A DNA stretch of 64,000 bases, from contig OY761159.2 in the NCBI GenBank assembly GCA_963664395.2, positions 4,288,001 through 4,352,000 of the forward strand, written 5' to 3'. The notes beneath the pieces are model-generated. The model had not been told where the DNA came from. It made no database searches and worked only from the letters and a program-made list of their open reading frames with translations. Position numbers and translations under genes: made by a program. Below are positions 1-64,000 of this stretch, piece after piece (positions within the stretch are counted from its first letter, which is position 1; each line of letters starts with the position of its first letter). The stretch is from Candidatus Binatia bacterium. Lineage in GTDB: Bacteria > Desulfobacterota > Binatia > Bin18.

Positions 1-14
1 GACGGAGGGCCTAA

Positions 15-440
15 ATGGAGCTTGACGCAAACACAGAATATGGAGGGTTTTGGATTCGGGTCGGAGCGAACGTGATGGATGGGGTGGTCCTCATAATAGT
101 ATCACTTCTGATTAACATACTGTCACAGCTTGCTTTCTCAGAGGAAGCAGCTGGAGTTGCTGACGCTGTTCCCCAGATATTGCTTTACTGGGTGTATTCA
201 GCCGTCCTTCATTCCTCCTCTTGGCAAGCCACAATAGGAAAAAAGATGCTTGGGATGAAGGTAGTAGATTACTCTGGGGAGAGAATCTCTTTTGGTCGAG
301 CAACTGGTCGTTATTTTGCAGGTATTCTATCCGGGTTGATTTTGGGAATAGGACTTATGATGGTCGGGTGGACGAAAAGAAAACAAGGTCTACACGACTT
401 TATAGCAAAAACTCTAGTAGTCGAGGTCAAGAATGTTTGA
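15..440 (+). CDS. RDD family membrane protein
   Basis: YGGFWIRVGANVMD, QATIGKKMLGMKVVD and KQGLHDFIAKTLVV motifs; GGAGG RBS upstream. Confidence 0.85.
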   Translation: MELDANTEYGGFWIRVGANVMDGVVLIIVSLLINILSQLAFSEEAAGVADAVPQILLYWVYSAVLHSSSWQATIGKKMLGMKVVDYSGERISFGRATGRYFAGILSGLILGIGLMMVGWTKRKQGLHDFIAKTLVVEVKNV

Positions 441-652
441 CCAAATGCACTCTCGCCGTCTTGCATCTCCTCGCTCAACGAGGCCCGGCCTGCCCAGATT
501 ACCTCAAGGCCTTTATATGGAAACAGAGGCGTAACCCCACCTTGCATCCGTAGAGGCTTGTGGCTAGGATCGCGGCAGTTCGTGTAACTGAACCTTCATT
601 CAGCCATTCGGCCAAACTACACACTATAAGTATTGAGAGAAGGGGACTCAGT

Positions 653-1897
653 ATGGCAGGCGCATCACGTCAGGGTATGTTAGCTGGCTATAAGGTGCTG
701 GACTTTACACAAATTGTTGCCGGACCGACGACGACGCGCCTGCTGGCCGAAATGGGGGCTGAGGTCATCAAAGTCGAACAGGCCCCGAAAGGAGACCCGG
801 CCCGTCTCAATGGTATTCTGAAAAAAGGCCGCAGCGGCTATTTCGTTCAGCATAATGTATGCAAACAAAGCCTGTGCGTAAATTTGAAGACAGAGGAAGG
901 GCGTGACATCATACGCGGGCTCATTCCGCATATGGATGTGGTAGTCGAGAACTATAGTCCGGGCGCGATCAAGCGGCTCGGTTTCGCCTATGAAGAACTC
1001 CAAAAGCTGAACCCCCGCATCATTATGTGTTCAATCTCAGCTCTTGGTCAGACCGGCCCGCTGTCCCATGTTCCCGGCTATGATTACATTGCGCAGGCGT
1101 ATTCAGGCTTCAGTGAAGTCACTGGCGAACGCGGCCGGGCACCGGCCATGCCCCAGGCTGCGATTGGCGATGTCAGCACGGGCGTGCATGCCTTCGGGGC
1201 GATTGCCTGCGCGCTATTGCACCGCGAGCGGACAGGAGAAGGCCAGTATATCGACGTGTCGCTGCTGGATGCCTATATCCATTCACACGATTTTACGATT
1301 CAGGCGCATAGCGCCTCGGGCGGCAAGTTCGTCCCGACACGGAGTGGCGCCCATCATATGGGGCTGGCCCCGTGTGGTATCTTTAAGGCAAAGGATGGGT
1401 TTGTGGTCATCGTTGGCGCTCTGGATCATCAATGGCAAGGCGTGGCGCGGACAATGGGACATCCGGAATTTGTGGAAGATCCGCGCTTCCGCACTAACCG
1501 GGATCGCGTCCATCATAAAAAAGAACTCATTGAGGCCATTGAAGCCTGGCTCGACACCATGCCGAACCGGGAAGAAGCGGTTGCCGCCCTGCACCGCGAA
1601 CGGGTGCCGGCTGCGCCTGTCCTGACCATTCCGGAAGTGGTCAATCATCCCCATTTACTTGAGCGGGAAGCCATCCGGCCGATACAGGATAAGGTGTTGG
1701 GCGATTTTGTCCTGCCCGGATTTCCGTTCCGCTTTTCGAGTCCGGCCAGAACGGATGCCCCGTTTGAAGCGCCGGATCTGGGCGAACACAATGCGTCCAT
1801 CCTGCGCGATTATCTGGACTATAGCCCTGACCAACTGGAGCGGTTAGCCCAGGACGGCATCCTTGTCAGCCGCCCAACGCCGGTAGAATACGAGTAA
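653..1897 (+). CDS. CaiB/BaiF family (class III) CoA-transferase
   Basis: VLDFTQIVAGP, LAEMGAEVIKVE, DVVVENYSPG, GYDYIAQA and APDLGEHN motifs; start moved to ATG 653 behind a purine-rich RBS. Confidence 0.9.
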   Translation: MAGASRQGMLAGYKVLDFTQIVAGPTTTRLLAEMGAEVIKVEQAPKGDPARLNGILKKGRSGYFVQHNVCKQSLCVNLKTEEGRDIIRGLIPHMDVVVENYSPGAIKRLGFAYEELQKLNPRIIMCSISALGQTGPLSHVPGYDYIAQAYSGFSEVTGERGRAPAMPQAAIGDVSTGVHAFGAIACALLHRERTGEGQYIDVSLLDAYIHSHDFTIQAHSASGGKFVPTRSGAHHMGLAPCGIFKAKDGFVVIVGALDHQWQGVARTMGHPEFVEDPRFRTNRDRVHHKKELIEAIEAWLDTMPNREEAVAALHRERVPAAPVLTIPEVVNHPHLLEREAIRPIQDKVLGDFVLPGFPFRFSSPARTDAPFEAPDLGEHNASILRDYLDYSPDQLERLAQDGILVSRPTPVEYE

Positions 1898-1910
1898 GGA
1901 AAGATATTTC

Positions 1911-3539
1911 ATGCACGGTAAACGCGGGCTCATATCCGTAGTCTGTCGCGTCCTCGGCGGGCTGTTACTCCTGGCGATCTCGGCCAATGTTTCGCCCTGT
2001 TACGGCTATTTCATGGACAAACAGGTTGATAAGGTCGTGAATACATGGTCACGCTTTGATCGCTTTCTGTCTACCTTTGATCCGGCGGGCCGGTACGTCC
2101 GACAGCCCGTAGAACGTCAGATCCCGGCCCTGACGTTTCGGGGGTTTCTCCGCCAATGGTCTGACGTCCAACTCTCAGGCGACCGCCGTGTCGGCAATCG
2201 GCGAAAAGACTTCCGTTTTTCCCAGATGCAGAATTTGCTGGAATTGGAACTCCACTACCAAGTCTCACCCAATATCGAAATAACCAATATCAATAACTTC
2301 ATATACGACGGTGTGTACAACTGGCAGGATTCTGCCGGTCTGTTTGCCTCCCGGACGAGCGAAACTTTCCGCGCCTATCATAACTTTGAACGCATCGTGC
2401 GCGAGCTGTATGTCAGCTATCGCACCCACAACCTGGATGTGGTTTTGGGCAAGCAGCAGATTGCCTGGGGTAAAATGGACGGCCAGTTCATTGATGTCAT
2501 CAACGGCATGGACAGGCGTGAGTCCGTCCAGCTTGAGTCGAGTGACTACGAGTGGCGCCGGCTGCCGGTCTGGATGGCGAATACGACCTATTTCTTTGGG
2601 GCAAACTCTCTCAACTTCCTGTGGATTCCGAACTTTGAGCAAGACCGCAATCCGGTCCCCGGCTCACCGTGGTATTCGCCCCTGGCTCCGCCCAGGGATA
2701 CGGAGACGAAAGCGCTCCTGGACGGCCGCCAAGACGCGACCGGGGATCAGTTCAGGGAGACGAAGCGGCCGTCTGCGGGCGACTTCGGCGACCATCAATA
2801 CGGCCTGCGGCTTGATGTTTCCATGGAACCGCTCACCTGGGGTCTCATTTATTATTACGCCTGGAATAAAAACCCGACGTCCTTCATTGTCGACCGCGAT
2901 ATCGATGCTGCCGGGGACCCCCATCTGACCTTTCAGCCGCGTTTTACCCGCATGCATCATCTCGGCATCACTGCCGACTATGCTTCCGCGCTCTCGAATA
3001 TGCCGCTTGTCGGCGAACTGCCCATGGTGCTGCGGGTTGAGGGTTTGTGGACCAAAGACGTTCCCTTCGCCGACTTTGACCATCAGCAGGCGGCGCGGGA
3101 CGGGAGTCTCAACTCGGGCATCATTCGGCGCGATACCCTGCGGGCCGCGATTGCGCTGGAGTTCGCCTTTCCCGGCAATACCTCTGCGATTATACAACCC
3201 TCACTCTTGTATACCTTTGACTGGCGTCGCAATCTCGGCGGGGGCTTTGGCGGAGGGATCGGAGATGAAATGAGCCTCCTGCCGGTCTTCTTTGTTGGGC
3301 GCCCGTTTCGCTTCACCCGTGACCGTTTGCGCCTGGAGTTGACCGTCGTTCCCGTTATCAGTCTGCCGCAGAAGAAATGGCAGGGCATCAAAACGAAATT
3401 TGTTTCGAGCTATCGCTTTTCCCAATTTGTTACCGGTCGCCTTATTTATACGGCGTTCAGTAGCGGTGATCGGACTGACCTGTACGGACAATATAACAAA
3501 TGGGACAATATCGGCTGGGAACTGAGTTACGAGTTCTAA
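1911..3539 (+). CDS. DUF1302-like outer-membrane beta-barrel protein
   Basis: Signal peptide, RELYVSY..GKQQIAWGKMD motif, C-terminal DNIGWELSYEF ending in Phe; precedes DUF1329-like genes. Confidence 0.65.
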   Translation: MHGKRGLISVVCRVLGGLLLLAISANVSPCYGYFMDKQVDKVVNTWSRFDRFLSTFDPAGRYVRQPVERQIPALTFRGFLRQWSDVQLSGDRRVGNRRKDFRFSQMQNLLELELHYQVSPNIEITNINNFIYDGVYNWQDSAGLFASRTSETFRAYHNFERIVRELYVSYRTHNLDVVLGKQQIAWGKMDGQFIDVINGMDRRESVQLESSDYEWRRLPVWMANTTYFFGANSLNFLWIPNFEQDRNPVPGSPWYSPLAPPRDTETKALLDGRQDATGDQFRETKRPSAGDFGDHQYGLRLDVSMEPLTWGLIYYYAWNKNPTSFIVDRDIDAAGDPHLTFQPRFTRMHHLGITADYASALSNMPLVGELPMVLRVEGLWTKDVPFADFDHQQAARDGSLNSGIIRRDTLRAAIALEFAFPGNTSAIIQPSLLYTFDWRRNLGGGFGGGIGDEMSLLPVFFVGRPFRFTRDRLRLELTVVPVISLPQKKWQGIKTKFVSSYRFSQFVTGRLIYTAFSSGDRTDLYGQYNKWDNIGWELSYEF

Positions 3540-3548
3540 CCGACCTGC

Positions 3549-4937
3549 GTGAAAGAGCTCTCACCGGACGATCATCTTATGCATAGACGCTTTTTTTTCC
3601 TGACGGTATGGGTCTTTTCTTTTCTCTCCAGCCTGGCGATAGCGATTGCTGGGGCTGCTGAGCAGAACGGCAGCCACCGGCAGACCTGGAAAACGGTAGC
3701 GGAGCTGTCCGAGGCGGAAAAGTCGCGTCTTGATTTCCGGGTCGATACCCCCCGAGATACGACGGTTCCATACCTCCCGGCCGAAGCCTATCCCTTTCAG
3801 CCGCCTTATACCGCGGAAGAGATGGGCTATCGGGCCATGGAATTCCCGCACATCGCCCGCTGGTCGCATGCTATGGCCGATGTGTTCGGCGCCATTACCG
3901 GCAACGGCTTTCTGGATGAAGGCATCACGCTGGGCTATAGCTATTATATCCCGGACGAAGATGGGGTGCCCGGTCAGCTCAGCATGACACCTGGGGAGGC
4001 CTATTTTCGGATGGTCTTCTTTTATACCTATCCGCCTGAGAATCAGGGCCTGCAGGACCTCTGGATCCTGAGACGGACAGACAAAGAGGAAACGACCAAA
4101 CTCGACAATTTTATCTATAGCCCAACATTGCGCCGCGTGCGTCGCCAGCCCCAACCCCGCCGTGATGCCCAATTCCCGAATAACGTCCAGACCTTTGACG
4201 ATGTGGTGGGGCGCGATGCCTGGGAGTTCTCCTGGCGGCTGCTTGGCACGGATGTGCTGCATGAGACCGTTCGTTTCCCAAATACCCGTCCGACAGTCAC
4301 CCTGGCCAAGCCCGACGGGAGTTTTAATGAGATCCCATCCGATCATATTAAAATGCTGGGCGACACGTATCCGCATTATACTGAAGACGGTGGAGTGGCC
4401 TGTTATGTGGTTGAGGCGACCAGACGAAAAGACTGGCTGCCCCACTATCGCATGGGCCGGCTCATCTATTGGCTCGATAAGCACAGTTTTTATCCGTTGC
4501 GAATTGAGCAGTATGACAATGACAACCAACTTCGGGTGATCGAGGTACGCAACGCCTATCTGGTCAATCCGGCACTGGAAGAACGTGGTTATGCCGGACT
4601 GTTCACCGTGTACTATGACATTGCTTTAGACCTGATGAGCTATAGCGCACATGATGCCCATTGGGTGAAGGAGTGGTCCCAAGAAGACCAGGATACGATG
4701 TTTGAGCCTGATTTTATGCGCCGCAATTGGCTCAAGTATCCGCTCAAATCCCAATCTCTGGTCTATTCTCCGGAAAAATTCTTTCTCCGCCCGCTCTTGT
4801 ATCCGGATAAATTCCCGCAGGACCGGAGCGTTGCCATCTCCGCAGAGCTGGAGCAGCGCTATCGTTTGCAGGAAGAAGCCGGACATCTAGTCTTCGACAT
4901 CTCCTCTCCGCTCATTGAGGTCAAAGCGCAACAGTAA
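3549..4937 (+). CDS. DUF1329-like / outer-membrane lipoprotein-sorting family periplasmic protein
   Basis: Signal peptide; YSPTLRRVRR, TFDD and IYWLDK..YPLRIEQYD motifs; start uncertain (3549 GTG or 3579 ATG). Confidence 0.65.
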   Translation: MKELSPDDHLMHRRFFFLTVWVFSFLSSLAIAIAGAAEQNGSHRQTWKTVAELSEAEKSRLDFRVDTPRDTTVPYLPAEAYPFQPPYTAEEMGYRAMEFPHIARWSHAMADVFGAITGNGFLDEGITLGYSYYIPDEDGVPGQLSMTPGEAYFRMVFFYTYPPENQGLQDLWILRRTDKEETTKLDNFIYSPTLRRVRRQPQPRRDAQFPNNVQTFDDVVGRDAWEFSWRLLGTDVLHETVRFPNTRPTVTLAKPDGSFNEIPSDHIKMLGDTYPHYTEDGGVACYVVEATRRKDWLPHYRMGRLIYWLDKHSFYPLRIEQYDNDNQLRVIEVRNAYLVNPALEERGYAGLFTVYYDIALDLMSYSAHDAHWVKEWSQEDQDTMFEPDFMRRNWLKYPLKSQSLVYSPEKFFLRPLLYPDKFPQDRSVAISAELEQRYRLQEEAGHLVFDISSPLIEVKAQQ

Positions 4938-4938
4938 G

Positions 4939-6282
4939 ATGGCTCTTCACGCGCAACAGCTCTTGTGGCTGCTTGTCTGCTGCCTGCTGTGTTCCGGCAG
5001 TCTGGGGGCCGCGACCGTGGCGGCAGACCAAGACGGTCTGACGCCGCAGAAAACCTGGACAACGGCTGCCGAGCTCACGGCCGAAGAAAAAGGAGTGCTG
5101 GATTTCCGTACGGACACGCCGCGAGATGCCAGCGTGCCCTATCTGCCGGCCGAGTCCTTCCCGTTTCAGCCGCCCTATACGGCGGAAGAAATGGCGCTGC
5201 GAGCCATGGAGTTCCCCCACTCGCCGTTCTGGGACTGCATCCTGATCGACATGGCGTTCTCGGTGACGAATTCAGGATTTATGGACCAACGCGTGACGCT
5301 TATTCCCATTCTGTATTTTCCTGAGAACGGCTTTGGAGAACATCTGTACGCGGCGCAGCCCGGCCAGGAAATCTATCGCTGGCTCTCCCAAAGCGTCTCT
5401 CCACCCGAACGGTACGGGAATCAGACCTTATGGATAGGCTATCGGACAGATAAGACCTTCCGGACGAAAATAGACATGTTCGCCTATTCTCCATCGCTGC
5501 GGCGAATCCGTCGTCAGCCGCAACCGCGGCGGGAAGACCGTTTACCAAACAGTGCCGCAACCTTCGATAATCTGATCGGACGCGATGCCTGGGAGTTCTC
5601 GTGGCGCATTCTCGGGACGGATGTTTTGCATCAGACGGTGCGTTTCCCCAAGACGCGCCAAACCGCGGTGCTGACCGACGAGAAAGGGCAGTACGTTGAA
5701 GTTGACGCCAAAGATCTCTCCCTCATGGGCAAAGAATACCCGCTCTATACCGCCGATGGTGGAGTCAAATGCTATGTGCTCGAAGCCATACCAAAATCCG
5801 ACTGGCTGCGTGACTACTATGCCCATAGGCTTATTTACTGGGTTGACCAATATGCGTTCTTTCCCTTGCGGATGGAAGAATATGACCGACAGGAGAATCT
5901 GAGTTTTGTGAACACCCGGATTGCGAGCCTTGCCAACCCGGCTCTTCAGGAACACGGCTACGCGGTTCAGTTTGACCTGTGGTGGGACGTGTCTATTGAC
6001 TTCCTGTCCGCCTCGACCCACGGTTTTGTCCCCCAGACCTGGTCAGCGGCAGACAAAAAGATATTCTTCAGCTCCGGATTCATGCGCCGCGAGTGGTTCC
6101 TTGTGCCGCCCAAGGGCCTGATGAGTCTCAACTCGCCGGACGAATTCTACCTGCGGCCCCCGCTCGAAGAGGGGAAATTCCCGGACTCGCGCTCTATCAG
6201 TTTGTCCCCTGGTCTACGGGCTCTGATTGAGGCCCAAGAGCGCGAGGGTAAGCTGGTGTTTGAGGAGGGAAGGGACGGCTAA
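4939..6282 (+). CDS. Second DUF1329-like protein (tandem paralog)
   Basis: Shares PYLPAE.(Y/F)PFQPPYTAEEM, RR(V/I)RRQPQPRR and GRDAWEFSWR.LGTDVLH with the previous ORF; ATG 1 nt after the upstream stop. Confidence 0.7.
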   Translation: MALHAQQLLWLLVCCLLCSGSLGAATVAADQDGLTPQKTWTTAAELTAEEKGVLDFRTDTPRDASVPYLPAESFPFQPPYTAEEMALRAMEFPHSPFWDCILIDMAFSVTNSGFMDQRVTLIPILYFPENGFGEHLYAAQPGQEIYRWLSQSVSPPERYGNQTLWIGYRTDKTFRTKIDMFAYSPSLRRIRRQPQPRREDRLPNSAATFDNLIGRDAWEFSWRILGTDVLHQTVRFPKTRQTAVLTDEKGQYVEVDAKDLSLMGKEYPLYTADGGVKCYVLEAIPKSDWLRDYYAHRLIYWVDQYAFFPLRMEEYDRQENLSFVNTRIASLANPALQEHGYAVQFDLWWDVSIDFLSASTHGFVPQTWSAADKKIFFSSGFMRREWFLVPPKGLMSLNSPDEFYLRPPLEEGKFPDSRSISLSPGLRALIEAQEREGKLVFEEGRDG

Positions 6283-6340
6283 GCGCGTCAGTACAGAGGG
6301 TACCACGGGCGGTTGCGGTTGCCGGTCCCCTCTGCGCGTC

Positions 6341-7456
6341 TTACTCCGTCGTGTGTGTATCTTGCCAGGCGCGGCCCATCGAGTCCGCGGCCAGAATGGC
6401 GTCGGCAACCATGTCAGGCTGCACGGCAAACGGTTCGTTATGGATGGTTTCTCCTTCCGCGGTCGCCCGCGTGGCCACTTGTTCAAGCAGGTCTTCCGGG
6501 AATTCGCTGAGCCCGATCTCGGCCAGGGTGATAGGCAGGCCGACCGCTGATGAAAACTCCAGAACCGGATCGATAACCGAGCGTGGCTGACCTTCGAGCA
6601 CTAATTGAGCCATCAGGCCGTAGGCGACTTTTTCCCCATGATAGTACGGATGGGTGAGCGGGGCTGCGGTGAGGCCATTATGGATGGCATGGGCTGCGGC
6701 AAGCCCTGAGGACTCGAAGCCCAGACCCGACAGCAGGGTGTTGGCTTCGACAAGCCGCTCCAGGGCTGGATTGACAACGTGACGTTCCACGGCCCGTTTC
6801 GCATCCGGACCGTCTTCAACCAGGATGTTGTAGCACAGCTCCGCCAGCTTTTCGGCGCTGCGCGTTGAGGCTCCCCCACGCATATTCTGGACATGACCGG
6901 CAACACAGGTTTTGGCCTCGAACCACGTGGCCAGCGCATCTCCCATCCCTGCCACCAGCAGCCTGGCCGGAGCTTGGGCGACAACATAGGTGTCCACCAC
7001 AACCAAATCCGGGTTCTTCCGATAAAAGCGATATTCCTGGAATACCCCTTCGGGAGTATAAATCACCGACAGCGCGCTGCACGGCGCATCACTTGAGGCA
7101 ATGCTTGGACAGTTGACGACAGGCAGATCAAGGTCGTCGGCGGCGGCCCGGGCCGCATCCAATACCTTCCCGCCGCCCGCTCCGATAATGACCTGAGCCT
7201 TATTCGCCCGCGCCGTTTCTTTGATACGTTCGATTTCAGGGTAGGAGCACTCCCCCCCGAACTGATGGACGACGTGGGTGATGCCGGCATCGTTCAAATG
7301 TTTCTGCCAGACTTCCGAGAGCAGCCGAATGGCACTTTTCCCGGCAACAATACAGGCCGGTCCCTGCAAGCCAATACGCTGCATTTCCGTTCCTAAGGCG
7401 GCAGTGGCGTGCTTCCCTTGTACGTAGTGGCTGGGGGCTGAAAAAACCGAGAGCAT
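6341..7456 (-). CDS. gldA: Glycerol dehydrogenase (GldA family)
   Basis: FSAPSHYVQG, GAGGGKVLD, IASSDAPCSALSVIY, GMGDALATWFEA, AAAHAIHNGLT and HGEKVAYG motifs; RBS before ATG 7456. Confidence 0.9.
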   Translation of the reverse strand: MLSVFSAPSHYVQGKHATAALGTEMQRIGLQGPACIVAGKSAIRLLSEVWQKHLNDAGITHVVHQFGGECSYPEIERIKETARANKAQVIIGAGGGKVLDAARAAADDLDLPVVNCPSIASSDAPCSALSVIYTPEGVFQEYRFYRKNPDLVVVDTYVVAQAPARLLVAGMGDALATWFEAKTCVAGHVQNMRGGASTRSAEKLAELCYNILVEDGPDAKRAVERHVVNPALERLVEANTLLSGLGFESSGLAAAHAIHNGLTAAPLTHPYYHGEKVAYGLMAQLVLEGQPRSVIDPVLEFSSAVGLPITLAEIGLSEFPEDLLEQVATRATAEGETIHNEPFAVQPDMVADAILAADSMGRAWQDTHTTE

Positions 7457-7582
7457 ATGTCCCTCCTTACCGATTGCTATTCCCTCAGATAGAGCAGGCA
7501 GTATAAACTGAGACGGGTTGACGCGGCAAGCAGGAGAGGGCCATTGGGACAAGAGGAGAGACGTTACTGTCGCCCCATATTG

Positions 7583-8437
7583 ATGAGCAGGATTCAGTAT
7601 CGGGTGCTCTGTCTCGTTGTCTTCGCCCTCTGGGGGGCTGGATGTTCTGAATTGCCGGGCGAACCACTCAAGTTAGGTCGGCATACGTATAGTAACGACC
7701 CCAGCGCCGAGCCGTGTCCGCTCGGTGAACGGAGCGGCCAGGGTGGTATGAGCAACGATGAGCGGACCGAACACGGGATTACGTATGCGGTTCGGACGCC
7801 GGCCAACTACAATCCAAAGATTCTTCACCCGCTCCTCATGGTCTATGCCCCAGCAGGCTCAAGTCGGTTTCACTCCGAGCGTCTGACCAATCTGACTTTC
7901 ACGGCAACGACGGCCGGCTTTGTCGTTGCCTACGCTGACTCCCTGCGTCTTTCACTCGAAGCCATTCCTGAACTCGGTACGATTCCACGGCTCATCGCCA
8001 AAAAATGGTGTGTTGATGAGCGGCGTGTCTATCTGACCGGCCATTCTGACGGTGGAACAGTTGCCTTGGCCCTGGCCCTTTTAGACGAGACACGCCACAT
8101 TCCCGCTGCGGTGGCTCCGAGTGCCGCCGGGTTCAGGCAGGCCGACCTCGAAACATTCTCGTGTCCCGAAGCCTTGCCTGCGCTGATTATGCACAGTGCG
8201 GATGACCATCTTTTCCCCGGCTACGGGGCTGATACGGCTGCTTGGCTGGCTTCGTGTAACGAGTGCCAGCCCCGTTCTATTGACAAGGACGAAAACGGTT
8301 GTATGGCCTACTCAGGCTGCACGGCGGCGAACAGAAAGACCATATACTGCGAAGGAACTGGTGCGCATAGGCATTGGCCCGCGCTCAATACGGCTCTCCT
8401 CTCGTTCTTCGTTGATATCGATAGCACCCTTCACTAA
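7583..8437 (+). CDS. PHB depolymerase/LpqC-like esterase, predicted lipoprotein
   Basis: Lipobox-like WGAGC; nucleophile elbow GHSDGG; HSADD and C-terminal HRHWP. Confidence 0.75.
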   Translation: MSRIQYRVLCLVVFALWGAGCSELPGEPLKLGRHTYSNDPSAEPCPLGERSGQGGMSNDERTEHGITYAVRTPANYNPKILHPLLMVYAPAGSSRFHSERLTNLTFTATTAGFVVAYADSLRLSLEAIPELGTIPRLIAKKWCVDERRVYLTGHSDGGTVALALALLDETRHIPAAVAPSAAGFRQADLETFSCPEALPALIMHSADDHLFPGYGADTAAWLASCNECQPRSIDKDENGCMAYSGCTAANRKTIYCEGTGAHRHWPALNTALLSFFVDIDSTLH

Positions 8438-8528
8438 ATAGGGCTCGCGCCCTGGAGTTGTCTCCGCTCCCTCAGCCTGCTATCTCAGTACCGTTGGTAA
8501 ATGACTGAAATTTCGTAAGAATTGACTG

Positions 8529-9101
8529 ATGCGACGAGCCTGCCGAATCTTCCTTCTCATATCCGCAGTGGCGACGCTCTGCCTGGCTCTTCCTGTGTCA
8601 TCCTGGGCGCACCGGGATAGAGGGCCGGGAGACCTGTGCCGCCGAGAGGTCGGTGCTTCACTCTTGCATATTACGTTCTATCAGACCCAATTTGACCCGG
8701 TCACAGAATATTGTGAAGAAATTCCGCGGGTGGGCAATGCTTTCCTGGTCGTGGACGTGACTCCGGATCTATGGGAAATGCCGTTCGGCGTCCAACTCGT
8801 TGCCTCAGATGAATCTGGACAGTCGAGTACGATACTGTCGCTGCCTTCACAAGTGTATGAACGTGGCGTGGCCAACGCTGAAGTCTTTGTGAAGGCCGGC
8901 ATGAGCTATGAAGTGCGTGTCGCGCTTGGACTTGAAGGTGAACCAGAACCGCGTAAATTTTTATTTCCCTTTCAGGTTGCAGCATGGTACAAGGCTATGG
9001 TCGGGCCAGCGCTGATTGTGATCGGAGTCGTTATCGTCATTGCGATATCGGTAATCCGTTATCAGATCACCTCTCGGAGCAGAGAAGCGCTGGTGGAATA
9101 A
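8529..9101 (+). CDS. pmoD: PmoD/AmoD-like copper protein (copy 1)
   Basis: Signal peptide, DLC-x7-LLHITFYQ...EYCEEIPRVG, C-terminal TM helix; directly upstream of xmoC. Confidence 0.75.
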   Translation: MRRACRIFLLISAVATLCLALPVSSWAHRDRGPGDLCRREVGASLLHITFYQTQFDPVTEYCEEIPRVGNAFLVVDVTPDLWEMPFGVQLVASDESGQSSTILSLPSQVYERGVANAEVFVKAGMSYEVRVALGLEGEPEPRKFLFPFQVAAWYKAMVGPALIVIGVVIVIAISVIRYQITSRSREALVE

Positions 9102-9151
9102 AGAGAGAGAGTGTAAAGTAACGTCGTTATTACTATTGAGGAGGGATACGC

Positions 9152-10000
9152 ATGGCTCAGGCGCAAGCAGTACAAAACGTACCGAAAGGTTCTGGCGATG
9201 GTTCTCTGACAAGTGGCAGCTCAGTCAACCCGACTGATTGGTCAGTCGGGTGGCATCCTCTATTCTGGGGGTGTGGGCTTATTATGCTTGCCAACGTCTT
9301 TTTCTGGTGTTGGAACTATGCCTTTATGTTCACGGCCGGACTGAACTCAGCGAGTGCTGAATTCACGCTGTATTACCGGACGCTGTTCTGGGGCGAACTA
9401 ATTGTCTTAGGCGTGTTTAGTGGCGTGTGGTTTGGCTGGCTCATGCGGAATGGCCGGGCCGTTGAGGGACAAGAATGCTCACCCGCCGAGGAGACGCGTC
9501 GCATCGCGATTTTGTGGAGCCTGATTGGCGCGACGAGTCTGGCAATCTATATGGAAGCCAGCTTCTGGCCGAACTGGGACGGCTCGTGGCACCAGACCAT
9601 GGTGCGTGACACCGCGCTCACACCGACCCACATCCCGATGTTCTACTTTTTCTTCCCGCTCTCCGTCGTGTTAGCAGTTGGCACCTACGTCTACGGGCGA
9701 TTCCACATTCCGGCGCTGTACGGCAAGGATAAAGGCTTTCCCTGGTCGTTCTTTTTGCTGATCAGTGCCTGTGTGCTCGAATGCATGGCCGTTGCCGCCA
9801 ATGAGTGGGGCCATAGCCTGTGGATCTCCGAAGAGATTTTCTCCGTTCCGTTTCACTGGCCGTTTGTGATTTATGGCTGGCTTGCCGCCGGCATGTTTGC
9901 GGTGTGGGGTGAAACCCTGGTGCGCATGTTCGAGGTCGAGAAGGCCGAAGAGGCTGCTCATCCGGAATCTTCACTCGAGTCGCCGCTAGCTGCTGATTAA
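9152..10000 (+). CDS. xmoC: Copper membrane monooxygenase subunit C (PmoC/AmoC family)
   Basis: DGSWHQTMVRDTALTPTH (CuC D,H,H) and NEWGHSLWISEEIFSVPFHWPF (CuD N,H,H); GAGGAGG RBS. Confidence 0.93.
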   Translation: MAQAQAVQNVPKGSGDGSLTSGSSVNPTDWSVGWHPLFWGCGLIMLANVFFWCWNYAFMFTAGLNSASAEFTLYYRTLFWGELIVLGVFSGVWFGWLMRNGRAVEGQECSPAEETRRIAILWSLIGATSLAIYMEASFWPNWDGSWHQTMVRDTALTPTHIPMFYFFFPLSVVLAVGTYVYGRFHIPALYGKDKGFPWSFFLLISACVLECMAVAANEWGHSLWISEEIFSVPFHWPFVIYGWLAAGMFAVWGETLVRMFEVEKAEEAAHPESSLESPLAAD

Positions 10001-10062
10001 TAATCGGCTCAGGTTTGGCTCGATAAACGTATCGACAATCCTCGTGCAGAGAGGAAGTGCGC

Positions 10063-10866
10063 ATGGCGGCAGACACCACAACCGTAACGGACATCACCGG
10101 TGCAGCCGAACGGCAACGTCGGCTCGAACTCAAGGAGCTGCTGAACAAGAAATACAAGTGGCTTGGTTGGAAGTGGGATCTTGTCTTCTGGACGACGGCT
10201 ATTTTCGTAGTTGCCGGTGCCGCTGACATCACCAAGCAGCTGTTTGCCGGTGACTGGGATCACTGGACGGATTGGAAAGATCAGCAGTGGTGGCCGGTGA
10301 TCACGGCTTTTGCCACGATTATCATTCCGTCGGCGCTCCAGTACATTCAGTGGGCAGCTTGGCGATTCCCGACTGGCGCGACCTACACCGCCTGCTGTCT
10401 CTTTCTGGCTGCCTGGGCCGGGCGTTATTTCCAGTGGGACTTGGCGGCCAACTATCCGCTGAATTTCGTGTGGCCGGCCTCCGTCGTCTGCGCTGGAATC
10501 CTGATGGACTGGACCTTAATGAAGACCAAGAGTTTTATCCTCACCTCGTTAATCGGTGCCCATGTCTGGGCGATCGCGGTGTGGGCCTATAATTACGTCC
10601 CCTTAGCCGCCTTTCTCCAGCCGGCCTATTTCATGGACCATGTGGTGACGGTTGCCGACGTCCAGGGCATTGCCTATATCCGCTCCCAGACGCCGGAATA
10701 CCTCCGGCTTATTGAGCGGGGTGCGTTGCGGAGTTTCCTGGGCGAGACGCAATACGTTTCCCTGGCCTTTGGGGGAACGGCGGCCTTTGTTGGCTACTGG
10801 ATCGGTCAGTTTATTGGCCGTTATCTGGCGGTATGGCCTATTCGGCGTTATCTGAAGATCGTGTGA
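10063..10866 (+). CDS. xmoA: Copper membrane monooxygenase subunit A (PmoA/AmoA family)
   Basis: GDWDHWTDWKD, RFPTGAT, YPLNFVWP and ADVQGIAYIRSQTPEYLRLIERGALRSF motifs; start 10057 GTG or 10063 ATG. Confidence 0.93.
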   Translation: MAADTTTVTDITGAAERQRRLELKELLNKKYKWLGWKWDLVFWTTAIFVVAGAADITKQLFAGDWDHWTDWKDQQWWPVITAFATIIIPSALQYIQWAAWRFPTGATYTACCLFLAAWAGRYFQWDLAANYPLNFVWPASVVCAGILMDWTLMKTKSFILTSLIGAHVWAIAVWAYNYVPLAAFLQPAYFMDHVVTVADVQGIAYIRSQTPEYLRLIERGALRSFLGETQYVSLAFGGTAAFVGYWIGQFIGRYLAVWPIRRYLKIV

Positions 10867-10867
10867 G

Positions 10868-11227
10868 ATGAATATTATGTGCGGCATGTCTTTCAAACGT
10901 CAGCAATCTGCCCGGTATGTCAGCGTCTTCTCTTTCTTCATCGCGCTGCTTGCCGGTGTGTCTCTCTATCCTTCCCTCGCGCATGCCCACGGTATGAACG
11001 CCGCTGAAATGGCCCCGCCTATTATTACCGCGGGCATACTGGCGTTCGTCTGCTACTGGCTCGTGGTTTTGTGGCCGGCATCGAAAGGTGCCGAAACCGG
11101 CCTGCAGTGGCCGCCGGAAACGGACCGGGCTATTCGCATCAAACGCAAGCCTCGCTTACGGGTCATAGAAACGAAGCCTCAGCTCCCGGACGAACAGCCT
11201 GAGAGCAGGCAGGTGGCCGATGGCTAA
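10868..11227 (+). CDS. Small uncharacterised membrane protein between xmoA and xmoB
   Basis: Starts 1 nt after the xmoA stop and overlaps the xmoB start by 8 nt; signal peptide ending AHA, mature HGMNAAEM, one TM helix, basic tail. Confidence 0.7.
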   Translation: MNIMCGMSFKRQQSARYVSVFSFFIALLAGVSLYPSLAHAHGMNAAEMAPPIITAGILAFVCYWLVVLWPASKGAETGLQWPPETDRAIRIKRKPRLRVIETKPQLPDEQPESRQVADG

Positions 11228-12479
11228 GCGGTTCGTGATCGGTAGTGTCGGCGTGTTAGGCGTCATCCTGGCCGTTGTCGTCGCCAAGACGCCCAGCGCC
11301 TTTGCCCATGGTGAGGCTGCCGACGAACCGTTCTTGAAAAACATGACTACGGCTTTCTTCAACGTCAGCGTTTCGCCGACCGAAATCGAGGTGGGAGAGC
11401 CGGTCAAGGTGACGGGCTCGGTCAAAATCCTCGAGACCTGGCCGCATACGCTGGAGACCCCGGAAATCGCTTCCATCATGCCGGTCGTCCCCGGGCCGGT
11501 CTTTGTACTCAGGGAGCGTTTTGTCAACGGAACGGCCGCCATCGGCTCGTTTTTCGCCCAAAAGGGGGACATTTACGAGTTTGAAATGGAGCTGGTTGGC
11601 AAAGAGCCAGGGGACTGGCATGTGCATCCCGGTATCGCCATCTATGGGACCGGTACCCTGATTGGGCCTGGCGAATGGGTTAAAGTCAAACCAAGTGCTG
11701 AACCCTTCTCATTCCCGCTCACACTGATGTCTGGTGAGACGATTGAACTCGGTACGTATGGAGGATCATTCGTCTGGTGGTGGTCGTTTGCCGGATTTGT
11801 CTTGGGGGTTATCTGGATACTGTACTGGACGACGAATAAAAGAACGGTGACCAATCTCGCAGTCACTGTCCAGCTGCCAGTGAATGACGATGCCCCCGAT
11901 ATTGGCCTCATCACGCCGCGTGACCATATGTGGATGAATGTTATCGTTGGCGTGACCCTGGTTATGCTGGTTGTCGGTTGGACGTATGCCACATCAAATG
12001 CGCCAGTTCGCTGGCCGCAGCAAACGGACTGGTTTACTCCGGAATTCATTTCTTCTGGTGAGAAAATTGTTGAGGCCCGGGCCAGCGGGGCGACGTATGA
12101 CGAAGCGAGTGAAACGCTTGAGATGAAGGTCCAAGTGACGAATGTTGTTGAGAGCGACATCGAACTCAAGCAACTGACTATAGCGATGGCGACCTTCGTG
12201 AACGGACCGGAAGCCGAACAGGCGAAAGCCGGTCCGAGTGATTTTGTTGGTCGGCTCGAAGTCCAGCCGGACGGGCCGATTGCTCCGGGCGAAAATAAAG
12301 AGCTGACCCTGACTATTTCAAGTAGTATTTTCAGCGAAGAGCGTCTCATCCCGACGCAAGCACCGCAGCAGTTTATTGGCGCAGTCTTACGCTTTGAGAA
12401 TGGGAACGACGGTCATGAGTTAGTGACGGTCCGTTCAAACGTCGTCCCCACTCAGTTCCGTTCTACCTATCTGCCATAA
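11220..12479 (+). CDS. xmoB: Copper membrane monooxygenase subunit B (PmoB/AmoB family)
   Basis: Signal peptide then AHGE, PGPVFV, GDWHVHP, GPGEWV, two central TM helices, PIAPGE and ERL motifs. Confidence 0.93.
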   Translation: MAKRFVIGSVGVLGVILAVVVAKTPSAFAHGEAADEPFLKNMTTAFFNVSVSPTEIEVGEPVKVTGSVKILETWPHTLETPEIASIMPVVPGPVFVLRERFVNGTAAIGSFFAQKGDIYEFEMELVGKEPGDWHVHPGIAIYGTGTLIGPGEWVKVKPSAEPFSFPLTLMSGETIELGTYGGSFVWWWSFAGFVLGVIWILYWTTNKRTVTNLAVTVQLPVNDDAPDIGLITPRDHMWMNVIVGVTLVMLVVGWTYATSNAPVRWPQQTDWFTPEFISSGEKIVEARASGATYDEASETLEMKVQVTNVVESDIELKQLTIAMATFVNGPEAEQAKAGPSDFVGRLEVQPDGPIAPGENKELTLTISSSIFSEERLIPTQAPQQFIGAVLRFENGNDGHELVTVRSNVVPTQFRSTYLP

Positions 12480-12520
12480 GCTCCAGAGCGGGGACAGACC
12501 TCCCCGCGGGTGGAGCCTCG

Positions 12521-13093
12521 TTGGACAGCGTTGTGAAACTCTTCTCCCTTGTTGCCATGCTCCTCGTCCCAACGGGAGCATGGGGACATGGGGGTGTCGC
12601 CATGGATATGGACCCCTGCATAGAGCGGGCCGGCGCCTATCTGATCCATTTTTCTGCCTACCAGCCGCAAGAGTACGCAACCGAAGAATTCTGTCGGAGC
12701 GTTCCTCTGACCGGGAGTACGATTCTCGTTTTTGATCTGATTGATCCCGAATTGCGCAAGAAATCAGCTGCGGTGCGCATTATTAAGGAAACCAATACTG
12801 CTGAACCTCGACTGTTGCTCGATATCCCGGCACGGGTGTATCCCAGCGGCGTGGTGAATGCTGAAGTCCATTTTGACACACCTGGCCAGTATACGGCCCT
12901 GATGACGCTTGACGGGGTTGATGGGTCTGTGCGGTTTCCCATTCGAGTCGCTTCACTCTCAAATACCATGCTGGTCCTGATCGCGGGCCTGATCATCGGC
13001 TGCGGCGCTGGCTATTATGTCGTCGGTGGCAAACTCGGTTGGCCACCGTTTTCGGTGAAAAAGGTTCCGTCACTCACATTGGTCAAGGGATAG
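12521..13093 (+). CDS. pmoD: PmoD/AmoD-like copper protein (copy 2)
   Basis: HGGVAMDMDPC-x7-LIHFSAYQP...EEFCRSVPLTGSTILVFD, YPSGVV, C-terminal TM; TTG start. Confidence 0.8.
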   Translation: MDSVVKLFSLVAMLLVPTGAWGHGGVAMDMDPCIERAGAYLIHFSAYQPQEYATEEFCRSVPLTGSTILVFDLIDPELRKKSAAVRIIKETNTAEPRLLLDIPARVYPSGVVNAEVHFDTPGQYTALMTLDGVDGSVRFPIRVASLSNTMLVLIAGLIIGCGAGYYVVGGKLGWPPFSVKKVPSLTLVKG

Positions 13094-13151
13094 GTGCGAA
13101 ACCACCTATCCCCCCTTTTCCTAACGCTCTGTTCACAGTACATATTGAACG

Positions 13152-14846
13152 ATGTGGCTGCGTGGTCTTCTCTTTTTCTGCCTTCTTCTGAGTGTACTCG
13201 CTATCGGTACGCTTTTTCTGCTTCCTCGTGCCTGGCTCCCCCGCCCGATACAAGACTTTGCGTATCAATATATCGGCGAAGAGTCCTACCAAAAGCCGCC
13301 TCCCAGTCGCGAAATAAGCCCTGTCAGTGTGGAGCCATTTTGTCTGGACAGACACCCAGACTGGCGGAAACCTCAGACTATTGAGGGCGTTGCCGTGGAA
13401 GCATCACCGGTTTGTGATCCAGATAATCCAGCCGACATTGCGGCCTTTGTCAAAGGGACGAATAATATTGCTCTGCACACGCTCATGGAGACGCGGCTCA
13501 CGCCCAATACGGTGGTGAAGGAGAACGACCGAGACGGGGATGGCGACCCGGATGAGATTCACATCCGACTTGAAGTCATAGAATTGAACGGACACTCACC
13601 GGATGACCCCGCCCCATTCCCCGCCTATTTCATTGCGCCTGGCGTACAGCCCGGGCTGTGGGTTTTTGCTCCAAAATCACGCGGCATGGCGACGGAGAAT
13701 TTTGAAAGTGAACAGGCGCACCCGACCTTGAGAGCCCCGTCTCCGGTGATTCGTATAGAGCAGGGTGATACGCTCCGGGTGACCTTGGAGAATACACACT
13801 ATCTGCCGCATACCATTCACTTCCATGGGGTTGACCATCCCTTTGTTGACGCCGCCGGCGAGGGAAACGACGGTGTTCCCATTGTGAGTGAAATGCCAGT
13901 CACACCAGGGGAGAGTCGCACCTATGAGATGACCCCGCGTCAAACGGGCACGATGTTTTACCACTGCCACGTCCAACCTCATGTCCATATTCTGATGGGA
14001 CTCCAGGGCATGTTTGTTGTTGAAGAGAACCGGCCGAATAACTGGCTCCAAACGCTCAATATTGGAGCCGGTCGGGTGCGCGCTGTCTCTGCGGCAGTCA
14101 GAGAGTCGTATGATCGGGAATTCGACCTGCACTACCAAGACATCGACCCGGCGTTGAATAACATTATTCAGACCGCGACGGATCCCAGATTAATCGCCGA
14201 AGCGACGAATCGGGGTTATGACATTACGGATCAAGAACCTGACTATTTCTTACTAAACGGACGGTCATTTCCCTATACGACCCGCGAGTCGCTTGTTGTT
14301 GTTGCCCCAAATGAACGGGTCAAACTGCGTGTCCTCAACGGCGGAGCGGAAGGAATCTCTCTGCATACGCATGGGCATAAAGTCAAAATCACGCATTATG
14401 ACGGCGTCGAACATAATCCGGCTGCTCAAATCACCCGCGATGTGGTATGGCTGAGCCCCGCCCAACGGGTAGATCTTCTCCTCAATACAACTGATGACGG
14501 ACTGCATAATTATGGGCAAGGCATCTGGCTGCTCCACGACCATAAGGAAAAGGCCATCACAACTGATGGGATCAACCCTGGTGGCAATATCAGTGCCATT
14601 GTCTATCAGGATTACTTGGACGCATCCGGTCAGCCGAAAACGCAGGGGATGGATTGGGCGCCGTTTTTCACCAAGGAGTATTATCAAAAAAAGCTTCCCA
14701 TCTGGGCTGGCCTGGAGGACTTTAACCTTTTTGGAGAGGCGGGTACTCGTTCCCTGCCCTTGAGTTCCGCACTCATACTCGGGATAGGTATCGGCTTCCT
14801 CATCGGCGCGGCTTGTGCCTTTGGGCGATTTACCCGACGCCGATGA
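13152..14846 (+). CDS. Membrane-anchored two-domain multicopper oxidase
   Basis: HTIHFHG and YHCHVQPHVHILMGL (type 1 Cu) in domain 1; LHTHGH and WLLHDH in domain 2; hydrophobic N- and C-terminal segments. Confidence 0.88.
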   Translation: MWLRGLLFFCLLLSVLAIGTLFLLPRAWLPRPIQDFAYQYIGEESYQKPPPSREISPVSVEPFCLDRHPDWRKPQTIEGVAVEASPVCDPDNPADIAAFVKGTNNIALHTLMETRLTPNTVVKENDRDGDGDPDEIHIRLEVIELNGHSPDDPAPFPAYFIAPGVQPGLWVFAPKSRGMATENFESEQAHPTLRAPSPVIRIEQGDTLRVTLENTHYLPHTIHFHGVDHPFVDAAGEGNDGVPIVSEMPVTPGESRTYEMTPRQTGTMFYHCHVQPHVHILMGLQGMFVVEENRPNNWLQTLNIGAGRVRAVSAAVRESYDREFDLHYQDIDPALNNIIQTATDPRLIAEATNRGYDITDQEPDYFLLNGRSFPYTTRESLVVVAPNERVKLRVLNGGAEGISLHTHGHKVKITHYDGVEHNPAAQITRDVVWLSPAQRVDLLLNTTDDGLHNYGQGIWLLHDHKEKAITTDGINPGGNISAIVYQDYLDASGQPKTQGMDWAPFFTKEYYQKKLPIWAGLEDFNLFGEAGTRSLPLSSALILGIGIGFLIGAACAFGRFTRRR

Positions 14847-15580
14847 GGGAATACCAAATGGATTTCTTTCTGAGGAAGAATGATTATAGGGGGACGGTGG
14901 CGTCCGGGAGAAGGCAGCTCCATAGGGCCGTCTCTACACTGATTGTCTATACCGTGTCCACATTGCTTTCCGGCGCGATCGGCTCGGCTCAAGAGCATGC
15001 TCATCACCATAAACATCATGGGATGCAGCTCGATACTGCGGGTATGGTGATGAATGAAAATACGGACCAGCTCCCCCGGGGCTGCCCCCGCATTTCAGGT
15101 GAGCACGAGCTTACCGTTCGTGCCGGAAAAGAATTTGCCCACCCAGGGACGATGTTCGCGTATGATCGGAACGAATGGGATTTTAAGCCATGTACGAAAC
15201 TCACGGTGACGCTCATTAATACGGACAGTGTTCGTCACCAGTGGATGCTGCACGGCCTTCCGCGCTATATCTACCCCCAGGGCATGTTTACGCTTGAAGT
15301 CGCGGGCAAAGGGCAGCGGACAGGTACCTTTATCCTTCCGCCCGGAGACAAGACCTATCTGGTGCACTGTGATGTTCCTCAGCATATGGAAAAGGGAATG
15401 AAGGCCCAGCTCAAGGTCGGGGCTGGAAATGGGGATCTGCCCAGCATTCCCGGGGTGACCGGACCGCGTCTGCGGGACCCGTATTCAATGGCCTGGAACT
15501 GGTGGACGCATGGTGCTGTCTTTGTATTCGGTATCGTCAGTATGATCTTCGTGGGAAGAAGGTTGCGCCTTTTTCCCTAG
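14843..15580 (+). CDS. Cupredoxin (type 1 blue-copper) protein with His-rich N-terminus and C-terminal TM anchor
   Basis: HAHHHKHHGM; HQWMLHG and HCDVPQHMEKGM (C-x4-H-x4-M); ATGA overlap with the MCO stop. Confidence 0.8.
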   Translation: MREYQMDFFLRKNDYRGTVASGRRQLHRAVSTLIVYTVSTLLSGAIGSAQEHAHHHKHHGMQLDTAGMVMNENTDQLPRGCPRISGEHELTVRAGKEFAHPGTMFAYDRNEWDFKPCTKLTVTLINTDSVRHQWMLHGLPRYIYPQGMFTLEVAGKGQRTGTFILPPGDKTYLVHCDVPQHMEKGMKAQLKVGAGNGDLPSIPGVTGPRLRDPYSMAWNWWTHGAVFVFGIVSMIFVGRRLRLFP

Positions 15581-15685
15581 GAGTTCGGGGCGTCATATGC
15601 CCTCTTTCTCTTGACCTCCAGTCTAAAAATAAGTAGGGTTCGACCACATTTTTCGATTGTCAATTACTCCGAGGAGGCATTATCC

Positions 15686-17398
15686 ATGCGAGGTTACTGG
15701 TTGTCGATATTTTTACAGGTGGCAGTCTCTCTCATGCTTCTCTCTCCAACCGCACTTTACGCTGACGCGCCTGCCAAGAACGCTGACGCGCTTCAGCCGG
15801 TTACGCACGAGCGTTTGGTCAAAGGAACGGCCAACTACGCTGACTGGCTGATGTACGGTGGGAATTATGAAGGCTGGCGATTTAGTCCCCTAACGGATAT
15901 TGACCGCCAGAATGTCAAAAAACTCCAGGCCGCCTGGATTTTTCAAACCGGGGTGCCAGCCCAAATGCAAGCCTCACCCGTGGTTGCCGATGGCGTGATG
16001 TATCTTACCGCGGCCTACAACAAGCTCTTTGCTTTAGACGCCGTAACTGGCAAACCGCTCTGGAAATATGACCATGATCTGCCGGACGATCTGCGGATTT
16101 GCTGCGGACCGGGCAACCGGGGAGCTGCGCTGGCTGGGGATAAGGTCATTATGGCCACGCTGGATGCGCGTATTGTCGCACTCAACAGGAAAACCGGTGC
16201 AGTCGTGTGGAATACCCAAGCCGACGACTATGCCGACGGCTTCAGCTTTACCCTGTCACCACTGATTGTTCGAGACAACGTCATTGTTGGTATTGCGGGC
16301 GGTGAATACGGTATTCGCGGCTATATTGATGCCTATGATCTTAAGACCGGAAAACGCAAATGGCGTCGTTATACGGTGCCTGACGAAGGCGAGCCTGGTG
16401 CCGAGACCTGGGCTGGTGATTCGTATAAACAAGGCGGCGGACCGGCTTGGGTGACTGGCTCGTATGATGCGGATCTTGACCTGGTTTATTGGGCAACGGG
16501 TAATCCGGCCCCGGACTGGAACGGGGATGGACGTGAGGGTGATAATCTCTACACCAACTCGGTGTTAGCTCTTGAGCCTGATAGCGGTGAGATCAAATGG
16601 TACTTCCAATTCACCCCGCACGACGTCTGGGACTATGATGGCAACACGGGGATATTTCTGCTCGACGTGATGCGCAGTGGCCAGTCTGTCAAAGCCTTAG
16701 CCCAGCCCAATCGGAACGGATATATGTATGTCCTTAATCGTGGGGATGGAAAGTTCCTGCACGGCTCCCAATACGTTGAGCAGCTCAACTGGGCGAAAGG
16801 GCTGGACGAAAATGGCCGGCCGCTTATTGACCCCAAGTATGTTCCCATGGAGGGAGGCAATCCTGAATTAATCTGTCCCGGGAATGCGGGGGGACAAAAC
16901 GGATCGTATGCTGCGGCCTACAGCCCGCTTGCCAATCTCATCTTTGTCCCGACGATTGAGAGTTGCGGAAAAATGGAAAAGGCCAAATCTATTTTCATCA
17001 AAGGCATCCCATTCTGGGGCGGGGGGCCTGGACAAACGCAGGGCGACCTCGGCACAGCATACGGTCACGTCACGGCCATAGACCCCACCAGGGGTGAAGT
17101 GAAGTGGCGCTATAAGGACGAGTGGCCGATGGTTGGTGGGGCACTCGCTACAGCCGGGGGACTCGTATTTACCGGCAACCAAAAGGGATTCGCTCTTGCC
17201 TTGGATGACGCGACGGGTGCGGTCTTGTGGAGGTTCCAAACTGGCTCGGCTGTTCGGGGACAACCGATTACATACAAAGTTGGTGGTAAACAATATGTTG
17301 CTGTTCCCAGTGGCGCCGGGGGGTTGGTCGTGGATATCGTCGGTAAATATCCCCAAACAACACCGGGTAGCTCTGTTGTGGTATTTGCGCTCCCGTGA
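15686..17398 (+). CDS. PQQ-dependent alcohol dehydrogenase, putative lanthanide-binding type
   Basis: Signal peptide, vicinal CC (RICCGPGNRG), GGEYGIRG, WATGNPAP, FTPHDVWDYDGN; no CxxCH haem motif; GAGGAGG RBS. Confidence 0.92.
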   Translation: MRGYWLSIFLQVAVSLMLLSPTALYADAPAKNADALQPVTHERLVKGTANYADWLMYGGNYEGWRFSPLTDIDRQNVKKLQAAWIFQTGVPAQMQASPVVADGVMYLTAAYNKLFALDAVTGKPLWKYDHDLPDDLRICCGPGNRGAALAGDKVIMATLDARIVALNRKTGAVVWNTQADDYADGFSFTLSPLIVRDNVIVGIAGGEYGIRGYIDAYDLKTGKRKWRRYTVPDEGEPGAETWAGDSYKQGGGPAWVTGSYDADLDLVYWATGNPAPDWNGDGREGDNLYTNSVLALEPDSGEIKWYFQFTPHDVWDYDGNTGIFLLDVMRSGQSVKALAQPNRNGYMYVLNRGDGKFLHGSQYVEQLNWAKGLDENGRPLIDPKYVPMEGGNPELICPGNAGGQNGSYAAAYSPLANLIFVPTIESCGKMEKAKSIFIKGIPFWGGGPGQTQGDLGTAYGHVTAIDPTRGEVKWRYKDEWPMVGGALATAGGLVFTGNQKGFALALDDATGAVLWRFQTGSAVRGQPITYKVGGKQYVAVPSGAGGLVVDIVGKYPQTTPGSSVVVFALP

Positions 17399-17441
17399 GC
17401 GCTAGAGCTGAGCCAAGATCAGTCAAAGATAAATCAGAGGT

Positions 17442-17471
17442 GGAGAGGCGCAGCATGGCCCCTCCTTTTTT
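17442..17471 (+). terminator. Probable intrinsic terminator closing the CuMMO-ADH locus
   Basis: GGAGAGGC/GCCCCTCC stem (1 mismatch) followed by T6, between convergent genes. Confidence 0.55.
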
Positions 17472-17494
17472 GTTGCGTACGCTCAATACCAGCC

Positions 17495-18121
17495 CTAACC
17501 CAAAACTTGCATAATGCGCTGGCTGACCTCATCCGGAGCCGCGTTGCCATCCACCCGTTTAAGAATCCCTTGGGCTTCATAAAAAGGGACAATAGGCGCC
17601 GTTTCCGAGTGGTATTTTTCGAGCCTGGCTCGACAGGCTTCTTCGGTATCGTCCTTGCGCTGAATCACCCGACCGGCAATAGCTGCCGGCGGCGGCTTGA
17701 ATTTAATATGGTAAATATCTCCGGTATCGGGGTCCATGCGTCGACCGGTAATGCGTTCAACAATTAAATCGTCCGGGACTTCAATTTGCAGCACCACATC
17801 CAAGGCAACCCCGGCTTTGTGCAGTTCGGCCTCCAGGGCCTCGGCCTGGGGTCGGGTGCGCGGAAAACCGTCTAGCATAAATCCTTTTATGCAGTCCGGT
17901 TTTTCAATACGCTCTATCACCATCGCAATGACGAGCTCATCAGGCACCAATCCACCTGCCTTCATATATCCGTCTGCCTGCTTGCCTAACCCTGTCCCTT
18001 CACTCACAGCAGCGCGTAGCATATCACCGGTTGAGATATGGGAAATCTTGAACTGCTCGACGAGATGAACAGCCTGTGTCCCTTTGCCTGCCCCCGGTGG
18101 CCCAACTAAAATCATCCGCAT
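17495..18121 (-). CDS. adk: Adenylate kinase
   Basis: GPPGAGKGTQ, HISTGDMLR, LDGFPRT and QRKDD motifs; GGAGG RBS before ATG 18121. Confidence 0.97.
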   Translation of the reverse strand: MRMILVGPPGAGKGTQAVHLVEQFKISHISTGDMLRAAVSEGTGLGKQADGYMKAGGLVPDELVIAMVIERIEKPDCIKGFMLDGFPRTRPQAEALEAELHKAGVALDVVLQIEVPDDLIVERITGRRMDPDTGDIYHIKFKPPPAAIAGRVIQRKDDTEEACRARLEKYHSETAPIVPFYEAQGILKRVDGNAAPDEVSQRIMQVLG

Positions 18122-18289
18122 AGGTGTCAATCCTCCCTCTAGCGACAGCGAGCTGTCGCCTGAAATCATGAAGATGTCAGGAATACTATCGAAGAACACG
18201 GTGAAAGAACACTGTCACTGCTAGGCGTGCCAAGAAGCTCGTGCTAGGGTCGGGGGCTCTTTACCAAAAAGAAAGAGAGGGAGGGATAC

Positions 18290-19147
18290 ATGAAAATAGG
18301 GGTTTTCGAGTTCTGTATTGATAGATCAGTTGATCCGGCTATCATCGCAAAACGTGCGGAGGAGTTGGGCTTTGCCTCCTATTGGGTGCCTGAACATGCG
18401 ATTATTCCGATTCAAACCAGTTCGCCCTATCCAGGCTCGGAAGACGGCATGATTCCAGACGAGTATGGCCGCATCACTGATCCATTTGTGTCTTTGGCTC
18501 GGGCATCGGCAGTGACCAAGACGATTGAACTCGGCACGGGGATTTGCCTGATCCCGGAGCGCAATCCGCTTGAATTAGCCAAAGAAGTAGCGACCCTGGA
18601 TCACTTCTCGGGCGGTCGTTTCATCTTTGGTATTGGTGCCGGCTGGCTGAGAGAAGAGACCGAGATCATGGGGGGTAACTTTGATCACCGCTGGGGACAA
18701 ACCAAGGATGCCATCCTGGCCATGAAGGAACTCTGGACGCAGGACGAGGCCGAATATCACGGCAAGTACTATGACTTCCCCGCGGTCCGTTCATTCCCAA
18801 AGCCGGTGCGAAAACCGCACCCGCCGGTGTATATGGGCGGCTCATCAAAGTATGTCTTTAAGCGGGTGGTCGAATGGGGCGACGGTTGGATGCCCGTTCT
18901 TTCACCGGTGGAATACATTAAAGAAGGTCGGCAGCGCCTCAACCAGATGGCCGAACAGGCTGGCCGTGATCCAAAAGAAATCTCTGTCCTGGCCTTTGGC
19001 TTGCCCGAAAAGTTCCGGACCAAAGAAGAAATCAGTGAACTGAAATCGGCTGGCGTGGACCATGTCACCATATGGCTGATGCAGAGTGAGGAGGGCGAGG
19101 GCGCTGTCCTCGCAGAATTGGAGTCTCTGGCGAAAGAAGTGCTGTAG
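18290..19147 (+). CDS. LLM class probable F420-dependent oxidoreductase (Rv2161c-like)
   Basis: AEELGFASYWVPEH, LAKEVATLDHFSGGRFIFGIGAGWLREE and PKPVRKPHPPVYMGG motifs. Confidence 0.85.
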   Translation: MKIGVFEFCIDRSVDPAIIAKRAEELGFASYWVPEHAIIPIQTSSPYPGSEDGMIPDEYGRITDPFVSLARASAVTKTIELGTGICLIPERNPLELAKEVATLDHFSGGRFIFGIGAGWLREETEIMGGNFDHRWGQTKDAILAMKELWTQDEAEYHGKYYDFPAVRSFPKPVRKPHPPVYMGGSSKYVFKRVVEWGDGWMPVLSPVEYIKEGRQRLNQMAEQAGRDPKEISVLAFGLPEKFRTKEEISELKSAGVDHVTIWLMQSEEGEGAVLAELESLAKEVL

Positions 19148-19174
19148 GGGGAACGGGTTTCAAACGAGACAGGG

Positions 19175-19204
19175 AAGGGGCAGTCCTGTGACTGCCCTTT
19201 TTTT
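19175..19204 (+). terminator. Intrinsic terminator
   Basis: Perfect GGGCAGTC/GACTGCCC stem, 4-nt loop, T-tract. Confidence 0.75.
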
Positions 19205-19218
19205 CTAGGAGAAGAAGT

Positions 19219-20229
19219 ATGATCAAATTTGGCATCATGGCCATGCCCCAGCATCCCCGAACGGATTCGCCTGTCAAACGATTCAAAGAAGCCGTCGAAC
19301 TGACTCGATTAGCCCGTGATGCTGGACTCGACTCGATTGCCTGCGGTCAGCACTTCCTTGCCCCGCCGTATCAGAACATCCAAAGCCTGCCTTTGCTGTC
19401 GCGGCTGGCGGCTGAGAGTGGCTCGATGTCACTCGTGCTGTCGGTGATTCTGCTCCCGCTGTATAGCCCGGTTGGTCTGGCGGAAGATGTCGCTTCGCTC
19501 GATGTCATAAGCGAAGGACGCGCCGTTTTTGGCGTTGGGCTCGGCTACCGGGATATCGAGTATCAGGGATTCAATACTCGTCGACGTGACCGTATTCCGC
19601 GCTTCGAGGAGTCCCTGGAGCTCATACGTCGCCTCTGGACAGAAGAGAATGTGTTCTTCCGGGGCAGCCATTTCAGTCTGGAAAACGCGACGAGTACGAT
19701 TCGGCCCGTCCAGCAACCGCATCCGCCTATCTGGATTGCTGCGAACAATGATAGCGCCATTGAGCGTGCCGGCCGGCTGGGGTGTTCGTGGCTGGTAAAT
19801 CCGCACGCCACCACCCACACCTTGCAACGACAGATGGCGCTGTATAAAGCCACTTTGGCCGCCGCTGGTCATACCGACGCGCTGGAGGTCCCTATCATCA
19901 AAGAAATGCATGTCGCCAAAACGCATGACGAATCGCTGGCGATTGCCCAGCCGTATCTGGAGAAAAAATATCAAGCCTATGCTGACTGGGGACAGGACAA
20001 GGAATTACCCGGCGAGGAATCGTTTCGCGTATCGTTTGAGGAACTGGCCAAGGACCGCTTCATTCTTGGCAGTATCGAAGAAGTTATTGAGCAAATCGAA
20101 GTCCATCATCACCAACTCGGCATTGACCATTTTATTTTCCGCATCTGGTGGCCAGGCATGGAAGCCTCTCATGCCTACCGCGTAGTGGAACTGCTGGGCG
20201 AGCACATTATTCCGTATTTTCGAAAATGA
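19219..20229 (+). CDS. LLM class flavin-dependent oxidoreductase (luciferase-like)
   Basis: LAEDVASLDVISEGRAVFGVGLGYR and RPVQQPHPPIWIAA motifs. Confidence 0.85.
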   Translation: MIKFGIMAMPQHPRTDSPVKRFKEAVELTRLARDAGLDSIACGQHFLAPPYQNIQSLPLLSRLAAESGSMSLVLSVILLPLYSPVGLAEDVASLDVISEGRAVFGVGLGYRDIEYQGFNTRRRDRIPRFEESLELIRRLWTEENVFFRGSHFSLENATSTIRPVQQPHPPIWIAANNDSAIERAGRLGCSWLVNPHATTHTLQRQMALYKATLAAAGHTDALEVPIIKEMHVAKTHDESLAIAQPYLEKKYQAYADWGQDKELPGEESFRVSFEELAKDRFILGSIEEVIEQIEVHHHQLGIDHFIFRIWWPGMEASHAYRVVELLGEHIIPYFRK

Positions 20230-20284
20230 GCGAGGAGCGAGGAGAGATGCCGCGATGTCCTGTCTCTCCTCGTTTAATGTCTGG

Positions 20285-20857
20285 CTAACTCGCCTGCAAA
20301 CGTTCAACCAGTTCCTGGGTGGGCAAGACCTCGGCAAACATCGACGCTTGGGTAATCAGGGTGGAGCGGTGCAATTCGCCGTGCGCTATTTTTCCCAGGG
20401 TGGGATGTTCACCGTCGCGCGTCGCGGTGGCATCATTCAGAAACAGGACGCGAAAATCCCGATGAAAACCCTCCCGCGCGGTCGTGTCGCAGCACATATG
20501 CGTCATATAGCCCGAGATGACTAAAGTCTCGATTCCATCTTTTCGCAGCGTTTCTTCCAGGTCAGTTTTGGAAAATGACCCAGGATAATTCTTGACGATA
20601 CGCTGGTCTTCAGGTCTGGGTCTGAGACGGGTGTGGAGTTCAAAGCCGTTGGTCCCTCGAATGAACAGCCCCCGCTCGGGATTCAGAACCTCGTGCTGAA
20701 CATAGATGACTTTTACGCCCGTTTGTTGGCTGGCTTCAATCGCTGCTTCGATTTTGTCCAGCGCGGCGTTCCCGTCAGGAATGGGCCATTTGCCCTCAAA
20801 GTATTCATTCTGAACGTCTATGACGATCAGCGCTGTTTTCTTGGGATCAAGAGCCAT
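20285..20857 (-). CDS. Isochorismatase family cysteine hydrolase
   Basis: TALIVIDVQNEY, KNYPGSFSKT and GYMTHMCCDTTAREG motifs. Confidence 0.88.
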   Translation of the reverse strand: MALDPKKTALIVIDVQNEYFEGKWPIPDGNAALDKIEAAIEASQQTGVKVIYVQHEVLNPERGLFIRGTNGFELHTRLRPRPEDQRIVKNYPGSFSKTDLEETLRKDGIETLVISGYMTHMCCDTTAREGFHRDFRVLFLNDATATRDGEHPTLGKIAHGELHRSTLITQASMFAEVLPTQELVERLQAS

Positions 20858-20994
20858 GAGTTCCTCCTCTTCATTCTCACTCGATACGTGTGAGCTGTAA
20901 CGGAAGAGGGGCGGAAGAGTCAAGCGCTGGACAAGCTTGACTTCTGACTCGGGTGGGATAGATGGAAGATTCTAGCCCGTATGGAGGAAGCCGT

Positions 20995-21309
20995 ATGATT
21001 TATGAACTGCGAACCTATCAGCTCGCCTTTGGCGGCCTGCCTGAATATCTCGAAGTTGCGAAAACGATGATCCTACCCGGTGTAGCCGAACACGGGATCA
21101 AGCCCGCTGGCTTCTGGTATAGCGAGATCGGTCAGCTGAACGAAGTCGTCCACCTCTGGGCCTATAACGACCTGAATGAACGGCAGGCAAAGTGGGCAAG
21201 CTGGGCCAAGGATCCGCGCCGGGCCGAGGTGGCCAAGCGGCTGCGTGGGGTGATCCTCAGTCAGAGTAATAAAATTCTGAGTCCGACGGAATTTTCCCCC
21301 ATGCAATAG
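20995..21309 (+). CDS. NIPSNAP family protein
   Basis: MIYELRTY, EIGQLNEVVHLWAY and ILSPTEFSP motifs; GGAGG RBS. Confidence 0.88.
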   Translation: MIYELRTYQLAFGGLPEYLEVAKTMILPGVAEHGIKPAGFWYSEIGQLNEVVHLWAYNDLNERQAKWASWAKDPRRAEVAKRLRGVILSQSNKILSPTEFSPMQ

Positions 21310-21336
21310 GCTGCTTGTCTGCTCATCCTGCTGATT

Positions 21337-21669
21337 ATGTTGAAGAAGCTTTGTGTTCTCTGTTGGGCGCTTGCCGGCTTGGCTACCGGCTGTGGCCCCG
21401 CGCCTACACCGGATATTCTTGAGGGAGAGGGGCTTGTCGAAAAGGTCATTGTACCGGATAGACGGCTTGTTATCGCACACGAGGACATTCCAGGCTTTAT
21501 GGATGCCATGACCATGAGCTTTGAGGTCAATAAGCCGAGCCTCTTACATCTGTTCAAGCCGGGAGATCGCATTCGCTTTACCCTAGAGCGGACAAAGCTG
21601 ACAGTGTATTTGGTCGCTGCTGAGAAAATTGCAGTACGAACAGCAGAGGGGGAACGGCAGGGCGAATAG
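21337..21669 (+). CDS. CusF-like copper-binding lipoprotein
   Basis: Lipobox LATGC; IAHEDIPGFMDAMTMSF and GDRIRFTL motifs. Confidence 0.8.
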   Translation: MLKKLCVLCWALAGLATGCGPAPTPDILEGEGLVEKVIVPDRRLVIAHEDIPGFMDAMTMSFEVNKPSLLHLFKPGDRIRFTLERTKLTVYLVAAEKIAVRTAEGERQGE

Positions 21670-21688
21670 CGCTAAGCGGAGTGACGTA

Positions 21689-22006
21689 TTACTCGGGCTC
21701 GTCTGCGTCCTTTTTAGGCCAAAAGAAGCGCCAGATTTTGACCGGAGCGCGTAACGGCGAAAAGGACGCGGGCTGATCTTCCTTTTCGAGTTCCTGATCA
21801 TACAGGCGGTCCTCGTACATTTGCTCCCAGGTTGTCCCGTCGTAGTCATCATCTTCAAAATCATCAACCCGATTGGGTGATGATGATCCCCACTTCCACA
21901 TCCCCAGGTTGTCTTCCGTATCACCATGACGTGAAGGCTGCGCCAGGACGGGTACGCTGAGAGCAAGACTGCAACAGATAATGCTCAGGAGCAAGGCACG
22001 TATCAT
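21689..22006 (-). CDS. Hypothetical secreted acidic protein
   Basis: Signal peptide MIRALLLSIICCSLALSVPVLA followed by a D/E-rich mature region. Confidence 0.5.
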   Translation of the reverse strand: MIRALLLSIICCSLALSVPVLAQPSRHGDTEDNLGMWKWGSSSPNRVDDFEDDDYDGTTWEQMYEDRLYDQELEKEDQPASFSPLRAPVKIWRFFWPKKDADEPE

Positions 22007-22155
22007 TACTTTGCCTTTTCTACCACAGTCTTTCGCTCCGGCCAATGTAAGCACTCTCACATCGTCTGAGACGAGATAGGCCGAGACATGGCCAAACTAT
22101 CCATTCCATGCCATTCCATGCTACGAAGGCAAGGCGTAGAAGGAGAATCCAGGCG

Positions 22156-22278
22156 GTGAGTTTGGCATCAACTCTTGTCTTTGGCTTCTTGCTCGGGCTC
22201 AGGCATGCTTTTGATGCAGACCCCCTCAACTCCGCCCCCCAGACGGTTCGATCAGCTTTGCGTTTTATTCCCGCTTAA
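22156..22278 (+). pseudogene. 5' remnant of a NiCoT/UreH-type nickel permease
   Basis: AGGAG RBS then GTG; translates MSLASTLVFGFLLGLRHAFDAD, loses similarity and stops after 40 codons; directly upstream of larC. Confidence 0.65.
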
Positions 22279-22354
22279 CTAGCCCGTATGGCAATTGACA
22301 GTTGGGTCGAAGTCCCCGATTACGTTCGAGCTTAATACACTGTGAGTGAGTCTT

Positions 22355-23515
22355 ATGAAAATTGCCTACTTCGATGCTTTCTCCGGTATCAGCGGCGACA
22401 TGGTCATGGGTGCATTCCTCGACCTGGGTGTATCGCTTGATCTGCTGAAAGCCGAATTCTCTAAGCTGCCGCTCGATGGTTATACTGTGCATCAATCTGA
22501 GCGTGTTCAAAGTGGTATTCGTGCGGTCAAATTCGATGTGGAAGTTACCACGAAACACCACGAACGCAGCTTTCATTCCATTGCCGAAATGCTGGACGCA
22601 AGCACTCTGAGTATGGCGGTGAAAACAACGGCGCTCAAGATTTTTACCCGCTTAGCTGAAGCCGAGGCCCATGTTCACAACACCTCTGTTGAGGACGTCC
22701 ACTTTCATGAAGTTGGTGCGGTTGACTCGATTCTCGACATTGTTGGTGCTGCCGTAGGCTTTGAGGCATTAGGGATACAGGCCCAGTACACGAGTCCTCT
22801 TCCCATGGGGAGCGGATTCGTGTCCTCCCGCCATGGCACGTTGCCCGTGCCCGGTCCTGCCACTGCGGAACTCGTAAAAGGACTGCCCGTTCGATTCGAA
22901 GATGGCCAGTCTGAGCTGGTCACTCCTACAGGGGCGGCTATTCTCGCTGCGTTGGCCCAGCCGAAGCCACCATCCTTTTCTATTACTCAGATCGGCTATG
23001 GAGCGGGAGAACGTACCCTGCCTGACCGGCCCAATGTATTACGGGTCTGTCTCGGCCATCTGATCTCTGAGGTTCAACACGAACAACTGCTTGTACTGGA
23101 GACGAACATTGATGACCTCAACCCAGAGTGGTACGAACATGTCATGGAGCAGCTCTTTGCTGCAGGTGCCCGGGATGTCTTTCTCGCACCCATTCAAATG
23201 AAGAAAAATCGGCCGGGAATTCTCCTATGGGTTTTATGCGACCCAAAGGACCAAGGACAGCTTTCCGGTATTATCTTTAACGAGACTTCGACATTAGGAG
23301 TCCGAGTCTATCCGGTTGATCGTCTGGCACTCCGACGGGAGCAGAAAGAGGTGCAGACCGAGTACGGCACGGTCAGAGTCAAAATTGCCTATCAGCCCGA
23401 CGGACAAGTCAGCGTTGCTCCAGAATATGACGACTGCAAACACCTCGCTCAAGAAAAAAATATTCCTCTCAAACTAGTGTATGCAGCGGCTACGCAGAGT
23501 GTGAAGGGCAGGTAA
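22355..23515 (+). CDS. larC: Nickel pincer cofactor biosynthesis protein LarC
   Basis: YFDAFSGISGDM, VHFHEVGAVDSILDIVG, ELVTPTGAA, LETNIDD, MKKNRPG and PEYDDC motifs. Confidence 0.93.
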   Translation: MKIAYFDAFSGISGDMVMGAFLDLGVSLDLLKAEFSKLPLDGYTVHQSERVQSGIRAVKFDVEVTTKHHERSFHSIAEMLDASTLSMAVKTTALKIFTRLAEAEAHVHNTSVEDVHFHEVGAVDSILDIVGAAVGFEALGIQAQYTSPLPMGSGFVSSRHGTLPVPGPATAELVKGLPVRFEDGQSELVTPTGAAILAALAQPKPPSFSITQIGYGAGERTLPDRPNVLRVCLGHLISEVQHEQLLVLETNIDDLNPEWYEHVMEQLFAAGARDVFLAPIQMKKNRPGILLWVLCDPKDQGQLSGIIFNETSTLGVRVYPVDRLALRREQKEVQTEYGTVRVKIAYQPDGQVSVAPEYDDCKHLAQEKNIPLKLVYAAATQSVKGR

Positions 23516-23553
23516 TGGATCGATCGGGTGATGGGGGAGGAATGACGAATCTC

Positions 23554-23997
23554 TTACGAAACAAGATCGGCCAGAACCTCAGCGGGGTGGGTGCGGGGAT
23601 TGACGGAGGCATACGCCTGCTGGACTGTGCCCTCTTCATCAATCAGATAACTGATCCGATTAGCATAGCCTGCGCCGACATCATCACAGGCGTTATACGC
23701 CAGACCTATACTCCGAGTCGTGTCACACAGGAGAGGGTACGGAAAACTGAACTTTTTCGCAAAAGCGGCATTTTCCTCAACCGTATCAAAGCTGACACCC
23801 AGAACCTCAACATTTTGTGATTTGAAGGCTTCAATCTGATCGCGGAACCCACGACCTTCAATCGTTCAGCCAGGGGTGTCGGCTTTTGGATAAAACCATA
23901 AAAGGACCTTCTTGCCTCGTAAAGTCGACAAAGACAGCTCGGTGCCTTCGTGTGTCATGACCGTAAAGTCTGGTGCGGTGTCTCCTACGTGTAACAT
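23554..23997 (-). CDS. bcp: Selenocysteine-containing peroxiredoxin (BCP/PrxQ type), 147 aa, Sec44
   Basis: FYPKADTPG-[TGA 23868-23866]-TIEGRGFRD; the frame continues through VLGVSFD, FPYPLLCD and RISYLIDEEG to TAA at 23556-23554. Confidence 0.88.
23838..23856 (-). promoter_or_regulatory. Putative bacterial SECIS hairpin
   Basis: GGUCGUGG-GUU-CCGCGAUC stem-loop beginning 9 nt 3' of the UGA, with G at the start of the loop. Confidence 0.6.
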
Positions 23998-24043
23998 GAT
24001 GCTTGTTCTCCTTTTGACAGTGGTCATACTGAGCTGTTTCCCG

Positions 24044-25960
24044 TTATAACACACTCAGCAGATTCCGCTGGTTATATTCAATCTTTGCTTGCTCTTTCAA
24101 GTATTTCGTGAACTCCCGAGAGGCCGCGATTTTTTTCCTCTGAAGGAGAGACTTGCGAAGGTCATCACGCCGCTCTTCGAGCTGCTCCGGATCGGCGGGA
24201 ATATGTTCTTTAAGCACGACAATAAAAGCATCGCCCCCCCATGCGTAACTTTGGGAGGCGACAGGGTCTTCCGGCTTTAACCGGAACGCTGCGGTTTTAA
24301 GATCTGGCAAGGTACCGATCTTTGGGATGTAGCCGCCCCGCCGCGCAAACGCCCCAGTCTCTTCTACTGCGAGTGCCTCGGCCTTTGCCAAACTCACCAA
24401 ATCTTTTGTCTCTTTGAGTTTTGCCAGGAGTTTTTCAGCCTTCTCTTTGGCTAAAATCTCTGCTTGCTCACTCCGGTACTGCTCTTCAACCTCTTCTTGT
24501 ACTTCAGCAAACTCCGGTACCCGAGAGGGAACTCGTTCCTCGAGCGACACGAGGAACCAGGTGTCGCCAATTTGGACGGGGTCGCTGATTTGCCCCCGTG
24601 CCTGTCCGAAGGCTGTCTCAATGAGTTTTGGACGACGACCAAGGCCTGGAATTGTTTCGTTCTGAGTAACAAGCGGAGTTTCTTCCGCCTCCAATCCAGC
24701 AGATTCGGCAAACTGTACGAGCGTCATACCATCTGTCATTTTCTTCCGATCCTCTCGCACCCGTTCCTCTGCAATAGCGCGACTTTTCTGTTCCCGCAAT
24801 TCTTCGGCGACCTCATCGGCGACTTCTTCAAGCGGTTTTATGTGCTCGGGTTGGATTGCCTCAACCTTGATGATGTGGAATCCGAAGGGTGTTTCTACCA
24901 GGCCGCTCAGTTGTCCGACTGCCATGTCGAAAGCTGCCTCTTCAAAAGGCTTGACCATACGGCCCCGCCCAAAGAAGCCGAGATCGCCGCCTTTGCTTGC
25001 CGTGCCAGTATCTTGCGAATACTCCTCGGCAAGAGCGGCAAAATCTTCTCCACCACGTGCCCGTTCGAGAATCCCGGTAGCCGTGCTACGAGTGTCGGCT
25101 CTACTCTCATCTGAGGCGCTGTCCGCGACAGAGAACAGAATGTGACGAGCTTGTACCTGTTTCTCTTCCGTAAATCGATCGTCTTTACGGGTCTCGTAAA
25201 AATCGCGCACGTCCTCCTCAGATACCGAGACCGCTGCTTCAAAGTCTTCCGGTGCGTACGTGATATAACGTAATCGGACACGCTCCGGTATCCGAAAAGA
25301 TTCCTTGTTGCTGGTGTAGAAGTCGCTCACTTGCTGCTCGTTGACTGTGACCCTATCAACCAGATCTACCGAGGATATTTTGAGGAAAGAGAGATTCACT
25401 TGTTCTTGTTCGAAGCGAAACAATTCCTCTACTTCGTAATCCGTAGCGCGGACTGATCCGTCAATGAACTTTTGGAATCTCTCGATAACGAGCTGGTCAC
25501 GTTGCTGCTCCTCGAACTCCTGAGGGGTCATCCGTAGATAGCGTAATAGCCGACGGTAAAGGTCCGGGCTGAAAGAGCCGTACCCTTGAAAGGCAGGAGA
25601 GCTGGAGATCTCTTGGCGCACGTCTTCATCCGATGCACTGAAACCAATCCGACGCGCTTCTTTGGCCAAAAGCTTGGCATCAATGAGCTGATCGAGTGTC
25701 TGTTGTCGCAGATTCAATTGCTGTACGAGCTCTGAAGTAAAACGCTCTTTATAGATTTCTCGGTAGTTGGACTCGACATTCCGATAAGCGCGCTGGAATT
25801 CCTGAAGAGTGATAAGCTCATCATCGACCATCGCTACTATTTGCACCTGTGAGTCGTCTCCAAAGCTCCCAATACCAAAGAACACGAAGACAAGCGCAAT
25901 GATCAAAAAAAGCACTTTGATCCACACTGACTGGACCCTGCGACGCATAAAGTCAAGCAT
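24044..25960 (-). CDS. ppiD: Periplasmic folding chaperone/peptidylprolyl isomerase PpiD
   Basis: N-terminal TM and SurA-N domain; parvulin motifs ARHIL, GGDLGFFGRGRMVKPFEEAAF and FGFHIIKV. Confidence 0.9.
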   Translation of the reverse strand: MLDFMRRRVQSVWIKVLFLIIALVFVFFGIGSFGDDSQVQIVAMVDDELITLQEFQRAYRNVESNYREIYKERFTSELVQQLNLRQQTLDQLIDAKLLAKEARRIGFSASDEDVRQEISSSPAFQGYGSFSPDLYRRLLRYLRMTPQEFEEQQRDQLVIERFQKFIDGSVRATDYEVEELFRFEQEQVNLSFLKISSVDLVDRVTVNEQQVSDFYTSNKESFRIPERVRLRYITYAPEDFEAAVSVSEEDVRDFYETRKDDRFTEEKQVQARHILFSVADSASDESRADTRSTATGILERARGGEDFAALAEEYSQDTGTASKGGDLGFFGRGRMVKPFEEAAFDMAVGQLSGLVETPFGFHIIKVEAIQPEHIKPLEEVADEVAEELREQKSRAIAEERVREDRKKMTDGMTLVQFAESAGLEAEETPLVTQNETIPGLGRRPKLIETAFGQARGQISDPVQIGDTWFLVSLEERVPSRVPEFAEVQEEVEEQYRSEQAEILAKEKAEKLLAKLKETKDLVSLAKAEALAVEETGAFARRGGYIPKIGTLPDLKTAAFRLKPEDPVASQSYAWGGDAFIVVLKEHIPADPEQLEERRDDLRKSLLQRKKIAASREFTKYLKEQAKIEYNQRNLLSVL

Positions 25961-26100
25961 GCCTGTTGACCTCCTATTTTATCATGCCATAGTTGATAGG
26001 TGAAGAAAAAGAAACAACATTACAAGAACTTGCCCAAATATTGAAATTTTGCTAGAAACCTTACCCTACTGGGTGTCGCCGTGGGGGATGGGGGAAATAA

Positions 26101-27138
<1,038 letters not shown>

Positions 27139-27176
27139 GAACGATGCGAACGTTCGCAACACCCTGAGTGTGAATC

Positions 27177-28028
27177 ATGCGCGAGGTTCTCCATAGATAT
27201 CGTCTATTCCTGTCCTGTGGATTCTTTCTTTTCGTGTCGTTACTGCTGGCAACGATAAACGCCCGATCTCCGTACCGTATGGACCCTACTGGAGTACTGT
27301 TTCTTGAAGTGATGCAACCCCTTCAAGTCGGAGTCACGGCGCTGACCCAGGGCACCAGAAAAATGCTGGGTCAATATCGCGATTTGCTCTCCGTCCATCA
27401 AACGAATAAAGTTCTCCGTGCCCGGCTTGAATCGCTTGAGCAGATACAAGAACGGTTGGTTGAATTAGAGCTGTCGAATCAGCGTTTAGAGCTTCTGCTC
27501 GGTTTACGGGCGCAAAGCTCAGGAACGCCAATTGCCGCTCGTGTGATCGGACGAAACCCCGGGACGTGGACACACACGGCTGTGTTAGACAAAGGGGAAC
27601 GGCACGGAATTCAGAAAGGAATGGCGGTGCTCACCCCAGCTGGTGTTGTGGGCCAAGTTGTGTCTGTTGGCCCACATGCCTCCCACCTCCTCCTCATCTC
27701 CGCCGCCAATAGTGGAGTTGATGCACTCGTGCAGCGTTCGCGTGTCTCCGGCATCGTGTCTGGGGCCATTGTTGGAAACTGTCAATTGAAATATGTTCAG
27801 CGCGATAGTGACGTAGAGGTAGGGGATGTGATCATCACCTCTGGGCTTGATGGGGTCTTTCCGAAAGGACAGCAGATTGGGCGTGTGACGCGCGTAGCCA
27901 CACGAGATGACGAGATGTTCCAGGATGTAGAGGTGGTGCTCAGTGCCGAACTTGCAAAGATCGAAGAAGTCTTGGTGGTTGCTCCGGCTGCCATCCGAGC
28001 AGGAGCCGAGCACCTTCGAAACGAATAG
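27177..28028 (+). CDS. mreC: Rod shape-determining protein MreC
   Basis: TM plus coiled coil, LDKG and GDVIITSGLDGVFPKG motifs; follows mreB. Confidence 0.93.
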   Translation: MREVLHRYRLFLSCGFFLFVSLLLATINARSPYRMDPTGVLFLEVMQPLQVGVTALTQGTRKMLGQYRDLLSVHQTNKVLRARLESLEQIQERLVELELSNQRLELLLGLRAQSSGTPIAARVIGRNPGTWTHTAVLDKGERHGIQKGMAVLTPAGVVGQVVSVGPHASHLLLISAANSGVDALVQRSRVSGIVSGAIVGNCQLKYVQRDSDVEVGDVIITSGLDGVFPKGQQIGRVTRVATRDDEMFQDVEVVLSAELAKIEEVLVVAPAAIRAGAEHLRNE

Positions 28029-28512
28029 GCTCCGAACGTTTGGACTCTTCGGAGTATGCGGAGCTGGGGCGGTACTCTTACAGACAAGTGTTTTCTACCA
28101 TCTTCCATTTGTTCCTGATCTTTTACTCATCTTGTGTGTCTATCTTGGGATTTACCACGGAGCCCTGGCTGGGGCGGCGAGCGCTTTTTTCCTGGGGTAT
28201 GTGCTCGATAGTTGTTCGGGAGCTCCGGTGGGAATATGGACCTTTACCATGAGTCTTGTTTTTACCACGACGAAGCTCCTGTCTCAAAGTCTGTTGATGC
28301 ATAATCCCTTGTCCGTTTTCGGACTCGTCGCCTGTGCCGTATTCTTGAAGGCAGTCACTTCTCTCGCGCTGCTCGAAACACACTGGGCATTGGCTCTCAT
28401 TTGGCCTTTTTTCACATACTATGTATTGTGGGATTTACTTCTGGCCCTCCTTCTGACCCCACCCATATTTGCCCTCCTCGCAACAGGGGAGCGCGCTGTA
28501 GCTAGAGCATAA
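27943..28512 (+). CDS. mreD: Rod shape-determining protein MreD (start uncertain)
   Basis: Hydrophobic, PDLLLILCVYLG and AFFLGYVLD motifs; located between mreC and mrdA. Confidence 0.8.
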   Translation: MPNLQRSKKSWWLLRLPSEQEPSTFETNRLRTFGLFGVCGAGAVLLQTSVFYHLPFVPDLLLILCVYLGIYHGALAGAASAFFLGYVLDSCSGAPVGIWTFTMSLVFTTTKLLSQSLLMHNPLSVFGLVACAVFLKAVTSLALLETHWALALIWPFFTYYVLWDLLLALLLTPPIFALLATGERAVARA

Positions 28513-30375
28513 ATGGACGAGCGGTCAGAGGTCTTTGCGTCTCAGGAAACGCTTGCCGCGTGCTACCGTCGCATTGGTGTTATCAGTCTGATCGTCTTGT
28601 TTGTTTTTTGCGCTCTCGGCTTTCGCTTGTGGCAGCTCCAAATCGTTGAGGGCGCCCGCTTCCGAACTCTGTCGGAAAAGAATCGGATTCGCCTGAAGCG
28701 GCTTCCGTCCATACGAGGGCTCATGCTTGATCGAACAGGGCGTGTCGTCGTAGAGAATCGCCCGTCGTTTGATGTTGTTCTGGTCCCAGAAGATACGAAA
28801 GATCGCCTGACAACGCTCCGGACTCTGGTGTCGTATTTGCCCGAGACCGCGGGCCTTTTAGAAGGGAAGGTCCCACGTAATCCACGTCGCCCTGCGTACG
28901 AAGGCATCTTTGTAGCCCGGGATGTCTCTTGGGATACGCTGGTCGCGATTGAAGCCCATCAGCTCGACCTCCCCGGTGTCACCGTTGAGGTGAGTTCGAA
29001 ACGTTCCTATGCCGCAGGGAACTTTGCTTCACACCTATTAGGCTATGTCGGTGAAGTGAATAATACTGAAATGGCTCAATATAAGGGGTACCGGCCTGGC
29101 GACCTGGTTGGCAAGGTCGGGTTAGAGAAGGTCTGGGAAGAAGCCCTGCGTGGGTATAATGGCGGGCAACAGATCGAAGTTGATGCAACGGGAAGAAAGT
29201 TGCGCATTTTGGACGAAGTCAAGACCCAGCCCGGGTACAATTTGCGTCTGACGCTTGATCTTGAACTGCAAGAACAGGTCGAACGTGCTCTAGGAGAGGC
29301 GGAGGGAGCCGTTGTTGTCCTTGCAGTAGAAACCGGAGAAGTCCTGGCTCTGGCCAATCGCCCAGCCTTCAATCCGAATCTCTTTGCGCGTGGTATCAAA
29401 TCCAACGAATGGCGTGCGCTCGTTGAGAATCCTCTGCACCCGCTTACCAATCGGGCCCTCCGGGGCCAATATCCTCCAGGCTCCATCTTCAAGCCCATCA
29501 TGGCACTGGCGGCGCTGGAGGAGAAGATTGTTACTCCTGAGACGCAGTTCAGGTGTCAGGGGGGCCTGCCCTTTGGTGGGCGAACCTTTCACTGTTGGAA
29601 GCGGTCCGGACATGGCCTGGTAGATTTGAAAAAAGCCTTAGTCCAGTCGTGCGACGTATACTTCTATCAGATTGGACAACGTCTCGGAATACAGAAAATC
29701 GCTCAGTCCGCGCGTCGGTTTTGGTTAGGCCAAGACCTGGGTCTTGCCCTCGATGCGTCGTCAGGCGTGATCCCCGACGTCGCATGGAAACGGCGTCATT
29801 TCAACGCACCATGGTATGCCGGTGAGACGCTGTCCGTTGTGATCGGGCAAAGCTATGTTGTGACAACACCACTCCAGATGGCTGTTGCGACTGCAGCCAT
29901 AGCAAACGGAGGAGTCGTCTATCGCCCCTTATTCGTCAAACAAGTTATAGGCGTTGATGGAGAGCCTATTCAGACCTTTGCCCCAGAGATTATTACACGA
30001 GCCAACTTCTCTGAAGAGCATCTCCGAATTGTTCGAGACAGTATGCGAGAGGTGGTGCATGGCGAGCGGGGAACGGGAAAGAAAGCCTTCCTGCCTCATA
30101 TTGAAGTAGCCGGTAAGACGGGAACCTCTCAGGTGGTGAGTGGTATACGGGGTAAAGATGAATATGTTCCCCGCCGCCACCGCGATCATGCCTGGTTTAT
30201 AGCATTCGCACCGGCACAGGCCCCTGAGATTGCTGTCGCGTGTCTGCTTGAACATGCCGGCCGGGGGGGTGGCGCCGTTGCTGCGCCTGTTGTTCGTCAG
30301 ATTTTGGAGGCATATTTTCACATCTCTGAGCAACGGAATCTGGAAAATGATGGGATTCGACAGACGCCTAGTTGA
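28513..30375 (+). CDS. mrdA: Penicillin-binding protein 2
   Basis: YPPGSIFK (SxxK), SCD(V)YFY and AGKTGTSQ motifs. Confidence 0.95.
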   Translation: MDERSEVFASQETLAACYRRIGVISLIVLFVFCALGFRLWQLQIVEGARFRTLSEKNRIRLKRLPSIRGLMLDRTGRVVVENRPSFDVVLVPEDTKDRLTTLRTLVSYLPETAGLLEGKVPRNPRRPAYEGIFVARDVSWDTLVAIEAHQLDLPGVTVEVSSKRSYAAGNFASHLLGYVGEVNNTEMAQYKGYRPGDLVGKVGLEKVWEEALRGYNGGQQIEVDATGRKLRILDEVKTQPGYNLRLTLDLELQEQVERALGEAEGAVVVLAVETGEVLALANRPAFNPNLFARGIKSNEWRALVENPLHPLTNRALRGQYPPGSIFKPIMALAALEEKIVTPETQFRCQGGLPFGGRTFHCWKRSGHGLVDLKKALVQSCDVYFYQIGQRLGIQKIAQSARRFWLGQDLGLALDASSGVIPDVAWKRRHFNAPWYAGETLSVVIGQSYVVTTPLQMAVATAAIANGGVVYRPLFVKQVIGVDGEPIQTFAPEIITRANFSEEHLRIVRDSMREVVHGERGTGKKAFLPHIEVAGKTGTSQVVSGIRGKDEYVPRRHRDHAWFIAFAPAQAPEIAVACLLEHAGRGGGAVAAPVVRQILEAYFHISEQRNLENDGIRQTPS

Positions 30376-31450
30376 GCATTTTGACTGGCTATTATTTTGC
30401 CTGACAGTCGGGCTGCTGTGTATTGGCCTGCTTGGAATCTACAGCGCAACGTATGAAGGGCCATCGCAGGCTAGTCCGCAGTTGATCCGTCAGCTCATCT
30501 GGGTCGCGGTGGGCTTTTGCGGGATGGGTCTCGCGTTTGCCATTGACTATCGTCGGCTTGAGCGCTGGGCCTATCTCTTGTACGGGGCGGGGCTGGGTCT
30601 GCTCATTTTAGTGCCGCTCATTGGCTCCTTTGGTGGAGGAGCACGCCGCTGGATCCATATTGGGGTGTTTTCTCTCCAGCCGTCTGAATTCATGAAAATT
30701 GGCCTGCTCCTCGTGCTGGCCCGGTTGTATCACCGCTCTGTCCCGACTGAGGGGTACGGCATCAGAGAGATTCTCGTTCCAGCCGTATTTGTGGCCCTGC
30801 CGGCGATATTCATCCTCTGGCAGCCGAATCTTGGGACGGCTATCACGCTGGGACTCCTCTTTCTCACTCTGACCTTTGCGGCGGGTCTTCGCTTACGGTC
30901 TTTGTCCATTCTTGCCCTGGTCGGCAGTGGCATCCTGCCCTTTGTCTGGACCTATCTCAAACCCTACCAGCAGCAACGAGTCCTGTCGTTCTTGTATCCG
31001 GACGTTGATCCACTCGGCGCAGGCTATCATATGATTCAATCAAAGGTGACGGTTGGATCAGGGATGTTCTGGGGCAAAGGGTTCCTGTTGGGGACGCAGA
31101 ATCGTCTCGACTTTCTCCCTGAAAAGCATACGGACTTTGTCTTTGCCGTATTCGCTGAAGAGTGGGGATTTGTGGGGGCGCTTGGATTGTTAGTATTGTA
31201 CTTCCTCCTGCTGGCGCGTCTGCTCGTCATTGCCCTACGGGCGCGTGAACGGTTCGGTTTGCTCCTCACCGTTGGGGTCGCTGGGATCGTATTCTGGCAG
31301 CTCGTGATCAATATCGGGATGAATGTTGGAGTGCTACCTGTTGTAGGAGTTCCCTTGCCTCTCTTGAGCTACGGGGGCTCCTCTCTGCTCACCACGATGG
31401 TAGCGATCGGTCTGGCGCTCAATGTGAGCACCAGACGTTTCTTATTTTGA
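30347..31450 (+). CDS. rodA: Rod shape-determining protein RodA
   Basis: GARRWI, LQPSEFMK, LPEKHTDFVF and PLLSYGGSS motifs. Confidence 0.95.
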   Translation: MMGFDRRLVEHFDWLLFCLTVGLLCIGLLGIYSATYEGPSQASPQLIRQLIWVAVGFCGMGLAFAIDYRRLERWAYLLYGAGLGLLILVPLIGSFGGGARRWIHIGVFSLQPSEFMKIGLLLVLARLYHRSVPTEGYGIREILVPAVFVALPAIFILWQPNLGTAITLGLLFLTLTFAAGLRLRSLSILALVGSGILPFVWTYLKPYQQQRVLSFLYPDVDPLGAGYHMIQSKVTVGSGMFWGKGFLLGTQNRLDFLPEKHTDFVFAVFAEEWGFVGALGLLVLYFLLLARLLVIALRARERFGLLLTVGVAGIVFWQLVINIGMNVGVLPVVGVPLPLLSYGGSSLLTTMVAIGLALNVSTRRFLF

Positions 31451-31466
31451 ACGCCGGCCGGCTGTA

Positions 31467-31790
31467 TCAGACGATGTCGTCAATGGCTTTCACCAACTGA
31501 GCTTTAGGAACAGCGCCTACAATTTGCTGCTTGACCTCGCCACCCTTGAACAAAATAAGATTAGGAATGCCACGAACCCCGTACTGTGCCGGTGTCTGAG
31601 GATTGTCGTCAACATTCATTTTTACAATTTTGAGCTTGCCATCATACTCGCTGGCGAGTTCCTCAACAATCGGAGCAATAGCCCGACAGGGGCCACACCA
31701 CGGCGCCCAAAAATCGATCAGAACCGGGATGGCTGCCTTCAGGACGTCGCCGTCAAAACTGGAATCCGAAACCTGCTGAATATCGGCCAT
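31467..31790 (-). CDS. trxA: Thioredoxin
   Basis: WAPWCGPC active site; GGAGG RBS before ATG 31790. Confidence 0.95.
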
Positions 31791-31892
31791 AGCCTGCCTC
31801 CTCACAACAAAATTTTTTCTTCTCATAGCAGACACAAGCGGGTGAACCTATACCCTTGACACCGGACGAGAGGCAATTTACGGGAAGGATCT

Positions 31893-32885
31893 ATGCAGGT
31901 GCTTGTTACTGGTGCGTCTGGTTTTGTTGGTGGGGCTGTCGCTCGTGCACTTGTTCAGTCCGGCTTACACGTCCGCGTCTTCATGCGTCAGGGGGCAGAT
32001 ACTGATTTGGTCAAGGATCTCCCGGTAGACATTGTTACCGGCGATGTACGGGACTATCCCAGCGTTCTCCAGGCGGTCCGGGGCTGTCACCACGTCTATC
32101 ACGTTGCCGCGCTGTACAAATTATGGGTCCGTCACAAGCAAGACATGTATGACTGCAATGTCCTCGGCACGGAGAATATTTTGAAAGCGTCGCGCGAAGT
32201 AGGAGTGGAAAAGGTAGTGTACACGAGTTCCGTGGCGACACTTGGCCTTCCTGGTGATGGTGGTCAAGGAACAGAAGAAACTCCGGTCAGTCTCTCTGAC
32301 ATGATCGGTCATTACAAAAGGAGCAAGTTCCTGGCCGAACAAGTGACGCTTCAATACGCTCAAGACGGCTTGCCCGTTGTCATCGTGAATCCGAGTACTC
32401 CTGTTGGCGGGGGTGATATCAAGCCAACGCCCACCGGAAAGTTTATTGTGGATTTCCTGAACGGCAATATGCCGGGCTATGTGGACACTGGGCTGAATAT
32501 GGTCGATATTGAGGATGTTGCCCAGGGCCATCTTTTGGCCGCTGCGCATGGGAAAATAGGAGAAAAATATATTCTGGGCAATGAGAATCTGACACTCCAG
32601 CAGATTCTCCAACTCCTCGCTGAACTCACCGGCCGGCCGGCTCCTCGCTTTAAGGTCCCGTATGCTCTTGCCTTAGGTGTTGCCTATGGTGATGCGGCAC
32701 TGGCACGCCTGATTCCTGGCCGTGAGCCTTTCGCCCCTCCCGTTGGCGTCAAGCTGAGCAAGAAAAAAATGTTTTTCAGTCCGGCCAAGGCCAGACGCGA
32801 ATTGGGACTCCCGCAAACCCCCGTACGCGAAGCCTTACGCAAGGCCGTTACCTGGTTCCGTGAACACGACTATGTGAAAAGGTAG
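31893..32885 (+). CDS. hpnA: Hopanoid-associated NAD-dependent epimerase/dehydratase HpnA
   Basis: TGASGFVG, HVAALYKLW, MIGHYKRSKFLAE and DIKPTPTG motifs; upstream of hpnB. Confidence 0.85.
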   Translation: MQVLVTGASGFVGGAVARALVQSGLHVRVFMRQGADTDLVKDLPVDIVTGDVRDYPSVLQAVRGCHHVYHVAALYKLWVRHKQDMYDCNVLGTENILKASREVGVEKVVYTSSVATLGLPGDGGQGTEETPVSLSDMIGHYKRSKFLAEQVTLQYAQDGLPVVIVNPSTPVGGGDIKPTPTGKFIVDFLNGNMPGYVDTGLNMVDIEDVAQGHLLAAAHGKIGEKYILGNENLTLQQILQLLAELTGRPAPRFKVPYALALGVAYGDAALARLIPGREPFAPPVGVKLSKKKMFFSPAKARRELGLPQTPVREALRKAVTWFREHDYVKR

Positions 32886-32918
32886 GAGGGGACTGCGATG
32901 TCCTCCTAGGAGAAGGCG

Positions 32919-34127
32919 GTGACAATCTGTCTCGTGCTGGGGGCTCTTTCTCTGATCATCTGGGTAAGCATGACGTTGCATCCGGCGTGTCCGTGGGATT
33001 TTCGTCCTGTTGGAGAGGATAGTGCGCCGCCTTTTGACCCGCACGAGTGGCCCTCCGTTCAGGTCCTCATCCCGGCCAGGAACGAAGCCCGGGTATTGCC
33101 TGAGACTTTGCCCTCTCTACTGAATCAAGACTATCCAGGGGCATTTTCAGTAAGGATCATTGATGATCGCTCCCACGATCAGACTGCTGCGGTTGCGACT
33201 GCAATTGCGGATCAAGTCAATGCCAAGGACCGCCTGAGTGTTGTGTCAGGGACAGCACTCCCGTCGGGCTGGGTCGGTAAGATGTGGGCGCTCCAGCAAG
33301 GCGTTGTGGCGTGTGGCTTTGAGCAGGGCTGGCATGGGAGCCTCCCCGACTATCTTCTTCTGACCGATGCTGACATTTGGCACGCGCCCGATTCCCTACG
33401 ACACTTAGTGACAGAAAGTGAAGCTGGACAATTAGCGCTCAATAGTCGTATGGCTCGTCTCCGCTGTATAGCCTTTGCTGAACGCCTTCTTATCCCGCCG
33501 TTTGTCTTCTTTTTTATCTCGCTCTACCCCCTACGTTGGGTGAATGATCCTCGGAAAACAACTGCCGCGTCCGCTGGTGGGTGTATCCTGCTCTCCTCAC
33601 AGGCCCTCATCCGCATCGGTGGATTTCAGGCTTTGCGGGACCAGATCATAGACGATGTGACTCTTGCCCAACTGGTGAAGGGGGCCGGCCTTCCGATTCG
33701 GCTGGCCCTGAGTCGGACTGATGTCAAAAGTCTGCGCGTCTACGACAGCGTGCACAGCGTATGGCGCATGGTCCGACGTACTGCCTTTACCGAGCTCAAG
33801 TATTCTTGGCTCCGGCTCATCGGCACCCTCGCAGGTATAGCCGTCACGTTTGGTCTCCCTCCCATCTTTTTTCTGTGTGGCCTTGTATTTTTCAGTGTTC
33901 CCTCAGTTGTTGATGTCGAGGTTTCGGAACAGGTGGCTTTCCTTTTGATGCTCGAAGGAGGTATCGCCTGGGGATTGATGACCTGGGTGTATTCCCCTGG
34001 AGTGCACTTTTTTGGTTTACGCAGAGTCTGGGGCTTGACCTTACCGCTGGCCGCAGCACTATATGAAGCCATGACCCTCGATTCGGCACTCCGCCATGCC
34101 CAGAAAAAACGCGTTGACTGGCGCTAG
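32919..34127 (+). CDS. hpnB: Hopene-associated glycosyltransferase HpnB
   Basis: IPARNEA, LPSGWVGKMWAL, LLTDADI, IIDDVTLA and WRMVRRTAFTELKYS motifs. Confidence 0.85.
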   Translation: MTICLVLGALSLIIWVSMTLHPACPWDFRPVGEDSAPPFDPHEWPSVQVLIPARNEARVLPETLPSLLNQDYPGAFSVRIIDDRSHDQTAAVATAIADQVNAKDRLSVVSGTALPSGWVGKMWALQQGVVACGFEQGWHGSLPDYLLLTDADIWHAPDSLRHLVTESEAGQLALNSRMARLRCIAFAERLLIPPFVFFFISLYPLRWVNDPRKTTAASAGGCILLSSQALIRIGGFQALRDQIIDDVTLAQLVKGAGLPIRLALSRTDVKSLRVYDSVHSVWRMVRRTAFTELKYSWLRLIGTLAGIAVTFGLPPIFFLCGLVFFSVPSVVDVEVSEQVAFLLMLEGGIAWGLMTWVYSPGVHFFGLRRVWGLTLPLAAALYEAMTLDSALRHAQKKRVDWR

Positions 34128-34149
34128 GTTCCTCTGTACATGGAGCGGT

Positions 34150-34914
34150 ATGCTCTGGCCTATCGTTGTCTTTACTGCGCTTGCCTGGGAAAGCGCGGCG
34201 GTTCGATCGGTACTGCATCAAGTACGGCGAGAGCGAGAAGGGGTCTGGCGCGGCTCAAGCGGGCGTCGTGATGTTGTCATTGTCACCGGGGGGATAGGGC
34301 CGCACCGTGCCCGTCAGACGGTCGAAGAATTTGCGGATACACCGCTTTCGGCTGTTCTCTCTGTTGGCTGCGCTGGGGCGTTGATTCCAGGGCTCACCAC
34401 CGGCCAGCTTGTTCTGGCTCCGACTGTGCGCATGTATGCTGAGGAGATGGCAGGGCAGCTCGACACTTTCGTAGTGGATAAGCGCCTTCTCAGTGCTGCT
34501 CAGAACGCCGCACAGCAGGCCGGCGTAGAAACGACTGAAGGGGCACTCGTCACGAGTCGTCGTGTCCTCTTTACCCCGCAAGAAAAAGAAGAGCGAGGGC
34601 GAGAGACAGATTGTATTGCCGTTGAGATGGAAAGCGGAGTCCATGCGGCCTTTGCTGCGGAGCGTACGCTGCCATTTTTAGCCTTACGAGTTGTTCTTGA
34701 TTCGGTTGATATGGCCATTCCACCTATGAAAGGGGTCATAACCTCAGAGGGGAAAATCCGACTCTCCAAGGCTGTGACCCATATCGCAACCCATCCGCAT
34801 CACCTGCCGTTTTTATTACGGCTGCAACAATGCCGCAAGCAGGCGGCCGAAGCGATCTCGCGCTTATGCCGGACGTTCTTCCCGAGGCTAGATGAAATCG
34901 ACCTATCGAGGTGA
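34150..34914 (+). CDS. Nucleoside phosphorylase family protein, HpnG-like
   Basis: GGIGP, SVGCAGAL, AVEMES and LALRVVLD motifs; in the hpn cluster. Confidence 0.7.
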   Translation: MLWPIVVFTALAWESAAVRSVLHQVRREREGVWRGSSGRRDVVIVTGGIGPHRARQTVEEFADTPLSAVLSVGCAGALIPGLTTGQLVLAPTVRMYAEEMAGQLDTFVVDKRLLSAAQNAAQQAGVETTEGALVTSRRVLFTPQEKEERGRETDCIAVEMESGVHAAFAAERTLPFLALRVVLDSVDMAIPPMKGVITSEGKIRLSKAVTHIATHPHHLPFLLRLQQCRKQAAEAISRLCRTFFPRLDEIDLSR

Positions 34915-35766
34915 GGGCGATTGTCCGGCATCGTATTTTTTCTTTTCCGAAATTTTTTCCGCTAACAATTTCTTTTGTAATTCATAGGCCGGTCTGGCCT
35001 GCTCGCGTTCGCCCCGAACGAGATAAAACCGAACAGCTTGTCCGAGTGTCTCTATGGCTTTCTCTGGCTGACCAACCTTGCTGTACGCAACTCCGAGCCC
35101 GTCGTGCGCCGCCGGGTCTCGGGGGTGCTGCTTAATGACCTCTTGGTAATACTGAATAGCCTGCTCGTATTGTCCTTTTCCTACGTAGGCCGCGGCCAGG
35201 CGGGTATGGGCGGTACTCTTACTTGGGTCGAGTCGAACAGATTCCTGGTATTCTTGTATCGCTTGATCGAGCTGTCCTTGTCGCGCAAGCTCCTGGCCCA
35301 ACTCAAAATGGGCGGCTGCTGACGAGCCATTAATCCTGAGTGCCTGTTGGAATGCGGCTCGCGCCTTGTCAAATTTCTCTTCTTGGCGAAAGGCAATCCC
35401 TTCGTTCACATAATACCCTTCAAGAAAATTCCTTGCTCCAGGGTGGTTAGGGTTGAGTTGCAGGACTGTTTTGTAGGATTGAATCGCGTCTTCTATTGCA
35501 CCAACTTTTTCGCGCACAACGCCGAGACGGTAGTGCGCCTCAACATGATTAGGGTCAATTTCGGTGAGAATCCAATAGTATTCGGCCATGGCCTCGCCCC
35601 AGCGCATCTCGTTCTCAAATTTGCGGCCGCTGTCAATATAATTCTGAGGATTCGCGGCGAGTAGCCCAACCGCGCTAGAGCTTACGACGAGGGCCAATAG
35701 ACCCGTATATATGCGTCTCACAATGCCTCCGATATGCCTTACTAGAGTACGAGTCTGGCACGCCAT
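34903..35766 (-). CDS. Tetratricopeptide repeat protein
   Basis: Repeated AHYRLG/AHFELG/AHDGLG..AI..Y TPR pattern with a hydrophobic N-terminus. Confidence 0.85.
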   Translation of the reverse strand: MACQTRTLVRHIGGIVRRIYTGLLALVVSSSAVGLLAANPQNYIDSGRKFENEMRWGEAMAEYYWILTEIDPNHVEAHYRLGVVREKVGAIEDAIQSYKTVLQLNPNHPGARNFLEGYYVNEGIAFRQEEKFDKARAAFQQALRINGSSAAAHFELGQELARQGQLDQAIQEYQESVRLDPSKSTAHTRLAAAYVGKGQYEQAIQYYQEVIKQHPRDPAAHDGLGVAYSKVGQPEKAIETLGQAVRFYLVRGEREQARPAYELQKKLLAEKISEKKKYDAGQSPSPR

Positions 35767-35916
35767 CCATTATGGCTGGTATCAGAACGCTTTCCCCCCC
35801 CATGCGTCAAGACCGCTGCATGGAGGTCGGGGAAAGATATCTCCCTCTAGGCGACGCGCGGCGGGTCGGCTACAATACCCTCTATGGGAACACTGCTCAA
35901 TGAGACGGAGGAGGCG

Positions 35917-36138
35917 ATGGCTCCATGTGAGCATCTCATACATGCTGAAGAACAGATGCGAGATCTACTCTGTGTGATCAACGATCACCTCAAATTGTAT
36001 GACCCGGACGAAGATACCTATGGCTCACTCTTGTCGGTAGCGCACCATATGAATGAAGGGCTGCGGGAACTCGGGTATTTACTCGATCAGGCCGAGGAGA
36101 ATGGTTCCTCAGGAGTAGTCAAAGAAGTTGGCCACTAG
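35917..36138 (+). CDS. Small hypothetical acidic protein
   Basis: GGAGG RBS before ATG 35917; TACAAT -10-like box upstream; no recognisable family. Confidence 0.45.
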   Translation: MAPCEHLIHAEEQMRDLLCVINDHLKLYDPDEDTYGSLLSVAHHMNEGLRELGYLLDQAEENGSSGVVKEVGH

Positions 36139-36430
36139 TCCGGACTCGCCAGAAGAACCCACTCACGCATTATGCAACCTCCAGTAAAGCAACTGCCCAA
36201 ACAACAGCGTCTTTTGACGGCAAAAAACGGTTTTGTCCTACACGTCTCCCCGCGGACCAAGCCAAAAGAGCTGAAAATGGCAAAGTCTGCGGGTCCACAT
36301 CTGATTTATGGCATATCGTATGCCTATCCTATCCCTATCCCGGTGACGCTGAGTAATTAATGCGTGGCGAGGGGCCGATTAGGCTCGTGCTATGAACGGG
36401 GGTATGATCCTACCTTCGCTCTCCTGATGC

Positions 36431-37453
36431 TTAAACGGCTGGTTGAGAGACTAAGCCAAAGTCCCTAACGCGCTCTAGGTCTGTAAATCCTTCGTATTGT
36501 TTGACAGCGGCAATCCATTTCTTGCCGTGTCGTTGAAGGTCGAACCTTGGATCATTTTGAAGATCTTTAAGGGAGGTTGAGAGCACCTTGCCTAAAATAA
36601 CCTTATCGCGATCATCGGTGTATTGTGTTGCAAGTGTTCCGTCCGGTAAGACCAGAAGAAAATATCCATCCTGCTCGGTGCGGTTGGAATACCGTACTCT
36701 CATCCAGGTGAAGTTCCTTCGTATTAGATGGATCTGCTCGCATATTAACTTATCTTCGACCTTCCACCGTTCTTCGTAAGAATGTTGGGCACGGCCAGCA
36801 TGGAGAATTCGAGAGATGTTCCATTCGAGAACGCCAATGACAGCAAGTCGCTCTGCCAGTTCAAACAACCCATGCTGATTGTGCTTTCCAATACAAGTAA
36901 GAACTCTCACCTTGTACCCAGCGTTGACCGTTCTCGATAGGAATTCAAAAACCTGATTGAGTGATCCCCTTGAAGTCTTATCGTTTCTGAGAACTCGACT
37001 CGATTCATGAACCCCCGAAAAACCGGAGTCGATACTTACATGAAACCTTACATTGGAAGGAAACCCGACAGGCCCGCTTTTATGCAAAGGCATTCCGTTT
37101 GTACTTAAAATCACATTCAGCCCGGCATCAGTTGCTACCCGTGCAATCGAGCGGATGTCTTCTCTAATAGTTGGTTCACCACCAGAGAGATCAACCCTCA
37201 TGAGACCCAATCCCCTCAGGTGCTTAAAAACCTCTGACCACTCCTGCCAATTCAGCTCAGATTTAGGAAGGGCTTCATCATTTCCGTAACAGAATTCACA
37301 GCGCAAATTACATCGCCCTGTGACTAGGCAGCCGGCCGAAATAGGCCGATTGATAAGCACTGAATCTATCTCTCCGTAAACTGCTGCCTCAAATTCGTCA
37401 AGGATGGGATCATATTCCACTCTACCCCAAGTTTCTTCTCTATGGTCAATCAT
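36431..37453 (-). CDS. Radical SAM protein without SPASM cysteines
   Basis: CNLRCEFC, SGGEP, STNG and VSIDS motifs; AT-richer than the flanks. Confidence 0.88.
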   Translation of the reverse strand: MIDHREETWGRVEYDPILDEFEAAVYGEIDSVLINRPISAGCLVTGRCNLRCEFCYGNDEALPKSELNWQEWSEVFKHLRGLGLMRVDLSGGEPTIREDIRSIARVATDAGLNVILSTNGMPLHKSGPVGFPSNVRFHVSIDSGFSGVHESSRVLRNDKTSRGSLNQVFEFLSRTVNAGYKVRVLTCIGKHNQHGLFELAERLAVIGVLEWNISRILHAGRAQHSYEERWKVEDKLICEQIHLIRRNFTWMRVRYSNRTEQDGYFLLVLPDGTLATQYTDDRDKVILGKVLSTSLKDLQNDPRFDLQRHGKKWIAAVKQYEGFTDLERVRDFGLVSQPAV

Positions 37454-37477
37454 GTTCCCTCACTCTGTCACGGGGAA

Positions 37478-38179
37478 TCATCGCACCAAGCCAAGCCCCT
37501 CAAGCTGAATCGCCATCGCTGTGGGCGAGACTCCAAATAGGTCCGCTAGAGGGATTACGGAGGTGCTTTGCCAAATCTCTGCCCGTGCTAGGAGCAAAGC
37601 CCGATATCTTGGTCCACGGGCTGCAAGCTCGGACGGTTCGATTTTGGTCGGAGAGGCGGCGGAAAACCAAAAAGCTAAGTCGTCATTAGGCATTCTACCA
37701 TCAATGGGGGGTCCGAAACTTTTATGGAACACCTTATTAAGCAGTTTAGTGGGCATCAAAAGTTCTGCGGCAAAAGCGTCAGCTTCTACCTCCTCATGTG
37801 GCCTCTTGTAATCGTCCCGCTCCGAACCATTAAGGGGGCGCTCTCTGAGGAGGACGACAGCCGGGTGCAAAATCCAATGACCGAGTTCATGCGCTAAAGT
37901 GAACCGACGCCACTGTCTCTTGTATTTTTGGGCGGCCACGATTCTTTTTCCCACACGATCAATAAAACCTGCAATTTCGAGCCCTTCTTCTTCAGATGGA
38001 ATTTCCTCTGGTTCTTCAACCCTGATTCCTAAGACGTTATGGATAACGAAGGGCACGTCGAGTGGGAATAGCTCCTTTGGATCAATATCACGAGACCAGA
38101 ATTCCCCCCGTCTCTTCCAGAATCCTCGCAGCAACTCCTGCGCTGCATTGACCGCTCGTACGTTTCTTTCTGGTGGCAT
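37478..38179 (-). CDS. ImmA/IrrE family Zn metallopeptidase
   Basis: RRFTLAHELGHW, EVEADAFAAELLMP and LADLFGVSPTAM motifs. Confidence 0.88.
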   Translation of the reverse strand: MPPERNVRAVNAAQELLRGFWKRRGEFWSRDIDPKELFPLDVPFVIHNVLGIRVEEPEEIPSEEEGLEIAGFIDRVGKRIVAAQKYKRQWRRFTLAHELGHWILHPAVVLLRERPLNGSERDDYKRPHEEVEADAFAAELLMPTKLLNKVFHKSFGPPIDGRMPNDDLAFWFSAASPTKIEPSELAARGPRYRALLLARAEIWQSTSVIPLADLFGVSPTAMAIQLEGLGLVR

Positions 38180-38259
38180 TGCTTCACAACCCCAATATAT
38201 TGAGCCTACTTGCCTCCATACCACTATATATAGATAAAAGCAACATTATTGCGCCGTTT

Positions 38260-38291
38260 AGGCTAGAGCCTTTCACGATAGGCTCTAGCCT
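38260..38291. repeat. Perfect 12-bp inverted repeat at the islet border
   Basis: AGGCTAGAGCCT-N8-AGGCTCTAGCCT. Confidence 0.8.
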
Positions 38292-38342
38292 TATAGCTGC
38301 CCGTTCGTTTCGTATCCGTGCAGCGAGGGAAACGCGGCCACA

Positions 38343-38567
38343 AGCCTGCTGCCTCCTTGCGTCTACACAGAATCGTGATTTACTCTAGTATGGCATGCGG
38401 TGGTGGGTGCCCGGTCCGTTAAGGCTGGAAACCTCTGCTATCGCTCCGACCAAGGTCAACCGCGGCGCGCTATGCCGCGCCCCGCCCGGTTTGATACCGG
38501 CCCGCCCCAGAGAGGCCCTCAGTTTCCCCGTATGCCGCCCCTTGCCTCCCGTCCCCCACAACAGGCT
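38343..38567 (-). ncRNA. Structured non-coding RNA candidate (possibly 6S-like); strand inferred
   Basis: Nested complementary segments form a long interrupted rod; contains GGCACCCACC; no credible ORF; directly downstream of nrdJ. Confidence 0.5.
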
Positions 38568-38588
38568 CTTTACCCCGCTGGGCAAAGT

Positions 38589-41417
38589 CTACGAACAGCC
38601 GCTTGTTGAACCACAGTCCAAGCATTTATAGCACGAGCCATTCCGGATCATGATTGAGCCGCAGTCCGCACAACTTGGCGCATCGGCTTGGGTCTGCCAA
38701 GTCGGGCGGGTATAGGCGGTGTCCACTGGTCTTTGCCGTATACGCTCATCAATAGCAGCGCGTGTGGTCTCTACGTCGTGTTTAACCGGTGCGACAGGCT
38801 CTGGAGTATGGGAGTCAGTCTGGACGGATTCGGGTTTCATTTCGGCCAGTCCAGCCTCTTGTTTCTGCTCGGCGGACAGGAAGCGGGTCCCCAGAAAACG
38901 GAAAATATAATCCGTTAAAGATTTAGCAAATGGAATATCGGGATTCCTGGTGAAGCCTGATGGCTCAAATCGGACATGGCTGAATTTGTTTACCAAGGCT
39001 TCGAGTGGAACGCCATACTGCAACGAAACCGAGGTCAAGGTAGCAATCGTATCCATTAAGCCAGAGATGGTGCTACCTTCTTTCGCCATGCGGATGAACA
39101 TTTCACCCGGCGTCCCGTCCTCATAAAAACCAACGTGGATATAGCCCTGGTGCCCAGCAATCTCGAACTTATGACAAATCGCATCTCGGTCTTCGGGTAA
39201 ATGTCTGCGGACCGGTTTTGGCTCAGCAGTAACAGCCGTCTGTCCGGCTGAGGGTACTGCTGGCTGAGACTGTTTCTGTGTTCCCAGCGGCTGAACCCGC
39301 TTGCAGCCATCCCGATAGATAGCGACGGCCTTCAGTCCGAGCTTCCATGACTCAATATAGGCATCGGTGATGTCTTCGACTGTTGCATCATTGGGCATAT
39401 TGATGGTTTTTGAGATTGCCCCGGAAATAAAAGGCTGGACCGCGCCCATCATGCGCAAATGGCCTAAATGATGAATCGTACGGCTCCCATTCGTAGGCTT
39501 GAATGCACAGTCAAACACGTTTAGGTGTTTGTCATATAAATAAGAAGCTCCCTCAATGGTTTCATGCTTGTCGATATACTCAACAATGGACTGAACTTCT
39601 TTGCTGTCGTAGCCGAGCCGTTTGAGGGACCGGGGAACGGTGTTGTTCACGATCTTGAGCATGCCACCACCGACCAAGCGTTTGTATTTGACCAGGGCAA
39701 TATCAGGTTCGACGCCTGTGGTGTCACAGTCCATCATGAAAGCGATTGTGCCAGTTGGCGCTAGCACCGTTGCTTGTGAGTTGCGATAGCCAACTTCTTG
39801 TCCCAATACCAGGGCTTCATCCCAGACCTTGCGCGCGTCCGACAGTAAATCAAGAGGAATGTAGGCGGGGTTAAGTTTATGCGTATGAGAGCGGTGCTTG
39901 TCGATAACCTTCAGCATCGGCTTGCTGTTCTCTGCATAGCCTGAAAATGGTCCGATCTCTTTTGCAATACGGGCAGACTGAAGATAGGCTTGGCCCGTCA
40001 TCAAGGCAGTGATCGCTCCGGCATACTGCCGTCCGGCTTCTGAATCATAAGGCAAACCTAGGGACATAAGGAGGGCGCCGAGGTTGGCATAGCCCAAGCC
40101 GAGTTCACGAAATGCCTTGGCATTGGCTGTGATTTCTTCTGTCGGGTAGCTCGAATTATCAATAATGATATCTTGAGCCATTATACTAATATCAACAGCA
40201 TGCTTAAATGAAACAGTATCAAAGCCACCGTCGTCTTTAGCAAATTTAAGCAGGTTCAGAGACGCTAAGTTACAGGCACTATTGTCGAGGTGCATATACT
40301 CTGAACAGGGATTCGAGGCATTAATACGACCAGTATTCGGACACGTATGCCAGTCATTAATCGTAGTATCGAACTGCATACCCGGATCGCCACAATGATG
40401 AGTTGCAGTGGCAATCTGGTGCATGAGATCACGGGCCTGATAGGATGCACACGGATCGCCCGTTATGACAAAGCGCGTCTGCCACTCGGCGTTATTAATC
40501 ACGGCCTGCATAAAGCCATCGGTCGCTCGGACCGAGTTGTTTGCATTCTGGAAGAAAACCGAGTTATAGGCATCTCCGTCAATTGAGCCGTCATACCCGG
40601 CTTCAATCAAGGTCCACGCTTTTTTCTCCTCTTCGACTTTACACTGAATAAACTCAAGGATATCCGGATGGTCAGCGTTGAGGACAACCATTTTAGCGGC
40701 GCGGCGCGTTTTTCCGCCAGACTTGATGACCCCGGCAGAGGCATCTGCGGCACGCATAAAAGAAACAGGCCCCGATGCCGTTCCACCACCCCCTAATTGT
40801 TCTTTTGCCGATCGAATTTTAGAGAGATTGACACCCGCCCCTGAGCCCCCTTTGAAAATTACTCCCTCCTTACGATACCAATCCAGGATGGAGTCCATAG
40901 TGTCGTCGACCGAAAGAATAAAACAGGCTGAACATTGAGGGTGGGGCTCTACGCCGACGTTGAACCAGACTGGACTATTGAAGGCCAATTTTTGCTGAAC
41001 GAGCAAGTGGGTTAATTCGTCTGAAAAGGTTTTCGCGTCTTCTGCACTTGCAAAATAGTTACCCTGTTTGCCCCAGGTAGTGATCGTATTGACCACGCGG
41101 CCGATCATTTGGCGGACACTGGACTCGCGTTGTGGGGTCCCGAGCGGACCACGAAAGTATTTCGAGACAACGACGTTTGTCGCGAGTTGAGACCAGGATT
41201 TCGGAATGTCTACATCCCGTTGCTCAAAGACGACCTCTCCATTTTCGCCCGATATCACGGCCCTCCGCTTCTCCCATTCAACCGTCTCGAACGGGTCAAC
41301 GTTTGGCTGGGTAAAATAACGCTGAATCGTAATGCCTTTGTTTTCCCGAATTACTTGTCGTTTGGGTTGTTCTGCCTCGGGTACTCCCTCTGCCTCGGCC
41401 GTAAGCGTTTCCTCCAT
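38589..41417 (-). CDS. nrdJ: Vitamin B12-dependent (class II) ribonucleotide reductase
   Basis: FNSPVWFN, QCSACFI, ASNPCSEY, LAPTGTI and C-terminal CADC..CYKCLDCGSTSGCS motifs. Confidence 0.96.
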   Translation of the reverse strand: MEETLTAEAEGVPEAEQPKRQVIRENKGITIQRYFTQPNVDPFETVEWEKRRAVISGENGEVVFEQRDVDIPKSWSQLATNVVVSKYFRGPLGTPQRESSVRQMIGRVVNTITTWGKQGNYFASAEDAKTFSDELTHLLVQQKLAFNSPVWFNVGVEPHPQCSACFILSVDDTMDSILDWYRKEGVIFKGGSGAGVNLSKIRSAKEQLGGGGTASGPVSFMRAADASAGVIKSGGKTRRAAKMVVLNADHPDILEFIQCKVEEEKKAWTLIEAGYDGSIDGDAYNSVFFQNANNSVRATDGFMQAVINNAEWQTRFVITGDPCASYQARDLMHQIATATHHCGDPGMQFDTTINDWHTCPNTGRINASNPCSEYMHLDNSACNLASLNLLKFAKDDGGFDTVSFKHAVDISIMAQDIIIDNSSYPTEEITANAKAFRELGLGYANLGALLMSLGLPYDSEAGRQYAGAITALMTGQAYLQSARIAKEIGPFSGYAENSKPMLKVIDKHRSHTHKLNPAYIPLDLLSDARKVWDEALVLGQEVGYRNSQATVLAPTGTIAFMMDCDTTGVEPDIALVKYKRLVGGGMLKIVNNTVPRSLKRLGYDSKEVQSIVEYIDKHETIEGASYLYDKHLNVFDCAFKPTNGSRTIHHLGHLRMMGAVQPFISGAISKTINMPNDATVEDITDAYIESWKLGLKAVAIYRDGCKRVQPLGTQKQSQPAVPSAGQTAVTAEPKPVRRHLPEDRDAICHKFEIAGHQGYIHVGFYEDGTPGEMFIRMAKEGSTISGLMDTIATLTSVSLQYGVPLEALVNKFSHVRFEPSGFTRNPDIPFAKSLTDYIFRFLGTRFLSAEQKQEAGLAEMKPESVQTDSHTPEPVAPVKHDVETTRAAIDERIRQRPVDTAYTRPTWQTQADAPSCADCGSIMIRNGSCYKCLDCGSTSGCS

Positions 41418-41464
41418 CCGAGCTTTCCTCCTCTTCTTAATTAAACAAAACGTTACAGTACTAC

Positions 41465-41511
41465 ATACCACATCTTGTGTGTCAAGACATGAGGCCCGCA
41501 AGACTTGGTAG
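41465..41511 (-). promoter_or_regulatory. NrdR boxes upstream of nrdJ
   Basis: ATACCACATCTTGTGT (41465-41480) matches acaCwAtATaTwGtgt; a weaker second box lies 31 bp away. Confidence 0.65.
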
Positions 41512-41562
41512 GTCACGAAATCTCTTCTGTTTTCGCGGGTTTTGTTCTATCCTGATGCAGAG

Positions 41563-42036
41563 ATGGGCAGTCAAACAAAGAATTCGCGCTGGAATTCCGT
41601 AGCCGGGGTCTTACGGACAGTTTTTCCTGACAGTGGCGAGCCTGAAAAGCTGCGAGCGTATCGGGCGTGGGAAGTGTGGTCTGAGGTGGTTGGCCCGGCC
41701 AATGCGAGAGGGGCGCAACCGACCAAGTTTCGGAGCGGAAAACTTTTTGTGACTGTCTTTCATCCCGCCCTTATGCAAGAGTTGCAGTTTGTGAAAGAGC
41801 GTATCCGGCGTCGGTTGAATCAGCGCATTGGGGCAGAGGTGATTACCCACATCTATTTTGGGCGAGGGCCAGTACGCCAGGAGGATGTCTTGACAACGTC
41901 ACCTCCCCAACGGAAACCTCCCCAGTTTCACGATATCGCTATTCCGCCTATCGACAATCCTGAGATCAGAGCAGCGTTTGAGTCACTCCTGACCGCCCGC
42001 CGTCGCCGCTTGGAAAATCCGTCTTCAGAGGGATAA
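41563..42036 (+). CDS. DUF721/DciA family protein
   Basis: WSEVVGPANARGAQP..FRSGKLFVTV..MQELQF..IRRRLN pattern. Confidence 0.8.
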   Translation: MGSQTKNSRWNSVAGVLRTVFPDSGEPEKLRAYRAWEVWSEVVGPANARGAQPTKFRSGKLFVTVFHPALMQELQFVKERIRRRLNQRIGAEVITHIYFGRGPVRQEDVLTTSPPQRKPPQFHDIAIPPIDNPEIRAAFESLLTARRRRLENPSSEG

Positions 42037-42065
42037 GAGTAAAGAGGCCAGAGGCTGTCCTTGTG

Positions 42066-42221
42066 TCACACTGTCTCAGAAACAGTTTTCTTTTCGTTCC
42101 GTAATTCCTCGGTTGCCGTTGCCTCAATCGTCAAAGCCTCCGGGTCAATAACGACACCATAATCTCGCTCTGCACGCGCAAGCGAAATATAGGTATTCTG
42201 CACATAATCGAGAACTTTAAA
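42066..42221 (-). pseudogene. 3' remnant of a hydantoinase B/oxoprolinase gene
   Basis: Translates KVLDYVQNTYISLARAERDYGVVIDPEALTIEATATEELR; no start and no upstream body. Confidence 0.65.
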
Positions 42222-42261
42222 GGCGAGAGAGCGGGGCACGAGGGGTCAAAAAAGCAGACAT

Positions 42262-42288
42262 AAAAAAACGCCGCGTGAATCGCGACGT
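42262..42288 (-). terminator. Intrinsic terminator-like hairpin with no clear upstream gene
   Basis: ACGTCGCG-ATTCA-CGCGGCGT followed by T7 on the minus strand. Confidence 0.55.
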
Positions 42289-42828
42289 GATCTACCCAGC
42301 ATACTACACTTTAGCCTCCTAAGTCAAATGGAAATGGAAGTTGTTGATTTTACTCGTCTTATTATTCATCTTGTTGGTTGAAGGTTTGGAAGAGTGTTCA
42401 AATGGGTTTGTTTTTCTTGTGGGGGTTTTTACAAATACATAGTTGACTATAGTCTAAAATAGAGATTCCGGGTATTTTTTCTATCCATTTGCCTAAAATG
42501 GACATTTCCGAGGTGATAAAAAATATTGCCCTCCTTCATTTCAGAATATACCGCTAGTGTCTCACTTTGAAATTGCTTCTCCTCGCCGCTGATTGCCTGC
42601 CCATCTTTTTCGACGCCCTCGTCATTTTTCTTCACTTCCTACCAATTTTGGTAGGGACAAGGGCGGCAAATTATGCGTAGTATTCCTATTTATCAGTGAG
42701 GCCAAAACACTGCGGCAGGCGGAGTTAAGGTCCGCCATACGAGAGCGAAATCCAAAGGATTCAAACTGAGACACTACCCAATATTGCCCTCCTTATTTGG
42801 TGAAGCAGATTCCGAAAAAGGTACCATC

Positions 42829-44631
42829 ATGATTGACAGTTGCCAGTCAATAACTCACGCCTGCAAACCAACAACTCGTGCCCAGCGCACACAGCGGTTG
42901 ACCTTCCTGTGGAGCGTGGTGGTCCTCCTTGCCGCCACTTGCACCTCTGGCGGGCAGGCGTACGCCCAGACCCCTCCTCCTCCTCTGACCGTCACGTCCG
43001 TCGGCGGGTTAGACTTCAGCATTTCGAGAGACATTTGCTCGTCCGACGCCCCTGAATCCAAGACATACATGCTGACAAACAACAGCAGCACGCGTCTGCG
43101 CTTCACATTCGATCCCTCAGGGAACCTCGCTGACAGCCCCTCCTTTCTGGACGCGGCTCCACGGGAGGGCTTGCTTGCCGCCAATGGGGGGACGATGGAG
43201 GTGACCGTTACCCTCAGTAACAGCGGCAAGTGGACATCGGTGGGCCAACACGAGAGGAGGCCCTGGTTTGACTACGTCTCGAGCACCTTCGGCTACGGCG
43301 TGGTGGAGTTTACCTTCGCGCTGACGATGACCGATGATGGGGGGACCCGGTGTCGTCCGTCCGTGCCCACCAATGTGAGAGTGACGGCACTCAACATGCC
43401 GGAATGTGAGGGGTGGAGAAGCCTCAGGGTTGCGTGGGATGCGCCGTCGAATCCAGTCAGTTCGCCCATCACTGCCTACTACGTGACCGACGGGGGCTTC
43501 TCCTGGTCTGGGGCAGACACCCTTACCGGCACGACTATCAGATGCCTGCTCCCGGATACAGAGTACTTCGTGGCGGTGCGGGCGAGAAACGACCATGGGT
43601 ACAGCCCGTGGTCAGAACGGGTCAGCCAGTGGACGCGGATGCCACCCTCGCCGCCCCAAAATCCCAGTGGCGGCGGGAGCGGTAGCAGCGGGAGTAGCGG
43701 CGGCAGCAGCGGGAGTAGCAGCGGCGGGAGCGGTGGCAGCGGGTCGTTGGAGGATCTCTCGGGGTATCTGGAGAACCCTGGGGCCGACTCGTTCCAGAGT
43801 GGCATTGGCGTGATCTCCGGCTGGGTATGCGAAGCTGAGACGGTCGAGATCGAGATTGAGACAGAGCAGGGAGAGGTTCAGCGGCAGCCGGCGGCGTATG
43901 GCACCGAGCGGGTGGACACCGAGGAAGCCTGTGGAGACACGGCCAACGGGTTTGGGTTGTTGTTCAACTGGAACCTGTTGGGCGACGGGGAGCATGAGGT
44001 GGTGGCGCTGGTCGATGGCATCGAATTGGACCGGGCCACGGTGACGGTGACGACGCTGGGCAAGGAGTTTCTGCGGGAGGGGACGGGGACGTGTACGGTG
44101 GAAGATTTCCCGACCAGGGACAAGACGGTGACGTTAGCGTGGCAGCAGACACAGCAGAACTTCGTGATTGCAGACGGTCCCGCCCCGAGCGGAGAGTACC
44201 GGGCGGGAGCGGTAGATGTGGGGTATCTGGAGAACCCAGGCGCCAATTCGTTTCAGAGTGGGATAGGAGTAATTTCGGGCTGGGTGTGTGAGGGGGCCGA
44301 GGTCATCATTGAGCTGAACGGCGAGCCCCAGCCGGCGGCGTATGGCACCGAGCGGGTGGACACCGAGGAAGCCTGTGGGGACACGGCCAACGGGTTTGGG
44401 TTGTTGTTCAACTGGAACCTGTTGGGTGACGGGGAACATACGGTCGTGGCTTGGGTAGATGGGGTTGAGTTAGGCCGAGCCGCGGTGCGGGTAACGACGC
44501 TGGACGAGGAGTTTGTGGAGGATGTGACGGGCGAGTGTGTGGTGGAGGACTTTCCGATGGCGGGTGCGACGGTGACGCTGGGGTGGCAAGAGAATAGTCA
44601 GAATTTTGTCATTACGAACGCCGAGAGATAG
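42829..44631 (+). CDS. Secreted protein with fibronectin type III domain, Gly/Ser linker and two C-terminal repeat domains
   Basis: Signal peptide ending AYA; Fn3 motifs (LRVAWDAP, LLPDTEYFVAVRARNDHGYSPWS); GGGSGSSG linker; two GYLENPG..SFQSGIGVISGWVCE domains. Confidence 0.8.
   Translation: MIDSCQSITHACKPTTRAQRTQRLTFLWSVVVLLAATCTSGGQAYAQTPPPPLTVTSVGGLDFSISRDICSSDAPESKTYMLTNNSSTRLRFTFDPSGNLADSPSFLDAAPREGLLAANGGTMEVTVTLSNSGKWTSVGQHERRPWFDYVSSTFGYGVVEFTFALTMTDDGGTRCRPSVPTNVRVTALNMPECEGWRSLRVAWDAPSNPVSSPITAYYVTDGGFSWSGADTLTGTTIRCLLPDTEYFVAVRARNDHGYSPWSERVSQWTRMPPSPPQNPSGGGSGSSGSSGGSSGSSSGGSGGSGSLEDLSGYLENPGADSFQSGIGVISGWVCEAETVEIEIETEQGEVQRQPAAYGTERVDTEEACGDTANGFGLLFNWNLLGDGEHEVVALVDGIELDRATVTVTTLGKEFLREGTGTCTVEDFPTRDKTVTLAWQQTQQNFVIADGPAPSGEYRAGAVDVGYLENPGANSFQSGIGVISGWVCEGAEVIIELNGEPQPAAYGTERVDTEEACGDTANGFGLLFNWNLLGDGEHTVVAWVDGVELGRAAVRVTTLDEEFVEDVTGECVVEDFPMAGATVTLGWQENSQNFVITNAER
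43885..44435 (+). repeat. Near-identical ~107-bp direct repeat inside the duplicated domains
   Basis: 43885-43991 and 44329-44435 differ at 2 synonymous positions by my alignment. Confidence 0.8.
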
Positions 44632-44692
44632 GTTTAGAGGTGAGGCTGCCGGGGCTTGAGCCTTTGCCTAAAGATGCCGGGGGGTCGGGGGC

Positions 44693-44719
44693 CTGGATTC
44701 CTGCTTTCGCAGGAATGAC
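44693..44719. repeat. REP-like palindrome (ATTCC..GGAATGAC type)
   Basis: CTGGATTCCTGCTTTCGCAGGAATGAC between convergent genes. Confidence 0.65.
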
Positions 44720-44747
44720 GGGCGGCTACACAGCATCGTGATTTGCT

Positions 44748-45365
44748 CTAGTCGAACGGGAGAAGATCATCCTGGTCGTTCTGATCATTTTCCTCGCCGC
44801 CTTCAACTGGTGGTGACGCAGGTTCCTTCTGAAGCAGTAATTCGGCTTGCGTCTCGCTGCCAGGCATATCAAACCCAAACCCCTCGACACTCAAGAGCTG
44901 AAATGTTCGCTTGCGCGGAGTTAAGAAGCCCACAATGGTTAGCGGAGTTCCGGGGAGAGACTGGGCTACTTCAGACAGCAGGTCTTCGGGGCCGACGATA
45001 TCGAAATTGAGTCGCCATTTTTTCACAATCTTGAGCAACCGGCGGGGAGTCAGCCGGGGTAAGTCCACGGCTTCAATCGCGACGAGGACAAACGGATACT
45101 GCTCGCCATAGCGTGTAATCCCCAAGGTGACGACATCGAGCTCAGGTCGTTGGCTGACTGCCGGCATATACCGGAGGAATCCTTCCAGTCTGACCTTTAT
45201 GGGGAAGCGTGAGTTCTCGTCACCTGCGCCCGGCCTCCCCGTCCCCAGCCCTCCAACTCCAGTACCAACCCCTATGGGATAGATAGAAGCCGGGAAAAGC
45301 ACGCATAAGGTGACAACGAAAATAACGAGAAGGGACGATTTCAGGACGGCGGCATATGTTTTCAT
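44748..45365 (-). CDS. Hypothetical membrane-anchored/secreted protein
   Basis: 205-aa ORF with N-terminal hydrophobic helix, GAGG RBS and acidic tail. Confidence 0.6.
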   Translation of the reverse strand: MKTYAAVLKSSLLVIFVVTLCVLFPASIYPIGVGTGVGGLGTGRPGAGDENSRFPIKVRLEGFLRYMPAVSQRPELDVVTLGITRYGEQYPFVLVAIEAVDLPRLTPRRLLKIVKKWRLNFDIVGPEDLLSEVAQSLPGTPLTIVGFLTPRKRTFQLLSVEGFGFDMPGSETQAELLLQKEPASPPVEGGEENDQNDQDDLLPFD

Positions 45366-45383
45366 CGTTGCTCTTCCTCAACC

Positions 45384-45515
45384 TCATACCGTCTTCAGGC
45401 TGCCTACCGCTTTGACTTTGATCCGCACCGCATTGCCCGGCAAATAGGCCAGGGGGACTTCTTCGAGGTCAAGTATTTCAACTCTATCGATAAGAAGACA
45501 GTCCGAGTGTCCCAT
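45384..45515 (-). pseudogene. 3' remnant of a hydantoinase A/oxoprolinase family gene
   Basis: Translates VEILDLEEVPLAYLPGNAVRIKVKAVGSL, which I recognise as a family C-terminus; body absent. Confidence 0.6.
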
Positions 45516-45619
45516 GGGTCCCGTTCTACGGTTGGGCGCTGTGTCTGTCAACCAAAACGCGCCTCACCGGTCCTTATTTTTGTTTGCCCTGACATCTGAA
45601 ACCTGATAACTGGGGACGT

Positions 45620-46501
45620 ATGAAACCAGCACCCTTCAGGTATGCGTGTCCCCGCTCTGTTGATGAAGCCTTGGCTTTGCTTCAGGCGGGTGGTGATGAG
45701 ACTAAAGTACTTGCCGGTGGGCAGAGTTTTGTTCCGTTGCTCAATCTACGCATCGCGTCGGTTGAGTCAGTCGTCGATCTGAACCGCCTGGATGATCTCG
45801 CCTATATCAAGCGAGACAACGACACCCTGTGCATCGGCGCAATGACGCGGCATAGACAGATGGAAGTGTCCGATGAGATTCGGGCCGCCCAGCCGTTACT
45901 GTGTCGGGCCGCGGCTGAGGTCGGCCATTTGGCGATACGAAACCGGGGGACCATTGGGGGCAGCCTGGTCCATGCTGATCCTGCGGCGGAATGGCCCTTA
46001 GTTGCCGCGGCGTTGGATGCCCAGTTCGTGCTGCGCTCTCAGGACAACTCTCGTACGGTTTCTGCGCGTGAATTTTTTCTCGCTCCGCTCATGACCGCGA
46101 TTGAGCCGAACGAAATTCTGTGTGAGGTCCGTTTCCCAGTCGCTCCTGTGGGGGCGGTCTGGGGCTTCCAGGAGTTGTGCCGACGACCGGGAGATTTCGC
46201 CATCGTAGCCATTGCGTGTCAGTTGACGCTGGACGACGGCGGAACGTGCTCGGCGGCGTCATTGGCGGTTGGGGGGGCGCATTCCACGCCACTCCACGTT
46301 GCCGACGTAGAACCGATCCTCATCGGCAGTCAGGGCGATGCCGCGGTGATGACTGCCGCTGCGGAAAAAGCCGCCGCCGCGGTCGATCCGTCAGGCGACG
46401 TCCACGGTTCTGCCGACTATCGACGCAGAATGGTCAAGGTACTGACCCAACGCGCGTTGAAAGAAGCTTGGGCTCAAAAGAGTAAACGTGTCCTCCAATA
46501 G
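45620..46501 (+). CDS. Xanthine dehydrogenase/CO dehydrogenase family FAD-binding subunit (CoxM-like)
   Basis: MKPAPFRY, LAGGQS, IRNRGTIGGSLVHADPAAE and RRPGDFA motifs. Confidence 0.92.
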   Translation: MKPAPFRYACPRSVDEALALLQAGGDETKVLAGGQSFVPLLNLRIASVESVVDLNRLDDLAYIKRDNDTLCIGAMTRHRQMEVSDEIRAAQPLLCRAAAEVGHLAIRNRGTIGGSLVHADPAAEWPLVAAALDAQFVLRSQDNSRTVSAREFFLAPLMTAIEPNEILCEVRFPVAPVGAVWGFQELCRRPGDFAIVAIACQLTLDDGGTCSAASLAVGGAHSTPLHVADVEPILIGSQGDAAVMTAAAEKAAAAVDPSGDVHGSADYRRRMVKVLTQRALKEAWAQKSKRVLQ

Positions 46502-46555
46502 ACATGCAGATGCTGACACGTTTACTCTTCGGTCGCATAAACAGGGAGAAGGAAT

Positions 46556-47047
46556 ATGGCAGAAGCACAATTCGCCGAGAGTCAAACCATCCGCGTCCGC
46601 GTCAATGGCCGCGAGTACGAGCATAAAGTTCCGGTGCGCCGCCTCCTGGCTGACTTCATCCGGCACGACCTGGGTCTGACCGCGACCCATCTCGGCTGCG
46701 AACACGGCGTGTGCGGTGCGTGCACCATTATTATGGACGGCGAAAGCGTACGGTCCTGCTTGTTATTTGCTGTTCAGGCCGATGGGGCGGAACTCCAAAC
46801 GCTTGAGGGGCTCGCCAATGGGGATGAAATGCATCCGCTGCAACAGGCCTTTTGGGACAACCATGCGCTCCAATGCGGTTTCTGTACGTCCGGGTTTCTG
46901 ATGAGTGCGGTCGATTTACTCCACAAGAATCCGCATCCGAGCGAGGAAGAAATCCGGTACGGACTGTCGGGTAATCTCTGCCGTTGTACCGGCTATGCAA
47001 ACATCGTCAAAGCCGTTCAGGCCGTCGCGGAACAGTCTCAATCCTAA
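46556..47047 (+). CDS. (2Fe-2S)-binding subunit (CoxS-like)
   Basis: GCEHGVCGACT, QCGFCTSG and GNLCRCTGY motifs. Confidence 0.95.
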   Translation: MAEAQFAESQTIRVRVNGREYEHKVPVRRLLADFIRHDLGLTATHLGCEHGVCGACTIIMDGESVRSCLLFAVQADGAELQTLEGLANGDEMHPLQQAFWDNHALQCGFCTSGFLMSAVDLLHKNPHPSEEEIRYGLSGNLCRCTGYANIVKAVQAVAEQSQS

Positions 47048-47063
47048 GACACAGGAATACCCT

Positions 47064-49442
47064 ATGGCATCGTCCCAAGGTGGAACCGGCAAGATGGTCG
47101 GCGCGCAGGTACGCCGGGTCGAAGACCCCCGCTTCTTGTTGGGCACCTCGCAGTACGTGGATGATCTCGACCTCCCCAACTCGGTCGCGCTGGCCTTTGT
47201 CCGTAGCCCGTATGCGCACGCGCGGATTCTGTCTATTGACGTGAACACGGCGCGGGGTCGGTCCGATGTGCAACTCGTTGTAACGGGGGCAGACATTGCG
47301 GAAGCAATTAAGCCGCTCCGAGTAGTATACGATCCAAACAAAGCGCCTACGCATAAGTCCTGCGATTGGCCCGTCCTGGCCCAGGACAAAGTGCGTTTTG
47401 TTGGCGAGGCGGTGGCCGTTGTGGTCGCCACCGATCGCTATGCGGCAGAAGACGCCGCCAGTGTGATCGATGTGGAGTACGAGCCGCTTGATCCCGTGTG
47501 TGATGTCGAACAGGCACTCGCCGCGGACGCCCCCCTCGTGCATGAGGAGTGGGGCGATAACGTCATGCAAACCCTCCGGGTCGAGATTGGTGAAGTGGCG
47601 AAAGCTTTCCACGTTGCCGATTGCGTTGTTTCAGAACGTCTGACAACCGGCCGGCATATGGCGCTGCCCATGGAGACGCGAGGGTGTGTGGCGTCTTTTG
47701 AGCGAGGGACAGACACCCTCACCGTGTGGTCGTCCACGCAGGTGCCGCATATGCTCCGCTCGCATCTTGCCCTGGTGCTGGATTTCCCTGAACATCATAT
47801 TCGTGTCATTGCCCCGGACGTTGGCGGCGGGTTTGGACAAAAGGGCCATCTCTTTCCCGAGGAGGCCGTCGCTGCCTATCTGGCCCGTCGTCTTGGCCGA
47901 TCGGTCAAATGGATCGAGGATCGACGCGAAAATCTGTCAGCCTCCCTTCACGCCAAACAGCAAACCGTGCAGGCCGAACTCGCCGTCCGACAGGACGGCA
48001 CCATCCTCGGCATCAGAGGGCGGTTTGTTAGCGACGTGGGCGCGTATTCCGAATACCCGTGGGGGTCTGCATTCGAAGCCGGACACGCGGCTTCAAGCCT
48101 GCCCGGACCGTATAAGACGCCGGCCTTCGGCTTCGAGGCTGTGTCTGTTGCTACCAACAAAACTACTATTGGGGTGTATCGTGGGGTGGGCCTGCCTATT
48201 GGAGTGCTGACTATGGAGCGACTCCTGGACCTGGCGGCCCACAAACTGGGACTCGACCCGGCAGAGATTCGTCTCCGCAATATGATCCGCAAAGAGGAAC
48301 ATCCGTATACCACCATTATCGGCGCGGAAGTCGAGAGCGGAAGTCATCGCGAATCACTCCAAAAAGCGCTGGACATGCTGGGCTATCAGGCGTGCAGAGC
48401 CGAGCAGCAGCAGGCCCGAGCGCAGGGCCGTTACCTTGGTATCGGTATTGGCTGCTATGTGGAAGGTACGGCGCCGAGCTCGGCGGCTTTTGCCTCGATG
48501 GGTCTTGATCTCGGTGGATATGAATCAGCAACGGTGCGTATGGACGTGGCCGGCACGGTGACTGTTCTGGTCGGGACGCACTCCCACGGTCAGAGTCACG
48601 AAACAACCCTGGCCCAGGTTGCGGCCGACGAACTTGGCCTGCCGCTCGCCGATATCAGAATCATCGAGGGTGACACGAACGCCGTTCCCTACGGCATGGG
48701 CACCTGGGGCAGTCGGAGTGCCGTCACCGGCGGGGGGGCGATCTCCAAGGCGTCCGAAAAGCTGCGCAGCAAGATGTTGCGTATCGCCTCGCGTATGACC
48801 GAGGTGCCGGACGATGATCTGGAACTGGCTGCAGGGATGATCCGACGGAAAGCGGATGCCACCCCGCTGCTGCCTATCAAAGAGCTGGCCTATCGGGTGC
48901 TGGTGCAGGCCGGCAGTCTCCCGCCGGATGAAGAGCCCGGTCTGGATGCCACGGCCCACTATGAACCCCCGCCGTCCACCCATGCCAACGCGACCCATAT
49001 CGCTCTGGTCGAAGTGGACCGTGACACCGGCAAGGTGGCTATACTGCGCTATATCGTGGTTGAAGACTGTGGCACGATTATTAACCCCACGGTGGTAGAT
49101 GGTCAGATTCAAGGTGGCGTTGCTCAGGGAATCGGCACAGCACTGTATGAACACGCCATCTACGATGAGAACGGCCAATTCCTGACGGGTACGTTGATGG
49201 ATTATATTATTCCAACCGCAGTTGATGTGCCGCAAGTGGAAATCGGTCACATTGAAAGCCCATCTCCGTATACACCGCATGGCATCAAAGGCATGGGTGA
49301 GGGGGGCGCGATTGCCCCGCCGGCGGCGATTGCCAACGCGGTTGCCGACGCCCTGGCTCCGTTCGATGTGCGGGTCAATGCCATTCCACTCACTCCGGAA
49401 CGGGTCCTGGGCTGGATTGAGCAGTACTCAGCCGCAGCCTGA
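47064..49442 (+). CDS. Molybdopterin-binding large subunit, XDH/CoxL-like (copy 1)
   Basis: RRVEDPR, DVGGGFG, GVYRGVG, SHGQSHETT, QIQGGVAQG and KGMGEGG motifs. Confidence 0.92.
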   Translation: MASSQGGTGKMVGAQVRRVEDPRFLLGTSQYVDDLDLPNSVALAFVRSPYAHARILSIDVNTARGRSDVQLVVTGADIAEAIKPLRVVYDPNKAPTHKSCDWPVLAQDKVRFVGEAVAVVVATDRYAAEDAASVIDVEYEPLDPVCDVEQALAADAPLVHEEWGDNVMQTLRVEIGEVAKAFHVADCVVSERLTTGRHMALPMETRGCVASFERGTDTLTVWSSTQVPHMLRSHLALVLDFPEHHIRVIAPDVGGGFGQKGHLFPEEAVAAYLARRLGRSVKWIEDRRENLSASLHAKQQTVQAELAVRQDGTILGIRGRFVSDVGAYSEYPWGSAFEAGHAASSLPGPYKTPAFGFEAVSVATNKTTIGVYRGVGLPIGVLTMERLLDLAAHKLGLDPAEIRLRNMIRKEEHPYTTIIGAEVESGSHRESLQKALDMLGYQACRAEQQQARAQGRYLGIGIGCYVEGTAPSSAAFASMGLDLGGYESATVRMDVAGTVTVLVGTHSHGQSHETTLAQVAADELGLPLADIRIIEGDTNAVPYGMGTWGSRSAVTGGGAISKASEKLRSKMLRIASRMTEVPDDDLELAAGMIRRKADATPLLPIKELAYRVLVQAGSLPPDEEPGLDATAHYEPPPSTHANATHIALVEVDRDTGKVAILRYIVVEDCGTIINPTVVDGQIQGGVAQGIGTALYEHAIYDENGQFLTGTLMDYIIPTAVDVPQVEIGHIESPSPYTPHGIKGMGEGGAIAPPAAIANAVADALAPFDVRVNAIPLTPERVLGWIEQYSAAA

Positions 49443-49500
49443 TTGGGCTTCCAGCCCGCAAAAGAAGGCTGCTCTTAACCCTGACCTTGGAGGGTCGTGC

Positions 49501-51891
49501 ATGCGTCGTGAGGGAACCGGAAAAATGCTGGGCGCACAAGTTCGGCGGGTTGAAGACCCACGCGTGTTGCTGGGGAAAACCCAGTACGTTGATGACTTGG
49601 TGTTGCCCGACATGCTGGCCGTAGCCTTTGTGCGGAGCCCGTATGCCCACGCACAGATTGCGCATATTGACGCGCAGGCAGCGTTGGCCGAGCCTGAGGT
49701 GCAGTGTGTCCTGACCGGACACGATATTCTGAACACGATCAAGCCGCTCCGGGTTGAGTTTGATACGGAAAAAGTCCCTTTTCACAAATCGTGCAATTGG
49801 CATGTCTTGACGCCTGACAAGGTCCGCTTTGTCGGCGATATGGTCGCCGCTGTTGTTGCGACAGATCGCTACGCCGCCGAAGATGCCGCGGCTCTCGTCG
49901 AAGTCGAATACGAGCCGCTTGAGCCGGTATCTGATATGGAACAGGCGCTGCAACCCGACGCTCCGCTGGTGCATGAAGAGTGGGGTGACAATGTCATGGA
50001 GCGGCTCGAAGCCCAGTTTGGGGACGTGGGGAAAGCCTTTCACGAGGCAGACTGTGTAGTGTCGGAACGTTTTGTGACGGGCCGCCACATGGCCTCGCCC
50101 ATGGAGACACGCGGTTGTGTGGCTCAGTATGATGTGGCGACCGACGCCCTCACCGTCTGGTCGTCAACCCAAGTGCCGCATACCCTGCGCGCCAGTCTGG
50201 CGACATTGTTAGGTCTGCCCGAGCATCGCCTGCGTGTCATCTCCCCGGACGTGGGGGGTGGTTTTGGCCTCAAGGCGCATCCTTTTTCCGAAGAGGTCCT
50301 GGTGACCTATCTGGCCAGAGCCCTGCGCAAGCCGGTCAAATGGATCGAAGACCGACGGGAGAATTTATCGGCGTCCCTCCAAGCCAAGCATCAGATTGTC
50401 ACTGCTGAACTGGCCCTCAAGAGCGATGGGCGTATCCTCGGTCTCAAAGCGCGCTTCTTGAGTGACGCCGGCGGATATTCGTCCTATCCCTGGAGTTCGG
50501 CCTTTGAGCCTAAACATGCCGCCGGGACGATATCCGGCCCGTATAAGATTCCGGCCTTTGGGTTTGAAACCTGTACGGTCGCCACAAACAAAGCGTCCAT
50601 TGGTGTGTATCGGGGCGTGGGTATCACGATTGCGGCCTTGGCGATGGAGCGCCTCATGGATATGGGCGCGCAAAAGCTCGGTCTTGACCCCGTAGACATT
50701 CGGCTGCGCAATATGATCTCGCAAGAAGAGCATCCGTATACGACGCTTATGGGTGCGGAGATTGAGAGCGGCAGCCACCAGGCCGCATTACAACAGGCGC
50801 TGGATATCCTCGGCTATGACGATTTTCGGACCGAACAGCAGAAAGCCCGCCAGAACGGCCGTTATCTTGGGGTGGGGATCGGCTCGTATGTGGAAGGCAC
50901 GGCGCATAACTCGGCTGTGTTTGATTCCTTTGGCGTCAAGATCGGTGGTTATGAGTCGGCGACCATGCGTATTGATGAGTCGGGCAAGGTGACGGTCTTT
51001 GTTGGTACGCACTCGCACGGCCAGGGCCACCACACCGTGTATGCGCAACTGATCGCGGACACGCTTGGGGTCGGGCTCGGGGATGTCAGTGTTGTCCAAG
51101 GCGATACTCAAGTCACGCCACGCGGGTGGGGAACGTGGGCCAGTCGGAGTGCGGTGACGGGCGGGGGTGCCGTTACGTCTGCTTCGCGAAAGCTGCGCGA
51201 TAAGCTGCTGCGGATTGCGGCGCGCCTGACTGAAGTCCCAGCAGACGACCTTGAGCTTGCTCAAGGCATGGTCCAACGCAAAACCGGCGCCGTACAACTC
51301 CTGTCCATCCCCGAACTGGCGTATCGGATTATCGCTCAGCCCAGCAGCCTTCCACCTGACGAAGAACCTGGGCTTGATGTCACCGTGACGTACGAACCGC
51401 CACCCATCACCCACTCAAACGCAACCCACGTATCTACGCTTGAGGTTGATATCGAAACCGGTCAGGTTCAACTCCTACGCTATATCGTGGTCGAAGACTG
51501 CGGCACGATTATCAATCCCATGATTGTTGATGGTCAGATCCAGGGTGGGGTGGCCCAGGGAATCGGGTCGGCGCTGTACGAACACGCCATCTATGATGAG
51601 AACGGCCAATTCCTGACCGGAACATTCATGGACTATCTGATTCCGACTGCCGCGGATGTGCCGCAAGTGGAAATCGGTCATATTGAGACGCCGTCTCCCT
51701 ATACCTTGCATGGGATCAAGGGCATGGGTGAGGGCGGCGCGATTGCCCCGCCGGCGGCGATTGCGAATGCGGTTGCCGATGCGCTGTCGCCCTTTGGTGT
51801 TCGGGTGAATGAAGTGCCGCTGACCCCGGAGCGGGTACTCAGCATGTTGGACCGGGCTCAGACAAATCAGGAGAAAGGAAGTAGGTTATAG
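49501..51891 (+). CDS. Molybdopterin-binding large subunit, XDH/CoxL-like (copy 2)
   Basis: Same motif set as copy 1; GGAGG RBS before ATG 49501. Confidence 0.92.
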   Translation: MRREGTGKMLGAQVRRVEDPRVLLGKTQYVDDLVLPDMLAVAFVRSPYAHAQIAHIDAQAALAEPEVQCVLTGHDILNTIKPLRVEFDTEKVPFHKSCNWHVLTPDKVRFVGDMVAAVVATDRYAAEDAAALVEVEYEPLEPVSDMEQALQPDAPLVHEEWGDNVMERLEAQFGDVGKAFHEADCVVSERFVTGRHMASPMETRGCVAQYDVATDALTVWSSTQVPHTLRASLATLLGLPEHRLRVISPDVGGGFGLKAHPFSEEVLVTYLARALRKPVKWIEDRRENLSASLQAKHQIVTAELALKSDGRILGLKARFLSDAGGYSSYPWSSAFEPKHAAGTISGPYKIPAFGFETCTVATNKASIGVYRGVGITIAALAMERLMDMGAQKLGLDPVDIRLRNMISQEEHPYTTLMGAEIESGSHQAALQQALDILGYDDFRTEQQKARQNGRYLGVGIGSYVEGTAHNSAVFDSFGVKIGGYESATMRIDESGKVTVFVGTHSHGQGHHTVYAQLIADTLGVGLGDVSVVQGDTQVTPRGWGTWASRSAVTGGGAVTSASRKLRDKLLRIAARLTEVPADDLELAQGMVQRKTGAVQLLSIPELAYRIIAQPSSLPPDEEPGLDVTVTYEPPPITHSNATHVSTLEVDIETGQVQLLRYIVVEDCGTIINPMIVDGQIQGGVAQGIGSALYEHAIYDENGQFLTGTFMDYLIPTAADVPQVEIGHIETPSPYTLHGIKGMGEGGAIAPPAAIANAVADALSPFGVRVNEVPLTPERVLSMLDRAQTNQEKGSRL

Positions 51892-51895
51892 TCAG

Positions 51896-52520
51896 ATGAA
51901 ACTTCAAGAGTCGATCCCGCTCTCATCTGTTTACACACGAGAAGAGGATTTCTCGGAAGAACTTGCTGATATGCTTGCCGATAGGCTTGACGTACTCAAA
52001 GTCGGTAGATTTGGAGATGAGGTGAAGACGGAATCCCCGGTTGGTCTGCACAGGGCAGACATTGTCGCTTCCGGTGAGGATGGCACGCTCGTCGTCGAAA
52101 ACCAGTTCGGCGAGGCCAATTGGGATCATTGGGGCAGGCTTGAAGCCTACGCCCGATTGAAGGAAGCTAACGTGGCGGCACTGGTAGCCGAGCGCTTTAA
52201 GGACCTGATGATCGAAACGTGTATGTTGCGCAATGAAGAGAGCGCCATCGACTGGGGCACTCAATCTCAACAGTGCAGACTGTTATGTTCGATTAACATT
52301 CAATGGGGAGGACAGGATGCGACGGAGAGAAGAGATGCTGGCACTCTTCTCAGAGTCAGAGTTCTCTTACGAATGCACAGAATCACCCACAGAGGTCCAC
52401 ATGAAATTCCCCGTTCTTGATAAAGGCAAGAACGACCGGGACGATTGGGACGAAATCCGCGAGAAATTAGTCGACATGGGCACGCGTGTTTACAATCGGA
52501 TCGCGGAACACCATGAGTGA
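51896..52520 (+). pseudogene. DUF4268-type/PD-(D/E)xK-like protein, apparently internally deleted and frameshifted near 52255
   Basis: N-part RADIVA..VVENQFGEANWDHWGRLEAYA; a plausible C-part (..DRDDWDEIREKLVDM) lies in a different frame, 52233-52520. Confidence 0.55.
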
Positions 52521-52854
52521 AAGCAAAACCAAGGGGCTCGTGTCCGATTACCAAGAGACAATCGCCAAGATCGGCAGCCACGGGCCGCGCCCGTACGGCC
52601 TCGGGCTGGCGCACGGCTCGATGTTTACTTTGGTCTATCGTCCACCCGACCCGGACGACCAGGAGCCCCACGACCAAGACGAACTGTATATCCCCATGAA
52701 CGGCAGCGGGACGCTCAGCGTCGATGGTGAACGCCTCCCGTTCAAGACCGGTGATATGCTCTTTGTCCCAGCCCACGCCGAGCACCGCTTTGAAGACTTC
52801 GCTGAGGGTCTGATGCTGTGGGCGATTTTTTATGGGCCAAAAGGCGGGGAGTAG
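52513..52854 (+). CDS. Cupin domain protein
   Basis: QEPHDQDELY, GDMLFVPAHAEHRFEDF and WAIFYGPKGGE motifs. Confidence 0.88.
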   Translation: MSESKTKGLVSDYQETIAKIGSHGPRPYGLGLAHGSMFTLVYRPPDPDDQEPHDQDELYIPMNGSGTLSVDGERLPFKTGDMLFVPAHAEHRFEDFAEGLMLWAIFYGPKGGE

Positions 52855-52856
52855 AG

Positions 52857-52900
52857 AAACCCACCCCGGCGCTATGCGCCACCCCTCCACGGAGGGGATT
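52857..52900. repeat. REP-like bipartite palindrome
   Basis: CCCACCCC-GGCGCTATGCGCC-ACCCCTCCACGGAGGGGA. Confidence 0.55.
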
Positions 52901-52902
52901 TT

Positions 52903-53118
52903 ATGCAATTGCGATCTAAGCCCATGCTTCTCTTGACTCTTTTTCTCTTCTTCTCCGCCTGTAACCTGACCAACTCAATTGAATCCACTCCACCAACCGA
53001 ATGCTCTAAAATCGGCGTACAGTGTCAACTGCCAAACGGTCCGCTCGGCGTGTGCCAATCAGCCCCATGTTCCGAAGGTCAGGCTCCGCCCTGTTTCGTC
53101 TGCACCTCGCAGCACTAA
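52903..53118 (+). CDS. Small Cys-rich lipoprotein
   Basis: Lipobox-like FFSAC followed by 6 further Cys in about 40 aa. Confidence 0.6.
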   Translation: MQLRSKPMLLLTLFLFFSACNLTNSIESTPPTECSKIGVQCQLPNGPLGVCQSAPCSEGQAPPCFVCTSQH

Positions 53119-53191
53119 CCTCTCCTCGCTTGCATTAGCTAGTATTATCCGGTGTGATGAGCGCCGCTACAGCGTGAAGGGGTGAGAAGAG

Positions 53192-54544
53192 ATGAGTCGC
53201 TACGATTATGATTTCTTTGTTTTAGGTGCGGGTTCCGGTGGGGTGCGGGCGAGTCGGATTGCGGCCTCGTATGGGGCGAAGACCGCGGTTGTTGAAGAAC
53301 GCTATCTTGGCGGGACCTGCGTCAATGTCGGCTGTATTCCGAAGAAACTCCTGGTGTATGCCTCAGAGTTTCGTGATCATTTTGAGGATGCCGCCGGCTT
53401 TGGTTGGAGCGTTGGAGAGCGAACGGTTGATTGGGAAAAGCTGATTGAGAATAAAGACAAAGAAATCAACCGGCTGAACGGCATTTATCGTAATTTGCTT
53501 GAAGGTGCGGGTGCGGAAATAATTGAAGGGACAGCTCGTCTGGTTGATGCCCACACCATAGACGTGGGCGGCAAGCAGTACACCTCTGAGTATATTCTGG
53601 TTGCCACCGGAAGCTGGCCGGCATTTCCCCGGATTCCGGGTATTGAGAACGCCATTACCTCGAATGAAGCCTTTTATCTTGACGCGCTGCCCAAACGCGT
53701 AATTATTGTCGGCGGCGGCTATATTGCAGTCGAGTTTGCGACAATCTTTCATGGTCTTGGGTCAGAAGTGACCGAACTCTATCGGGGCGAGCTGTTTCTG
53801 CGCGGATTTGATACCGATGTCAGACAAGTTCTGGCTGACGAAATGCGCAAACGCGGTGTGGACTTACGCTTTAACTCAGACGTAAGTGGTATTGAAAAAA
53901 CACCGCACGGAATCAAGGCCACGCTGAACGACAAGAGCGAGCTTGAGGCCGATGTCATCATGTACGCCACCGGCCGTTTACCCAACTCAAAGGGGCTCGG
54001 TCTTGAAACAGCCGGCGTTGAGATAGACAAGATTGGCGCGGTGTGTGTGGACGCCTACTCGCGGACGAACATTCCCCATATCTATGCCGTCGGAGATGTT
54101 ACCAATCGGCTCAATCTTACGCCCATGGCGATTGCCGAAGGTCATGCCGTGGCTGAAACATTGTTCAATAACAACTCGACTCGACCGGACCACATGAATG
54201 TGGCAACGGCAGTTTTCAGTCATCCGAACATCGGTACGGTTGGTCTGACGGAAGAGGAGGCGCGTCAAGAATACGGCGCGATAGATATCTACAAGTCCTC
54301 GTTCCGGGCGTTAAAACATACCTTGAGTGGACGGGATGAGAAGACCTTCATGAAGATTATTGTTGAGCCGAAATCAGATCGGGTAATTGGCTGTCATATG
54401 ACCGGCCCGGAGGCGGGAGAGATTATTCAGGGTCTGGCCGTGGCCATAAAATGCAACGCCACCAAAGCACAGTTTGATGCCACTATCGGTATCCATCCGA
54501 CCTCAGCCGAAGAATTTGTCACGATGCGACAAAAGGCGGCCTGA
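53192..54544 (+). CDS. gor: Glutathione-disulfide reductase
   Basis: GAGSGG, GGTCVNVGCIPKK, GGGYIAVE and IGIHPTSAEEFVTM motifs. Confidence 0.95.
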   Translation: MSRYDYDFFVLGAGSGGVRASRIAASYGAKTAVVEERYLGGTCVNVGCIPKKLLVYASEFRDHFEDAAGFGWSVGERTVDWEKLIENKDKEINRLNGIYRNLLEGAGAEIIEGTARLVDAHTIDVGGKQYTSEYILVATGSWPAFPRIPGIENAITSNEAFYLDALPKRVIIVGGGYIAVEFATIFHGLGSEVTELYRGELFLRGFDTDVRQVLADEMRKRGVDLRFNSDVSGIEKTPHGIKATLNDKSELEADVIMYATGRLPNSKGLGLETAGVEIDKIGAVCVDAYSRTNIPHIYAVGDVTNRLNLTPMAIAEGHAVAETLFNNNSTRPDHMNVATAVFSHPNIGTVGLTEEEARQEYGAIDIYKSSFRALKHTLSGRDEKTFMKIIVEPKSDRVIGCHMTGPEAGEIIQGLAVAIKCNATKAQFDATIGIHPTSAEEFVTMRQKAA

Positions 54545-54615
54545 ACCGAGAACCTCCGACCCCGGACCTCTTTCCATGAGAGGGCAGGTGAGCGGATCGG
54601 AATGGGGTGGGGTGC

Positions 54616-55308
54616 TCAGGGCCAAATAATGCGGATTTCCTCGACCAACAGACCAACTGAATTCTTGAGGTCAATGAAGTTCGGCACATCACCCTGAATC
54701 TGCTCGATTTGCATCTCGTCCGACTGCCAGCCTTTTTCAAACGCGGCCATGTCAGCCCAAGAAAGCTCAGCCACACCGTCGAAAGCGGGCGTCGCGGTGT
54801 CGTAGGTCTCGGGAGCGACGTGGCATTGGACGTAGCGCCTGAGCCCCGGCGTTCTGGGTACGATGGGGGCGTGGACGGTGCGCCAGTGCTCTTGAAACTC
54901 GGCAATGCTGAGCCCTGGTTTTCGTTTGAGCAGAAAGAGAGCCTTGACGCCCGGCGCGTCTTTGGCCAACTCGGGCCCCGGGACGACAATATTTTCCCGC
55001 GTCATCAAAAACGACGGACCCTCGTCAGCAATGAAATTCGGCTCATCCGCGTAGGCCCCATTAATATAATCGGGGTTGTCTCCAAGTCCCCGGCCTGTTT
55101 CCAGGTCTTCAAACCAGATCTCGGCCAGACCTTCGTATGGACTGGTCGGGACTCCGGGGATGTCGTCTGGCATGCGATGGCTCTGCACGTAGCGTCTCAG
55201 GGCTTTGATGCGGAGCGCCAGGGGAGCGTGAATATCGCGCCAGTGGCGATGAAACTGCTCGGGACTGATGTCCGGCTTCTTTGGTATCAGCGCAAATCCT
55301 TTGATCAT
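54616..55308 (-). CDS. EthD family protein (two domains)
   Basis: Duplicated KP.(I/L)S..F..HWR..HAP...LRRYVQ.H and (Y/F)(E/D)G.AE motifs. Confidence 0.85.
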   Translation of the reverse strand: MIKGFALIPKKPDISPEQFHRHWRDIHAPLALRIKALRRYVQSHRMPDDIPGVPTSPYEGLAEIWFEDLETGRGLGDNPDYINGAYADEPNFIADEGPSFLMTRENIVVPGPELAKDAPGVKALFLLKRKPGLSIAEFQEHWRTVHAPIVPRTPGLRRYVQCHVAPETYDTATPAFDGVAELSWADMAAFEKGWQSDEMQIEQIQGDVPNFIDLKNSVGLLVEEIRIIWP

Positions 55309-55325
55309 TGGAATACTCCTGTAAG

Positions 55326-55715
55326 TTAATCTCCGGCTTTATACAGCGTTGGTTTCGGGGCTGCTCCCGAAGGCAGATCGTGCACGGGGACAAAGCGTGA
55401 GGCCTCGATAGCCTGAAATCCGCTCGGATTGCCTTTGTATTTCTCTACGGCAAACGCCACTTCTGTCATGCTGAGGGTCAGGTTGAAGAGGTTTTGCTCT
55501 TTGGTTGGCATCGTATCCAAAGAGAATTGGTCCAGATAATCCAGGGCTGCTTCAAGGCGGGGCCGAACCGTGGCGTAAAATGCGCGTAGCGTTTCGGGTG
55601 TACTGGTGCGCCGTTTTCTGGTGCGTTCTCGTTCGGTCGCCAAGCACCAGCCGGCTTGGGCCAGCGGTTCCAGGTCGGCAAATTCTTGTGGTAAGAGTGG
55701 TTCGGCCATTGTCAA
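55326..55715 (-). CDS. Conserved hypothetical protein coupled to the Rieske oxygenase
   Basis: LLPQEFADLEP..WCLATERER..KR..LRAFY..ALDYLDQF; overlaps the oxygenase stop. Confidence 0.7.
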   Translation of the reverse strand: MTMAEPLLPQEFADLEPLAQAGWCLATERERTRKRRTSTPETLRAFYATVRPRLEAALDYLDQFSLDTMPTKEQNLFNLTLSMTEVAFAVEKYKGNPSGFQAIEASRFVPVHDLPSGAAPKPTLYKAGD

Positions 55716-57034
55716 TTCTCATCGGGTCCTAATCGAAGCAGGGAGTCGCGGACGCCATCGCGTCTGGCGCGAATCTCCTGCTCGACTGCCCAGTAGGAGT
55801 GCCGGACAAAGAGTTCTTCGTCTTGTAGGTAGATATGCTCAATCGCCCCGGTCTCCAGGGCATCCTGGGTCTGTTCATGTGTGGCGCCGTCTTCGAGCAG
55901 GGCGTCCCGCAGGAGAATTTTATTGTATTCCTGCCCGAAGCGCTCGCTGGGGGTCGCGGCGCTCGGCATATGAATCTTGAGTTCCCACAGGGATTCGTTT
56001 TCCGAGACGGGCCAAAACTGATGCGTATGCCATACGCCGGGCAGAATAAGGATATTGAGATTCGGAAAAATGTGGACAATATCAAAGCCCCAGTCGTCCG
56101 CGTTGGTGACATTGATACCCTGACCGGTGGGCAGAACGAAATCGTTGTCTCTGGAGGTGATGGCGGCCGATTTGCCGAGTGCCAGACCCTCAACATCTTT
56201 GGGCTGAAAATACTTATTGCCCGGCCAATTGCCGACGCGGTGGCGGTCGTACAGGTCCAGTTCATAGGCATGACCGTAGGGGTTATCCGGGCGGGTAAAG
56301 ATATCCGGCCAGGAATGACTGTGCAGATAGCGCACGTGATAGATTTCAGACTGTGCGTCCTGCATCAGTTTCCAATTCGCACGTTGATAGGACTGATAAT
56401 GAAATTGGAGCGGGACGCGTTGAAACGGAAAGTCCTGCATGCGTTGGCCGGCTTCTCCCAGGTACTCCTCTAATGTTTCGGTTGGATGTGGGTCGAGATT
56501 GACGAAGATAAAGCCTTCCCACACGGCGGTATGCACTGGAATGAGGTTGGCTTGGCCCTCAAGATTCTCGTAAAAGCGTTCGCCGTCGGGCACGTTTGTG
56601 AGGGTGCCTGTGGCGTCATAGACCCAGCCATGAAACGTGCAGCTCAAATAGCACGAGCTTGAGCCTTTATGGTCCCAGACCAATTTGTTGCCCCGATGGC
56701 GGCAGACGTTGTAGAAACCCCGAATAATATTGTCTTTGCCCCGAATGAGGACAATGGAGGCCTTGGCAATAGCGATCTCATGCACGAAATAGTCGCCCGG
56801 GTTGGGAATGGCATCCACCGTTCCGACGTGCAGCCAACACTTTTTGTAAATATATTCGCGTTCAGCCTCAAACCACTGCTTGGAGACCAGAGGTTCGATG
56901 GAGACCGGCCCGGTGCCGAGTTTTGGATATTTCTCGTGCCAGCGGTGCACGCCGGCATCGAAGTCTTTCTTCAACGAGATATTGATACTCTCAGCCGGCT
57001 GGATAGGAAGTGCAGCATCCATGCGCGTACTCAT
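55712..57034 (-). CDS. Rieske aromatic ring-hydroxylating oxygenase alpha subunit
   Basis: NVCRHRG..CTFHGW Rieske site; EIYHVRYLH and ED mononuclear iron ligands. Confidence 0.92.
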   Translation of the reverse strand: MSTRMDAALPIQPAESINISLKKDFDAGVHRWHEKYPKLGTGPVSIEPLVSKQWFEAEREYIYKKCWLHVGTVDAIPNPGDYFVHEIAIAKASIVLIRGKDNIIRGFYNVCRHRGNKLVWDHKGSSSCYLSCTFHGWVYDATGTLTNVPDGERFYENLEGQANLIPVHTAVWEGFIFVNLDPHPTETLEEYLGEAGQRMQDFPFQRVPLQFHYQSYQRANWKLMQDAQSEIYHVRYLHSHSWPDIFTRPDNPYGHAYELDLYDRHRVGNWPGNKYFQPKDVEGLALGKSAAITSRDNDFVLPTGQGINVTNADDWGFDIVHIFPNLNILILPGVWHTHQFWPVSENESLWELKIHMPSAATPSERFGQEYNKILLRDALLEDGATHEQTQDALETGAIEHIYLQDEELFVRHSYWAVEQEIRARRDGVRDSLLRLGPDEN

Positions 57035-57112
57035 TCGACTCTCCTCATTTGCTGGGAACACGGCTTGAAAGATTAGCAGGTACCAAGACGGAATCAATCA
57101 GCAGGCGCGCAT

Positions 57113-58276
57113 TTATTCAAACAAGCTTTCAAACCAGGGCAGAATAATTGTTTCGTTAATAGAGTAGGTATAGGCGTGGCCCCACTCAGGCAGCTCCGTC
57201 AAGGTCACTTCTTTGAACCCGTTCTCCATTAGCGTGGCGTGTGCCAGGCGAGCTGCCATCACGGGGAAAATAAAGTCCCGGCCTCCGTGGATAATCAGAA
57301 AAGGCAAGGTTTTGGCCTTTTGCATATCAAGCCAGGGAGGCAGGACCCCGGCGACAGGAGCAATCGCTCCAAAGAGATTGGGACGACTGGCGCTTAGCGC
57401 ATACGCGAACGTGCCACCGTCTGACAAACCGGTGACAAGAATCCGGTCGGGGTCGATGGCATAGGTAGCTCGTACAGTTGCAAGCAGAGCGGTAATGGAC
57501 AAGACATCGCGCTCTGGTTTCTCAATGGCCCACGTTTGACGGTGCGATTTTGGGGCGAGGATAACATAGCCCTTGCTCTTTGCCGGTCGCAGCCAGGTGA
57601 GCAGATATTCGTCATTTGCTCCGCCGCCGCCGTGCAGGGCGATAATCAGAGGTAAGTGTTGTGCCGGGTCATAGTTCTCCGGCACATAGAGCGAATACGC
57701 CCCATGATTGCTTGACGGTGGATAATGGGAAATACCGACCTGATGCTTCATCCGGGCGACGCTTTCTTCCAACGCAGGCAGGTTGATGACCGTGTCCGGG
57801 AGAACCCAGTAGGGTTGGAGCGTCGGCGTATTCTGCCGGATGCTGTACAAAAGATAGCGCGCGCGGGTGAACGCTGAGCGGCTTTGCATAAATGCCCCGA
57901 TAAAACTGGACTGATCGCTCCGTACAAAAATACCATAGGTGGTATCCAGCAGGCCGACGGCCTTAACCCAGGTCTGATGAAAGTCTTGCCGTTCCGGCGG
58001 TGGTTTCAGCGTGCTCAATTCCGACCGGAGGTGAACAAACAGGTCTCCGATCGTCTGGCTGAGCTTGGCCTGGAGTTGAGTAAATTTTGCCGGGTGTAAC
58101 TGTTCCTGTAGATTTTCAAATACTCGGAGGAAACGGAGCAACTGTTCTTCCTGCCGCGCAATGACTGAGCGGTAATCATCTTCTACCGGCTCTGCGGCTA
58201 TGGGCAACGGAACGAATATGACGAAAGGGCAGACGAGCAGACAGCAGAGGAGGGCAGCCAGCCGAGTGTGAAGCAT
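57113..58276 (-). CDS. Secreted alpha/beta-hydrolase (phospholipase/carboxylesterase type)
   Basis: Signal peptide; ALHGGGG, TGLSDGG, IHGGRD and WGHAY motifs. Confidence 0.8.
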   Translation of the reverse strand: MLHTRLAALLCCLLVCPFVIFVPLPIAAEPVEDDYRSVIARQEEQLLRFLRVFENLQEQLHPAKFTQLQAKLSQTIGDLFVHLRSELSTLKPPPERQDFHQTWVKAVGLLDTTYGIFVRSDQSSFIGAFMQSRSAFTRARYLLYSIRQNTPTLQPYWVLPDTVINLPALEESVARMKHQVGISHYPPSSNHGAYSLYVPENYDPAQHLPLIIALHGGGGANDEYLLTWLRPAKSKGYVILAPKSHRQTWAIEKPERDVLSITALLATVRATYAIDPDRILVTGLSDGGTFAYALSASRPNLFGAIAPVAGVLPPWLDMQKAKTLPFLIIHGGRDFIFPVMAARLAHATLMENGFKEVTLTELPEWGHAYTYSINETIILPWFESLFE

Positions 58277-58314
58277 ATTCAGCTCCAGGAGCCTGCGGGG
58301 AGGTAACGCGACTC

Positions 58315-58767
58315 CTAATGCTTGGCTTTTTTCTTCTTTTTATTTTTTCGTTTGGCCGGGGTAAGGAGCGAGACATAGCTTATGCCGTCTCTGTTATCGG
58401 CCGTGACCGGCAGGTTGGCGGCTTTCCAGCCGGCGTGGCCGGCTTCCATGAGGTGAACTTTTTCATAGCCCGCGGCGGTAAGTCGCTCGACCGCTTGCTT
58501 TGCCCGGGGGCCTTTCTCACAGCCGACAATCAGCGGGGTCTCTTTGGGACATACTTCGCCCATGACCAGATCAAAGCTTTCATTGTGAAAGACTTCATCC
58601 GTGGTTGGATGAAAGAAGACAATAGGGACGTTGATAACTTTCCCTGCTTGTCCTTTTGGATGGCCTTTGGCGAATTCAGCCACCGTTCGCACATCGACAT
58701 AGGTAACGGCCGCGTCCGTCTTCAGAGATTCGTTGGCTTGCTCTGGGGTGAGAGTCTCGACGCTCAT
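58315..58767 (-). CDS. Rhodanese-like domain protein
   Basis: DVRTVAEFAKGHP, GCEKGPR and GHAGWKAANLP motifs. Confidence 0.85.
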   Translation of the reverse strand: MSVETLTPEQANESLKTDAAVTYVDVRTVAEFAKGHPKGQAGKVINVPIVFFHPTTDEVFHNESFDLVMGEVCPKETPLIVGCEKGPRAKQAVERLTAAGYEKVHLMEAGHAGWKAANLPVTADNRDGISYVSLLTPAKRKNKKKKKAKH

Positions 58768-59045
58768 GAGTGGCCTCCTGAGGCGGATGGAAATTCCGGC
58801 GGATCAAACTCACGGACAAAAGGTGGAATAATCTGACACCGCTCCCGTCCAGCTGCTGGCGGCGTACGATTCATAGTGTAGAGAATCTCGCCATCGGTTT
58901 CTCCACCACGCGCTTCAACACTGACTTCTTCTGTATGATGGTGTGCGTATTTCCCTGTTGGTGCCAAAGCAAAAATGCAATCTAAGACTTTCCGGGCAGG
59001 TAAACGCCCGTGTTCCAGATGCACCAGGGTTTCTCGCTTTTTCAT
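58764..59045 (-). CDS. Possible hypothetical protein
   Basis: ATG with AAGG RBS and ATGA overlap with the rhodanese start; no family recognised. Confidence 0.3.
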   Translation of the reverse strand: MKKRETLVHLEHGRLPARKVLDCIFALAPTGKYAHHHTEEVSVEARGGETDGEILYTMNRTPPAAGRERCQIIPPFVREFDPPEFPSASGGHS

Positions 59046-59173
59046 ACCTTTTCCTTCCCTGCTAGTATGGTGTCTCGATACGTAAAATCTCTATTACATC
59101 CCGAGAGTTTCGCTTGACAGGCTAACGGCATCAGGCATAGCGTGCAACAGCAATAAGGAGGGCTCATATTCCT

Positions 59174-59805
59174 ATGGAGGAAACCAGACAAAAAGAACTC
59201 GTCAATGGTGAGGTATAGTACCAGCCCGGAGACGAAGTTCCGAATGTTCCGACCAAACTCTTTGCGCTCCAAAACCTGTGCACCGACTGTAAAATGTGTG
59301 AGGTGGCGTGCTCGTTGATCCACTCGCCGGAGGGTGAACTCAACCCGGTGTGGACGCGCATTAAAATCGACCACGCGCCCCAGGTCTCGCGCGTCTCAAC
59401 AGACGGCTTTGGTTTTATGCCGGCCCTCTGTCACCACTGCGCCAATCCCCCACCGTGTGCCGAGGTCTGCCCGACGGATGCGTTTTATTATGATCCCAAG
59501 ACCCAGGCGGCGGTGATTGACCAGGACAAATGCATTCAGTGCATGGAATGCGTTCCCGGTTGTCCGTTTGACACTGTTTTTGTTGCGCCGACTGGTGAGC
59601 TGCTCAAATGTGACCTGTGCGGTGGGGACCCGGCTTGCGTAAAAGCCTGCTCAACGCGGGCAAACAATACTCCCGACTGCCGGTTCTTTTTTATGAAGAC
59701 AAGGCGGCCTTCGGTCAAATTCTACGCCAAAAGCCCGAAGCGAGAGATGAAGTTGGGATCATGCAGGCCATGTTGTCAAAAGGAAAAGTGAGTAGTGCGG
59801 CGTAA
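59174..59805 (+). pseudogene. 4x[4Fe-4S] electron-transfer subunit of AOR with an in-frame TAG and a probable frameshift
   Basis: AAGGAGG RBS, ATG 59174, TAG 59216-59218, then CTDCKMCEVAC, CHHC..C..VCP, CIQCMECVPGCP and KCDLC..CVKAC; the more protein-like C-terminus lies in another frame after ~59660. Confidence 0.7.
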
Positions 59806-59868
59806 GCCGAAGGGTGTTGTCGCAATTGGAGTGGAACACAGCGGACGGAAGACAAAGGAGTCAACAGC

Positions 59869-61899
59869 ATGGAAAGTGGCTTATTACGAGTTGATCTAAC
59901 AACAGGGGAAATTAAACGCGAAATACTCCCGCATTCCATGTTTGAACGCTGGGTTGGCGGCTCGGGGATTAACGATTGGCTTTTGTGGGAGCATTTTCTG
60001 AAGCATGACATCATGTGCGATGCGCGCAGCCCGGAAAATGTCCTTATCTTTGGTGTGGGTCCACTGGCCGGTGTCGGGTCGGGTATTGGGGTGAAAGGCC
60101 GGCTGACGTTCAAAAGCCCATGTTATGGGTCTTTCGGTGATTCGACCGGTGGCGGTAAATTTCCTTACGTCGTGCGCTTTAGTGGCTACGACTATATTGT
60201 TGTCACCGGCAAAGCGCCCCGACCGGTGTATATTCATATTTGCAATGGAGAAGTGACCATCTGCGACGCGACGCATTTGTGGGGAAAAGATAGCTCCGAA
60301 ACCCATGAAACCCTGAAAAAGGAATTAGGCGATTATCCGTCAGAAGCCTATACGCTCTCGATTGGTCAGGCGGGTGAAAACCAGGTTGGCATTGCTGGCG
60401 TGATTGCTGACGGCTGGCGCATTCATGCGCGCTGTGGTGGTGGCGGAGTCATGGGCTCCAAGAATCTCAAGGCCATTGTGACCCAAGGTACTCAGGGCAT
60501 TAAAATTAATGACCCATCCAGTCTGCTCGAATGGTCGGATGGATTTCGCCAAACGCTCGACGCCAACGAAGCCGCCTATGGCTTTAAGCGCCGTGGCACC
60601 CTGGGTGCTGTCGAGATGTACCAAAAGATCGGCGGCAATTTTTGGCGTAATAACCAAGGAGCGATGTTTCGTGGTGAGGAAGTACGCTCCGACAACTGGG
60701 TCAAGAAATATCATAAGTACTCGGAAGTCTGCTCCTCGGACTGTTATATTGCCTGCGATGGCCGTTATAAGATCGAAGGGCACGAATCCGACGCAGCTCA
60801 AAAGTATGTCGGCGAGTCTTTTCGCCACCCGGAATATCTGACGACGGGGAGTAGCGCAGGCGCCCTGGATGTCCGGGATTGGGCCGAGGTCGCCCACTGG
60901 GGCAAGATCACCAACGACTACGGCATCGACAATCAAGATTTGTCCTGCTCGATTAGTTTCCTCATGGAGCTCAAACAGCGTGAGATCATTTCCGATCGTG
61001 ACGTGGAAGAACTCTTTGGCAGACCCCAAAGTCTGGAATGGGGCAAGATGGAAGACATCGAAGCCTTGGTTGAAGATGTCGTCTATCAGAAAAATCCTTT
61101 TGGCTGGCTGTTCCGGGATGGGGCCTATCATGGCGCCCTGCGCTACTCGGAACAACAAGGCCAGAATTTCATGAAGTATGCCATATATGGCAAAGGCGGT
61201 GCGAGTTTCACCGAAGAGATGCGGCCTTTTCCCACCTGGATGAACAATATGGCCGTGGCTTCGCGCGGTGCCGACCACCTCAAAGGCATTGGCCTGATCG
61301 AGAAATTCCAGCGCAGAGACTTGTCGAAGGCCTATTTCAACGGCAGGACCGAAGCCGGAGATCCGACGATTCCGGATCTCAAGGGCGCGAGTACAGCCCT
61401 CATTGAGAATCAGGTTGCCCTCATTAATTCGTACGGTGTGTGCATGTTCCACTGGATGCTTGATCCCCTCGGATATGCACCTGAGAGTTATTACGGCGAG
61501 GTGTACACGGCAGTGACCGGTATTGATCGGACCAAAGAAGAGCGAATGCTTGACGGGGAGCGCATCTGCAATCTCGAAAAGGCCTTCAACTCCCGCCTCG
61601 GCATGCGGCGTGAGCACGATACGATCTGCGAGCGCTGGATGCATGAACCGTGTCCAGAAGGGCCCAACAAAGGCCGTGTGGCCGGCGACATGTTTGAGCA
61701 GGTGCTTGAGGAATATTATGAGTGGCGTGGTTGGGACAAGGAAACCGGACTCCAAACGCGTCAAAAGATGGAGGAATTGGGGTTGGAAGAGGTGGCCGAT
61801 GTGTTGGCCGCGGATAACGCCATGGCTGGGGAAAGTCGCGCTAGTCGTGCCGTTCACGTGGATGTGAAGGTAGCGGATGGTCCGGGCATTCCAGACTGA
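59869..61899 (+). CDS. Aldehyde:ferredoxin oxidoreductase family (W/Mo-pterin) catalytic subunit
   Basis: LLRVDLTTG, FKSP..DSTGGG, IGQAGEN, GGVMGSKNLKAI, SRGADH and EYYEWRGWD motifs. Confidence 0.9.
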   Translation: MESGLLRVDLTTGEIKREILPHSMFERWVGGSGINDWLLWEHFLKHDIMCDARSPENVLIFGVGPLAGVGSGIGVKGRLTFKSPCYGSFGDSTGGGKFPYVVRFSGYDYIVVTGKAPRPVYIHICNGEVTICDATHLWGKDSSETHETLKKELGDYPSEAYTLSIGQAGENQVGIAGVIADGWRIHARCGGGGVMGSKNLKAIVTQGTQGIKINDPSSLLEWSDGFRQTLDANEAAYGFKRRGTLGAVEMYQKIGGNFWRNNQGAMFRGEEVRSDNWVKKYHKYSEVCSSDCYIACDGRYKIEGHESDAAQKYVGESFRHPEYLTTGSSAGALDVRDWAEVAHWGKITNDYGIDNQDLSCSISFLMELKQREIISDRDVEELFGRPQSLEWGKMEDIEALVEDVVYQKNPFGWLFRDGAYHGALRYSEQQGQNFMKYAIYGKGGASFTEEMRPFPTWMNNMAVASRGADHLKGIGLIEKFQRRDLSKAYFNGRTEAGDPTIPDLKGASTALIENQVALINSYGVCMFHWMLDPLGYAPESYYGEVYTAVTGIDRTKEERMLDGERICNLEKAFNSRLGMRREHDTICERWMHEPCPEGPNKGRVAGDMFEQVLEEYYEWRGWDKETGLQTRQKMEELGLEEVADVLAADNAMAGESRASRAVHVDVKVADGPGIPD

Positions 61900-61976
61900 T
61901 TATAGAGAGACGGGGAAATTTCATTGGCTTTATTTTCTTGTGGTGCTGCTGGGCTACGCTGAATAATGAGGACTAC

Positions 61977-62366
61977 ATGAAGAGAGTCGTATTGTTATTA
62001 CTTTCTGTTTTTGCAGTGCCGAACATTTTACTCGCTGCCTGCCCCTACGATCCAGATTGCCTGAGTAACCCATACGGTGCGGGTAGTCCTTATAAGCCGG
62101 ACGGACTGATGAATCCATATAGTCAGTATGGGAGTCCCTACAGTAATAAGTCTTGGACAAATCCGTATGCAACGGACGCCCCTAAAATATACGATGAACA
62201 AGGTAATTATCATGGAAAATTGAGTGCCAACCCGTATGACCCTGATTCCACTTCTAATCCATATGGAAGGTATGGTAACCCTTATTCGTCCGAGAGTCTC
62301 AACAATTCATATGGAGCGGGGAACCCATATTCAAGTAAAAAGCTCTATGTTGTTCCATCCCAATAG
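61977..62366 (+). CDS. Secreted protein with NPY/SPY repeats, AT-rich
   Basis: Signal peptide; NPYGAGSPY, NPYSQYGSPYS and NPYGRYGNPYS; GAGG RBS. Confidence 0.75.
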   Translation: MKRVVLLLLSVFAVPNILLAACPYDPDCLSNPYGAGSPYKPDGLMNPYSQYGSPYSNKSWTNPYATDAPKIYDEQGNYHGKLSANPYDPDSTSNPYGRYGNPYSSESLNNSYGAGNPYSSKKLYVVPSQ

Positions 62367-62444
62367 ATATGAGCTATACCGACCAAGGAATAATAAGGTA
62401 GTACGGATTACTGGGAAATATACGCACTAGAAGAGGATGCAGAC

Positions 62445-62726
62445 GTGATTACGGTTCAGGCAGAGTATACCGCTCGTTTTAAGGAAATTACACAGACCAC
62501 GAGTGAGACTATCCAGCTCGAACAGGCCAATATGGCTGAGTTGGCGCAGAAGCTGGCTGATAAATATGGGCCGCAAATGGAGGCACTGCTCATTGATCCC
62601 AATACGAAGGATCTGAATACGAACGGGACGCTGTTCATCGATTCAAGCGGACGACGCCTCTTTATTGAGGATACCTTGGCTGACGGAGAAACGGTCTCCT
62701 TCATGGTCGGTATTGCCGGGGGCTAG
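62445..62726 (+). CDS. MoaD/ThiS family sulfur carrier
   Basis: 93 aa ending in GIAGG; downstream of AOR; GAGG RBS and GTG start. Confidence 0.8.
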   Translation: MITVQAEYTARFKEITQTTSETIQLEQANMAELAQKLADKYGPQMEALLIDPNTKDLNTNGTLFIDSSGRRLFIEDTLADGETVSFMVGIAGG

Positions 62727-62763
62727 ACGACTCCTGAGGATGAGTAGCCGTAGTTCAGGATGG

Positions 62764-62791
62764 GTAGGGGCGCAGCATGCCGCGCCCCTAC
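62764..62791. repeat. GTAG-type REP palindrome
   Basis: GTAGGGGCGCAGCATGCCGCGCCCCTAC. Confidence 0.7.
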
Positions 62792-62826
62792 GTTTTTGTG
62801 CGACCTGTCAAGAAAAATAAAAGAAT

Positions 62827-64000
62827 ATGCCCGAATCCATCCCTGAAATCGATTGCGACGTGGTGGTCATAGGCGGGGGTATTGCCGGTCTTTCAGCGGC
62901 TATTAGCGCGCTGAACGAAGGTGCTGAGGTCATCCTGCTCGAAAAGGCTCCCAAGCTGCAACGGGGCGGGAACTCCGCTATTGCCGATGCCCAAATCCGC
63001 TATCCTCACGAAGCGGATGAGTACTGTCCAACTCGACAGACCAAAGAGGATTTCTTTGACGCTTTTATGCGGGTGTCGCGTGGTCGGGCGAACAAAGAGT
63101 TGGTGCAGGTCGTGGTGGATAACGCGGCTGATGCAGTTGATTGGCTGACCGGGATGGGGATTGAGTGGGAAAAGGGCTATCCCAATGTCGCAGGCTATCG
63201 CCGTCAGCCCGTGGGCGGCGGCTGGCAACTGGTTGATACCCTCTATAAACATCTCGAGCGGGGTGGCGTGCATGTCGCGTATGAGACTGCGGCGGAAACA
63301 CTCCTCACCAGCCGGAGTGGCCGCGTGGTTGGCGTGCGTGCGCTCGAACCTGAGGGGTATACCGATATTAAAGCTCGTGGCGGTGTCGTTATTGCCTGCG
63401 GCGGTTTCGAAGCCAACCCGGAAATGCGGGTGCGGTATCTCGGTCGGCATATGGATGGGCTCATTCTACGCGGCAGCCGCTACAATACTGGCGATGGGCT
63501 GCGAATGGCCCTCGCAATTGGGGCTATGCCGGCCGGCCAATGGGGAGATTTCCACTCGGCCGTGCTTGATGCGCGTTCCACGCCCTTTGAGTGTGGGGTG
63601 ACGGCGATCTACATCTTTCAACTCGGTCTCTTTATTGACGAAGACGGTGAACGCTTTCTGGATGAAGGCGAAGACTTTCGCGATCAGACCTATGTGAAAT
63701 TCAGCAAGGCTATTATGGCGCATAAAAGCGGGGTGGCCTTTAATGTCTTTGACAACAAACCGCGGGCTGAAGACCCGGAAGCCTGGAAACGGGCGATTCG
63801 GACAGAAGAGGAGGCGTTTGAAGCACCGAGTATTCGGGAGTTGGCCGAACTCATCAACGTTCCAGGCGACCGCCTGGAACGAACAATTGAAGAATACAAC
63901 GCCGCCTGCCAAACCGGGACGTTTGATCCGCTCACCCTCGACGGCTTGGCTACGCACGGCCTGGTCGTCAACAAAACCAACTGGGCCCGCCCGCTCGACA
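62827..64000 (+). CDS. FAD-dependent oxidoreductase, TcuA/fumarate reductase flavoprotein family (runs off the window end)
   Basis: Own translation: MPESIPEIDCDVVVIGGGIAGLSAA..LLEKAP..RGGNS, ACGGFEANPEMR, YNTGDG; absent from the ORF track because there is no stop in the window. Confidence 0.85.
   Translation, partial: MPESIPEIDCDVVVIGGGIAGLSAAISALNEGAEVILLEKAPKLQRGGNSAIADAQIRYPHEADEYCPTRQTKEDFFDAFMRVSRGRANKELVQVVVDNAADAVDWLTGMGIEWEKGYPNVAGYRRQPVGGGWQLVDTLYKHLERGGVHVAYETAAETLLTSRSGRVVGVRALEPEGYTDIKARGGVVIACGGFEANPEMRVRYLGRHMDGLILRGSRYNTGDGLRMALAIGAMPAGQWGDFHSAVLDARSTPFECGVTAIYIFQLGLFIDEDGERFLDEGEDFRDQTYVKFSKAIMAHKSGVAFNVFDNKPRAEDPEAWKRAIRTEEEAFEAPSIRELAELINVPGDRLERTIEEYNAACQTGTFDPLTLDGLATHGLVVNKTNWARPLD

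Follow-up and report, generated by a model that had tools for sequence, protein, structure and literature searches.

The question raised by this locus is what a copper membrane monooxygenase (CuMMO) encoded in the window (the whole 64 000-nucleotide stretch of Candidatus Binatia bacterium DNA that was analysed) oxidises, and whether the copper and PQQ genes beside it belong to the same pathway. A same-strand run of ten genes with short or overlapping gaps had been described in the original prediction, and ORF calls on the window letters agreed with it: all ten plus-strand ORFs were found at 7583-17398 in the order est, D1, xmoC, xmoA, x, xmoB, D2, MCO, cupredoxin and PQQ-ADH, with intergenic distances of 91, 50, 56, 1, −8, 41, 58, approximately 11 and 30 nt. 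Each gene identity named there was upheld by family scans and PDB matches. The terminator-like hairpin said to close the run was recovered by direct reading as a GC-rich, imperfect stem (7/8 pairs) followed by T6 at approximately 17443..17476, in the gap between the PQQ-ADH gene and the adenylate kinase gene that converges on it; it is absent from the hairpin-scan list.

The monooxygenase subunits are encoded on the plus strand at 9152..10000 (XmoC; PF04896, E 8e-42), 10057..10866 (XmoA; PF02461, E 2e-52; GTG start at 10057, with an alternative ATG at 10063 that agrees with 267-aa relatives) and 11220..12479 (XmoB; PF04744, E 9e-70), and PDB matches of XmoA were to PmoA (149 bits) and AmoA (134 bits). 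Alignment to PmoC chains gave the PmoC-type metal motifs D-x3-H-x12-H and N-x3-H-x13-H in XmoC, with D143, H147, H160, N217, H221 and H235 invariant in 34/34 relatives. XmoB, which has two membrane helices by hydropathy, was aligned with mature PmoB (which starts HGE) and with GDWHVH; signal cleavage is predicted to leave His30 at the N-terminus, H134-x-H136 are CuB-type ligands, and A29, H30, H134 and H136 were invariant in relatives. CuB-, CuC- and CuD-type residues were unchanged in all 34 relatives aligned.

The enzyme had been called divergent, and it lies far both from the curated pMMO/AMO groups, every NCBIfam equivalog cut-off being missed by the XmoCAB proteins, and from the characterised hydrocarbon monooxygenases (HMOs), with identities to the Mycolicibacterium NBB4 enzyme of 42, 30 and 38% for A, B and C. 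In the XmoA tree the protein fell within a clade of 67 rows, supported by an SH-aLRT of 99, which shares its side with the characterised Mycolicibacterium and Rhodococcus HMOs, whereas the Pxm, Haliea and gammaproteobacterial sequences were placed elsewhere; no characterised member of this clade was found in the literature searched. On sequence grounds XmoA is assigned to the HMO side of the family, within a large clade of uncharacterised enzymes, and the available passages of the literature place Binatota CuMMOs in the HMO group. The suggested Binatota affiliation was borne out, nearly all of the 80 closest loci being Binatia or Binataceae by title.

The architecture, which had gone unrecognised in the original prediction, proved to be in print at its core. 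Murphy et al. 2021 (passages of PMC8262859) give Binatota CuMMOs, affiliated with an Actinobacteria/SAR324 clade, in the orders CAB, CAxB (with an unnamed hypothetical x) or CAxxB, with pmoD in 5/11 genomes; some of the genomes hold two CuMMO copies, and the His ligands of PmoB are conserved. The operon core is therefore already known. Those passages describe neither x itself, nor pmoD both 5' of C and 3' of B, nor an extension by MCO, cupredoxin and PQQ-ADH. The hmoCAB operons of Mycolicibacterium chubuense NBB4, Rhodococcus and M. dioxanotrophicus share the side of the XmoA tree and the CAB order, and include a small ORF with one helix and an AHGG motif; they differ in that A and B are contiguous, the small ORF lies 3' of B and lacks a signal peptide, PmoD, MCO, cupredoxin and PQQ-ADH are missing, and the operons are plasmid-borne and adjoin an NDMA-dependent methanol dehydrogenase.

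Protein x (119 aa; plus strand, 10868..11227) had no match in Pfam, NCBIfam or the PDB, and its profile had none among PDB entries, AMO included. Its sequence features are a signal peptide, one membrane helix, a basic tail and the motif HG(G)MAGPDELGPP, and predicted cleavage between AHA and HG would place the invariant His41 at the mature N-terminus. It was present in 75/75 Binatia loci holding A and B, and its homologues formed 536 clusters at 90% identity and 100 representatives at 50% identity. A weak likeness was seen to the small "AHGG" ORFs 3' of hmoB in Actinobacteria. By description only, x may be likened to AmoX, a small membrane protein of archaeal AMO (passages of PMC9038741), and Ca. 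Angelarchaeales likewise have C-A-X-B clusters with a small membrane protein gene between A and B (abstract of PMC10030591). Published passages also mention a supernumerary unassigned helix in bacterial pMMO/AMO structures and extra helices seen or proposed in CuMMO complexes. This conserved, small, His-bearing membrane protein is a so far unexplained part of the operon.

Two PmoD homologues flank the enzyme genes on the plus strand, D1 at 8529..9101 (PDB 6cpd, PmoD, E 2e-5) and D2 at 12521..13093 (6cpd, E 6e-11; TTG start). By hydropathy and alignment, D1 has a signal peptide, a cupredoxin-like periplasmic domain and a C-terminal membrane helix, and its family has an invariant A-H junction; D2 has a predicted N-terminal His, with the junction between WG and HGG. 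Both are of the Cx9HxnC class, the CuA Met being replaced by Leu in D1. D1 was found 5' of xmoC in 50/74 loci with room, and D2 directly 3' of B in 21/80. Passages of PMC6189053 and PMC13058606 join PmoD/AmoD-family genes to xmoCAB as amoCABED or pmoCABD-copCD, with two paralogues (amoE and amoD) in the former; the Binatia locus differs from those described there in having one paralogue 5' of xmoC, in that neither paralogue is of the CuA-forming Cx7MxHxnC type, and in lacking copC, copD and PCuAC genes.

The D2-MCO spacer (plus strand, 13087..13151) was characterised by hairpin scan and locus alignment. It opens directly 3' of D2 with a perfect 10-bp hairpin (13087-13112), a feature absent from the original prediction, and continues with a C6T3-4YCC motif and with sequence that is conserved as far as the MCO start codon. 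The motif was retained in 20 loci, the hairpin stem only partly. With such a hairpin and motif 3' of D2, the ten genes may form two transcripts.

The MCO (564 aa; plus strand, 13152..14846; Pfam Cu-oxidase_3/_2/Cu-oxidase) is a two-domain, membrane-anchored multicopper oxidase, in which domain 1 holds a type-1 site and eight His can serve a trinuclear cluster; H220, H223, H225, H271, C272, H273, H279, M282, H405, H407, H462 and H464 were invariant in 27/27 sequences. Its best PDB matches were the two-domain laccases 2zwn (from a metagenome; E 1.5e-31) and 3g5w (from Nitrosomonas europaea; E 1.8e-29). Both share with it two cupredoxin domains, each with HxH pairs, and the location of the type-1 site in domain 1, but the window protein has in addition membrane helices at its N- and C-terminus (hydropathy) and a conserved N-terminal extension of ~160 aa. 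The membrane-tethered type-1 cupredoxin (plus strand, 14858..15580) starts at 14858 after GAGG, in agreement with relatives, has an N-terminal stretch rich in His, contains the motif GMVMNEN and carries a helix at its C-terminus; H127/H132, C171, H176 and M181 were invariant in the alignment. The AF2 model (core pLDDT 78-92) gave AcoP, auracyanin and pseudoazurin as top Foldseek matches (E 2e-7 to 4e-6), the nearest in predicted fold being AcoP and auracyanin, both membrane-anchored electron carriers.

The PQQ-ADH (plus strand, 15611..17398, likely start 15686) is a periplasmic enzyme of the ethanol-dehydrogenase type (TIGR03075, 594 bits; cut-off 480), matching the quinoprotein ethanol dehydrogenase 6zcv with 413 bits in the PDB, against 334 for XoxF (XoxF/MxaF at most 334). 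It carries a vicinal Cys-Cys and, in WDYDG aligned with WDFDG, an Asp at the lanthanide position, which passages of PMC5487730 give as a lanthanide marker. The lanthanide PQQ ethanol dehydrogenases of PedH/ExaF type treated there share this Asp, the Cys pair and a periplasmic signal peptide and are its best PDB matches, but the gene in the window adjoins a cupredoxin gene, not a gene for a cytochrome c partner. The genome holds pqqC and three more PQQ-ADH paralogues above the cut-off.

How far these genes travel with the monooxygenase was compared across relatives. The complete ten-gene order was found in 16/80 species loci, which form one genus-level group, whereas D1-C-A-x-B is far more widespread; MCO and cupredoxin occurred in 24/80 and PQQ-ADH, at any place in the locus, in 19/80. 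In 36 loci with enough room, MCO and cupredoxin were not found adjoining the same enzyme, and the search for them in 14 family-f5 genomes with XmoA was likewise negative. They are missing from Binataceae-type loci carrying the enzyme and are therefore not obligatory partners; conservation of the accessory genes holds among relatives, that of the full order in the one genus-level group alone. Two metatranscriptome studies yielded contigs that cover the locus, one spanning D1-C-A-x-B-D2 (4 differences in 3578 bases) and others MCO-cupredoxin and cupredoxin-PQQ-ADH; these establish presence in RNA libraries, and are proof of neither transcription nor a single transcript.

MCO, cupredoxin and PQQ-ADH might form a separate unit, for copper homeostasis or general alcohol oxidation, functionally untied to the monooxygenase. 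The hairpin and motif before MCO would suit such a unit, as would the many Binatia loci, a majority, that have the enzyme without MCO and cupredoxin, the shifting place of PQQ-ADH (upstream in L023, L025 and L035) and the known occurrence of PmoD-type genes close to MCO genes in settings related to copper (PMC6189053, passages). Against it, among 301 sampled Binatia genomes, XmoA was found in 62 (including the unpublished genome G403), MCO in 50 and both in 47, leaving just 3 with MCO alone, though these genomes are kin and the counts therefore not independent. MCO and XmoA lie 2-3 kb apart in closed genomes, the D2-MCO-cupredoxin order persists down to 57-60% protein identity, and no second MCO or cupredoxin copy was found in the genome. 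We consider separation unlikely, while giving it real weight.

Upstream of xmoC, est (plus strand, 7583..8437; the ORF opens at 7544, with a likely start at 7583) gave weak alpha/beta-hydrolase matches, every one under the Pfam cut-off, and a PHA-depolymerase-type NCBIfam match (E 4.5e-7). Its GHSDG nucleophile elbow, hydrophobic N-terminus and LWGAGC lipobox point to a secreted or lipoprotein serine hydrolase, weakly classed. The divergent GldA-like Fe-ADH (minus strand, 6341..7552; PF00465; NF006941, 489 bits; cut-off 336), of the glycerol-dehydrogenase family and also near 1,2-propanediol/glycerol dehydrogenase and glycolaldehyde reductase models, is a syntenic neighbour outside the ten-gene set. 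Each occurred at this place in 21/80 loci. Such a dehydrogenase and hydrolase would also suit diol, hydroxyketone or ester intermediates.

The substrate could accordingly be an oxygenated or unsaturated C2-C3 compound, acetone being converted to acetol or ethylene/propylene to an epoxide, with the GldA-type dehydrogenase, PQQ-ADH and hydrolase processing the resulting diols, hydroxyketones or esters. Both neighbours recur with the cluster, and the abstract of PMC8630023 (verrucomicrobial PmoCAB3, acetone) and a passage of PMC6215863 (Haliea, alkenes) provide precedents; however, Haliea-type sequences branch on the opposite side of the XmoA tree, the GldA-like gene runs on the other strand, the hydrolase is weakly classified and no epoxide-handling gene was seen within the window, which makes this reading distinctly doubtful. 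Methane oxidation, with the PQQ enzyme as methanol dehydrogenase, has a low probability: the copper ligands of pMMO type are all conserved, Murphy et al. (passages of PMC8262859) leave methane possible for the Binatota clade and a PQQ methanol/ethanol-family paralogue elsewhere in the genome scores better (712 bits), but the curated pMMO/AMO model TIGR03080 gave 164 bits where 318 is the cut-off, the Actinobacteria with which the clade groups are non-methanotrophic, the adjoining PQQ enzyme is of the ethanol-dehydrogenase type and, in passages of PMC8780371, Rokubacteria with related enzymes were unresponsive to methane. An ammonia monooxygenase, with MCO and cupredoxin oxidising hydroxylamine and carrying electrons as proposed for archaeal ammonia oxidisers, is very improbable, since the bacterial AmoA/B/C models, though the best NCBIfam matches, scored far below their cut-offs (190/290, 263/336 and 156/319), XmoA is placed on the HMO side, nitrification has no place for a PQQ alcohol dehydrogenase and many loci have the enzyme without MCO, even with 3g5w among the closest solved MCOs, a Nitrosopumilus MCO in the match lists and blue copper proteins named as hydroxylamine-oxidation candidates in archaea (passages of PMC9038741).

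The locus is probably a periplasm-facing module that oxidises a short-chain hydrocarbon and then its alcohol. We agree with the original prediction that the substrate cannot be read from sequence, and infer that XmoCAB, of the HMO lineage, would hydroxylate a hydrophobic substrate of small size, with C2-C4 alkanes or alkenes as the most likely candidates; a review passage gives C2-C4 alkane activity for the NBB4 enzyme. XmoCAB would be built and copper-loaded with the two PmoD-type proteins and x, and the alcohol would be oxidised in the periplasm by the lanthanide-type PQQ-ADH, whose family is established and whose substrate is presumed. Because no cytochrome c gene was found in the locus, the cupredoxin is the likely acceptor of PQQH2 electrons, which it may pass to the respiratory chain, to the MCO or back to the monooxygenase. 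MCO and cupredoxin are an add-on unit of one family-level group, outside the core enzyme.

The ten genes put forward in the original prediction as a same-strand run were recovered as ten plus-strand ORFs within 7544-17398 of the window, with spacings from 91 nt to -8 nt, in a source genome of 5.04 Mb. The first ORF encodes a serine hydrolase that could be classified only weakly and has an N-terminus of lipoprotein type. The xmo genes follow in the order C-A-x-B, x encoding a 119-aa protein (10868-11227), and the three subunit matches to Pfam (XmoC PF04896, E 8e-42; XmoA PF02461, E 2e-52; XmoB PF04744, E 9e-70), all far above cut-offs, placed the enzyme in the copper membrane monooxygenase (CuMMO) superfamily. 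Both 190-aa ORFs flanking xmoCAB, D1 (8529-9101) and D2 (12521-13093), matched the solved PmoD structure 6cpd (E 2e-5 and 6e-11, respectively). The eighth ORF (13152-14846) was identified as a multicopper oxidase (MCO) by Pfam and NCBIfam, and genes for a cupredoxin (14858-15580) and a PQQ alcohol dehydrogenase (PQQ-ADH; 15611-17398) complete the run. The terminator-like hairpin noted 3' of the last gene was found at about 17443-17476 and is GC-rich, imperfect and provided with a T-run. Rfam and tRNA scans of the 64-kb window gave no matches, and a scan of the window for sigma-70-like promoters returned 7 sites against 7.4 expected.

XmoB retained the predicted N-terminal His (AFA/HGE) and the HxH when aligned to PmoB chains, and XmoC retained the D-x3-H-x12-H and N-x3-H-x13-H motifs when aligned to PmoC chains; these CuMMO ligands were invariant in 34/34 relatives. 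All NCBIfam equivalog cut-offs for canonical pMMO and AMO (TIGR03078-80, NF041557, NF041640, NF041641) were missed, with bit scores of 190 vs 290 and 164 vs 318 for XmoA, 263 vs 336 and 179 vs 395 for XmoB, and 156 vs 319 and 140 vs 281 for XmoC. Identity to the hydrocarbon monooxygenase (HMO) of Mycolicibacterium chubuense NBB4 was 42/30/38% for A/B/C (blastp), and XmoA was 42-45% identical to the characterised enzymes of NBB4, Rhodococcus and M. dioxanotrophicus (tblastn). XmoA loci were taken from a collection with one genome per species, using the best 80 of 524 stretches encoding a relative; the record titles of these best 80 were almost all Candidatus Binatia or Binataceae. Named relatives outside Binatia were Caldinitratiruptor (73%), Dormibacteraeota (68%), Carbonactinospora (65%) and Lentzea (63%).

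The XmoCAB phylogeny proposed earlier was run with XmoA alone, as a quick IQ-TREE analysis of 118 rows consisting of search proteins thinned at 80% identity and 14 hand-picked Binatia loci, with no named PmoA, AmoA, Nocardioides CF8 pBMO or SAR324 rows among them. Window XmoA fell in a 67-row clade (SH-aLRT 99, stem length 1.11), outside the separate 4-row Mycolicibacterium/Rhodococcus clade of the characterised NBB4 type (SH-aLRT 99) and likewise apart from that of the other XmoA copy encoded in this genome. A split supported at 99 placed the window, NBB4-type and second-copy clades on one side and Pxm, Haliea and gammaproteobacterial sequences on the other; deep relations in this tree are provisional because long branches meet.

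Binatota CuMMOs have been described in CAB, CAxB or CAxxB order, with pmoD in 5/11 genomes and two CuMMO copies in two genomes, and were assigned to two clades, TUSC cluster 2 and Actinobacteria/SAR324, their substrate being left undecided between methane and short alkanes (Murphy et al. 2021, PMC8262859). Binatota also appear among the HMO-bearing phyla in later papers. The window locus lies in a Binatia genome, has the C-A-x-B order and groups with Actinobacteria (record titles, loci and tree). Since CAxB and pmoD-bearing Binatota CuMMOs were already in print, the core is a member of a published kind. The observation was confirmed and its interpretation in part supported: the gene identities and the conservation of the accessory genes held, and the view of the architecture as an unrecognised one gave way to the layout of Murphy et al. 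2021. New variants are the extension to ten genes, the pairing of two Cx9H-type PmoD proteins and the character of x.

A second contiguous CAB operon was located outside the window on the minus strand of the same contig, at 2386403-2389375 (about 2.386-2.390 Mb; 8401-11367 of locus L003), and is free of x and PmoD. Its XmoA is 34% identical to window XmoA and much rarer: no more than 3 protein clusters reach >=75% identity, and the next stands at 57%. Among named relatives Haliea sp. ETY-M is closest (41%), and in the XmoA tree this copy sits in a separate 5-row clade with a stem of 1.07. This may be the more unusual CuMMO of the genome. On a metagenome contig (L147, 2802-5762) a divergent second C-A pair, followed by an ORF matching the D2 PmoD profile at 119 bits, immediately precedes a C-A-x-B operon of Binatia type, in what looks like a tandem arrangement of CuMMO operons.

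D1 and D2 each carry the signal peptide, cupredoxin-like domain and C-terminal helix of the PmoD/AmoD family (6cpd matches and hydropathy), and in both an invariant His marks the predicted junction of the signal peptide. Both have the pattern Cx9HxnC, the second Cys being present in every aligned relative; where the CuA-forming subclass (Cx7MxHxnC) has Met, both proteins and every relative in the alignment have Leu, rarely Val. According to Fisher et al. 2018, this Met is required for CuA, and PmoD of the Cx9HxnC class binds copper and forms no CuA.

The MCO is of two-domain type, domain 1 contributing HxH, HCH and, further downstream, a His and a Met, and domain 2 two HxH and no Cys ligand; the domain 1 type-1 site and the eight His for the trinuclear cluster were invariant in 27/27 sequences, and the best PDB matches were two-domain laccases. 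Membrane helices were found at its N- and C-terminal ends, together with a conserved N-terminal extension, for which AF2 reached a mean pLDDT of only 53.8, too low to support a fold search. Within this extension, residues about 125-135 (window 13500-13540) include an invariant DRDGDGDPDE, which looks like a candidate calcium-binding loop.

The cupredoxin gave a marginal Pfam match only. An AF2 model built from 18 relatives (core pLDDT 78-92) had AcoP, auracyanin and pseudoazurin as best PDB matches in Foldseek (TM to target 0.55-0.66), and the fold, taken with invariant H127/H132, C171, H176 and M181, identifies a type-1 cupredoxin; it also has a C-terminal helix and an N-terminal His-rich stretch. 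In the window (14858-15100) and in relatives this stretch, for example HAHHHKHHGM, comes after the hydrophobic segment at the N-terminus; it may bind metal, as may an invariant GMVMNEN.

PQQ-ADH scored 594 bits to TIGR03075 (cut-off 480), and among PDB entries 413 bits to quinoprotein ethanol dehydrogenase vs 334 to XoxF. In the alignment with the best PDB match its WDYDG stands opposite WDFDG, giving an Asp two residues past the catalytic Asp. This second Asp is a mark of lanthanide PQQ enzymes, with Ser at the position in Ca-dependent PedE (PMC5487730), and by sequence the enzyme is of the lanthanide-dependent PQQ alcohol dehydrogenase type. Elsewhere in the genome, pqqC and three further PQQ-ADH paralogues above cut-off were found; a genome search for further PmoD, MCO and cupredoxin copies of these families returned none.

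The neighbourhood comparison bore out conservation of the accessory genes; the complete ten-gene order was found in only 16/80 loci (best 80 of 524) and is confined to one genus-level group. Within the same best 80, D2 lay directly 3' of B in 21, MCO occurred in 26 and MCO with cupredoxin in 24, the hydrolase and the divergent GldA-like gene (an Fe-ADH; window 6341-7552, minus strand) were each present in 21, and PQQ-ADH was found anywhere in the locus in 19, upstream in L023, L025 and L035. D1 was placed 5' of xmoC in 50 of the 74 loci with room. None of D2, MCO, cupredoxin and PQQ-ADH was detected in 36 loci that extend 5 kb or more past B. Co-occurrence was scored in a sample of 301 Binatia genomes (XmoA at E 1e-60 or better, MCO at E 1e-40 or better): XmoA was found in 62, MCO in 50 and both in 47. 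MCO without XmoA was seen in three genomes (G490, G214 and G259; 82-92% complete), and XmoA without MCO in 15, namely G397 and 14 members of family f5, including the unpublished G403. MCO was found only in families f1 (44/48), f85 (1/1) and f86 (4/8). As the sampled genomes are kin, these counts measure linkage within a lineage and not independent events. That MCO, cupredoxin and PQQ-ADH form an unrelated neighbouring copper/alcohol unit is, with the 47 shared genomes on one side and the 36 loci on the other, rather unlikely.

Genes further out were also syntenic. In the closest genomes the module keeps its upstream neighbours, which in the window (560-6282) comprise a family-III CoA-transferase that resembles formyl-CoA-transferase and scores below cut-off, one DUF1302 protein and a pair of DUF1329/LolA-like proteins; the DUF1302 and DUF1329/LolA-like proteins are of outer-membrane type and might serve uptake of hydrophobic substrates. 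At 18290-20229, downstream of an adenylate kinase gene, two luciferase-like oxidoreductases of F420 type, from the TIGR03619 family and the first of them above cut-off, are syntenic in the closest loci, and LLM1 lies directly 3' of the cupredoxin gene in L023, L025, L026 and L035.

Eleven runs recorded as RNA, from seven studies, contained part of the stretch, and those with small shares of it included runs labelled sponge metagenome. Four runs from two studies were compared as contigs, which show presence and bridging only, their depths being unable to rank genes; RNA libraries may carry DNA, so that contigs do not by themselves prove a transcript. A contig of 3578 bases from run X3, with 4 differences, spanned 9001-12578, beginning at the end of D1, covering C, A, x and B and reaching into D2. 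Run X5 gave a contig at 9113-11347, and run X1, from a strain about 98% identical, gave contigs at 8441-10304 and 10275-11692. MCO and cupredoxin were bridged in X1 (14446-14961) and X2 (14350-14892), and cupredoxin and PQQ-ADH in X1 (15311-16794). Most of the hydrolase gene was uncovered and 12760-13143 little covered, which is not readable as absence of transcript.

Directly 3' of D2 lies a perfect 10-bp hairpin (13087-13112), the stem of which is only partly kept in relatives. The D2-MCO spacer (window 13087-13151; same spacer in L004-L035) carries a C6T3-4YCC motif and a conserved stretch of 20-25 nt up to the MCO start codon. Both recur in 20 loci, among them distant ones in which D2 is no more than about 47% identical, and the spacer may act in regulation or as an attenuator. 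From the hairpin and the conserved motif after D2, the ten genes may be two units, or one with an attenuator.

The A-B space measured 320-490 nt in most Binatia loci and was filled by an x homologue in 75/75 Binatia loci holding A and B (60 as ORFs; translated search added 15, including one split over two frames). Alignments of the family showed a signal peptide, an invariant Ala-His junction, the motif HG(G)MAGPDELGPP, a single helix that ends in YW..LWP and a basic tail; as the signal peptide ends at the invariant junction, the predicted mature N-terminus is His41. Searches of Pfam and NCBIfam, and of the PDB with both the single sequence and the profile, found no relevant relative, and the protein atlas gave no usable match. 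The family comprised 536 clusters at 90% identity, all named 'hypothetical' and from Binatia and Methylomirabilota, and 100 representatives at 50% identity. In a further set of 80 metagenome loci, chosen for closeness to actinobacterial members, x was present in 36 Binatia-like loci and A and B were contiguous in 44 others. Separately, an orphan x-like frame scoring 69.5 bits to the x profile was found on the same contig at 1872182-1872379 (L178:8183-8380, plus strand), between unrelated genes for an M18 aminopeptidase and a FadB-like protein; it has the core AYA/HRGFGPAELG...YWVVMLWP and no clear start codon, and its surroundings offered no clue to function.

In the operons of NBB4, Rhodococcus WAY2 and M. 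dioxanotrophicus, unlike those of Binatia, no x separates A from B, and directly 3' of hmoB there is a small ORF with M-x(4-6)-LAHGGQ(L/M)T(S/G)DE followed by one helix. An ORF of the form M-x(3-9)-AH[GQ]G-helix (AHGG or AHQGEE) was found 3' of B in 19/45 non-Binatia loci, including all 3 characterised-type plasmid operons. The Binatia x gene sits in the A-B space and encodes a cleavable signal peptide, whereas the ORF of Mycobacteriales and other non-Binatia comes right after xmoB and encodes none. Profile-profile comparison of the x core with the post-B ORFs gave a probability of 75% (P 2.6e-5, 37 columns); among 31 controls, the reversed alignment gave P 0.12 and the lowest of 30 column shuffles P 0.022. 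P0403, one of the representatives, matched the x profile at E 4e-7 in a search of 1.84 billion proteins; it is without a signal peptide and starts MAHGGGMTGEE, resembling the mycobacterial ORFs. The post-B set was, however, selected by the AHGG-type motif itself, its HMM, run on the genome's 54,571 six-frame ORFs, did not recover x (best match unrelated, E 0.2), and it gave P0403 17 bits only. On these comparisons, homology of x and the post-B AHGG ORFs is a claim that we hold to be evenly balanced. That x belongs to a wider, hitherto undescribed 'AHGG + one helix' microprotein family forming a fourth component of HMO-lineage CuMMOs, its conserved periplasmic-face His binding copper or completing a metal site, is a tentative reading; the 75/75 Binatia loci, the 19/45 post-B ORFs, the profile P value and the P0403 bridge argue for it, and the motif-picked set and the HMM that misses x argue against. 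Such a role would have counterparts in archaeal AmoX and in the extra, unassigned helix of pMMO/AMO structures. A complex prediction of XmoC, XmoA and XmoB with x, run without controls, scored 0.23, below the mark of 0.32, and weighs neither for nor against this role. A literature search for a named post-hmoB small ORF returned only unrelated papers, though such an ORF may already be described.

We propose that the locus would act as a periplasmic hydrocarbon-to-aldehyde/acid module with an HMO-lineage enzyme at its core, accompanied by the putative copper-handling proteins D1, D2 and x, to which the MCO-cupredoxin pair and the lanthanide ADH would have been added in a family-level group. The cupredoxin would be the electron acceptor of the PQQ enzyme, as suggested by the lack of a cytochrome c gene in the locus, the membrane tether and the AcoP/auracyanin-like fold. 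AcoP and auracyanin have respiratory carrier roles. Binatota use alternative complex III (Murphy et al. 2021, PMC8262859). An oxygenated or unsaturated C2-C3 compound, to which the GldA-type neighbour and the hydrolase would point, is unlikely as the substrate, methane is very unlikely, and ammonia extremely improbable. We know of no member of the window CuMMO clade with a known substrate.

Binatia are widespread uncultured bacteria, and the CuMMO clade of the window is large, with its 524 stretches confirmed in the one-genome-per-species collection. Novelty is limited by the core layout already in print and by the restriction of the ten-gene form to a single genus-level group. As a test system, the locus offers an operon in a closed genome, in-situ evidence from RNA libraries and a defined candidate accessory set of two PmoD-type proteins, x, MCO, cupredoxin and lanthanide ADH. 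Long-standing questions on CuMMOs concern the electron donor and the nature of extra membrane helices. The cupredoxin beside a PQQ dehydrogenase makes 'direct coupling' testable without cytochromes, and the conserved His-bearing microprotein within the operon makes the idea of a 'fourth subunit' testable.

Follow-up and report, generated by a model that had tools for sequence, protein, structure and literature searches.

A Candidatus Binatia operon for an HMO/bmoA-like copper membrane monooxygenase, with a predicted single-pass protein encoded between xmoA and xmoB

Introduction

Can an enzyme that lacks some of the metal sites proposed for pMMO reveal where in this family the substrate is oxidized? 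The question is raised by a locus of an uncultured Candidatus Binatia bacterium (assembly GCA_963664395.2, contig OY761159.2), in a stretch of 64,000 nucleotides (positions 4,288,001 to 4,352,000, forward strand; hereafter the window) in which xmoC, xmoA and xmoB lie contiguously at 9152-12479 on the + strand. The initial annotation, which compared the translations with Methylococcus capsulatus Bath motifs, regarded the locus as a natural test of the active-site debate: CuB, CuC and CuD appeared to be kept and the bis-His pair and most tricopper residues lost, so that the enzyme, if active, would support a PmoC-based active site with a remodelled substrate pocket. The analysis reported here indicates that the residues had been read correctly, and that the locus nevertheless contributes little to this debate.

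The operon, its family and its likely substrate

The three genes are part of an operon of about ten genes, which comprises pmoD-like, xmoC, xmoA, orfX, xmoB, a second pmoD-like gene, and genes for a multicopper oxidase (MCO), a cupredoxin and a PQQ alcohol dehydrogenase, and all of its reading frames are intact among the window's ORFs:

8529..9101, + strand: pmoD-like gene 1, 190 aa (phmmer to PmoD 6cpd_A, E 2.1e-05)
9152..10000, + strand: xmoC, 282 aa (PF04896, E 7.9e-42)
10063..10866, + strand: xmoA, 267 aa from ATG 10063 (PF02461, E 1.8e-52)
10261..10263, + strand: codon CAC of XmoA His69, aligned with Bath F50
10868..11227, + strand: orfX, 119 aa, between xmoA and xmoB, without Pfam, NCBIfam or PDB match
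11220..12479, + strand: xmoB, 419 aa (PF04744, E 9.2e-70)
12521..13093, + strand: pmoD-like gene 2, 190 aa (phmmer to PmoD 6cpd_A, E 6e-11)
13152..14846, + strand: multicopper oxidase, 564 aa, with C-terminal hydrophobic anchor (PF07732, PF07731, PF00394)
14813..15580, + strand: cupredoxin-like protein with a membrane anchor, 255 aa (matches PF07731 weakly, E 1.9e-4)
15611..17398, + strand: PQQ-dependent alcohol dehydrogenase, 595 aa, PedH (ethanol dehydrogenase) type (TIGR03075, PF01011)

The relatives' loci compared share the order C-A-B, and the cupredoxin-like gene follows the MCO there too; among Binatia loci, synteny also places a pmoD-like gene 5' of xmoC and the MCO 3' of xmoB and pmoD. 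The dehydrogenase lies directly 3' of the operon in 16 and 5' of it in 2 of the 18 syntenic loci. The order pmoD-xmoCAXB-pmoD-MCO-cupredoxin, followed by a PedH-like PQQ dehydrogenase, is described here for the first time. The same genome holds a second, rarer CuMMO.

XmoCAB is a copper membrane monooxygenase (CuMMO), as indicated by family, gene order, CuB, CuC and CuD ligands and a PmoC-like fold. Specifically, the subunits score 143.7, 179.1 and 236.2 bits against the Pfam families AmoC, AMO and Monooxygenase_B (gathering cut-offs 26.7, 27.5 and 22.7), and a Foldseek comparison of the AF2 model of XmoC with PmoC and AmoC chains gives TMt 0.71-0.78 (7s4m_C, 9cl6_C and 7s4h_C: probability 1.00, TMt 0.71-0.77), at a mean pLDDT of 62.5 that falls below 50 in the ligand segments 139-160 and 218-235, so that the model does not bear on the site geometry. 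None of the three subunits reaches the pMMO/AMO equivalog cut-offs of NCBIfam (TIGR03078-80, NF041557/640/641): the C subunit scores 156 and 140 (cut-offs 319 and 281), the A subunit 190 (AmoA_BACT, cut-off 290) and 164 (TIGR03080, cut-off 318), and the B subunit 263 and 179 (cut-offs 336 and 395).

The nearest XmoA relatives come from Binatia MAGs (75-97% identity); sequences of Dormibacterota and Actinomycetota and one from a Nocardioides MAG come next, at 59-69%. In a FastTree phylogeny of 41 XmoA rows, 18 Binatia rows form a group with support 98, which joins a 12-row Actinomycetota/Dormibacterota group in a cluster of 30 rows on a long branch with support 100. This tree holds no characterised HMO, pMMO or AMO sequence, its Actinomycetota, Dormibacterota and Nocardioides rows all being MAGs; since the characterised sequences of Nocardioides CF8 and Mycobacterium NBB4 were outside the comparison, the HMO/BMO link rests on MAG relatives and published trees, and it is by way of these MAGs that actinobacterial HmoCAB (Mycobacterium NBB4) and BmoCAB (Nocardioides CF8) appear as the sister group. 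By these comparisons XmoCAB is assigned to the HMO/BMO-type (Actinobacteria/SAR324) CuMMO cluster, apart from pMMO and AMO. The clade itself is already published: passages of Murphy 2021 (mBio; PMC8262859) describe an Actinobacteria/SAR324-type "HMO/bmoA-like" CuMMO in Binatota, and both PMC12533140 and a 2026 preprint (10.64898/2026.02.02.703227) place Binatota sequences with bmoA/HMO, the latter setting Binatales pmoA-like sequences outside the verified pmoA cluster. The passages of PMC8262859 used here have in common with the window the phylum, a C-A-x-B order with a hypothetical 'x' gene, conserved CuB histidines and, in some genomes, pmoD; these same passages do not discuss what 'x' is, nor do they deal with CuC, CuD and the tricopper residues or with the module of MCO, cupredoxin and PedH-type dehydrogenase.

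The dehydrogenase scores 594 bits against TIGR03075, above its cut-off (PF01011, E 2.6e-88), and its best solved relatives are PedH 6zcv and 6zcw (413 and 411 bits), with XoxF chains at 333-334. A separate gene resembling XoxF, with 746 bits to 4mae, lies about 3 Mb off on the contig and is not linked to the operon. Because the linked dehydrogenase is of PedH type and the true XoxF lies elsewhere in the genome, short-chain alkanes (C2-C4) are favoured and would most likely be the substrates, instead of or besides methane, with the qualification that PedH similarity alone does not fix what the dehydrogenase itself oxidizes. The actinobacterial HMO and BMO have a C2-C4 range according to passages of PMC8262859 and PMC13058606. 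Taken together, the data are best explained by a probably functional HMO/bmoA-like CuMMO, predicted to hydroxylate its substrate, likely C2-C4 alkanes, in the CuC/CuD pocket of XmoC.

A different reading would make the enzyme a true pMMO and the bacterium a sponge-associated methanotroph that uses it together with XoxF, in line with sponge papers (PMC9999580) that take the Binatota pmoA gene for a methane monooxygenase and its transcripts for a sign of methane oxidation, with the XoxF-type methanol dehydrogenase in the genome and with the retention of every pMMO copper ligand except the bis-His pair. This reading appears unlikely, given equivalog scores of about half the cut-offs, a protein that groups with Actinomycetota-type sequences and with no pMMO-named sequence, the separate position of Binatales pmoA-like sequences in the 2026 preprint, and a linked dehydrogenase that resembles PedH while XoxF is far away.

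Metal sites and the active-site question

Residues were called from HMMER alignments to solved pMMO chains and are numbered by the window's ORFs; XmoA numbers count from the longer ORF beginning at GTG 10057 instead of ATG 10063. Against Bath PmoB (3rgb_A), XmoB keeps the CuB ligands H30, H134 and H136 (PmoB H33, H137, H139), the first of them at the predicted signal-peptide junction ..AFA|HGE, and lacks the bis-His pair, with A45 for H48 (TAFF for IHWY) and K69 for H72 (VKIL for FHVF). Against Bath PmoA (1yew_B), XmoA keeps D47 and D49 as D66 and D68, while H38, H40, M42, E100 and N103 become D57, T59, Q61, A119 and G122, all at Chan-site positions, and F50 becomes H69. Against Methylocystis PmoC (4phz_K, 7s4m_G, 3rfr_C), XmoC keeps the CuC ligands D143, H147 and H160 (DGSWHQ..TPTH) and the CuD ligands N217, H221 and H235 (NEWGH..PFH), and has N141 for the Glu of 'EQDGTWH' and HIPMFY for HIIEFY; the aligned positions are presumably E154, D156, H160, H173, N227, H231 and H245 in Bath PmoC numbering. 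These alignments confirm what the initial annotation had read by eye, including the substitution of PmoC E154 by N and of IIEFY by IPMFY, and four of the six proposed tricopper residues are absent. A shifted register does not rescue the lost residues, XmoA 47-65 containing no His or Met in translation.

As such, the enzyme resembles pMMO (Bath, Methylocystis; PDB 3rgb, 7s4h, 4phz, 7s4m) in its three homologous subunits, its CuB, CuC and CuD ligands and the PmoA GDWD motif, and differs from it by the missing bis-His pair, by PmoA H38D, M42Q, E100A, N103G and F50H, by PmoC E154N, I175P and E176M, by an extra gene inside the operon and by subunits short of the equivalog cut-offs, XmoC being about 28-33% identical in fold alignments. 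Across 72-80 orthologues of Binatia, Actinomycetota and Dormibacterota, this metal-site pattern varies little or not at all: the CuC and CuD ligands are invariant in 74/74 and the CuB ligands in 72/72, none of the 72 has a His at either bis-His position, and all nine actinobacterial-type loci share the bis-His, PmoA H38/M42/E100 and PmoC E154/E176 substitutions. Loss of the bis-His and Chan-site residues is a state ancestral to the entire clade and nothing peculiar to this genome.

The proposed remodelling of the substrate pocket stands in part. The E-to-M and I-to-P changes of HIPMFY are clade-wide and F50H is found in one species, but XmoC F164, F230 and F238, which we take to be the positions of the PmoC phenylalanines lining the pocket, are kept and invariant in the orthologue alignment. 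By analogy with pMMO, AMO and mycobacterial HMO, the substrate would be hydroxylated in the XmoC pocket that holds CuC and CuD, and the conserved CuB of XmoB would serve as a structural or an electron/proton-relay site.

The notion that this pattern is a natural experiment deciding the debate for PmoC draws on the absent bis-His and tricopper residues, on invariant CuC and CuD, and on xmo genes that are constrained and present in RNA libraries. It does not hold up and is judged quite improbable: the enzyme cannot discriminate between a PmoB- and a PmoC-based site because CuB is as invariant as CuC and CuD, an enzyme that perhaps does not oxidize methane cannot test a methane-oxidation site, and, because the pattern is common to a whole and already published clade, it adds little to the pMMO question. 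The same conclusions had also been drawn already, from sequences of Verrucomicrobia, from cryoEM and the binding of product analogues, and from HMO mutagenesis and quantum refinement. Specifically, passages of PMC11725843 and PMC13058606 describe the bis-His site as not conserved, CuB as missing in Verrucomicrobia, and CuC and CuD as conserved and forming a product-analogue pocket; PMC12576850 supports no copper in the trinuclear site; and CuC-ligand mutants of mycobacterial HMO are inactive, with ethane and butane oxidation lost, according to passages of PMC13058606. In the literature, the bis-His site thus already counts as non-conserved, the active pocket is placed at CuC/CuD, and the tricopper site is regarded as lacking support.

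Selection, expression and a private histidine in XmoA

The enzyme looks to be active, as the original claim presupposes. Against 13 orthologues, dN/dS is 0.03-0.09 for xmoC, 0.03-0.08 for xmoA and 0.06-0.13 for xmoB; elsewhere in the operon it is 0.10-0.23 for pmoD-like gene 1, 0.15-0.27 for orfX, 0.11-0.28 for pmoD-like gene 2 and 0.05-0.09 for the MCO. A 3578-nt contig of RNA-library run X3 covers 9001-12578 with 4 differences, and the operon is covered as well by RNA contigs of another study (X17); being assembled contigs, they are uninformative on transcript ends, strand and level. The xmo operon is thus expressed, well conserved and not decaying; transcription of sponge Binatota pmoA had already been published (PMC9999580).

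The replacement of PmoA F50 by His (GDWDHW), read earlier as a feature of the enzyme, is confirmed by alignment as a residue and restricted to one species as a property. The position is F in 80/80 orthologues and H in none, and 134 further relatives have F in 121, M in 11, no motif in 2 and H in 0. The Phe of GDWDFW is encoded by TTC in all 14 loci inspected, which makes the window's CAC a two-base change. Among the columns that are otherwise invariant in the three subunits, H69 is the window's sole singleton, and some other loci carry 4-7 such private changes. The exact 267-aa XmoA protein is recorded on 14 contigs, and contigs of runs X3 and X4, from two other studies, show no difference at 10261-10263. 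F50H is therefore a new substitution, limited to one species and not to the enzyme type, and present in independent assemblies. It lies at the top of a helix that helps to wall the active-site channel. Judging from its position, the histidine could act as a further ligand or relay protons next to D47/D49. A reading of the genes as inactive, or as relics on which selection has relaxed, and of F50H as a sequencing or assembly error is a negligible prospect, for although the change hits an otherwise unvarying Phe and the source run X1 has a depth of only 3.96 over the region, the low dN/dS, the intact frames, the single private change, the two-base codon difference repeated in X3 and X4, and the 14 contigs with the exact protein all speak against it.

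PmoD-like proteins, cupredoxins and OrfX

The two 190-aa proteins encoded on either side of xmoCAXB are placed in the PmoD/AmoD family by homology, two Cys and a C-terminal TM helix. The first has a signal peptide and a periplasmic cupredoxin-like domain and no match in Pfam or NCBIfam; the second is its paralogue at 27% identity. Like PmoD (6cpd; Fisher et al. 2018), both retain the family cysteines (the first in 'C..H', the second in 'EYC/EFC'), the His and the C-terminal helix, but Leu replaces the Met, giving Cx7LxH...C instead of the CuA-forming Cx7MxH. CuA formation is restricted to PmoD homologues with Cx7MxHxnC, and pmoD genes have been reported beside MCO genes and further pmoD copies (PMC6189053). 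Among solved chains, the MCO comes closest to 2zwn_A and 3g5w_A, both two-domain MCOs (E 1.5e-31 and 1.8e-29), and the cupredoxin-like translation reads as an H...C-x4-H-x4-M ligand pattern.

The gene orfX starts 1 nt past the stop codon of xmoA, and its last 8 nt are shared with the beginning of xmoB. Its product is predicted to have a signal peptide ending in A-H-A, a mature N-terminus HGMNAAEM, and a transmembrane helix (PP..T..F..YW.V.LWP) followed by the basic tail IRIKRKPRLRVIE; A40, H41, P50, P51, T54, F60, Y63, W64, W69 and P70 are invariant in 21/21 sequences. Of 80 loci searched with an HMM, 70 have orfX between xmoA and xmoB; the others are one locus cut off after xmoA (L057) and all nine non-Binatia loci (L072-L080; Actinomycetota, Dormibacterota, Vicinamibacterales). 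OrfX accounts for 98 clusters among 1.84 billion representatives; searches of Pfam and NCBIfam gave no match, and phmmer against all PDB chains gave only chance-level hits, the best (E 0.17) being a ribosomal protein. The predicted single-pass architecture, the invariant predicted N-terminal His and the near-perfect co-occurrence with this type of xmoA are new here.

OrfX recalls the supernumerary helices of pMMO and AMO, which are also small, single-pass, CuMMO-linked proteins: a 23-aa helix in Methylocystis Rockwell pMMO, a 46-aa helix in N. europaea AMO and AmoD in N. halophila AMO, packing onto PmoC/AmoC (PMC11725843, PMC12804982). Unlike these, OrfX is longer and operon-encoded, with a signal peptide and an invariant predicted N-terminal His, and in phmmer against the PDB its sequence resembles none of the extra chains that have been solved. 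Tentatively, OrfX could be a fourth operon-encoded subunit or a copper-handling partner, in which signal-peptide cleavage would expose the invariant N-terminal His (HG(G)M...E..PP). A His at position +1 after cleavage is likewise predicted for XmoB and both PmoD-like proteins; therefore the operon may specify a relay made up of copper proteins with an N-terminal His. If this view of OrfX is true, a histidine-brace-like copper site would sit at the periplasmic face of the membrane, on the same side as CuC and CuD, and OrfX would be comparable to the supernumerary helices of pMMO and AMO, which are themselves unexplained.

The span 9560-11640 falls within three plus-strand open reading frames, xmoC, xmoA and xmoB, whose products reach about half the scores that NCBIfam sets as equivalog cut-offs for subunits of pMMO/AMO; judged from its sequence, the locus is a genuine yet divergent copper membrane monooxygenase (CuMMO).

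Genes of the monooxygenase operon and its surroundings
6341-7552, minus strand: iron-type alcohol dehydrogenase, upstream neighbour
8529-9101, flanking xmoCAXB: pmoD-like ORF, 190 aa, E 2e-5 to 6cpd
9152-10000, plus strand: xmoC, Pfam AmoC, E 8e-42
10057-10866, plus strand: xmoA, Pfam AMO, E 2e-52
10868-11227, plus strand: orfX, 119 codons, between xmoA and xmoB
11220-12479, plus strand: xmoB, Pfam Monooxygenase_B, E 9e-70
12521-13093, flanking xmoCAXB: pmoD-like ORF, 190 aa, E 6e-11 to 6cpd
13152-17398, plus strand, first gene: multicopper oxidase (MCO), nearest solved relatives two-domain MCOs
13152-17398, downstream of the MCO: membrane-anchored type-1-like cupredoxin
13152-17398, last gene: PQQ alcohol dehydrogenase, above the TIGR03075 cut-off

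HMMER alignments to solved chains reproduce all residue calls of the initial annotation. XmoB keeps the N-terminal His and HxH (H30, H134 and H136, equivalent to Bath H33, H137 and H139) and carries A45 and K69 at the bis-His positions H48 and H72. XmoA has D57, T59, Q61, A119 and G122 at Bath PmoA H38, H40, M42, E100 and N103, retains D66/D68 (Bath D47/D49) and places H69 at F50. Aligned with Methylocystis chains, XmoC keeps D143/H147/H160 and N217/H221/H235, carries N141 at the Glu of 'EQDGTWH' and reads HIPMFY in place of HIIEFY; the Bath numbers given here for PmoC positions are those we assume to transfer to XmoC. The lost residues are not regained in a shifted register, as XmoA 47-65 contains neither His nor Met from which to restore the Chan tricopper site, whose PmoA residues are His38, Met42, Glu100, Asn103 and Arg104 (PMC12576850). 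XmoC was also modelled with AF2 from an alignment of 21 rows; pLDDT is < 50 at both ligand segments, and comparison of the model was restricted to the overall fold.

The same pattern recurs among 80 related loci, from which BLASTP, with hits < 70% query coverage left out, yielded 74 XmoC, 80 XmoA and 72 XmoB orthologues. The CuB His is present in 72/72 XmoB and the CuC and CuD ligands in 74/74 XmoC sequences, and every XmoB is without His at the bis-His positions (position 45: A in 68, G in 3, S in 1; position 69: K in 55, R in 16, Q in 1). XmoA orthologues carry D (78) or N (1, with one gap) at the PmoA H38 position, Q (55) or L (24) at M42, and A (54), S (16), T (7) or Q (3) at E100; the PmoC E154 and E176 positions are N and M, respectively, in 74/74. 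Nine Actinomycetota-type loci carry the whole pattern too; it is therefore ancestral to a large clade of HMO-like enzymes and not particular to this genome. The nearest loci are Candidatus Binatia/Binataceae MAGs (XmoA identity 75-97%), followed by Dormibacterota, Actinomycetes, Acidimicrobiia and one Nocardioides MAG (59-69%). In a FastTree phylogeny of 41 XmoA rows, composed without characterised pMMO, AMO or HMO references, the window sequence is one of 18 members of a Binatia group (support 98), united on a long branch with an Actinomycetota/Dormibacterota group of 12 (support 100). Three Binatia-type operon contigs (L021, L028 and L071; XmoA identity 83-88%) sit in MAGs titled Klebsiella pneumoniae or Enterobacteriaceae, probably because the public records were misbinned or mislabelled.

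This clade is already published, and the locus adds one more member. Murphy et al. 2021 (PMC8262859) describe Binatota CuMMOs with gene order CAB, CAxB or CAxxB and conserved CuB histidines, distinguish a TUSC cluster from a bmoA-like 'Actinobacteria/SAR324' one, and leave the substrate unresolved. Later work names them HMOs (PMC12533140) and, in a preprint, places the Binatota enzymes outside verified pmoA clusters (10.64898/2026.02.02.703227).

The possibility that the genes are inactive or under relaxed selection, raised in the initial annotation, finds no footing. Nei-Gojobori pairwise dN/dS between the window and 13 loci is 0.03-0.09 for xmoC, 0.03-0.08 for xmoA and 0.06-0.13 for xmoB (0.05-0.10 in the eight closest pairs, dS < 1), and the window has a single private substitution at columns invariant in all other rows, where some other loci have 4-7; relaxed selection is rejected on this overall range of 0.03-0.13 and the one private change. 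Of 24 public runs listed, 20 from 8 studies contain near-identical sequence, and 6 of these are RNA libraries. One RNA-library contig (X3, 3578 nt) spans 9001-12578 with 4 differences, starting 151 nt ahead of xmoC and running 99 nt beyond xmoB, and a second study (X17) contributes RNA contigs that match the operon at 95-99% identity; contigs were compared over 8400-15700 and, being assembled, are no proof of where transcripts end or how abundant they are. That sponge Binatota transcribe pmoA has already been published (PMC9999580).

The initial annotation regarded the enzyme as a natural test of the pMMO active-site debate. Its residue observation is correct, and its interpretation is only partly supported and in large part foreseen by the literature. 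The CuB ligands vary no more than those of CuC and CuD, and the window enzyme therefore offers no way of deciding between a PmoB and a PmoC site. A discriminating natural test is already known, as PMC11725843 and PMC13058606 describe Verrucomicrobia without CuB ligands. The same two papers report high conservation of CuC and CuD and a product analogue bound in the CuC/CuD pocket, and the former a poorly conserved His48 and a bis-His site occupied only in Bath. According to PMC13058606, mycobacterial HMO loses ethane and butane oxidation when CuC ligands are mutated and has some activity left in a CuB mutant. Furthermore, evidence from an enzyme that may not oxidize methane carries little weight against a site that was put forward for that reaction. 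Little is gained for the debate; a further clade here conforms to the accepted view that CuC/CuD are conserved and the bis-His and tricopper residues dispensable.

The accompanying proposal of a remodelled substrate pocket holds in part. XmoC F164, F230 and F238 align with PmoC phenylalanines, which we take to be the pocket-lining F177, F240 and F248, and are invariant in 21/21 sequences; these three are thus kept, and clade-wide differences adjoin them (I175P, E176M, and HSLWIS for HTFWFM in the CuD helix). The literature mentions 'three conserved phenylalanine residues', with positions unnamed.

Three leads, each modest, emerge from the locus: F50H, OrfX and linkage to an ethanol-type dehydrogenase. 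The first is the sole truly local feature of the window enzyme. XmoA H69 is encoded by CAC (10261-10263), and the same position is F in 80/80 orthologues (TTC in 14 loci inspected) and, among 134 further relatives, F (121) or M (11) but never H, with the motif absent in 2. An assembly or sequencing error was rejected: the 4 differences of the X3 contig and the 3 of a contig from a further public run (X4) all lie at other sites, so that both carry CAC, and the exact 267-aa XmoA (ATG at 10063) is on record on 14 contigs. A search for literature on PmoA Phe50 in pMMO found none, and the structural role of F50 is our own assumption. According to the AMO structure paper, AmoA TM1 and AmoC TM3-6 form a hydrophobic channel, and the two coppers sit at the apex of this channel; since residue 69 directly follows TM1, its proximity to the active site is plausible, and F50H would represent a natural variant beside the active-site channel.

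The second lead, orfX, starts 1 nt past the xmoA stop, overlaps xmoB by 8 nt and has dN/dS of 0.15-0.27 (Nei-Gojobori, window vs 13 loci). Pfam and NCBIfam hold no relatives of OrfX, a PDB sequence search gave chance-level matches only, and the ESM Atlas gave no usable match. The alignment of this single-pass protein begins with a signal peptide ending small-x-Ala, an invariant His and G(G)M..E..PP; its helix closes with YW.V.LWP and leads into a basic tail. An HMM places orfX between xmoA and xmoB in 70/80 loci, missing L057, a locus that ends just after xmoA, and nine non-Binatia loci. A profile search of 1.84 billion representatives returned 98 clusters at E <= 1e-3, 89 of them with the helix motif and 80 with at least 38 residues ahead of it; small-x-small-His lies at the expected distance in 80/80 of the latter. 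Across 301 genomes of the class, which include one unpublished genome (G403) and in which related genomes are not independent observations, OrfX occurs in 63, PF02461 in 68 and both in 62. OrfX stands alone in one genome, whose assembly is 84% complete and split into 800 contigs, and the six XmoA-only genomes hold other XmoA types. Co-occurrence was taken from this class-level sample; a phylum-level one (6/201 genomes of the class) was set aside as too broad.

OrfX represents a small protein family that accompanies this type of enzyme and in which a His at the predicted mature N-terminus is invariant. Single supernumerary helices beside PmoC/AmoC are described in pMMO and AMO structure papers (PMC11725843, PMC12804982), and we hypothesize that OrfX is a candidate supernumerary CuMMO helix, possibly with a copper-binding N-terminus. 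Co-folding of mature OrfX (residues 41-119) with XmoC, XmoA and XmoB gave ipSAE of 0.01 and 0.00 against a mark of 0.32, with controls absent, and speaks neither for nor against binding. In four window proteins (8529-9101, 10868-11227, 11220-12479 and 12521-13093), a signal peptide is followed by His (SWA/HRD, AHA/HGM, AFA/HGE and AWG/HGG); if cleaved at these predicted sites by the -3/-1 rule, they would have an N-terminal His like the CuB histidine brace. An orphan OrfX paralogue (..WAYA/HRGFGPAELG..YWVVMLWP) lies in an intergenic gap far from both xmo operons of this genome (L084:6182-6379, G000:C1:1872182-1872379), and many genomes of the genus have a comparable second match. Elsewhere, two tandem orfX copies give the CAxxB form (L068:6790-7456), and a 248-aa database protein (P0246) reads as OrfX fused to the C-terminal part of XmoA, which is probably an artefact of gene calling or of a frameshift.

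The genome of the window also encodes a second xmoCAB without orfX, whose XmoA is 38% identical.

Second CuMMO (L083, G000:C1:2380001-2396000), minus strand
8560-9366: xmoC
7771-8514: xmoA
6400-7686: xmoB

This enzyme keeps PmoA H38, M42, D47, D49 and F50 and PmoC E154, lacks E100 (Ala) and bis-His, and hence retains all but one of the six residues proposed for the tricopper site. Few members of its clade have been sampled, only about ten relatives reaching >= 53% identity, and two XmoA matches occur in 22/26 genomes of the genus.

The third lead lies downstream. The two PmoD homologues are 27% identical to each other and carry Cx7LxH...C, not the CuA-forming Cx7MxH (CuA rule from PMC6189053). 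At 13152-17398, downstream of the monooxygenase, the MCO, cupredoxin and PedH-like PQQ alcohol dehydrogenase keep a conserved gene order and may constitute a periplasmic copper-handling or electron-return module. Among solved relatives, the dehydrogenase best matches the ethanol dehydrogenase PedH (413 bits vs 333 for XoxF), rather than XoxF or MxaF; its gene immediately follows the operon in 16 loci and precedes it in 2. The best XoxF-like gene of the genome, a XoxF-type lanthanide methanol dehydrogenase homologue at L085 (G000:C1:1313119-1314708, minus strand; 746 bits to 4mae), has no linkage to either CuMMO operon, and three further PQQ dehydrogenases exceed the TIGR03075 cut-off. The upstream region 560-7552 encodes a family III CoA-transferase, DUF1302 and two DUF1329/LolA-like proteins.

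Mainly because the linked dehydrogenase is PedH-like and the XoxF-like gene unlinked, which is indirect evidence, we favour C2+ alkanes as the probable substrate. The gene linkage argues that the sponge/soil Binatia 'pmoA' belongs to an ethanol-type alcohol oxidation module, and thereby bears on counting Binatia as methane sinks.

Follow-up and report, generated by a model that had tools for sequence, protein, structure and literature searches.

Supernumerary transmembrane helices, located on the outer face of PmoC/AmoC, came to be seen as a regular part of pMMO and AMO only in 2024–2025 (PMC11725843, PMC12804982, PMC13058606). The extra helix of the Methylocystis sp. Rockwell pMMO corresponds to a 23-residue ORF and that of the Nitrosomonas europaea AMO to a 46-residue ORF (PMC11725843); the latter had been unannotated, and the homologous helix in the N. 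halophila AMO has been named AmoD (PMC12804982, PMC13058606). The archaeal AMO possesses small subunits that raise the number of helices per protomer from 10 to 14 (PMC13058606). The CuMMO considered in this work belongs to a widespread lineage of soils, sediments and sponges, the substrate of which is debated (methane or short alkanes). A gene order “CAxB” has already been published for these operons (Murphy 2021), in the available text without an analysis of the gene x, and Binatota pmoA was found to be transcribed in a sponge metatranscriptome (PMC9999580), the available portion of which does not mention the extra gene. The Binatia/Binatota CuMMO literature that we searched, including 10.64898/2026.02.02.703227, contained no discussion of this gene in the portions available, and no description of it as a family was found in the literature search, supplements lying outside its scope.

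The DNA analysed, referred to below as the window, is a stretch of 64,000 nucleotides from a Candidatus Binatia bacterium (assembly GCA_963664395.2, contig OY761159.2, positions 4,288,001 to 4,352,000 of the forward strand), and all coordinates are those of the window unless a locus is named. It contains a small gene, X (10868–11227, + strand), in the interval between xmoA and xmoB. Like the supernumerary helices of pMMO and AMO, the product of X is small, has a single transmembrane helix and is specific to one CuMMO lineage. The orientation predicted for it is that of the Rockwell pMMO helix, which passes from periplasm into cytoplasm, while the AMO helix has the opposite one. Unlike these helices, X would have about 79 mature residues, a predicted cleaved signal peptide, an invariant N-terminal histidine and a basic tail, and its place between A and B contrasts with that of amoD, which has non-amo neighbours. 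The pMMO and AMO helices have been seen in structures bound to the enzyme, on subunit C. The initial annotation of the locus had referred to the extra helix of pMMO as unassigned, a statement which is partly outdated since helices have meanwhile been attributed to the two short ORFs (PMC11725843).

The likeness to these helices is one of architecture only, because X has no detectable similarity to solved chains: the best match of the X profile (25 sequences) to PDB chains of at least 20 residues had E=0.55 and the matches were to unrelated proteins. No homology to the assigned helices, chains of 9CL5, 9CL6 and 9LEG, emerged from this comparison, the inclusion of the 23-residue helix chain in the set being unconfirmed. 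No Binatia CuMMO structure was among the results of the PDB searches with XmoA and XmoC, and an ESM Atlas look-up of X gave no usable match. With the archaeal AmoX, AmoY and AmoZ subunits (PMC13058606) X shares the character of a small membrane protein conserved throughout one CuMMO lineage, the archaeal genes being linked to amoA, amoB and amoC or co-regulated with them. The comparison of X with Pfam and NCBIfam returned no family. X appears to be an addition to the enzyme and not a replacement, because XmoC, XmoA and XmoB match the bacterial Pfam profiles over nearly their full length.

The operon and the reading frame of gene X

The adjacent C, A and B genes, all on the + strand, identify a CuMMO operon by their Pfam matches: xmoC (9152–10000; AmoC, E=7.9e-42), xmoA (10057–10866; AMO, E=1.8e-52) and xmoB (11220–12479; Monooxygenase_B, E=9.2e-70). 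The best solved relative of XmoC is PmoC (4phz_K, E=4.4e-38), in the alignment with which the motifs rDT..TPtHI and NEWGH..pfHW are retained, and that of XmoA is the PmoA of pMMO (E=1.8e-42). XmoB has its own signal peptide, ending in SAFA before H30-G31-E32, and its residues H30, H134 and H136 are invariant in the 15 sequences aligned. All three subunits score far under the NCBIfam equivalog cut-offs for pMMO and AMO, so the enzyme of the window is a divergent CuMMO.

The operon is flanked by two genes for PmoD-like proteins of 190 aa, D1 (8529–9101, +) upstream of xmoC and D2 (12521–13093, +), the products of which are 27% identical in alignment. D2 matches PmoD in the PDB (phmmer, 6cpd_A, E=6e-11), and its H23, which would become the first residue on the predicted cleavage, is invariant, as are C33, H43 and C58. 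D1 consists of a signal peptide, a periplasmic domain and a transmembrane helix at the C-terminus, and it matches no family of Pfam or NCBIfam. Of the 31 related genome loci described below, 28 have D1 upstream of xmoC, the other three (L025, L027 and L028) giving no D1 match. The motif of D1 and D2 is Cx7LxH, not the CuA-forming Cx7MxH, the version that has been linked to CuA formation (PMC6189053). Downstream of the operon lie the genes of a multicopper oxidase (13152–14846), of a cupredoxin-like protein (14813–15580), which overlaps the former by 34 nt, and of a PQQ alcohol dehydrogenase (15611–17398), in an order that at least 20 of the 31 genome loci retain. Upstream, the minus strand has a gene for an alcohol dehydrogenase of the iron type (6341–7552). 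A promoter scan of 8300–13300 detected no promoter-like sequence on the + strand, nor any in the vicinity of X, the count of such sites not exceeding the shuffle expectation; terminator-like sites were commoner in this region than in shuffles, none of them flanking X.

The TGA stop codon of xmoA (10864–10866) is separated by one base from the ATG at 10868, from which a frame of 119 codons extends to the TAA at 11225–11227. The xmoB ATG is located at 11220, and the end of X and the start of xmoB therefore share 8 nt (11220–11227, +) within ATGGCTAA. In-frame ATG codons 3' of the xmoA stop are found at 10868, 10877 and 10886, the second and the third giving proteins of 116 and 113 aa. The methionine conserved in relatives is that of 10877 or 10886, not that of 10868, and an identical database protein has 116 aa, so that the conserved start codon is more likely to be 10877 than 10868. 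The initial annotation had described the ORF as filling the A–B gap exactly. Its 119 codons and the 8-nt overlap with xmoB are as described, but the 1-nt gap to xmoA holds for the longest frame, that is, from the first ATG only, and is probably not true of the start really used.

The 8-nt overlap also follows from the coordinates in most of the loci L003–L020. Its recurrence in close relatives suggests coupled translation of X and xmoB, and the conserved C-terminal ..ADG of X may partly reflect the overlapping start signals of xmoB and not the function of the protein. In two loci (L027:950-1276 and L028:2333-2674) an in-frame stop removes the last 8–9 codons of X, the ancestral C-terminal codons being still readable beyond it; either the extreme C-terminus is dispensable or these stops are sequencing errors.

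Conservation, genomic position and variants of gene X

A word-indexed search returned 67 candidate homologues of X, 54 of them with E≤0.01, at 37–100% identity. The profile built from 25 sequences, the protein of the window and 24 matches picked so as to cover the range of identities, retrieved 93 cluster representatives among 1.84 billion proteins at E≤1e-3, with 57 at E≤1e-10 and 4 at E≤1e-30. Pairwise dN/dS values (NG86) calculated over the window and 31 genome loci had a median of 0.28 for X (30 usable sequences, 294 pairs) and of 0.04, 0.09 and 0.06 for xmoA, xmoB and xmoC, respectively. Inside X the ratio of means was lowest over residues 41–72 (0.16) and rose to 0.34 in the basic tail, 0.62 in the signal peptide and 0.81 in the linker. 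Compared with the core subunits X changes several times more rapidly: it is 29–73% identical in the genome loci, where XmoA is 80–97% identical, and falls to about 30–50% in metagenome loci with an XmoA 70–92% identical to that of the window. X is a genuine protein-coding gene under purifying selection. A chance ORF is ruled out by the 54 homologues, the 93 cluster representatives and the dN/dS of X. An origin of X from the 5' end of xmoB was looked for by BLASTP of X against XmoB, which gave nothing better than E=0.29; the predicted mature N-termini of the two proteins are alike over a very short stretch (HGMNAAEM.. and HGEAADEP..).

The position of X was assessed starting from XmoA in 401 Binatia genomes, 88 of which had a match. 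We retained the pieces that share 70% identity or more with XmoA, 83 in 82 genomes, leaving out the matches of 33–43% identity, which represent a second CuMMO type, and three upstream split-gene pieces (one in G638, two in G766). An X match follows 80 of these 83 pieces on the same strand at a distance of 14–148 nt (median 31.5), or 79 of 82 if the unpublished genome G595 is set aside. The three pieces lacking it (in G401 and G457, and the second piece of G650) are partial XmoA fragments, and that of G401 lacks its downstream side, the fragment ending at contig base 2. Matches to the X profile numbered 104, in 82 of these 401 genomes, and none of them adjoins any second-type xmoA when the coordinates are compared.

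Loci fetched by X-like patterns, a procedure that is circular for the presence of X but not for its position, gave the same picture: in each of the 31 genome loci X occupies the interval from xmoA to xmoB. A metagenome scan, for which an 11-sequence alignment of two divergent sub-families served as the seed, yielded 75 loci, and the family motif is situated between A and B in all 69 that hold both flanks; the remaining six are cut at a contig end, three on each side. These comparisons show the position of X to be strict and the gene to be restricted to one CuMMO clade. Absence of the ORF from the A–B interval of relatives had been named beforehand as one outcome that would refute the proposed accessory helix, and it was not what we found: the ORF is kept at the exact place in every related operon examined.

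The taxon labels of the 31 genome loci read Candidatus Binatia/Binataceae in 24 cases, Deltaproteobacteria/delta proteobacterium in four, Thermodesulfobacteriota in one and “Enterobacteriaceae” in two. Three loci (L011, L021 and L025) carry a Binatia-type xmoCAXB yet Thermodesulfobacteriota or Enterobacteriaceae labels, and these labels look wrong.

The genome of the window contains a second CuMMO operon (L001, G000:C1:2386313-2389981, minus strand) with the order C-A-B, the A subunit of which has about 33% BLAST identity to XmoA; no X is present in its 84-nt A–B gap. Most genomes of the same genus have both operon types. In twenty genomes of this genus there is also a stand-alone paralogue of X, distant from any CuMMO gene, in which a signal peptide and the sequence AxA-HRGFGPAELG are followed by a CYW..LWP helix and by a tail that is short (KKKDSS) and has no basic motif. 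It was located by pattern between an aminopeptidase gene and a fadB-like gene in five genomes (that of the window, L142, L143, L145 and L146); at a sixth locus (L144) the pattern missed it and the X profile matches between the same two genes. In the paralogue of the window's genome (G000:C1:1872230-1872385; L066:8213-8383) the signal-peptide part is in another frame, due to a frameshift or an assembly error. The tie of the X family to the operon is thus not without exceptions, and the module of a histidine followed by a helix can occur outside it. A strict link between the paralogue and the second CuMMO was considered and rejected: 19 genomes of the genus have both, seven the second CuMMO only and one the paralogue only, and the two are never adjacent.

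Two further variants concern the operon itself. X and XmoB are found in one open frame in two of 100 operons (L032:5863-7497 and L133:3206-4651), either as an in-frame fusion or through loss of the X stop, and the database protein P0074 has the same arrangement. Three loci (L147, L148 and L149) contain two intact X genes in tandem between xmoA and xmoB, the first with a short tail and the second with a long basic one, which matches the previously reported order “CAxxB”.

Thirteen RNA-library runs contain at least half of the words sampled from the xmoA-X-xmoB region. In run X1 a single contig covers 9100–12578, from xmoC to just beyond xmoB, with 4 differences; run X2, of the same study, gave a contig of 9113–11347, run X3, of a second study, one of 10273–11851 with 14 differences, and run X10, of a third study, a 181-nt contig (11166–11346) over the X/xmoB junction. 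RNA-library contigs from three studies join X to flanking genes, and single assembled contigs hold xmoA, X and xmoB together, although DNA may be present in such libraries and the contigs show neither strand nor level. The contig depth drops after xmoB; contig depths cannot rank genes.

Anatomy of the protein and candidate copper ligands

The hydrophobic stretches of X, defined by a 19-residue Kyte–Doolittle mean above 1.6, comprise residues 15–38 and 48–72, with AHA-HGMNAAEM between them, and the tail that follows has 10 K/R and 8 D/E. Hydropathy thus bears out the parts listed in the initial annotation, a signal peptide, the peptide HGMNAAEM, one transmembrane helix and a charged tail. AF2 modelling of X alone gave helices at 8–40 and 45–76, the second block with a pLDDT of about 80, and a disordered tail, at a mean pLDDT of 60.5; hydropathy has a single hydrophobic stretch after the signal peptide, in line with the modelled helix 45–76.

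The predicted signal peptide occupies codons 1–40 (10868–10987, +) and includes K10, R11 and R16, a hydrophobic core and A38-H39-A40. It is followed by the predicted periplasmic mature N-terminus, H41-G42-MNAAEMA (10988–11014, +); A40, H41 and G42 are invariant in the 25 sequences. The transmembrane helix, residues 50–70 (PPIITAGILAFVCYWLVVLWP; 11015–11077, +), has in the same sequences the invariant positions P50, P51, L58, C62, Y63, W64, L65, V66, L68, W69 and P70. The predicted cytoplasmic basic motif IRIKRKPRLRVIE (residues 89–101; 11132–11170, +) has invariant K92 and R96, while R90, I91, R93, P95, L97, R98 and I100 are at least 90% conserved. A40-H41-G42, the proline pair and the CYWLVxLWP helix are also invariant or nearly so in 15 operon-matched sequences, and among 37 divergent representatives A-H, one proline, Y, W and P stay invariant. 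The core of the family is a signal peptide ending in AxA, a mature start of His-Gly, some nine periplasmic residues, the CYWLVxLWP helix and a basic tail.

For a wider tally 129 of 146 family proteins could be scored, the other 17 being N-terminal fragments or missed by the pattern; the histidine was selected by this pattern, so the claim of its invariance rests on the alignments above. The position before the histidine is Ala in 129 of 129, and at the position two residues further upstream A accounts for 91 of the proteins, V for 30, L for 4, T for 2 and G for 2. Signal peptidase I follows the −3/−1 rule, and X would accordingly be cleaved after A38-H39-A40, with His41 as mature residue 1. 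The residue following the histidine is Gly in 121 of the 129, a Met occurs at mature residues 2–5 in 91, and all but one of them (128) have an acidic residue among the first 12 mature residues. The histidine stands 22–24 residues ahead of the YW motif in every one of the 129, and YW is preceded by Cys in 90, by Ser in 21 and by Gly in 11 of them.

A tail in the cytoplasm agrees with the basic residues that follow the second helix, and X would thus be oriented N-out, C-in. The X–XmoB fusions lend independent support to this topology, since a fusion is workable only if a cytoplasmic X tail is followed by the XmoB signal peptide.

In having a signal peptide, a membrane anchor and linkage to the CuMMO operon X is similar to PmoD/AmoD (PMC6189053, PDB 6CPD). 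D1, D2 and X have in common the invariant histidine after the signal peptide and similar residues following it (HGG.. or HR..GP..D/E-L), and hhalign of X with PmoD-like proteins gave a probability of 55%, mainly over the signal peptide and the first residues. Unlike PmoD, X has neither a cupredoxin domain nor the two invariant cysteines; its one Cys lies inside the helix.

Copper sites built on an N-terminal histidine are known from the histidine-brace proteins CopC and the LPMOs and, as a mono-histidine brace, from YcnI; a classical histidine brace needs a second histidine. What bears on a comparison of X with such sites and with the CuB site of PmoB is its histidine, which is predicted to be residue 1 and is strictly conserved, as is H30 of XmoB. 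In contrast to the histidine-brace proteins, X has no folded domain, and the mature chain contains no other His in 73 of the 129 proteins, so that such a site could be completed only by ligands of a second polypeptide.

The possible role of X in the CuMMO

The reading best supported by these data is that X is a supernumerary single-helix subunit of the CuMMO with a copper-binding N-terminal histidine, and we give it somewhat better than even chances, on the grounds of its position, coupling and conservation pattern and of the analogy with the helices of pMMO and AMO. That X is an accessory gene of this CuMMO, as had been proposed for it, gains support in so far as a dedicated product is indicated by the conserved place, the RNA-library contigs, the overlap with xmoB and the two fusions. 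X is carried together with xmoC, xmoA and xmoB on the RNA-library contigs, and it would probably be made in step with the core subunits because it starts 1–19 nt past the xmoA stop and its own stop overlaps the start of xmoB. Its signal peptide would insert the precursor into the membrane and be cut off after A38-H39-A40, leaving His41-Gly42 at the periplasmic face, one membrane crossing (residues 50–70) and, on the cytoplasmic side, the basic tail. Through its near-invariant face (C62, Y63, W64, L68, W69, P70) the helix might pack against the membrane domain of XmoC, XmoA or XmoB, in parallel to the supernumerary pMMO and AMO helices on subunit C, and the histidine at the free N-terminus, together with a Met and a carboxylate close to it, may bind copper or hand it over at the membrane surface.

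The same architecture would also suit a transient copper-delivery or assembly factor, which would stand beside the nascent enzyme, load a copper site and be absent from the mature complex. We regard this main rival to the subunit reading as possible though rather unlikely; the two readings are not mutually exclusive. It could account for the invariant His-Gly with Met and acidic residues close by, and for the company in which X is found, namely the two flanking pmoD-like genes with an invariant histidine after the signal peptide and the multicopper oxidase and cupredoxin-like genes downstream; the faster evolution of X relative to the core subunits and the existence of stand-alone paralogues are likewise compatible with it. 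However, conservation in X is highest in the helix and not in the periplasmic peptide, as would fit a stable packing interface, and both the in-frame fusions and the nucleotides shared by the end of X and the start of xmoB speak for production in matched amounts.

If X is a subunit, its role may go further. The N-terminal histidine could serve as an intermolecular ligand to a copper centre at the periplasmic surface, its amino group and imidazole being joined by a neighbouring Met or carboxylate; we put forward such a function of a fourth subunit as a tentative proposal, which we consider unlikely. If it is true, the Binatia CuMMO has a copper site made of two polypeptides, or an entry route, which is absent from pMMO and AMO, and the stand-alone paralogue and the N-termini of the PmoD-like proteins belong to the same copper-relay chemistry.

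The single-pass protein X is encoded inside the operon, in the A–B interval, throughout this CuMMO lineage. Expression of xmoCAXB with and without X, together with H41 variants, would offer a genetic handle on what such helices do, and the invariant N-terminal histidine provides a specific and testable link to copper handling. The family, for which no Pfam model exists, can be named on the strength of its 93 cluster representatives and used as a marker of the CuMMO clade.

X could instead be a membrane adaptor unrelated to catalysis, the helix of which docks on the enzyme or in the membrane while the basic tail recruits a partner, cytoplasmic or membrane-bound, or organises enzyme arrays, the histidine having no copper role. 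Array formation or partner binding has been proposed for the supernumerary helices (PMC11725843), and the tail motif is conserved in close relatives, with a weaker +xP+L+xV/I pattern in distant ones. This explanation seems improbable to us, since across the family the tail is less strictly conserved than the A-H-G of the cleavage site; the paralogues and the first member of each tandem pair have lost this tail, and it is predicted to be disordered.

The frame of X might finally be thought of as a translated spacer that couples the translation of xmoB to that of xmoA through a start beside the xmoA stop and a stop overlapping the xmoB start, the peptide itself being functionless, but this is already disfavoured to the point of being highly implausible by purifying selection on the amino acids, strongest in the segment with the helix (dN/dS 0.16), by the invariance of the same residues in homologues of about 30% identity and by the second CuMMO operon, which copes with a gap of 84 nt.
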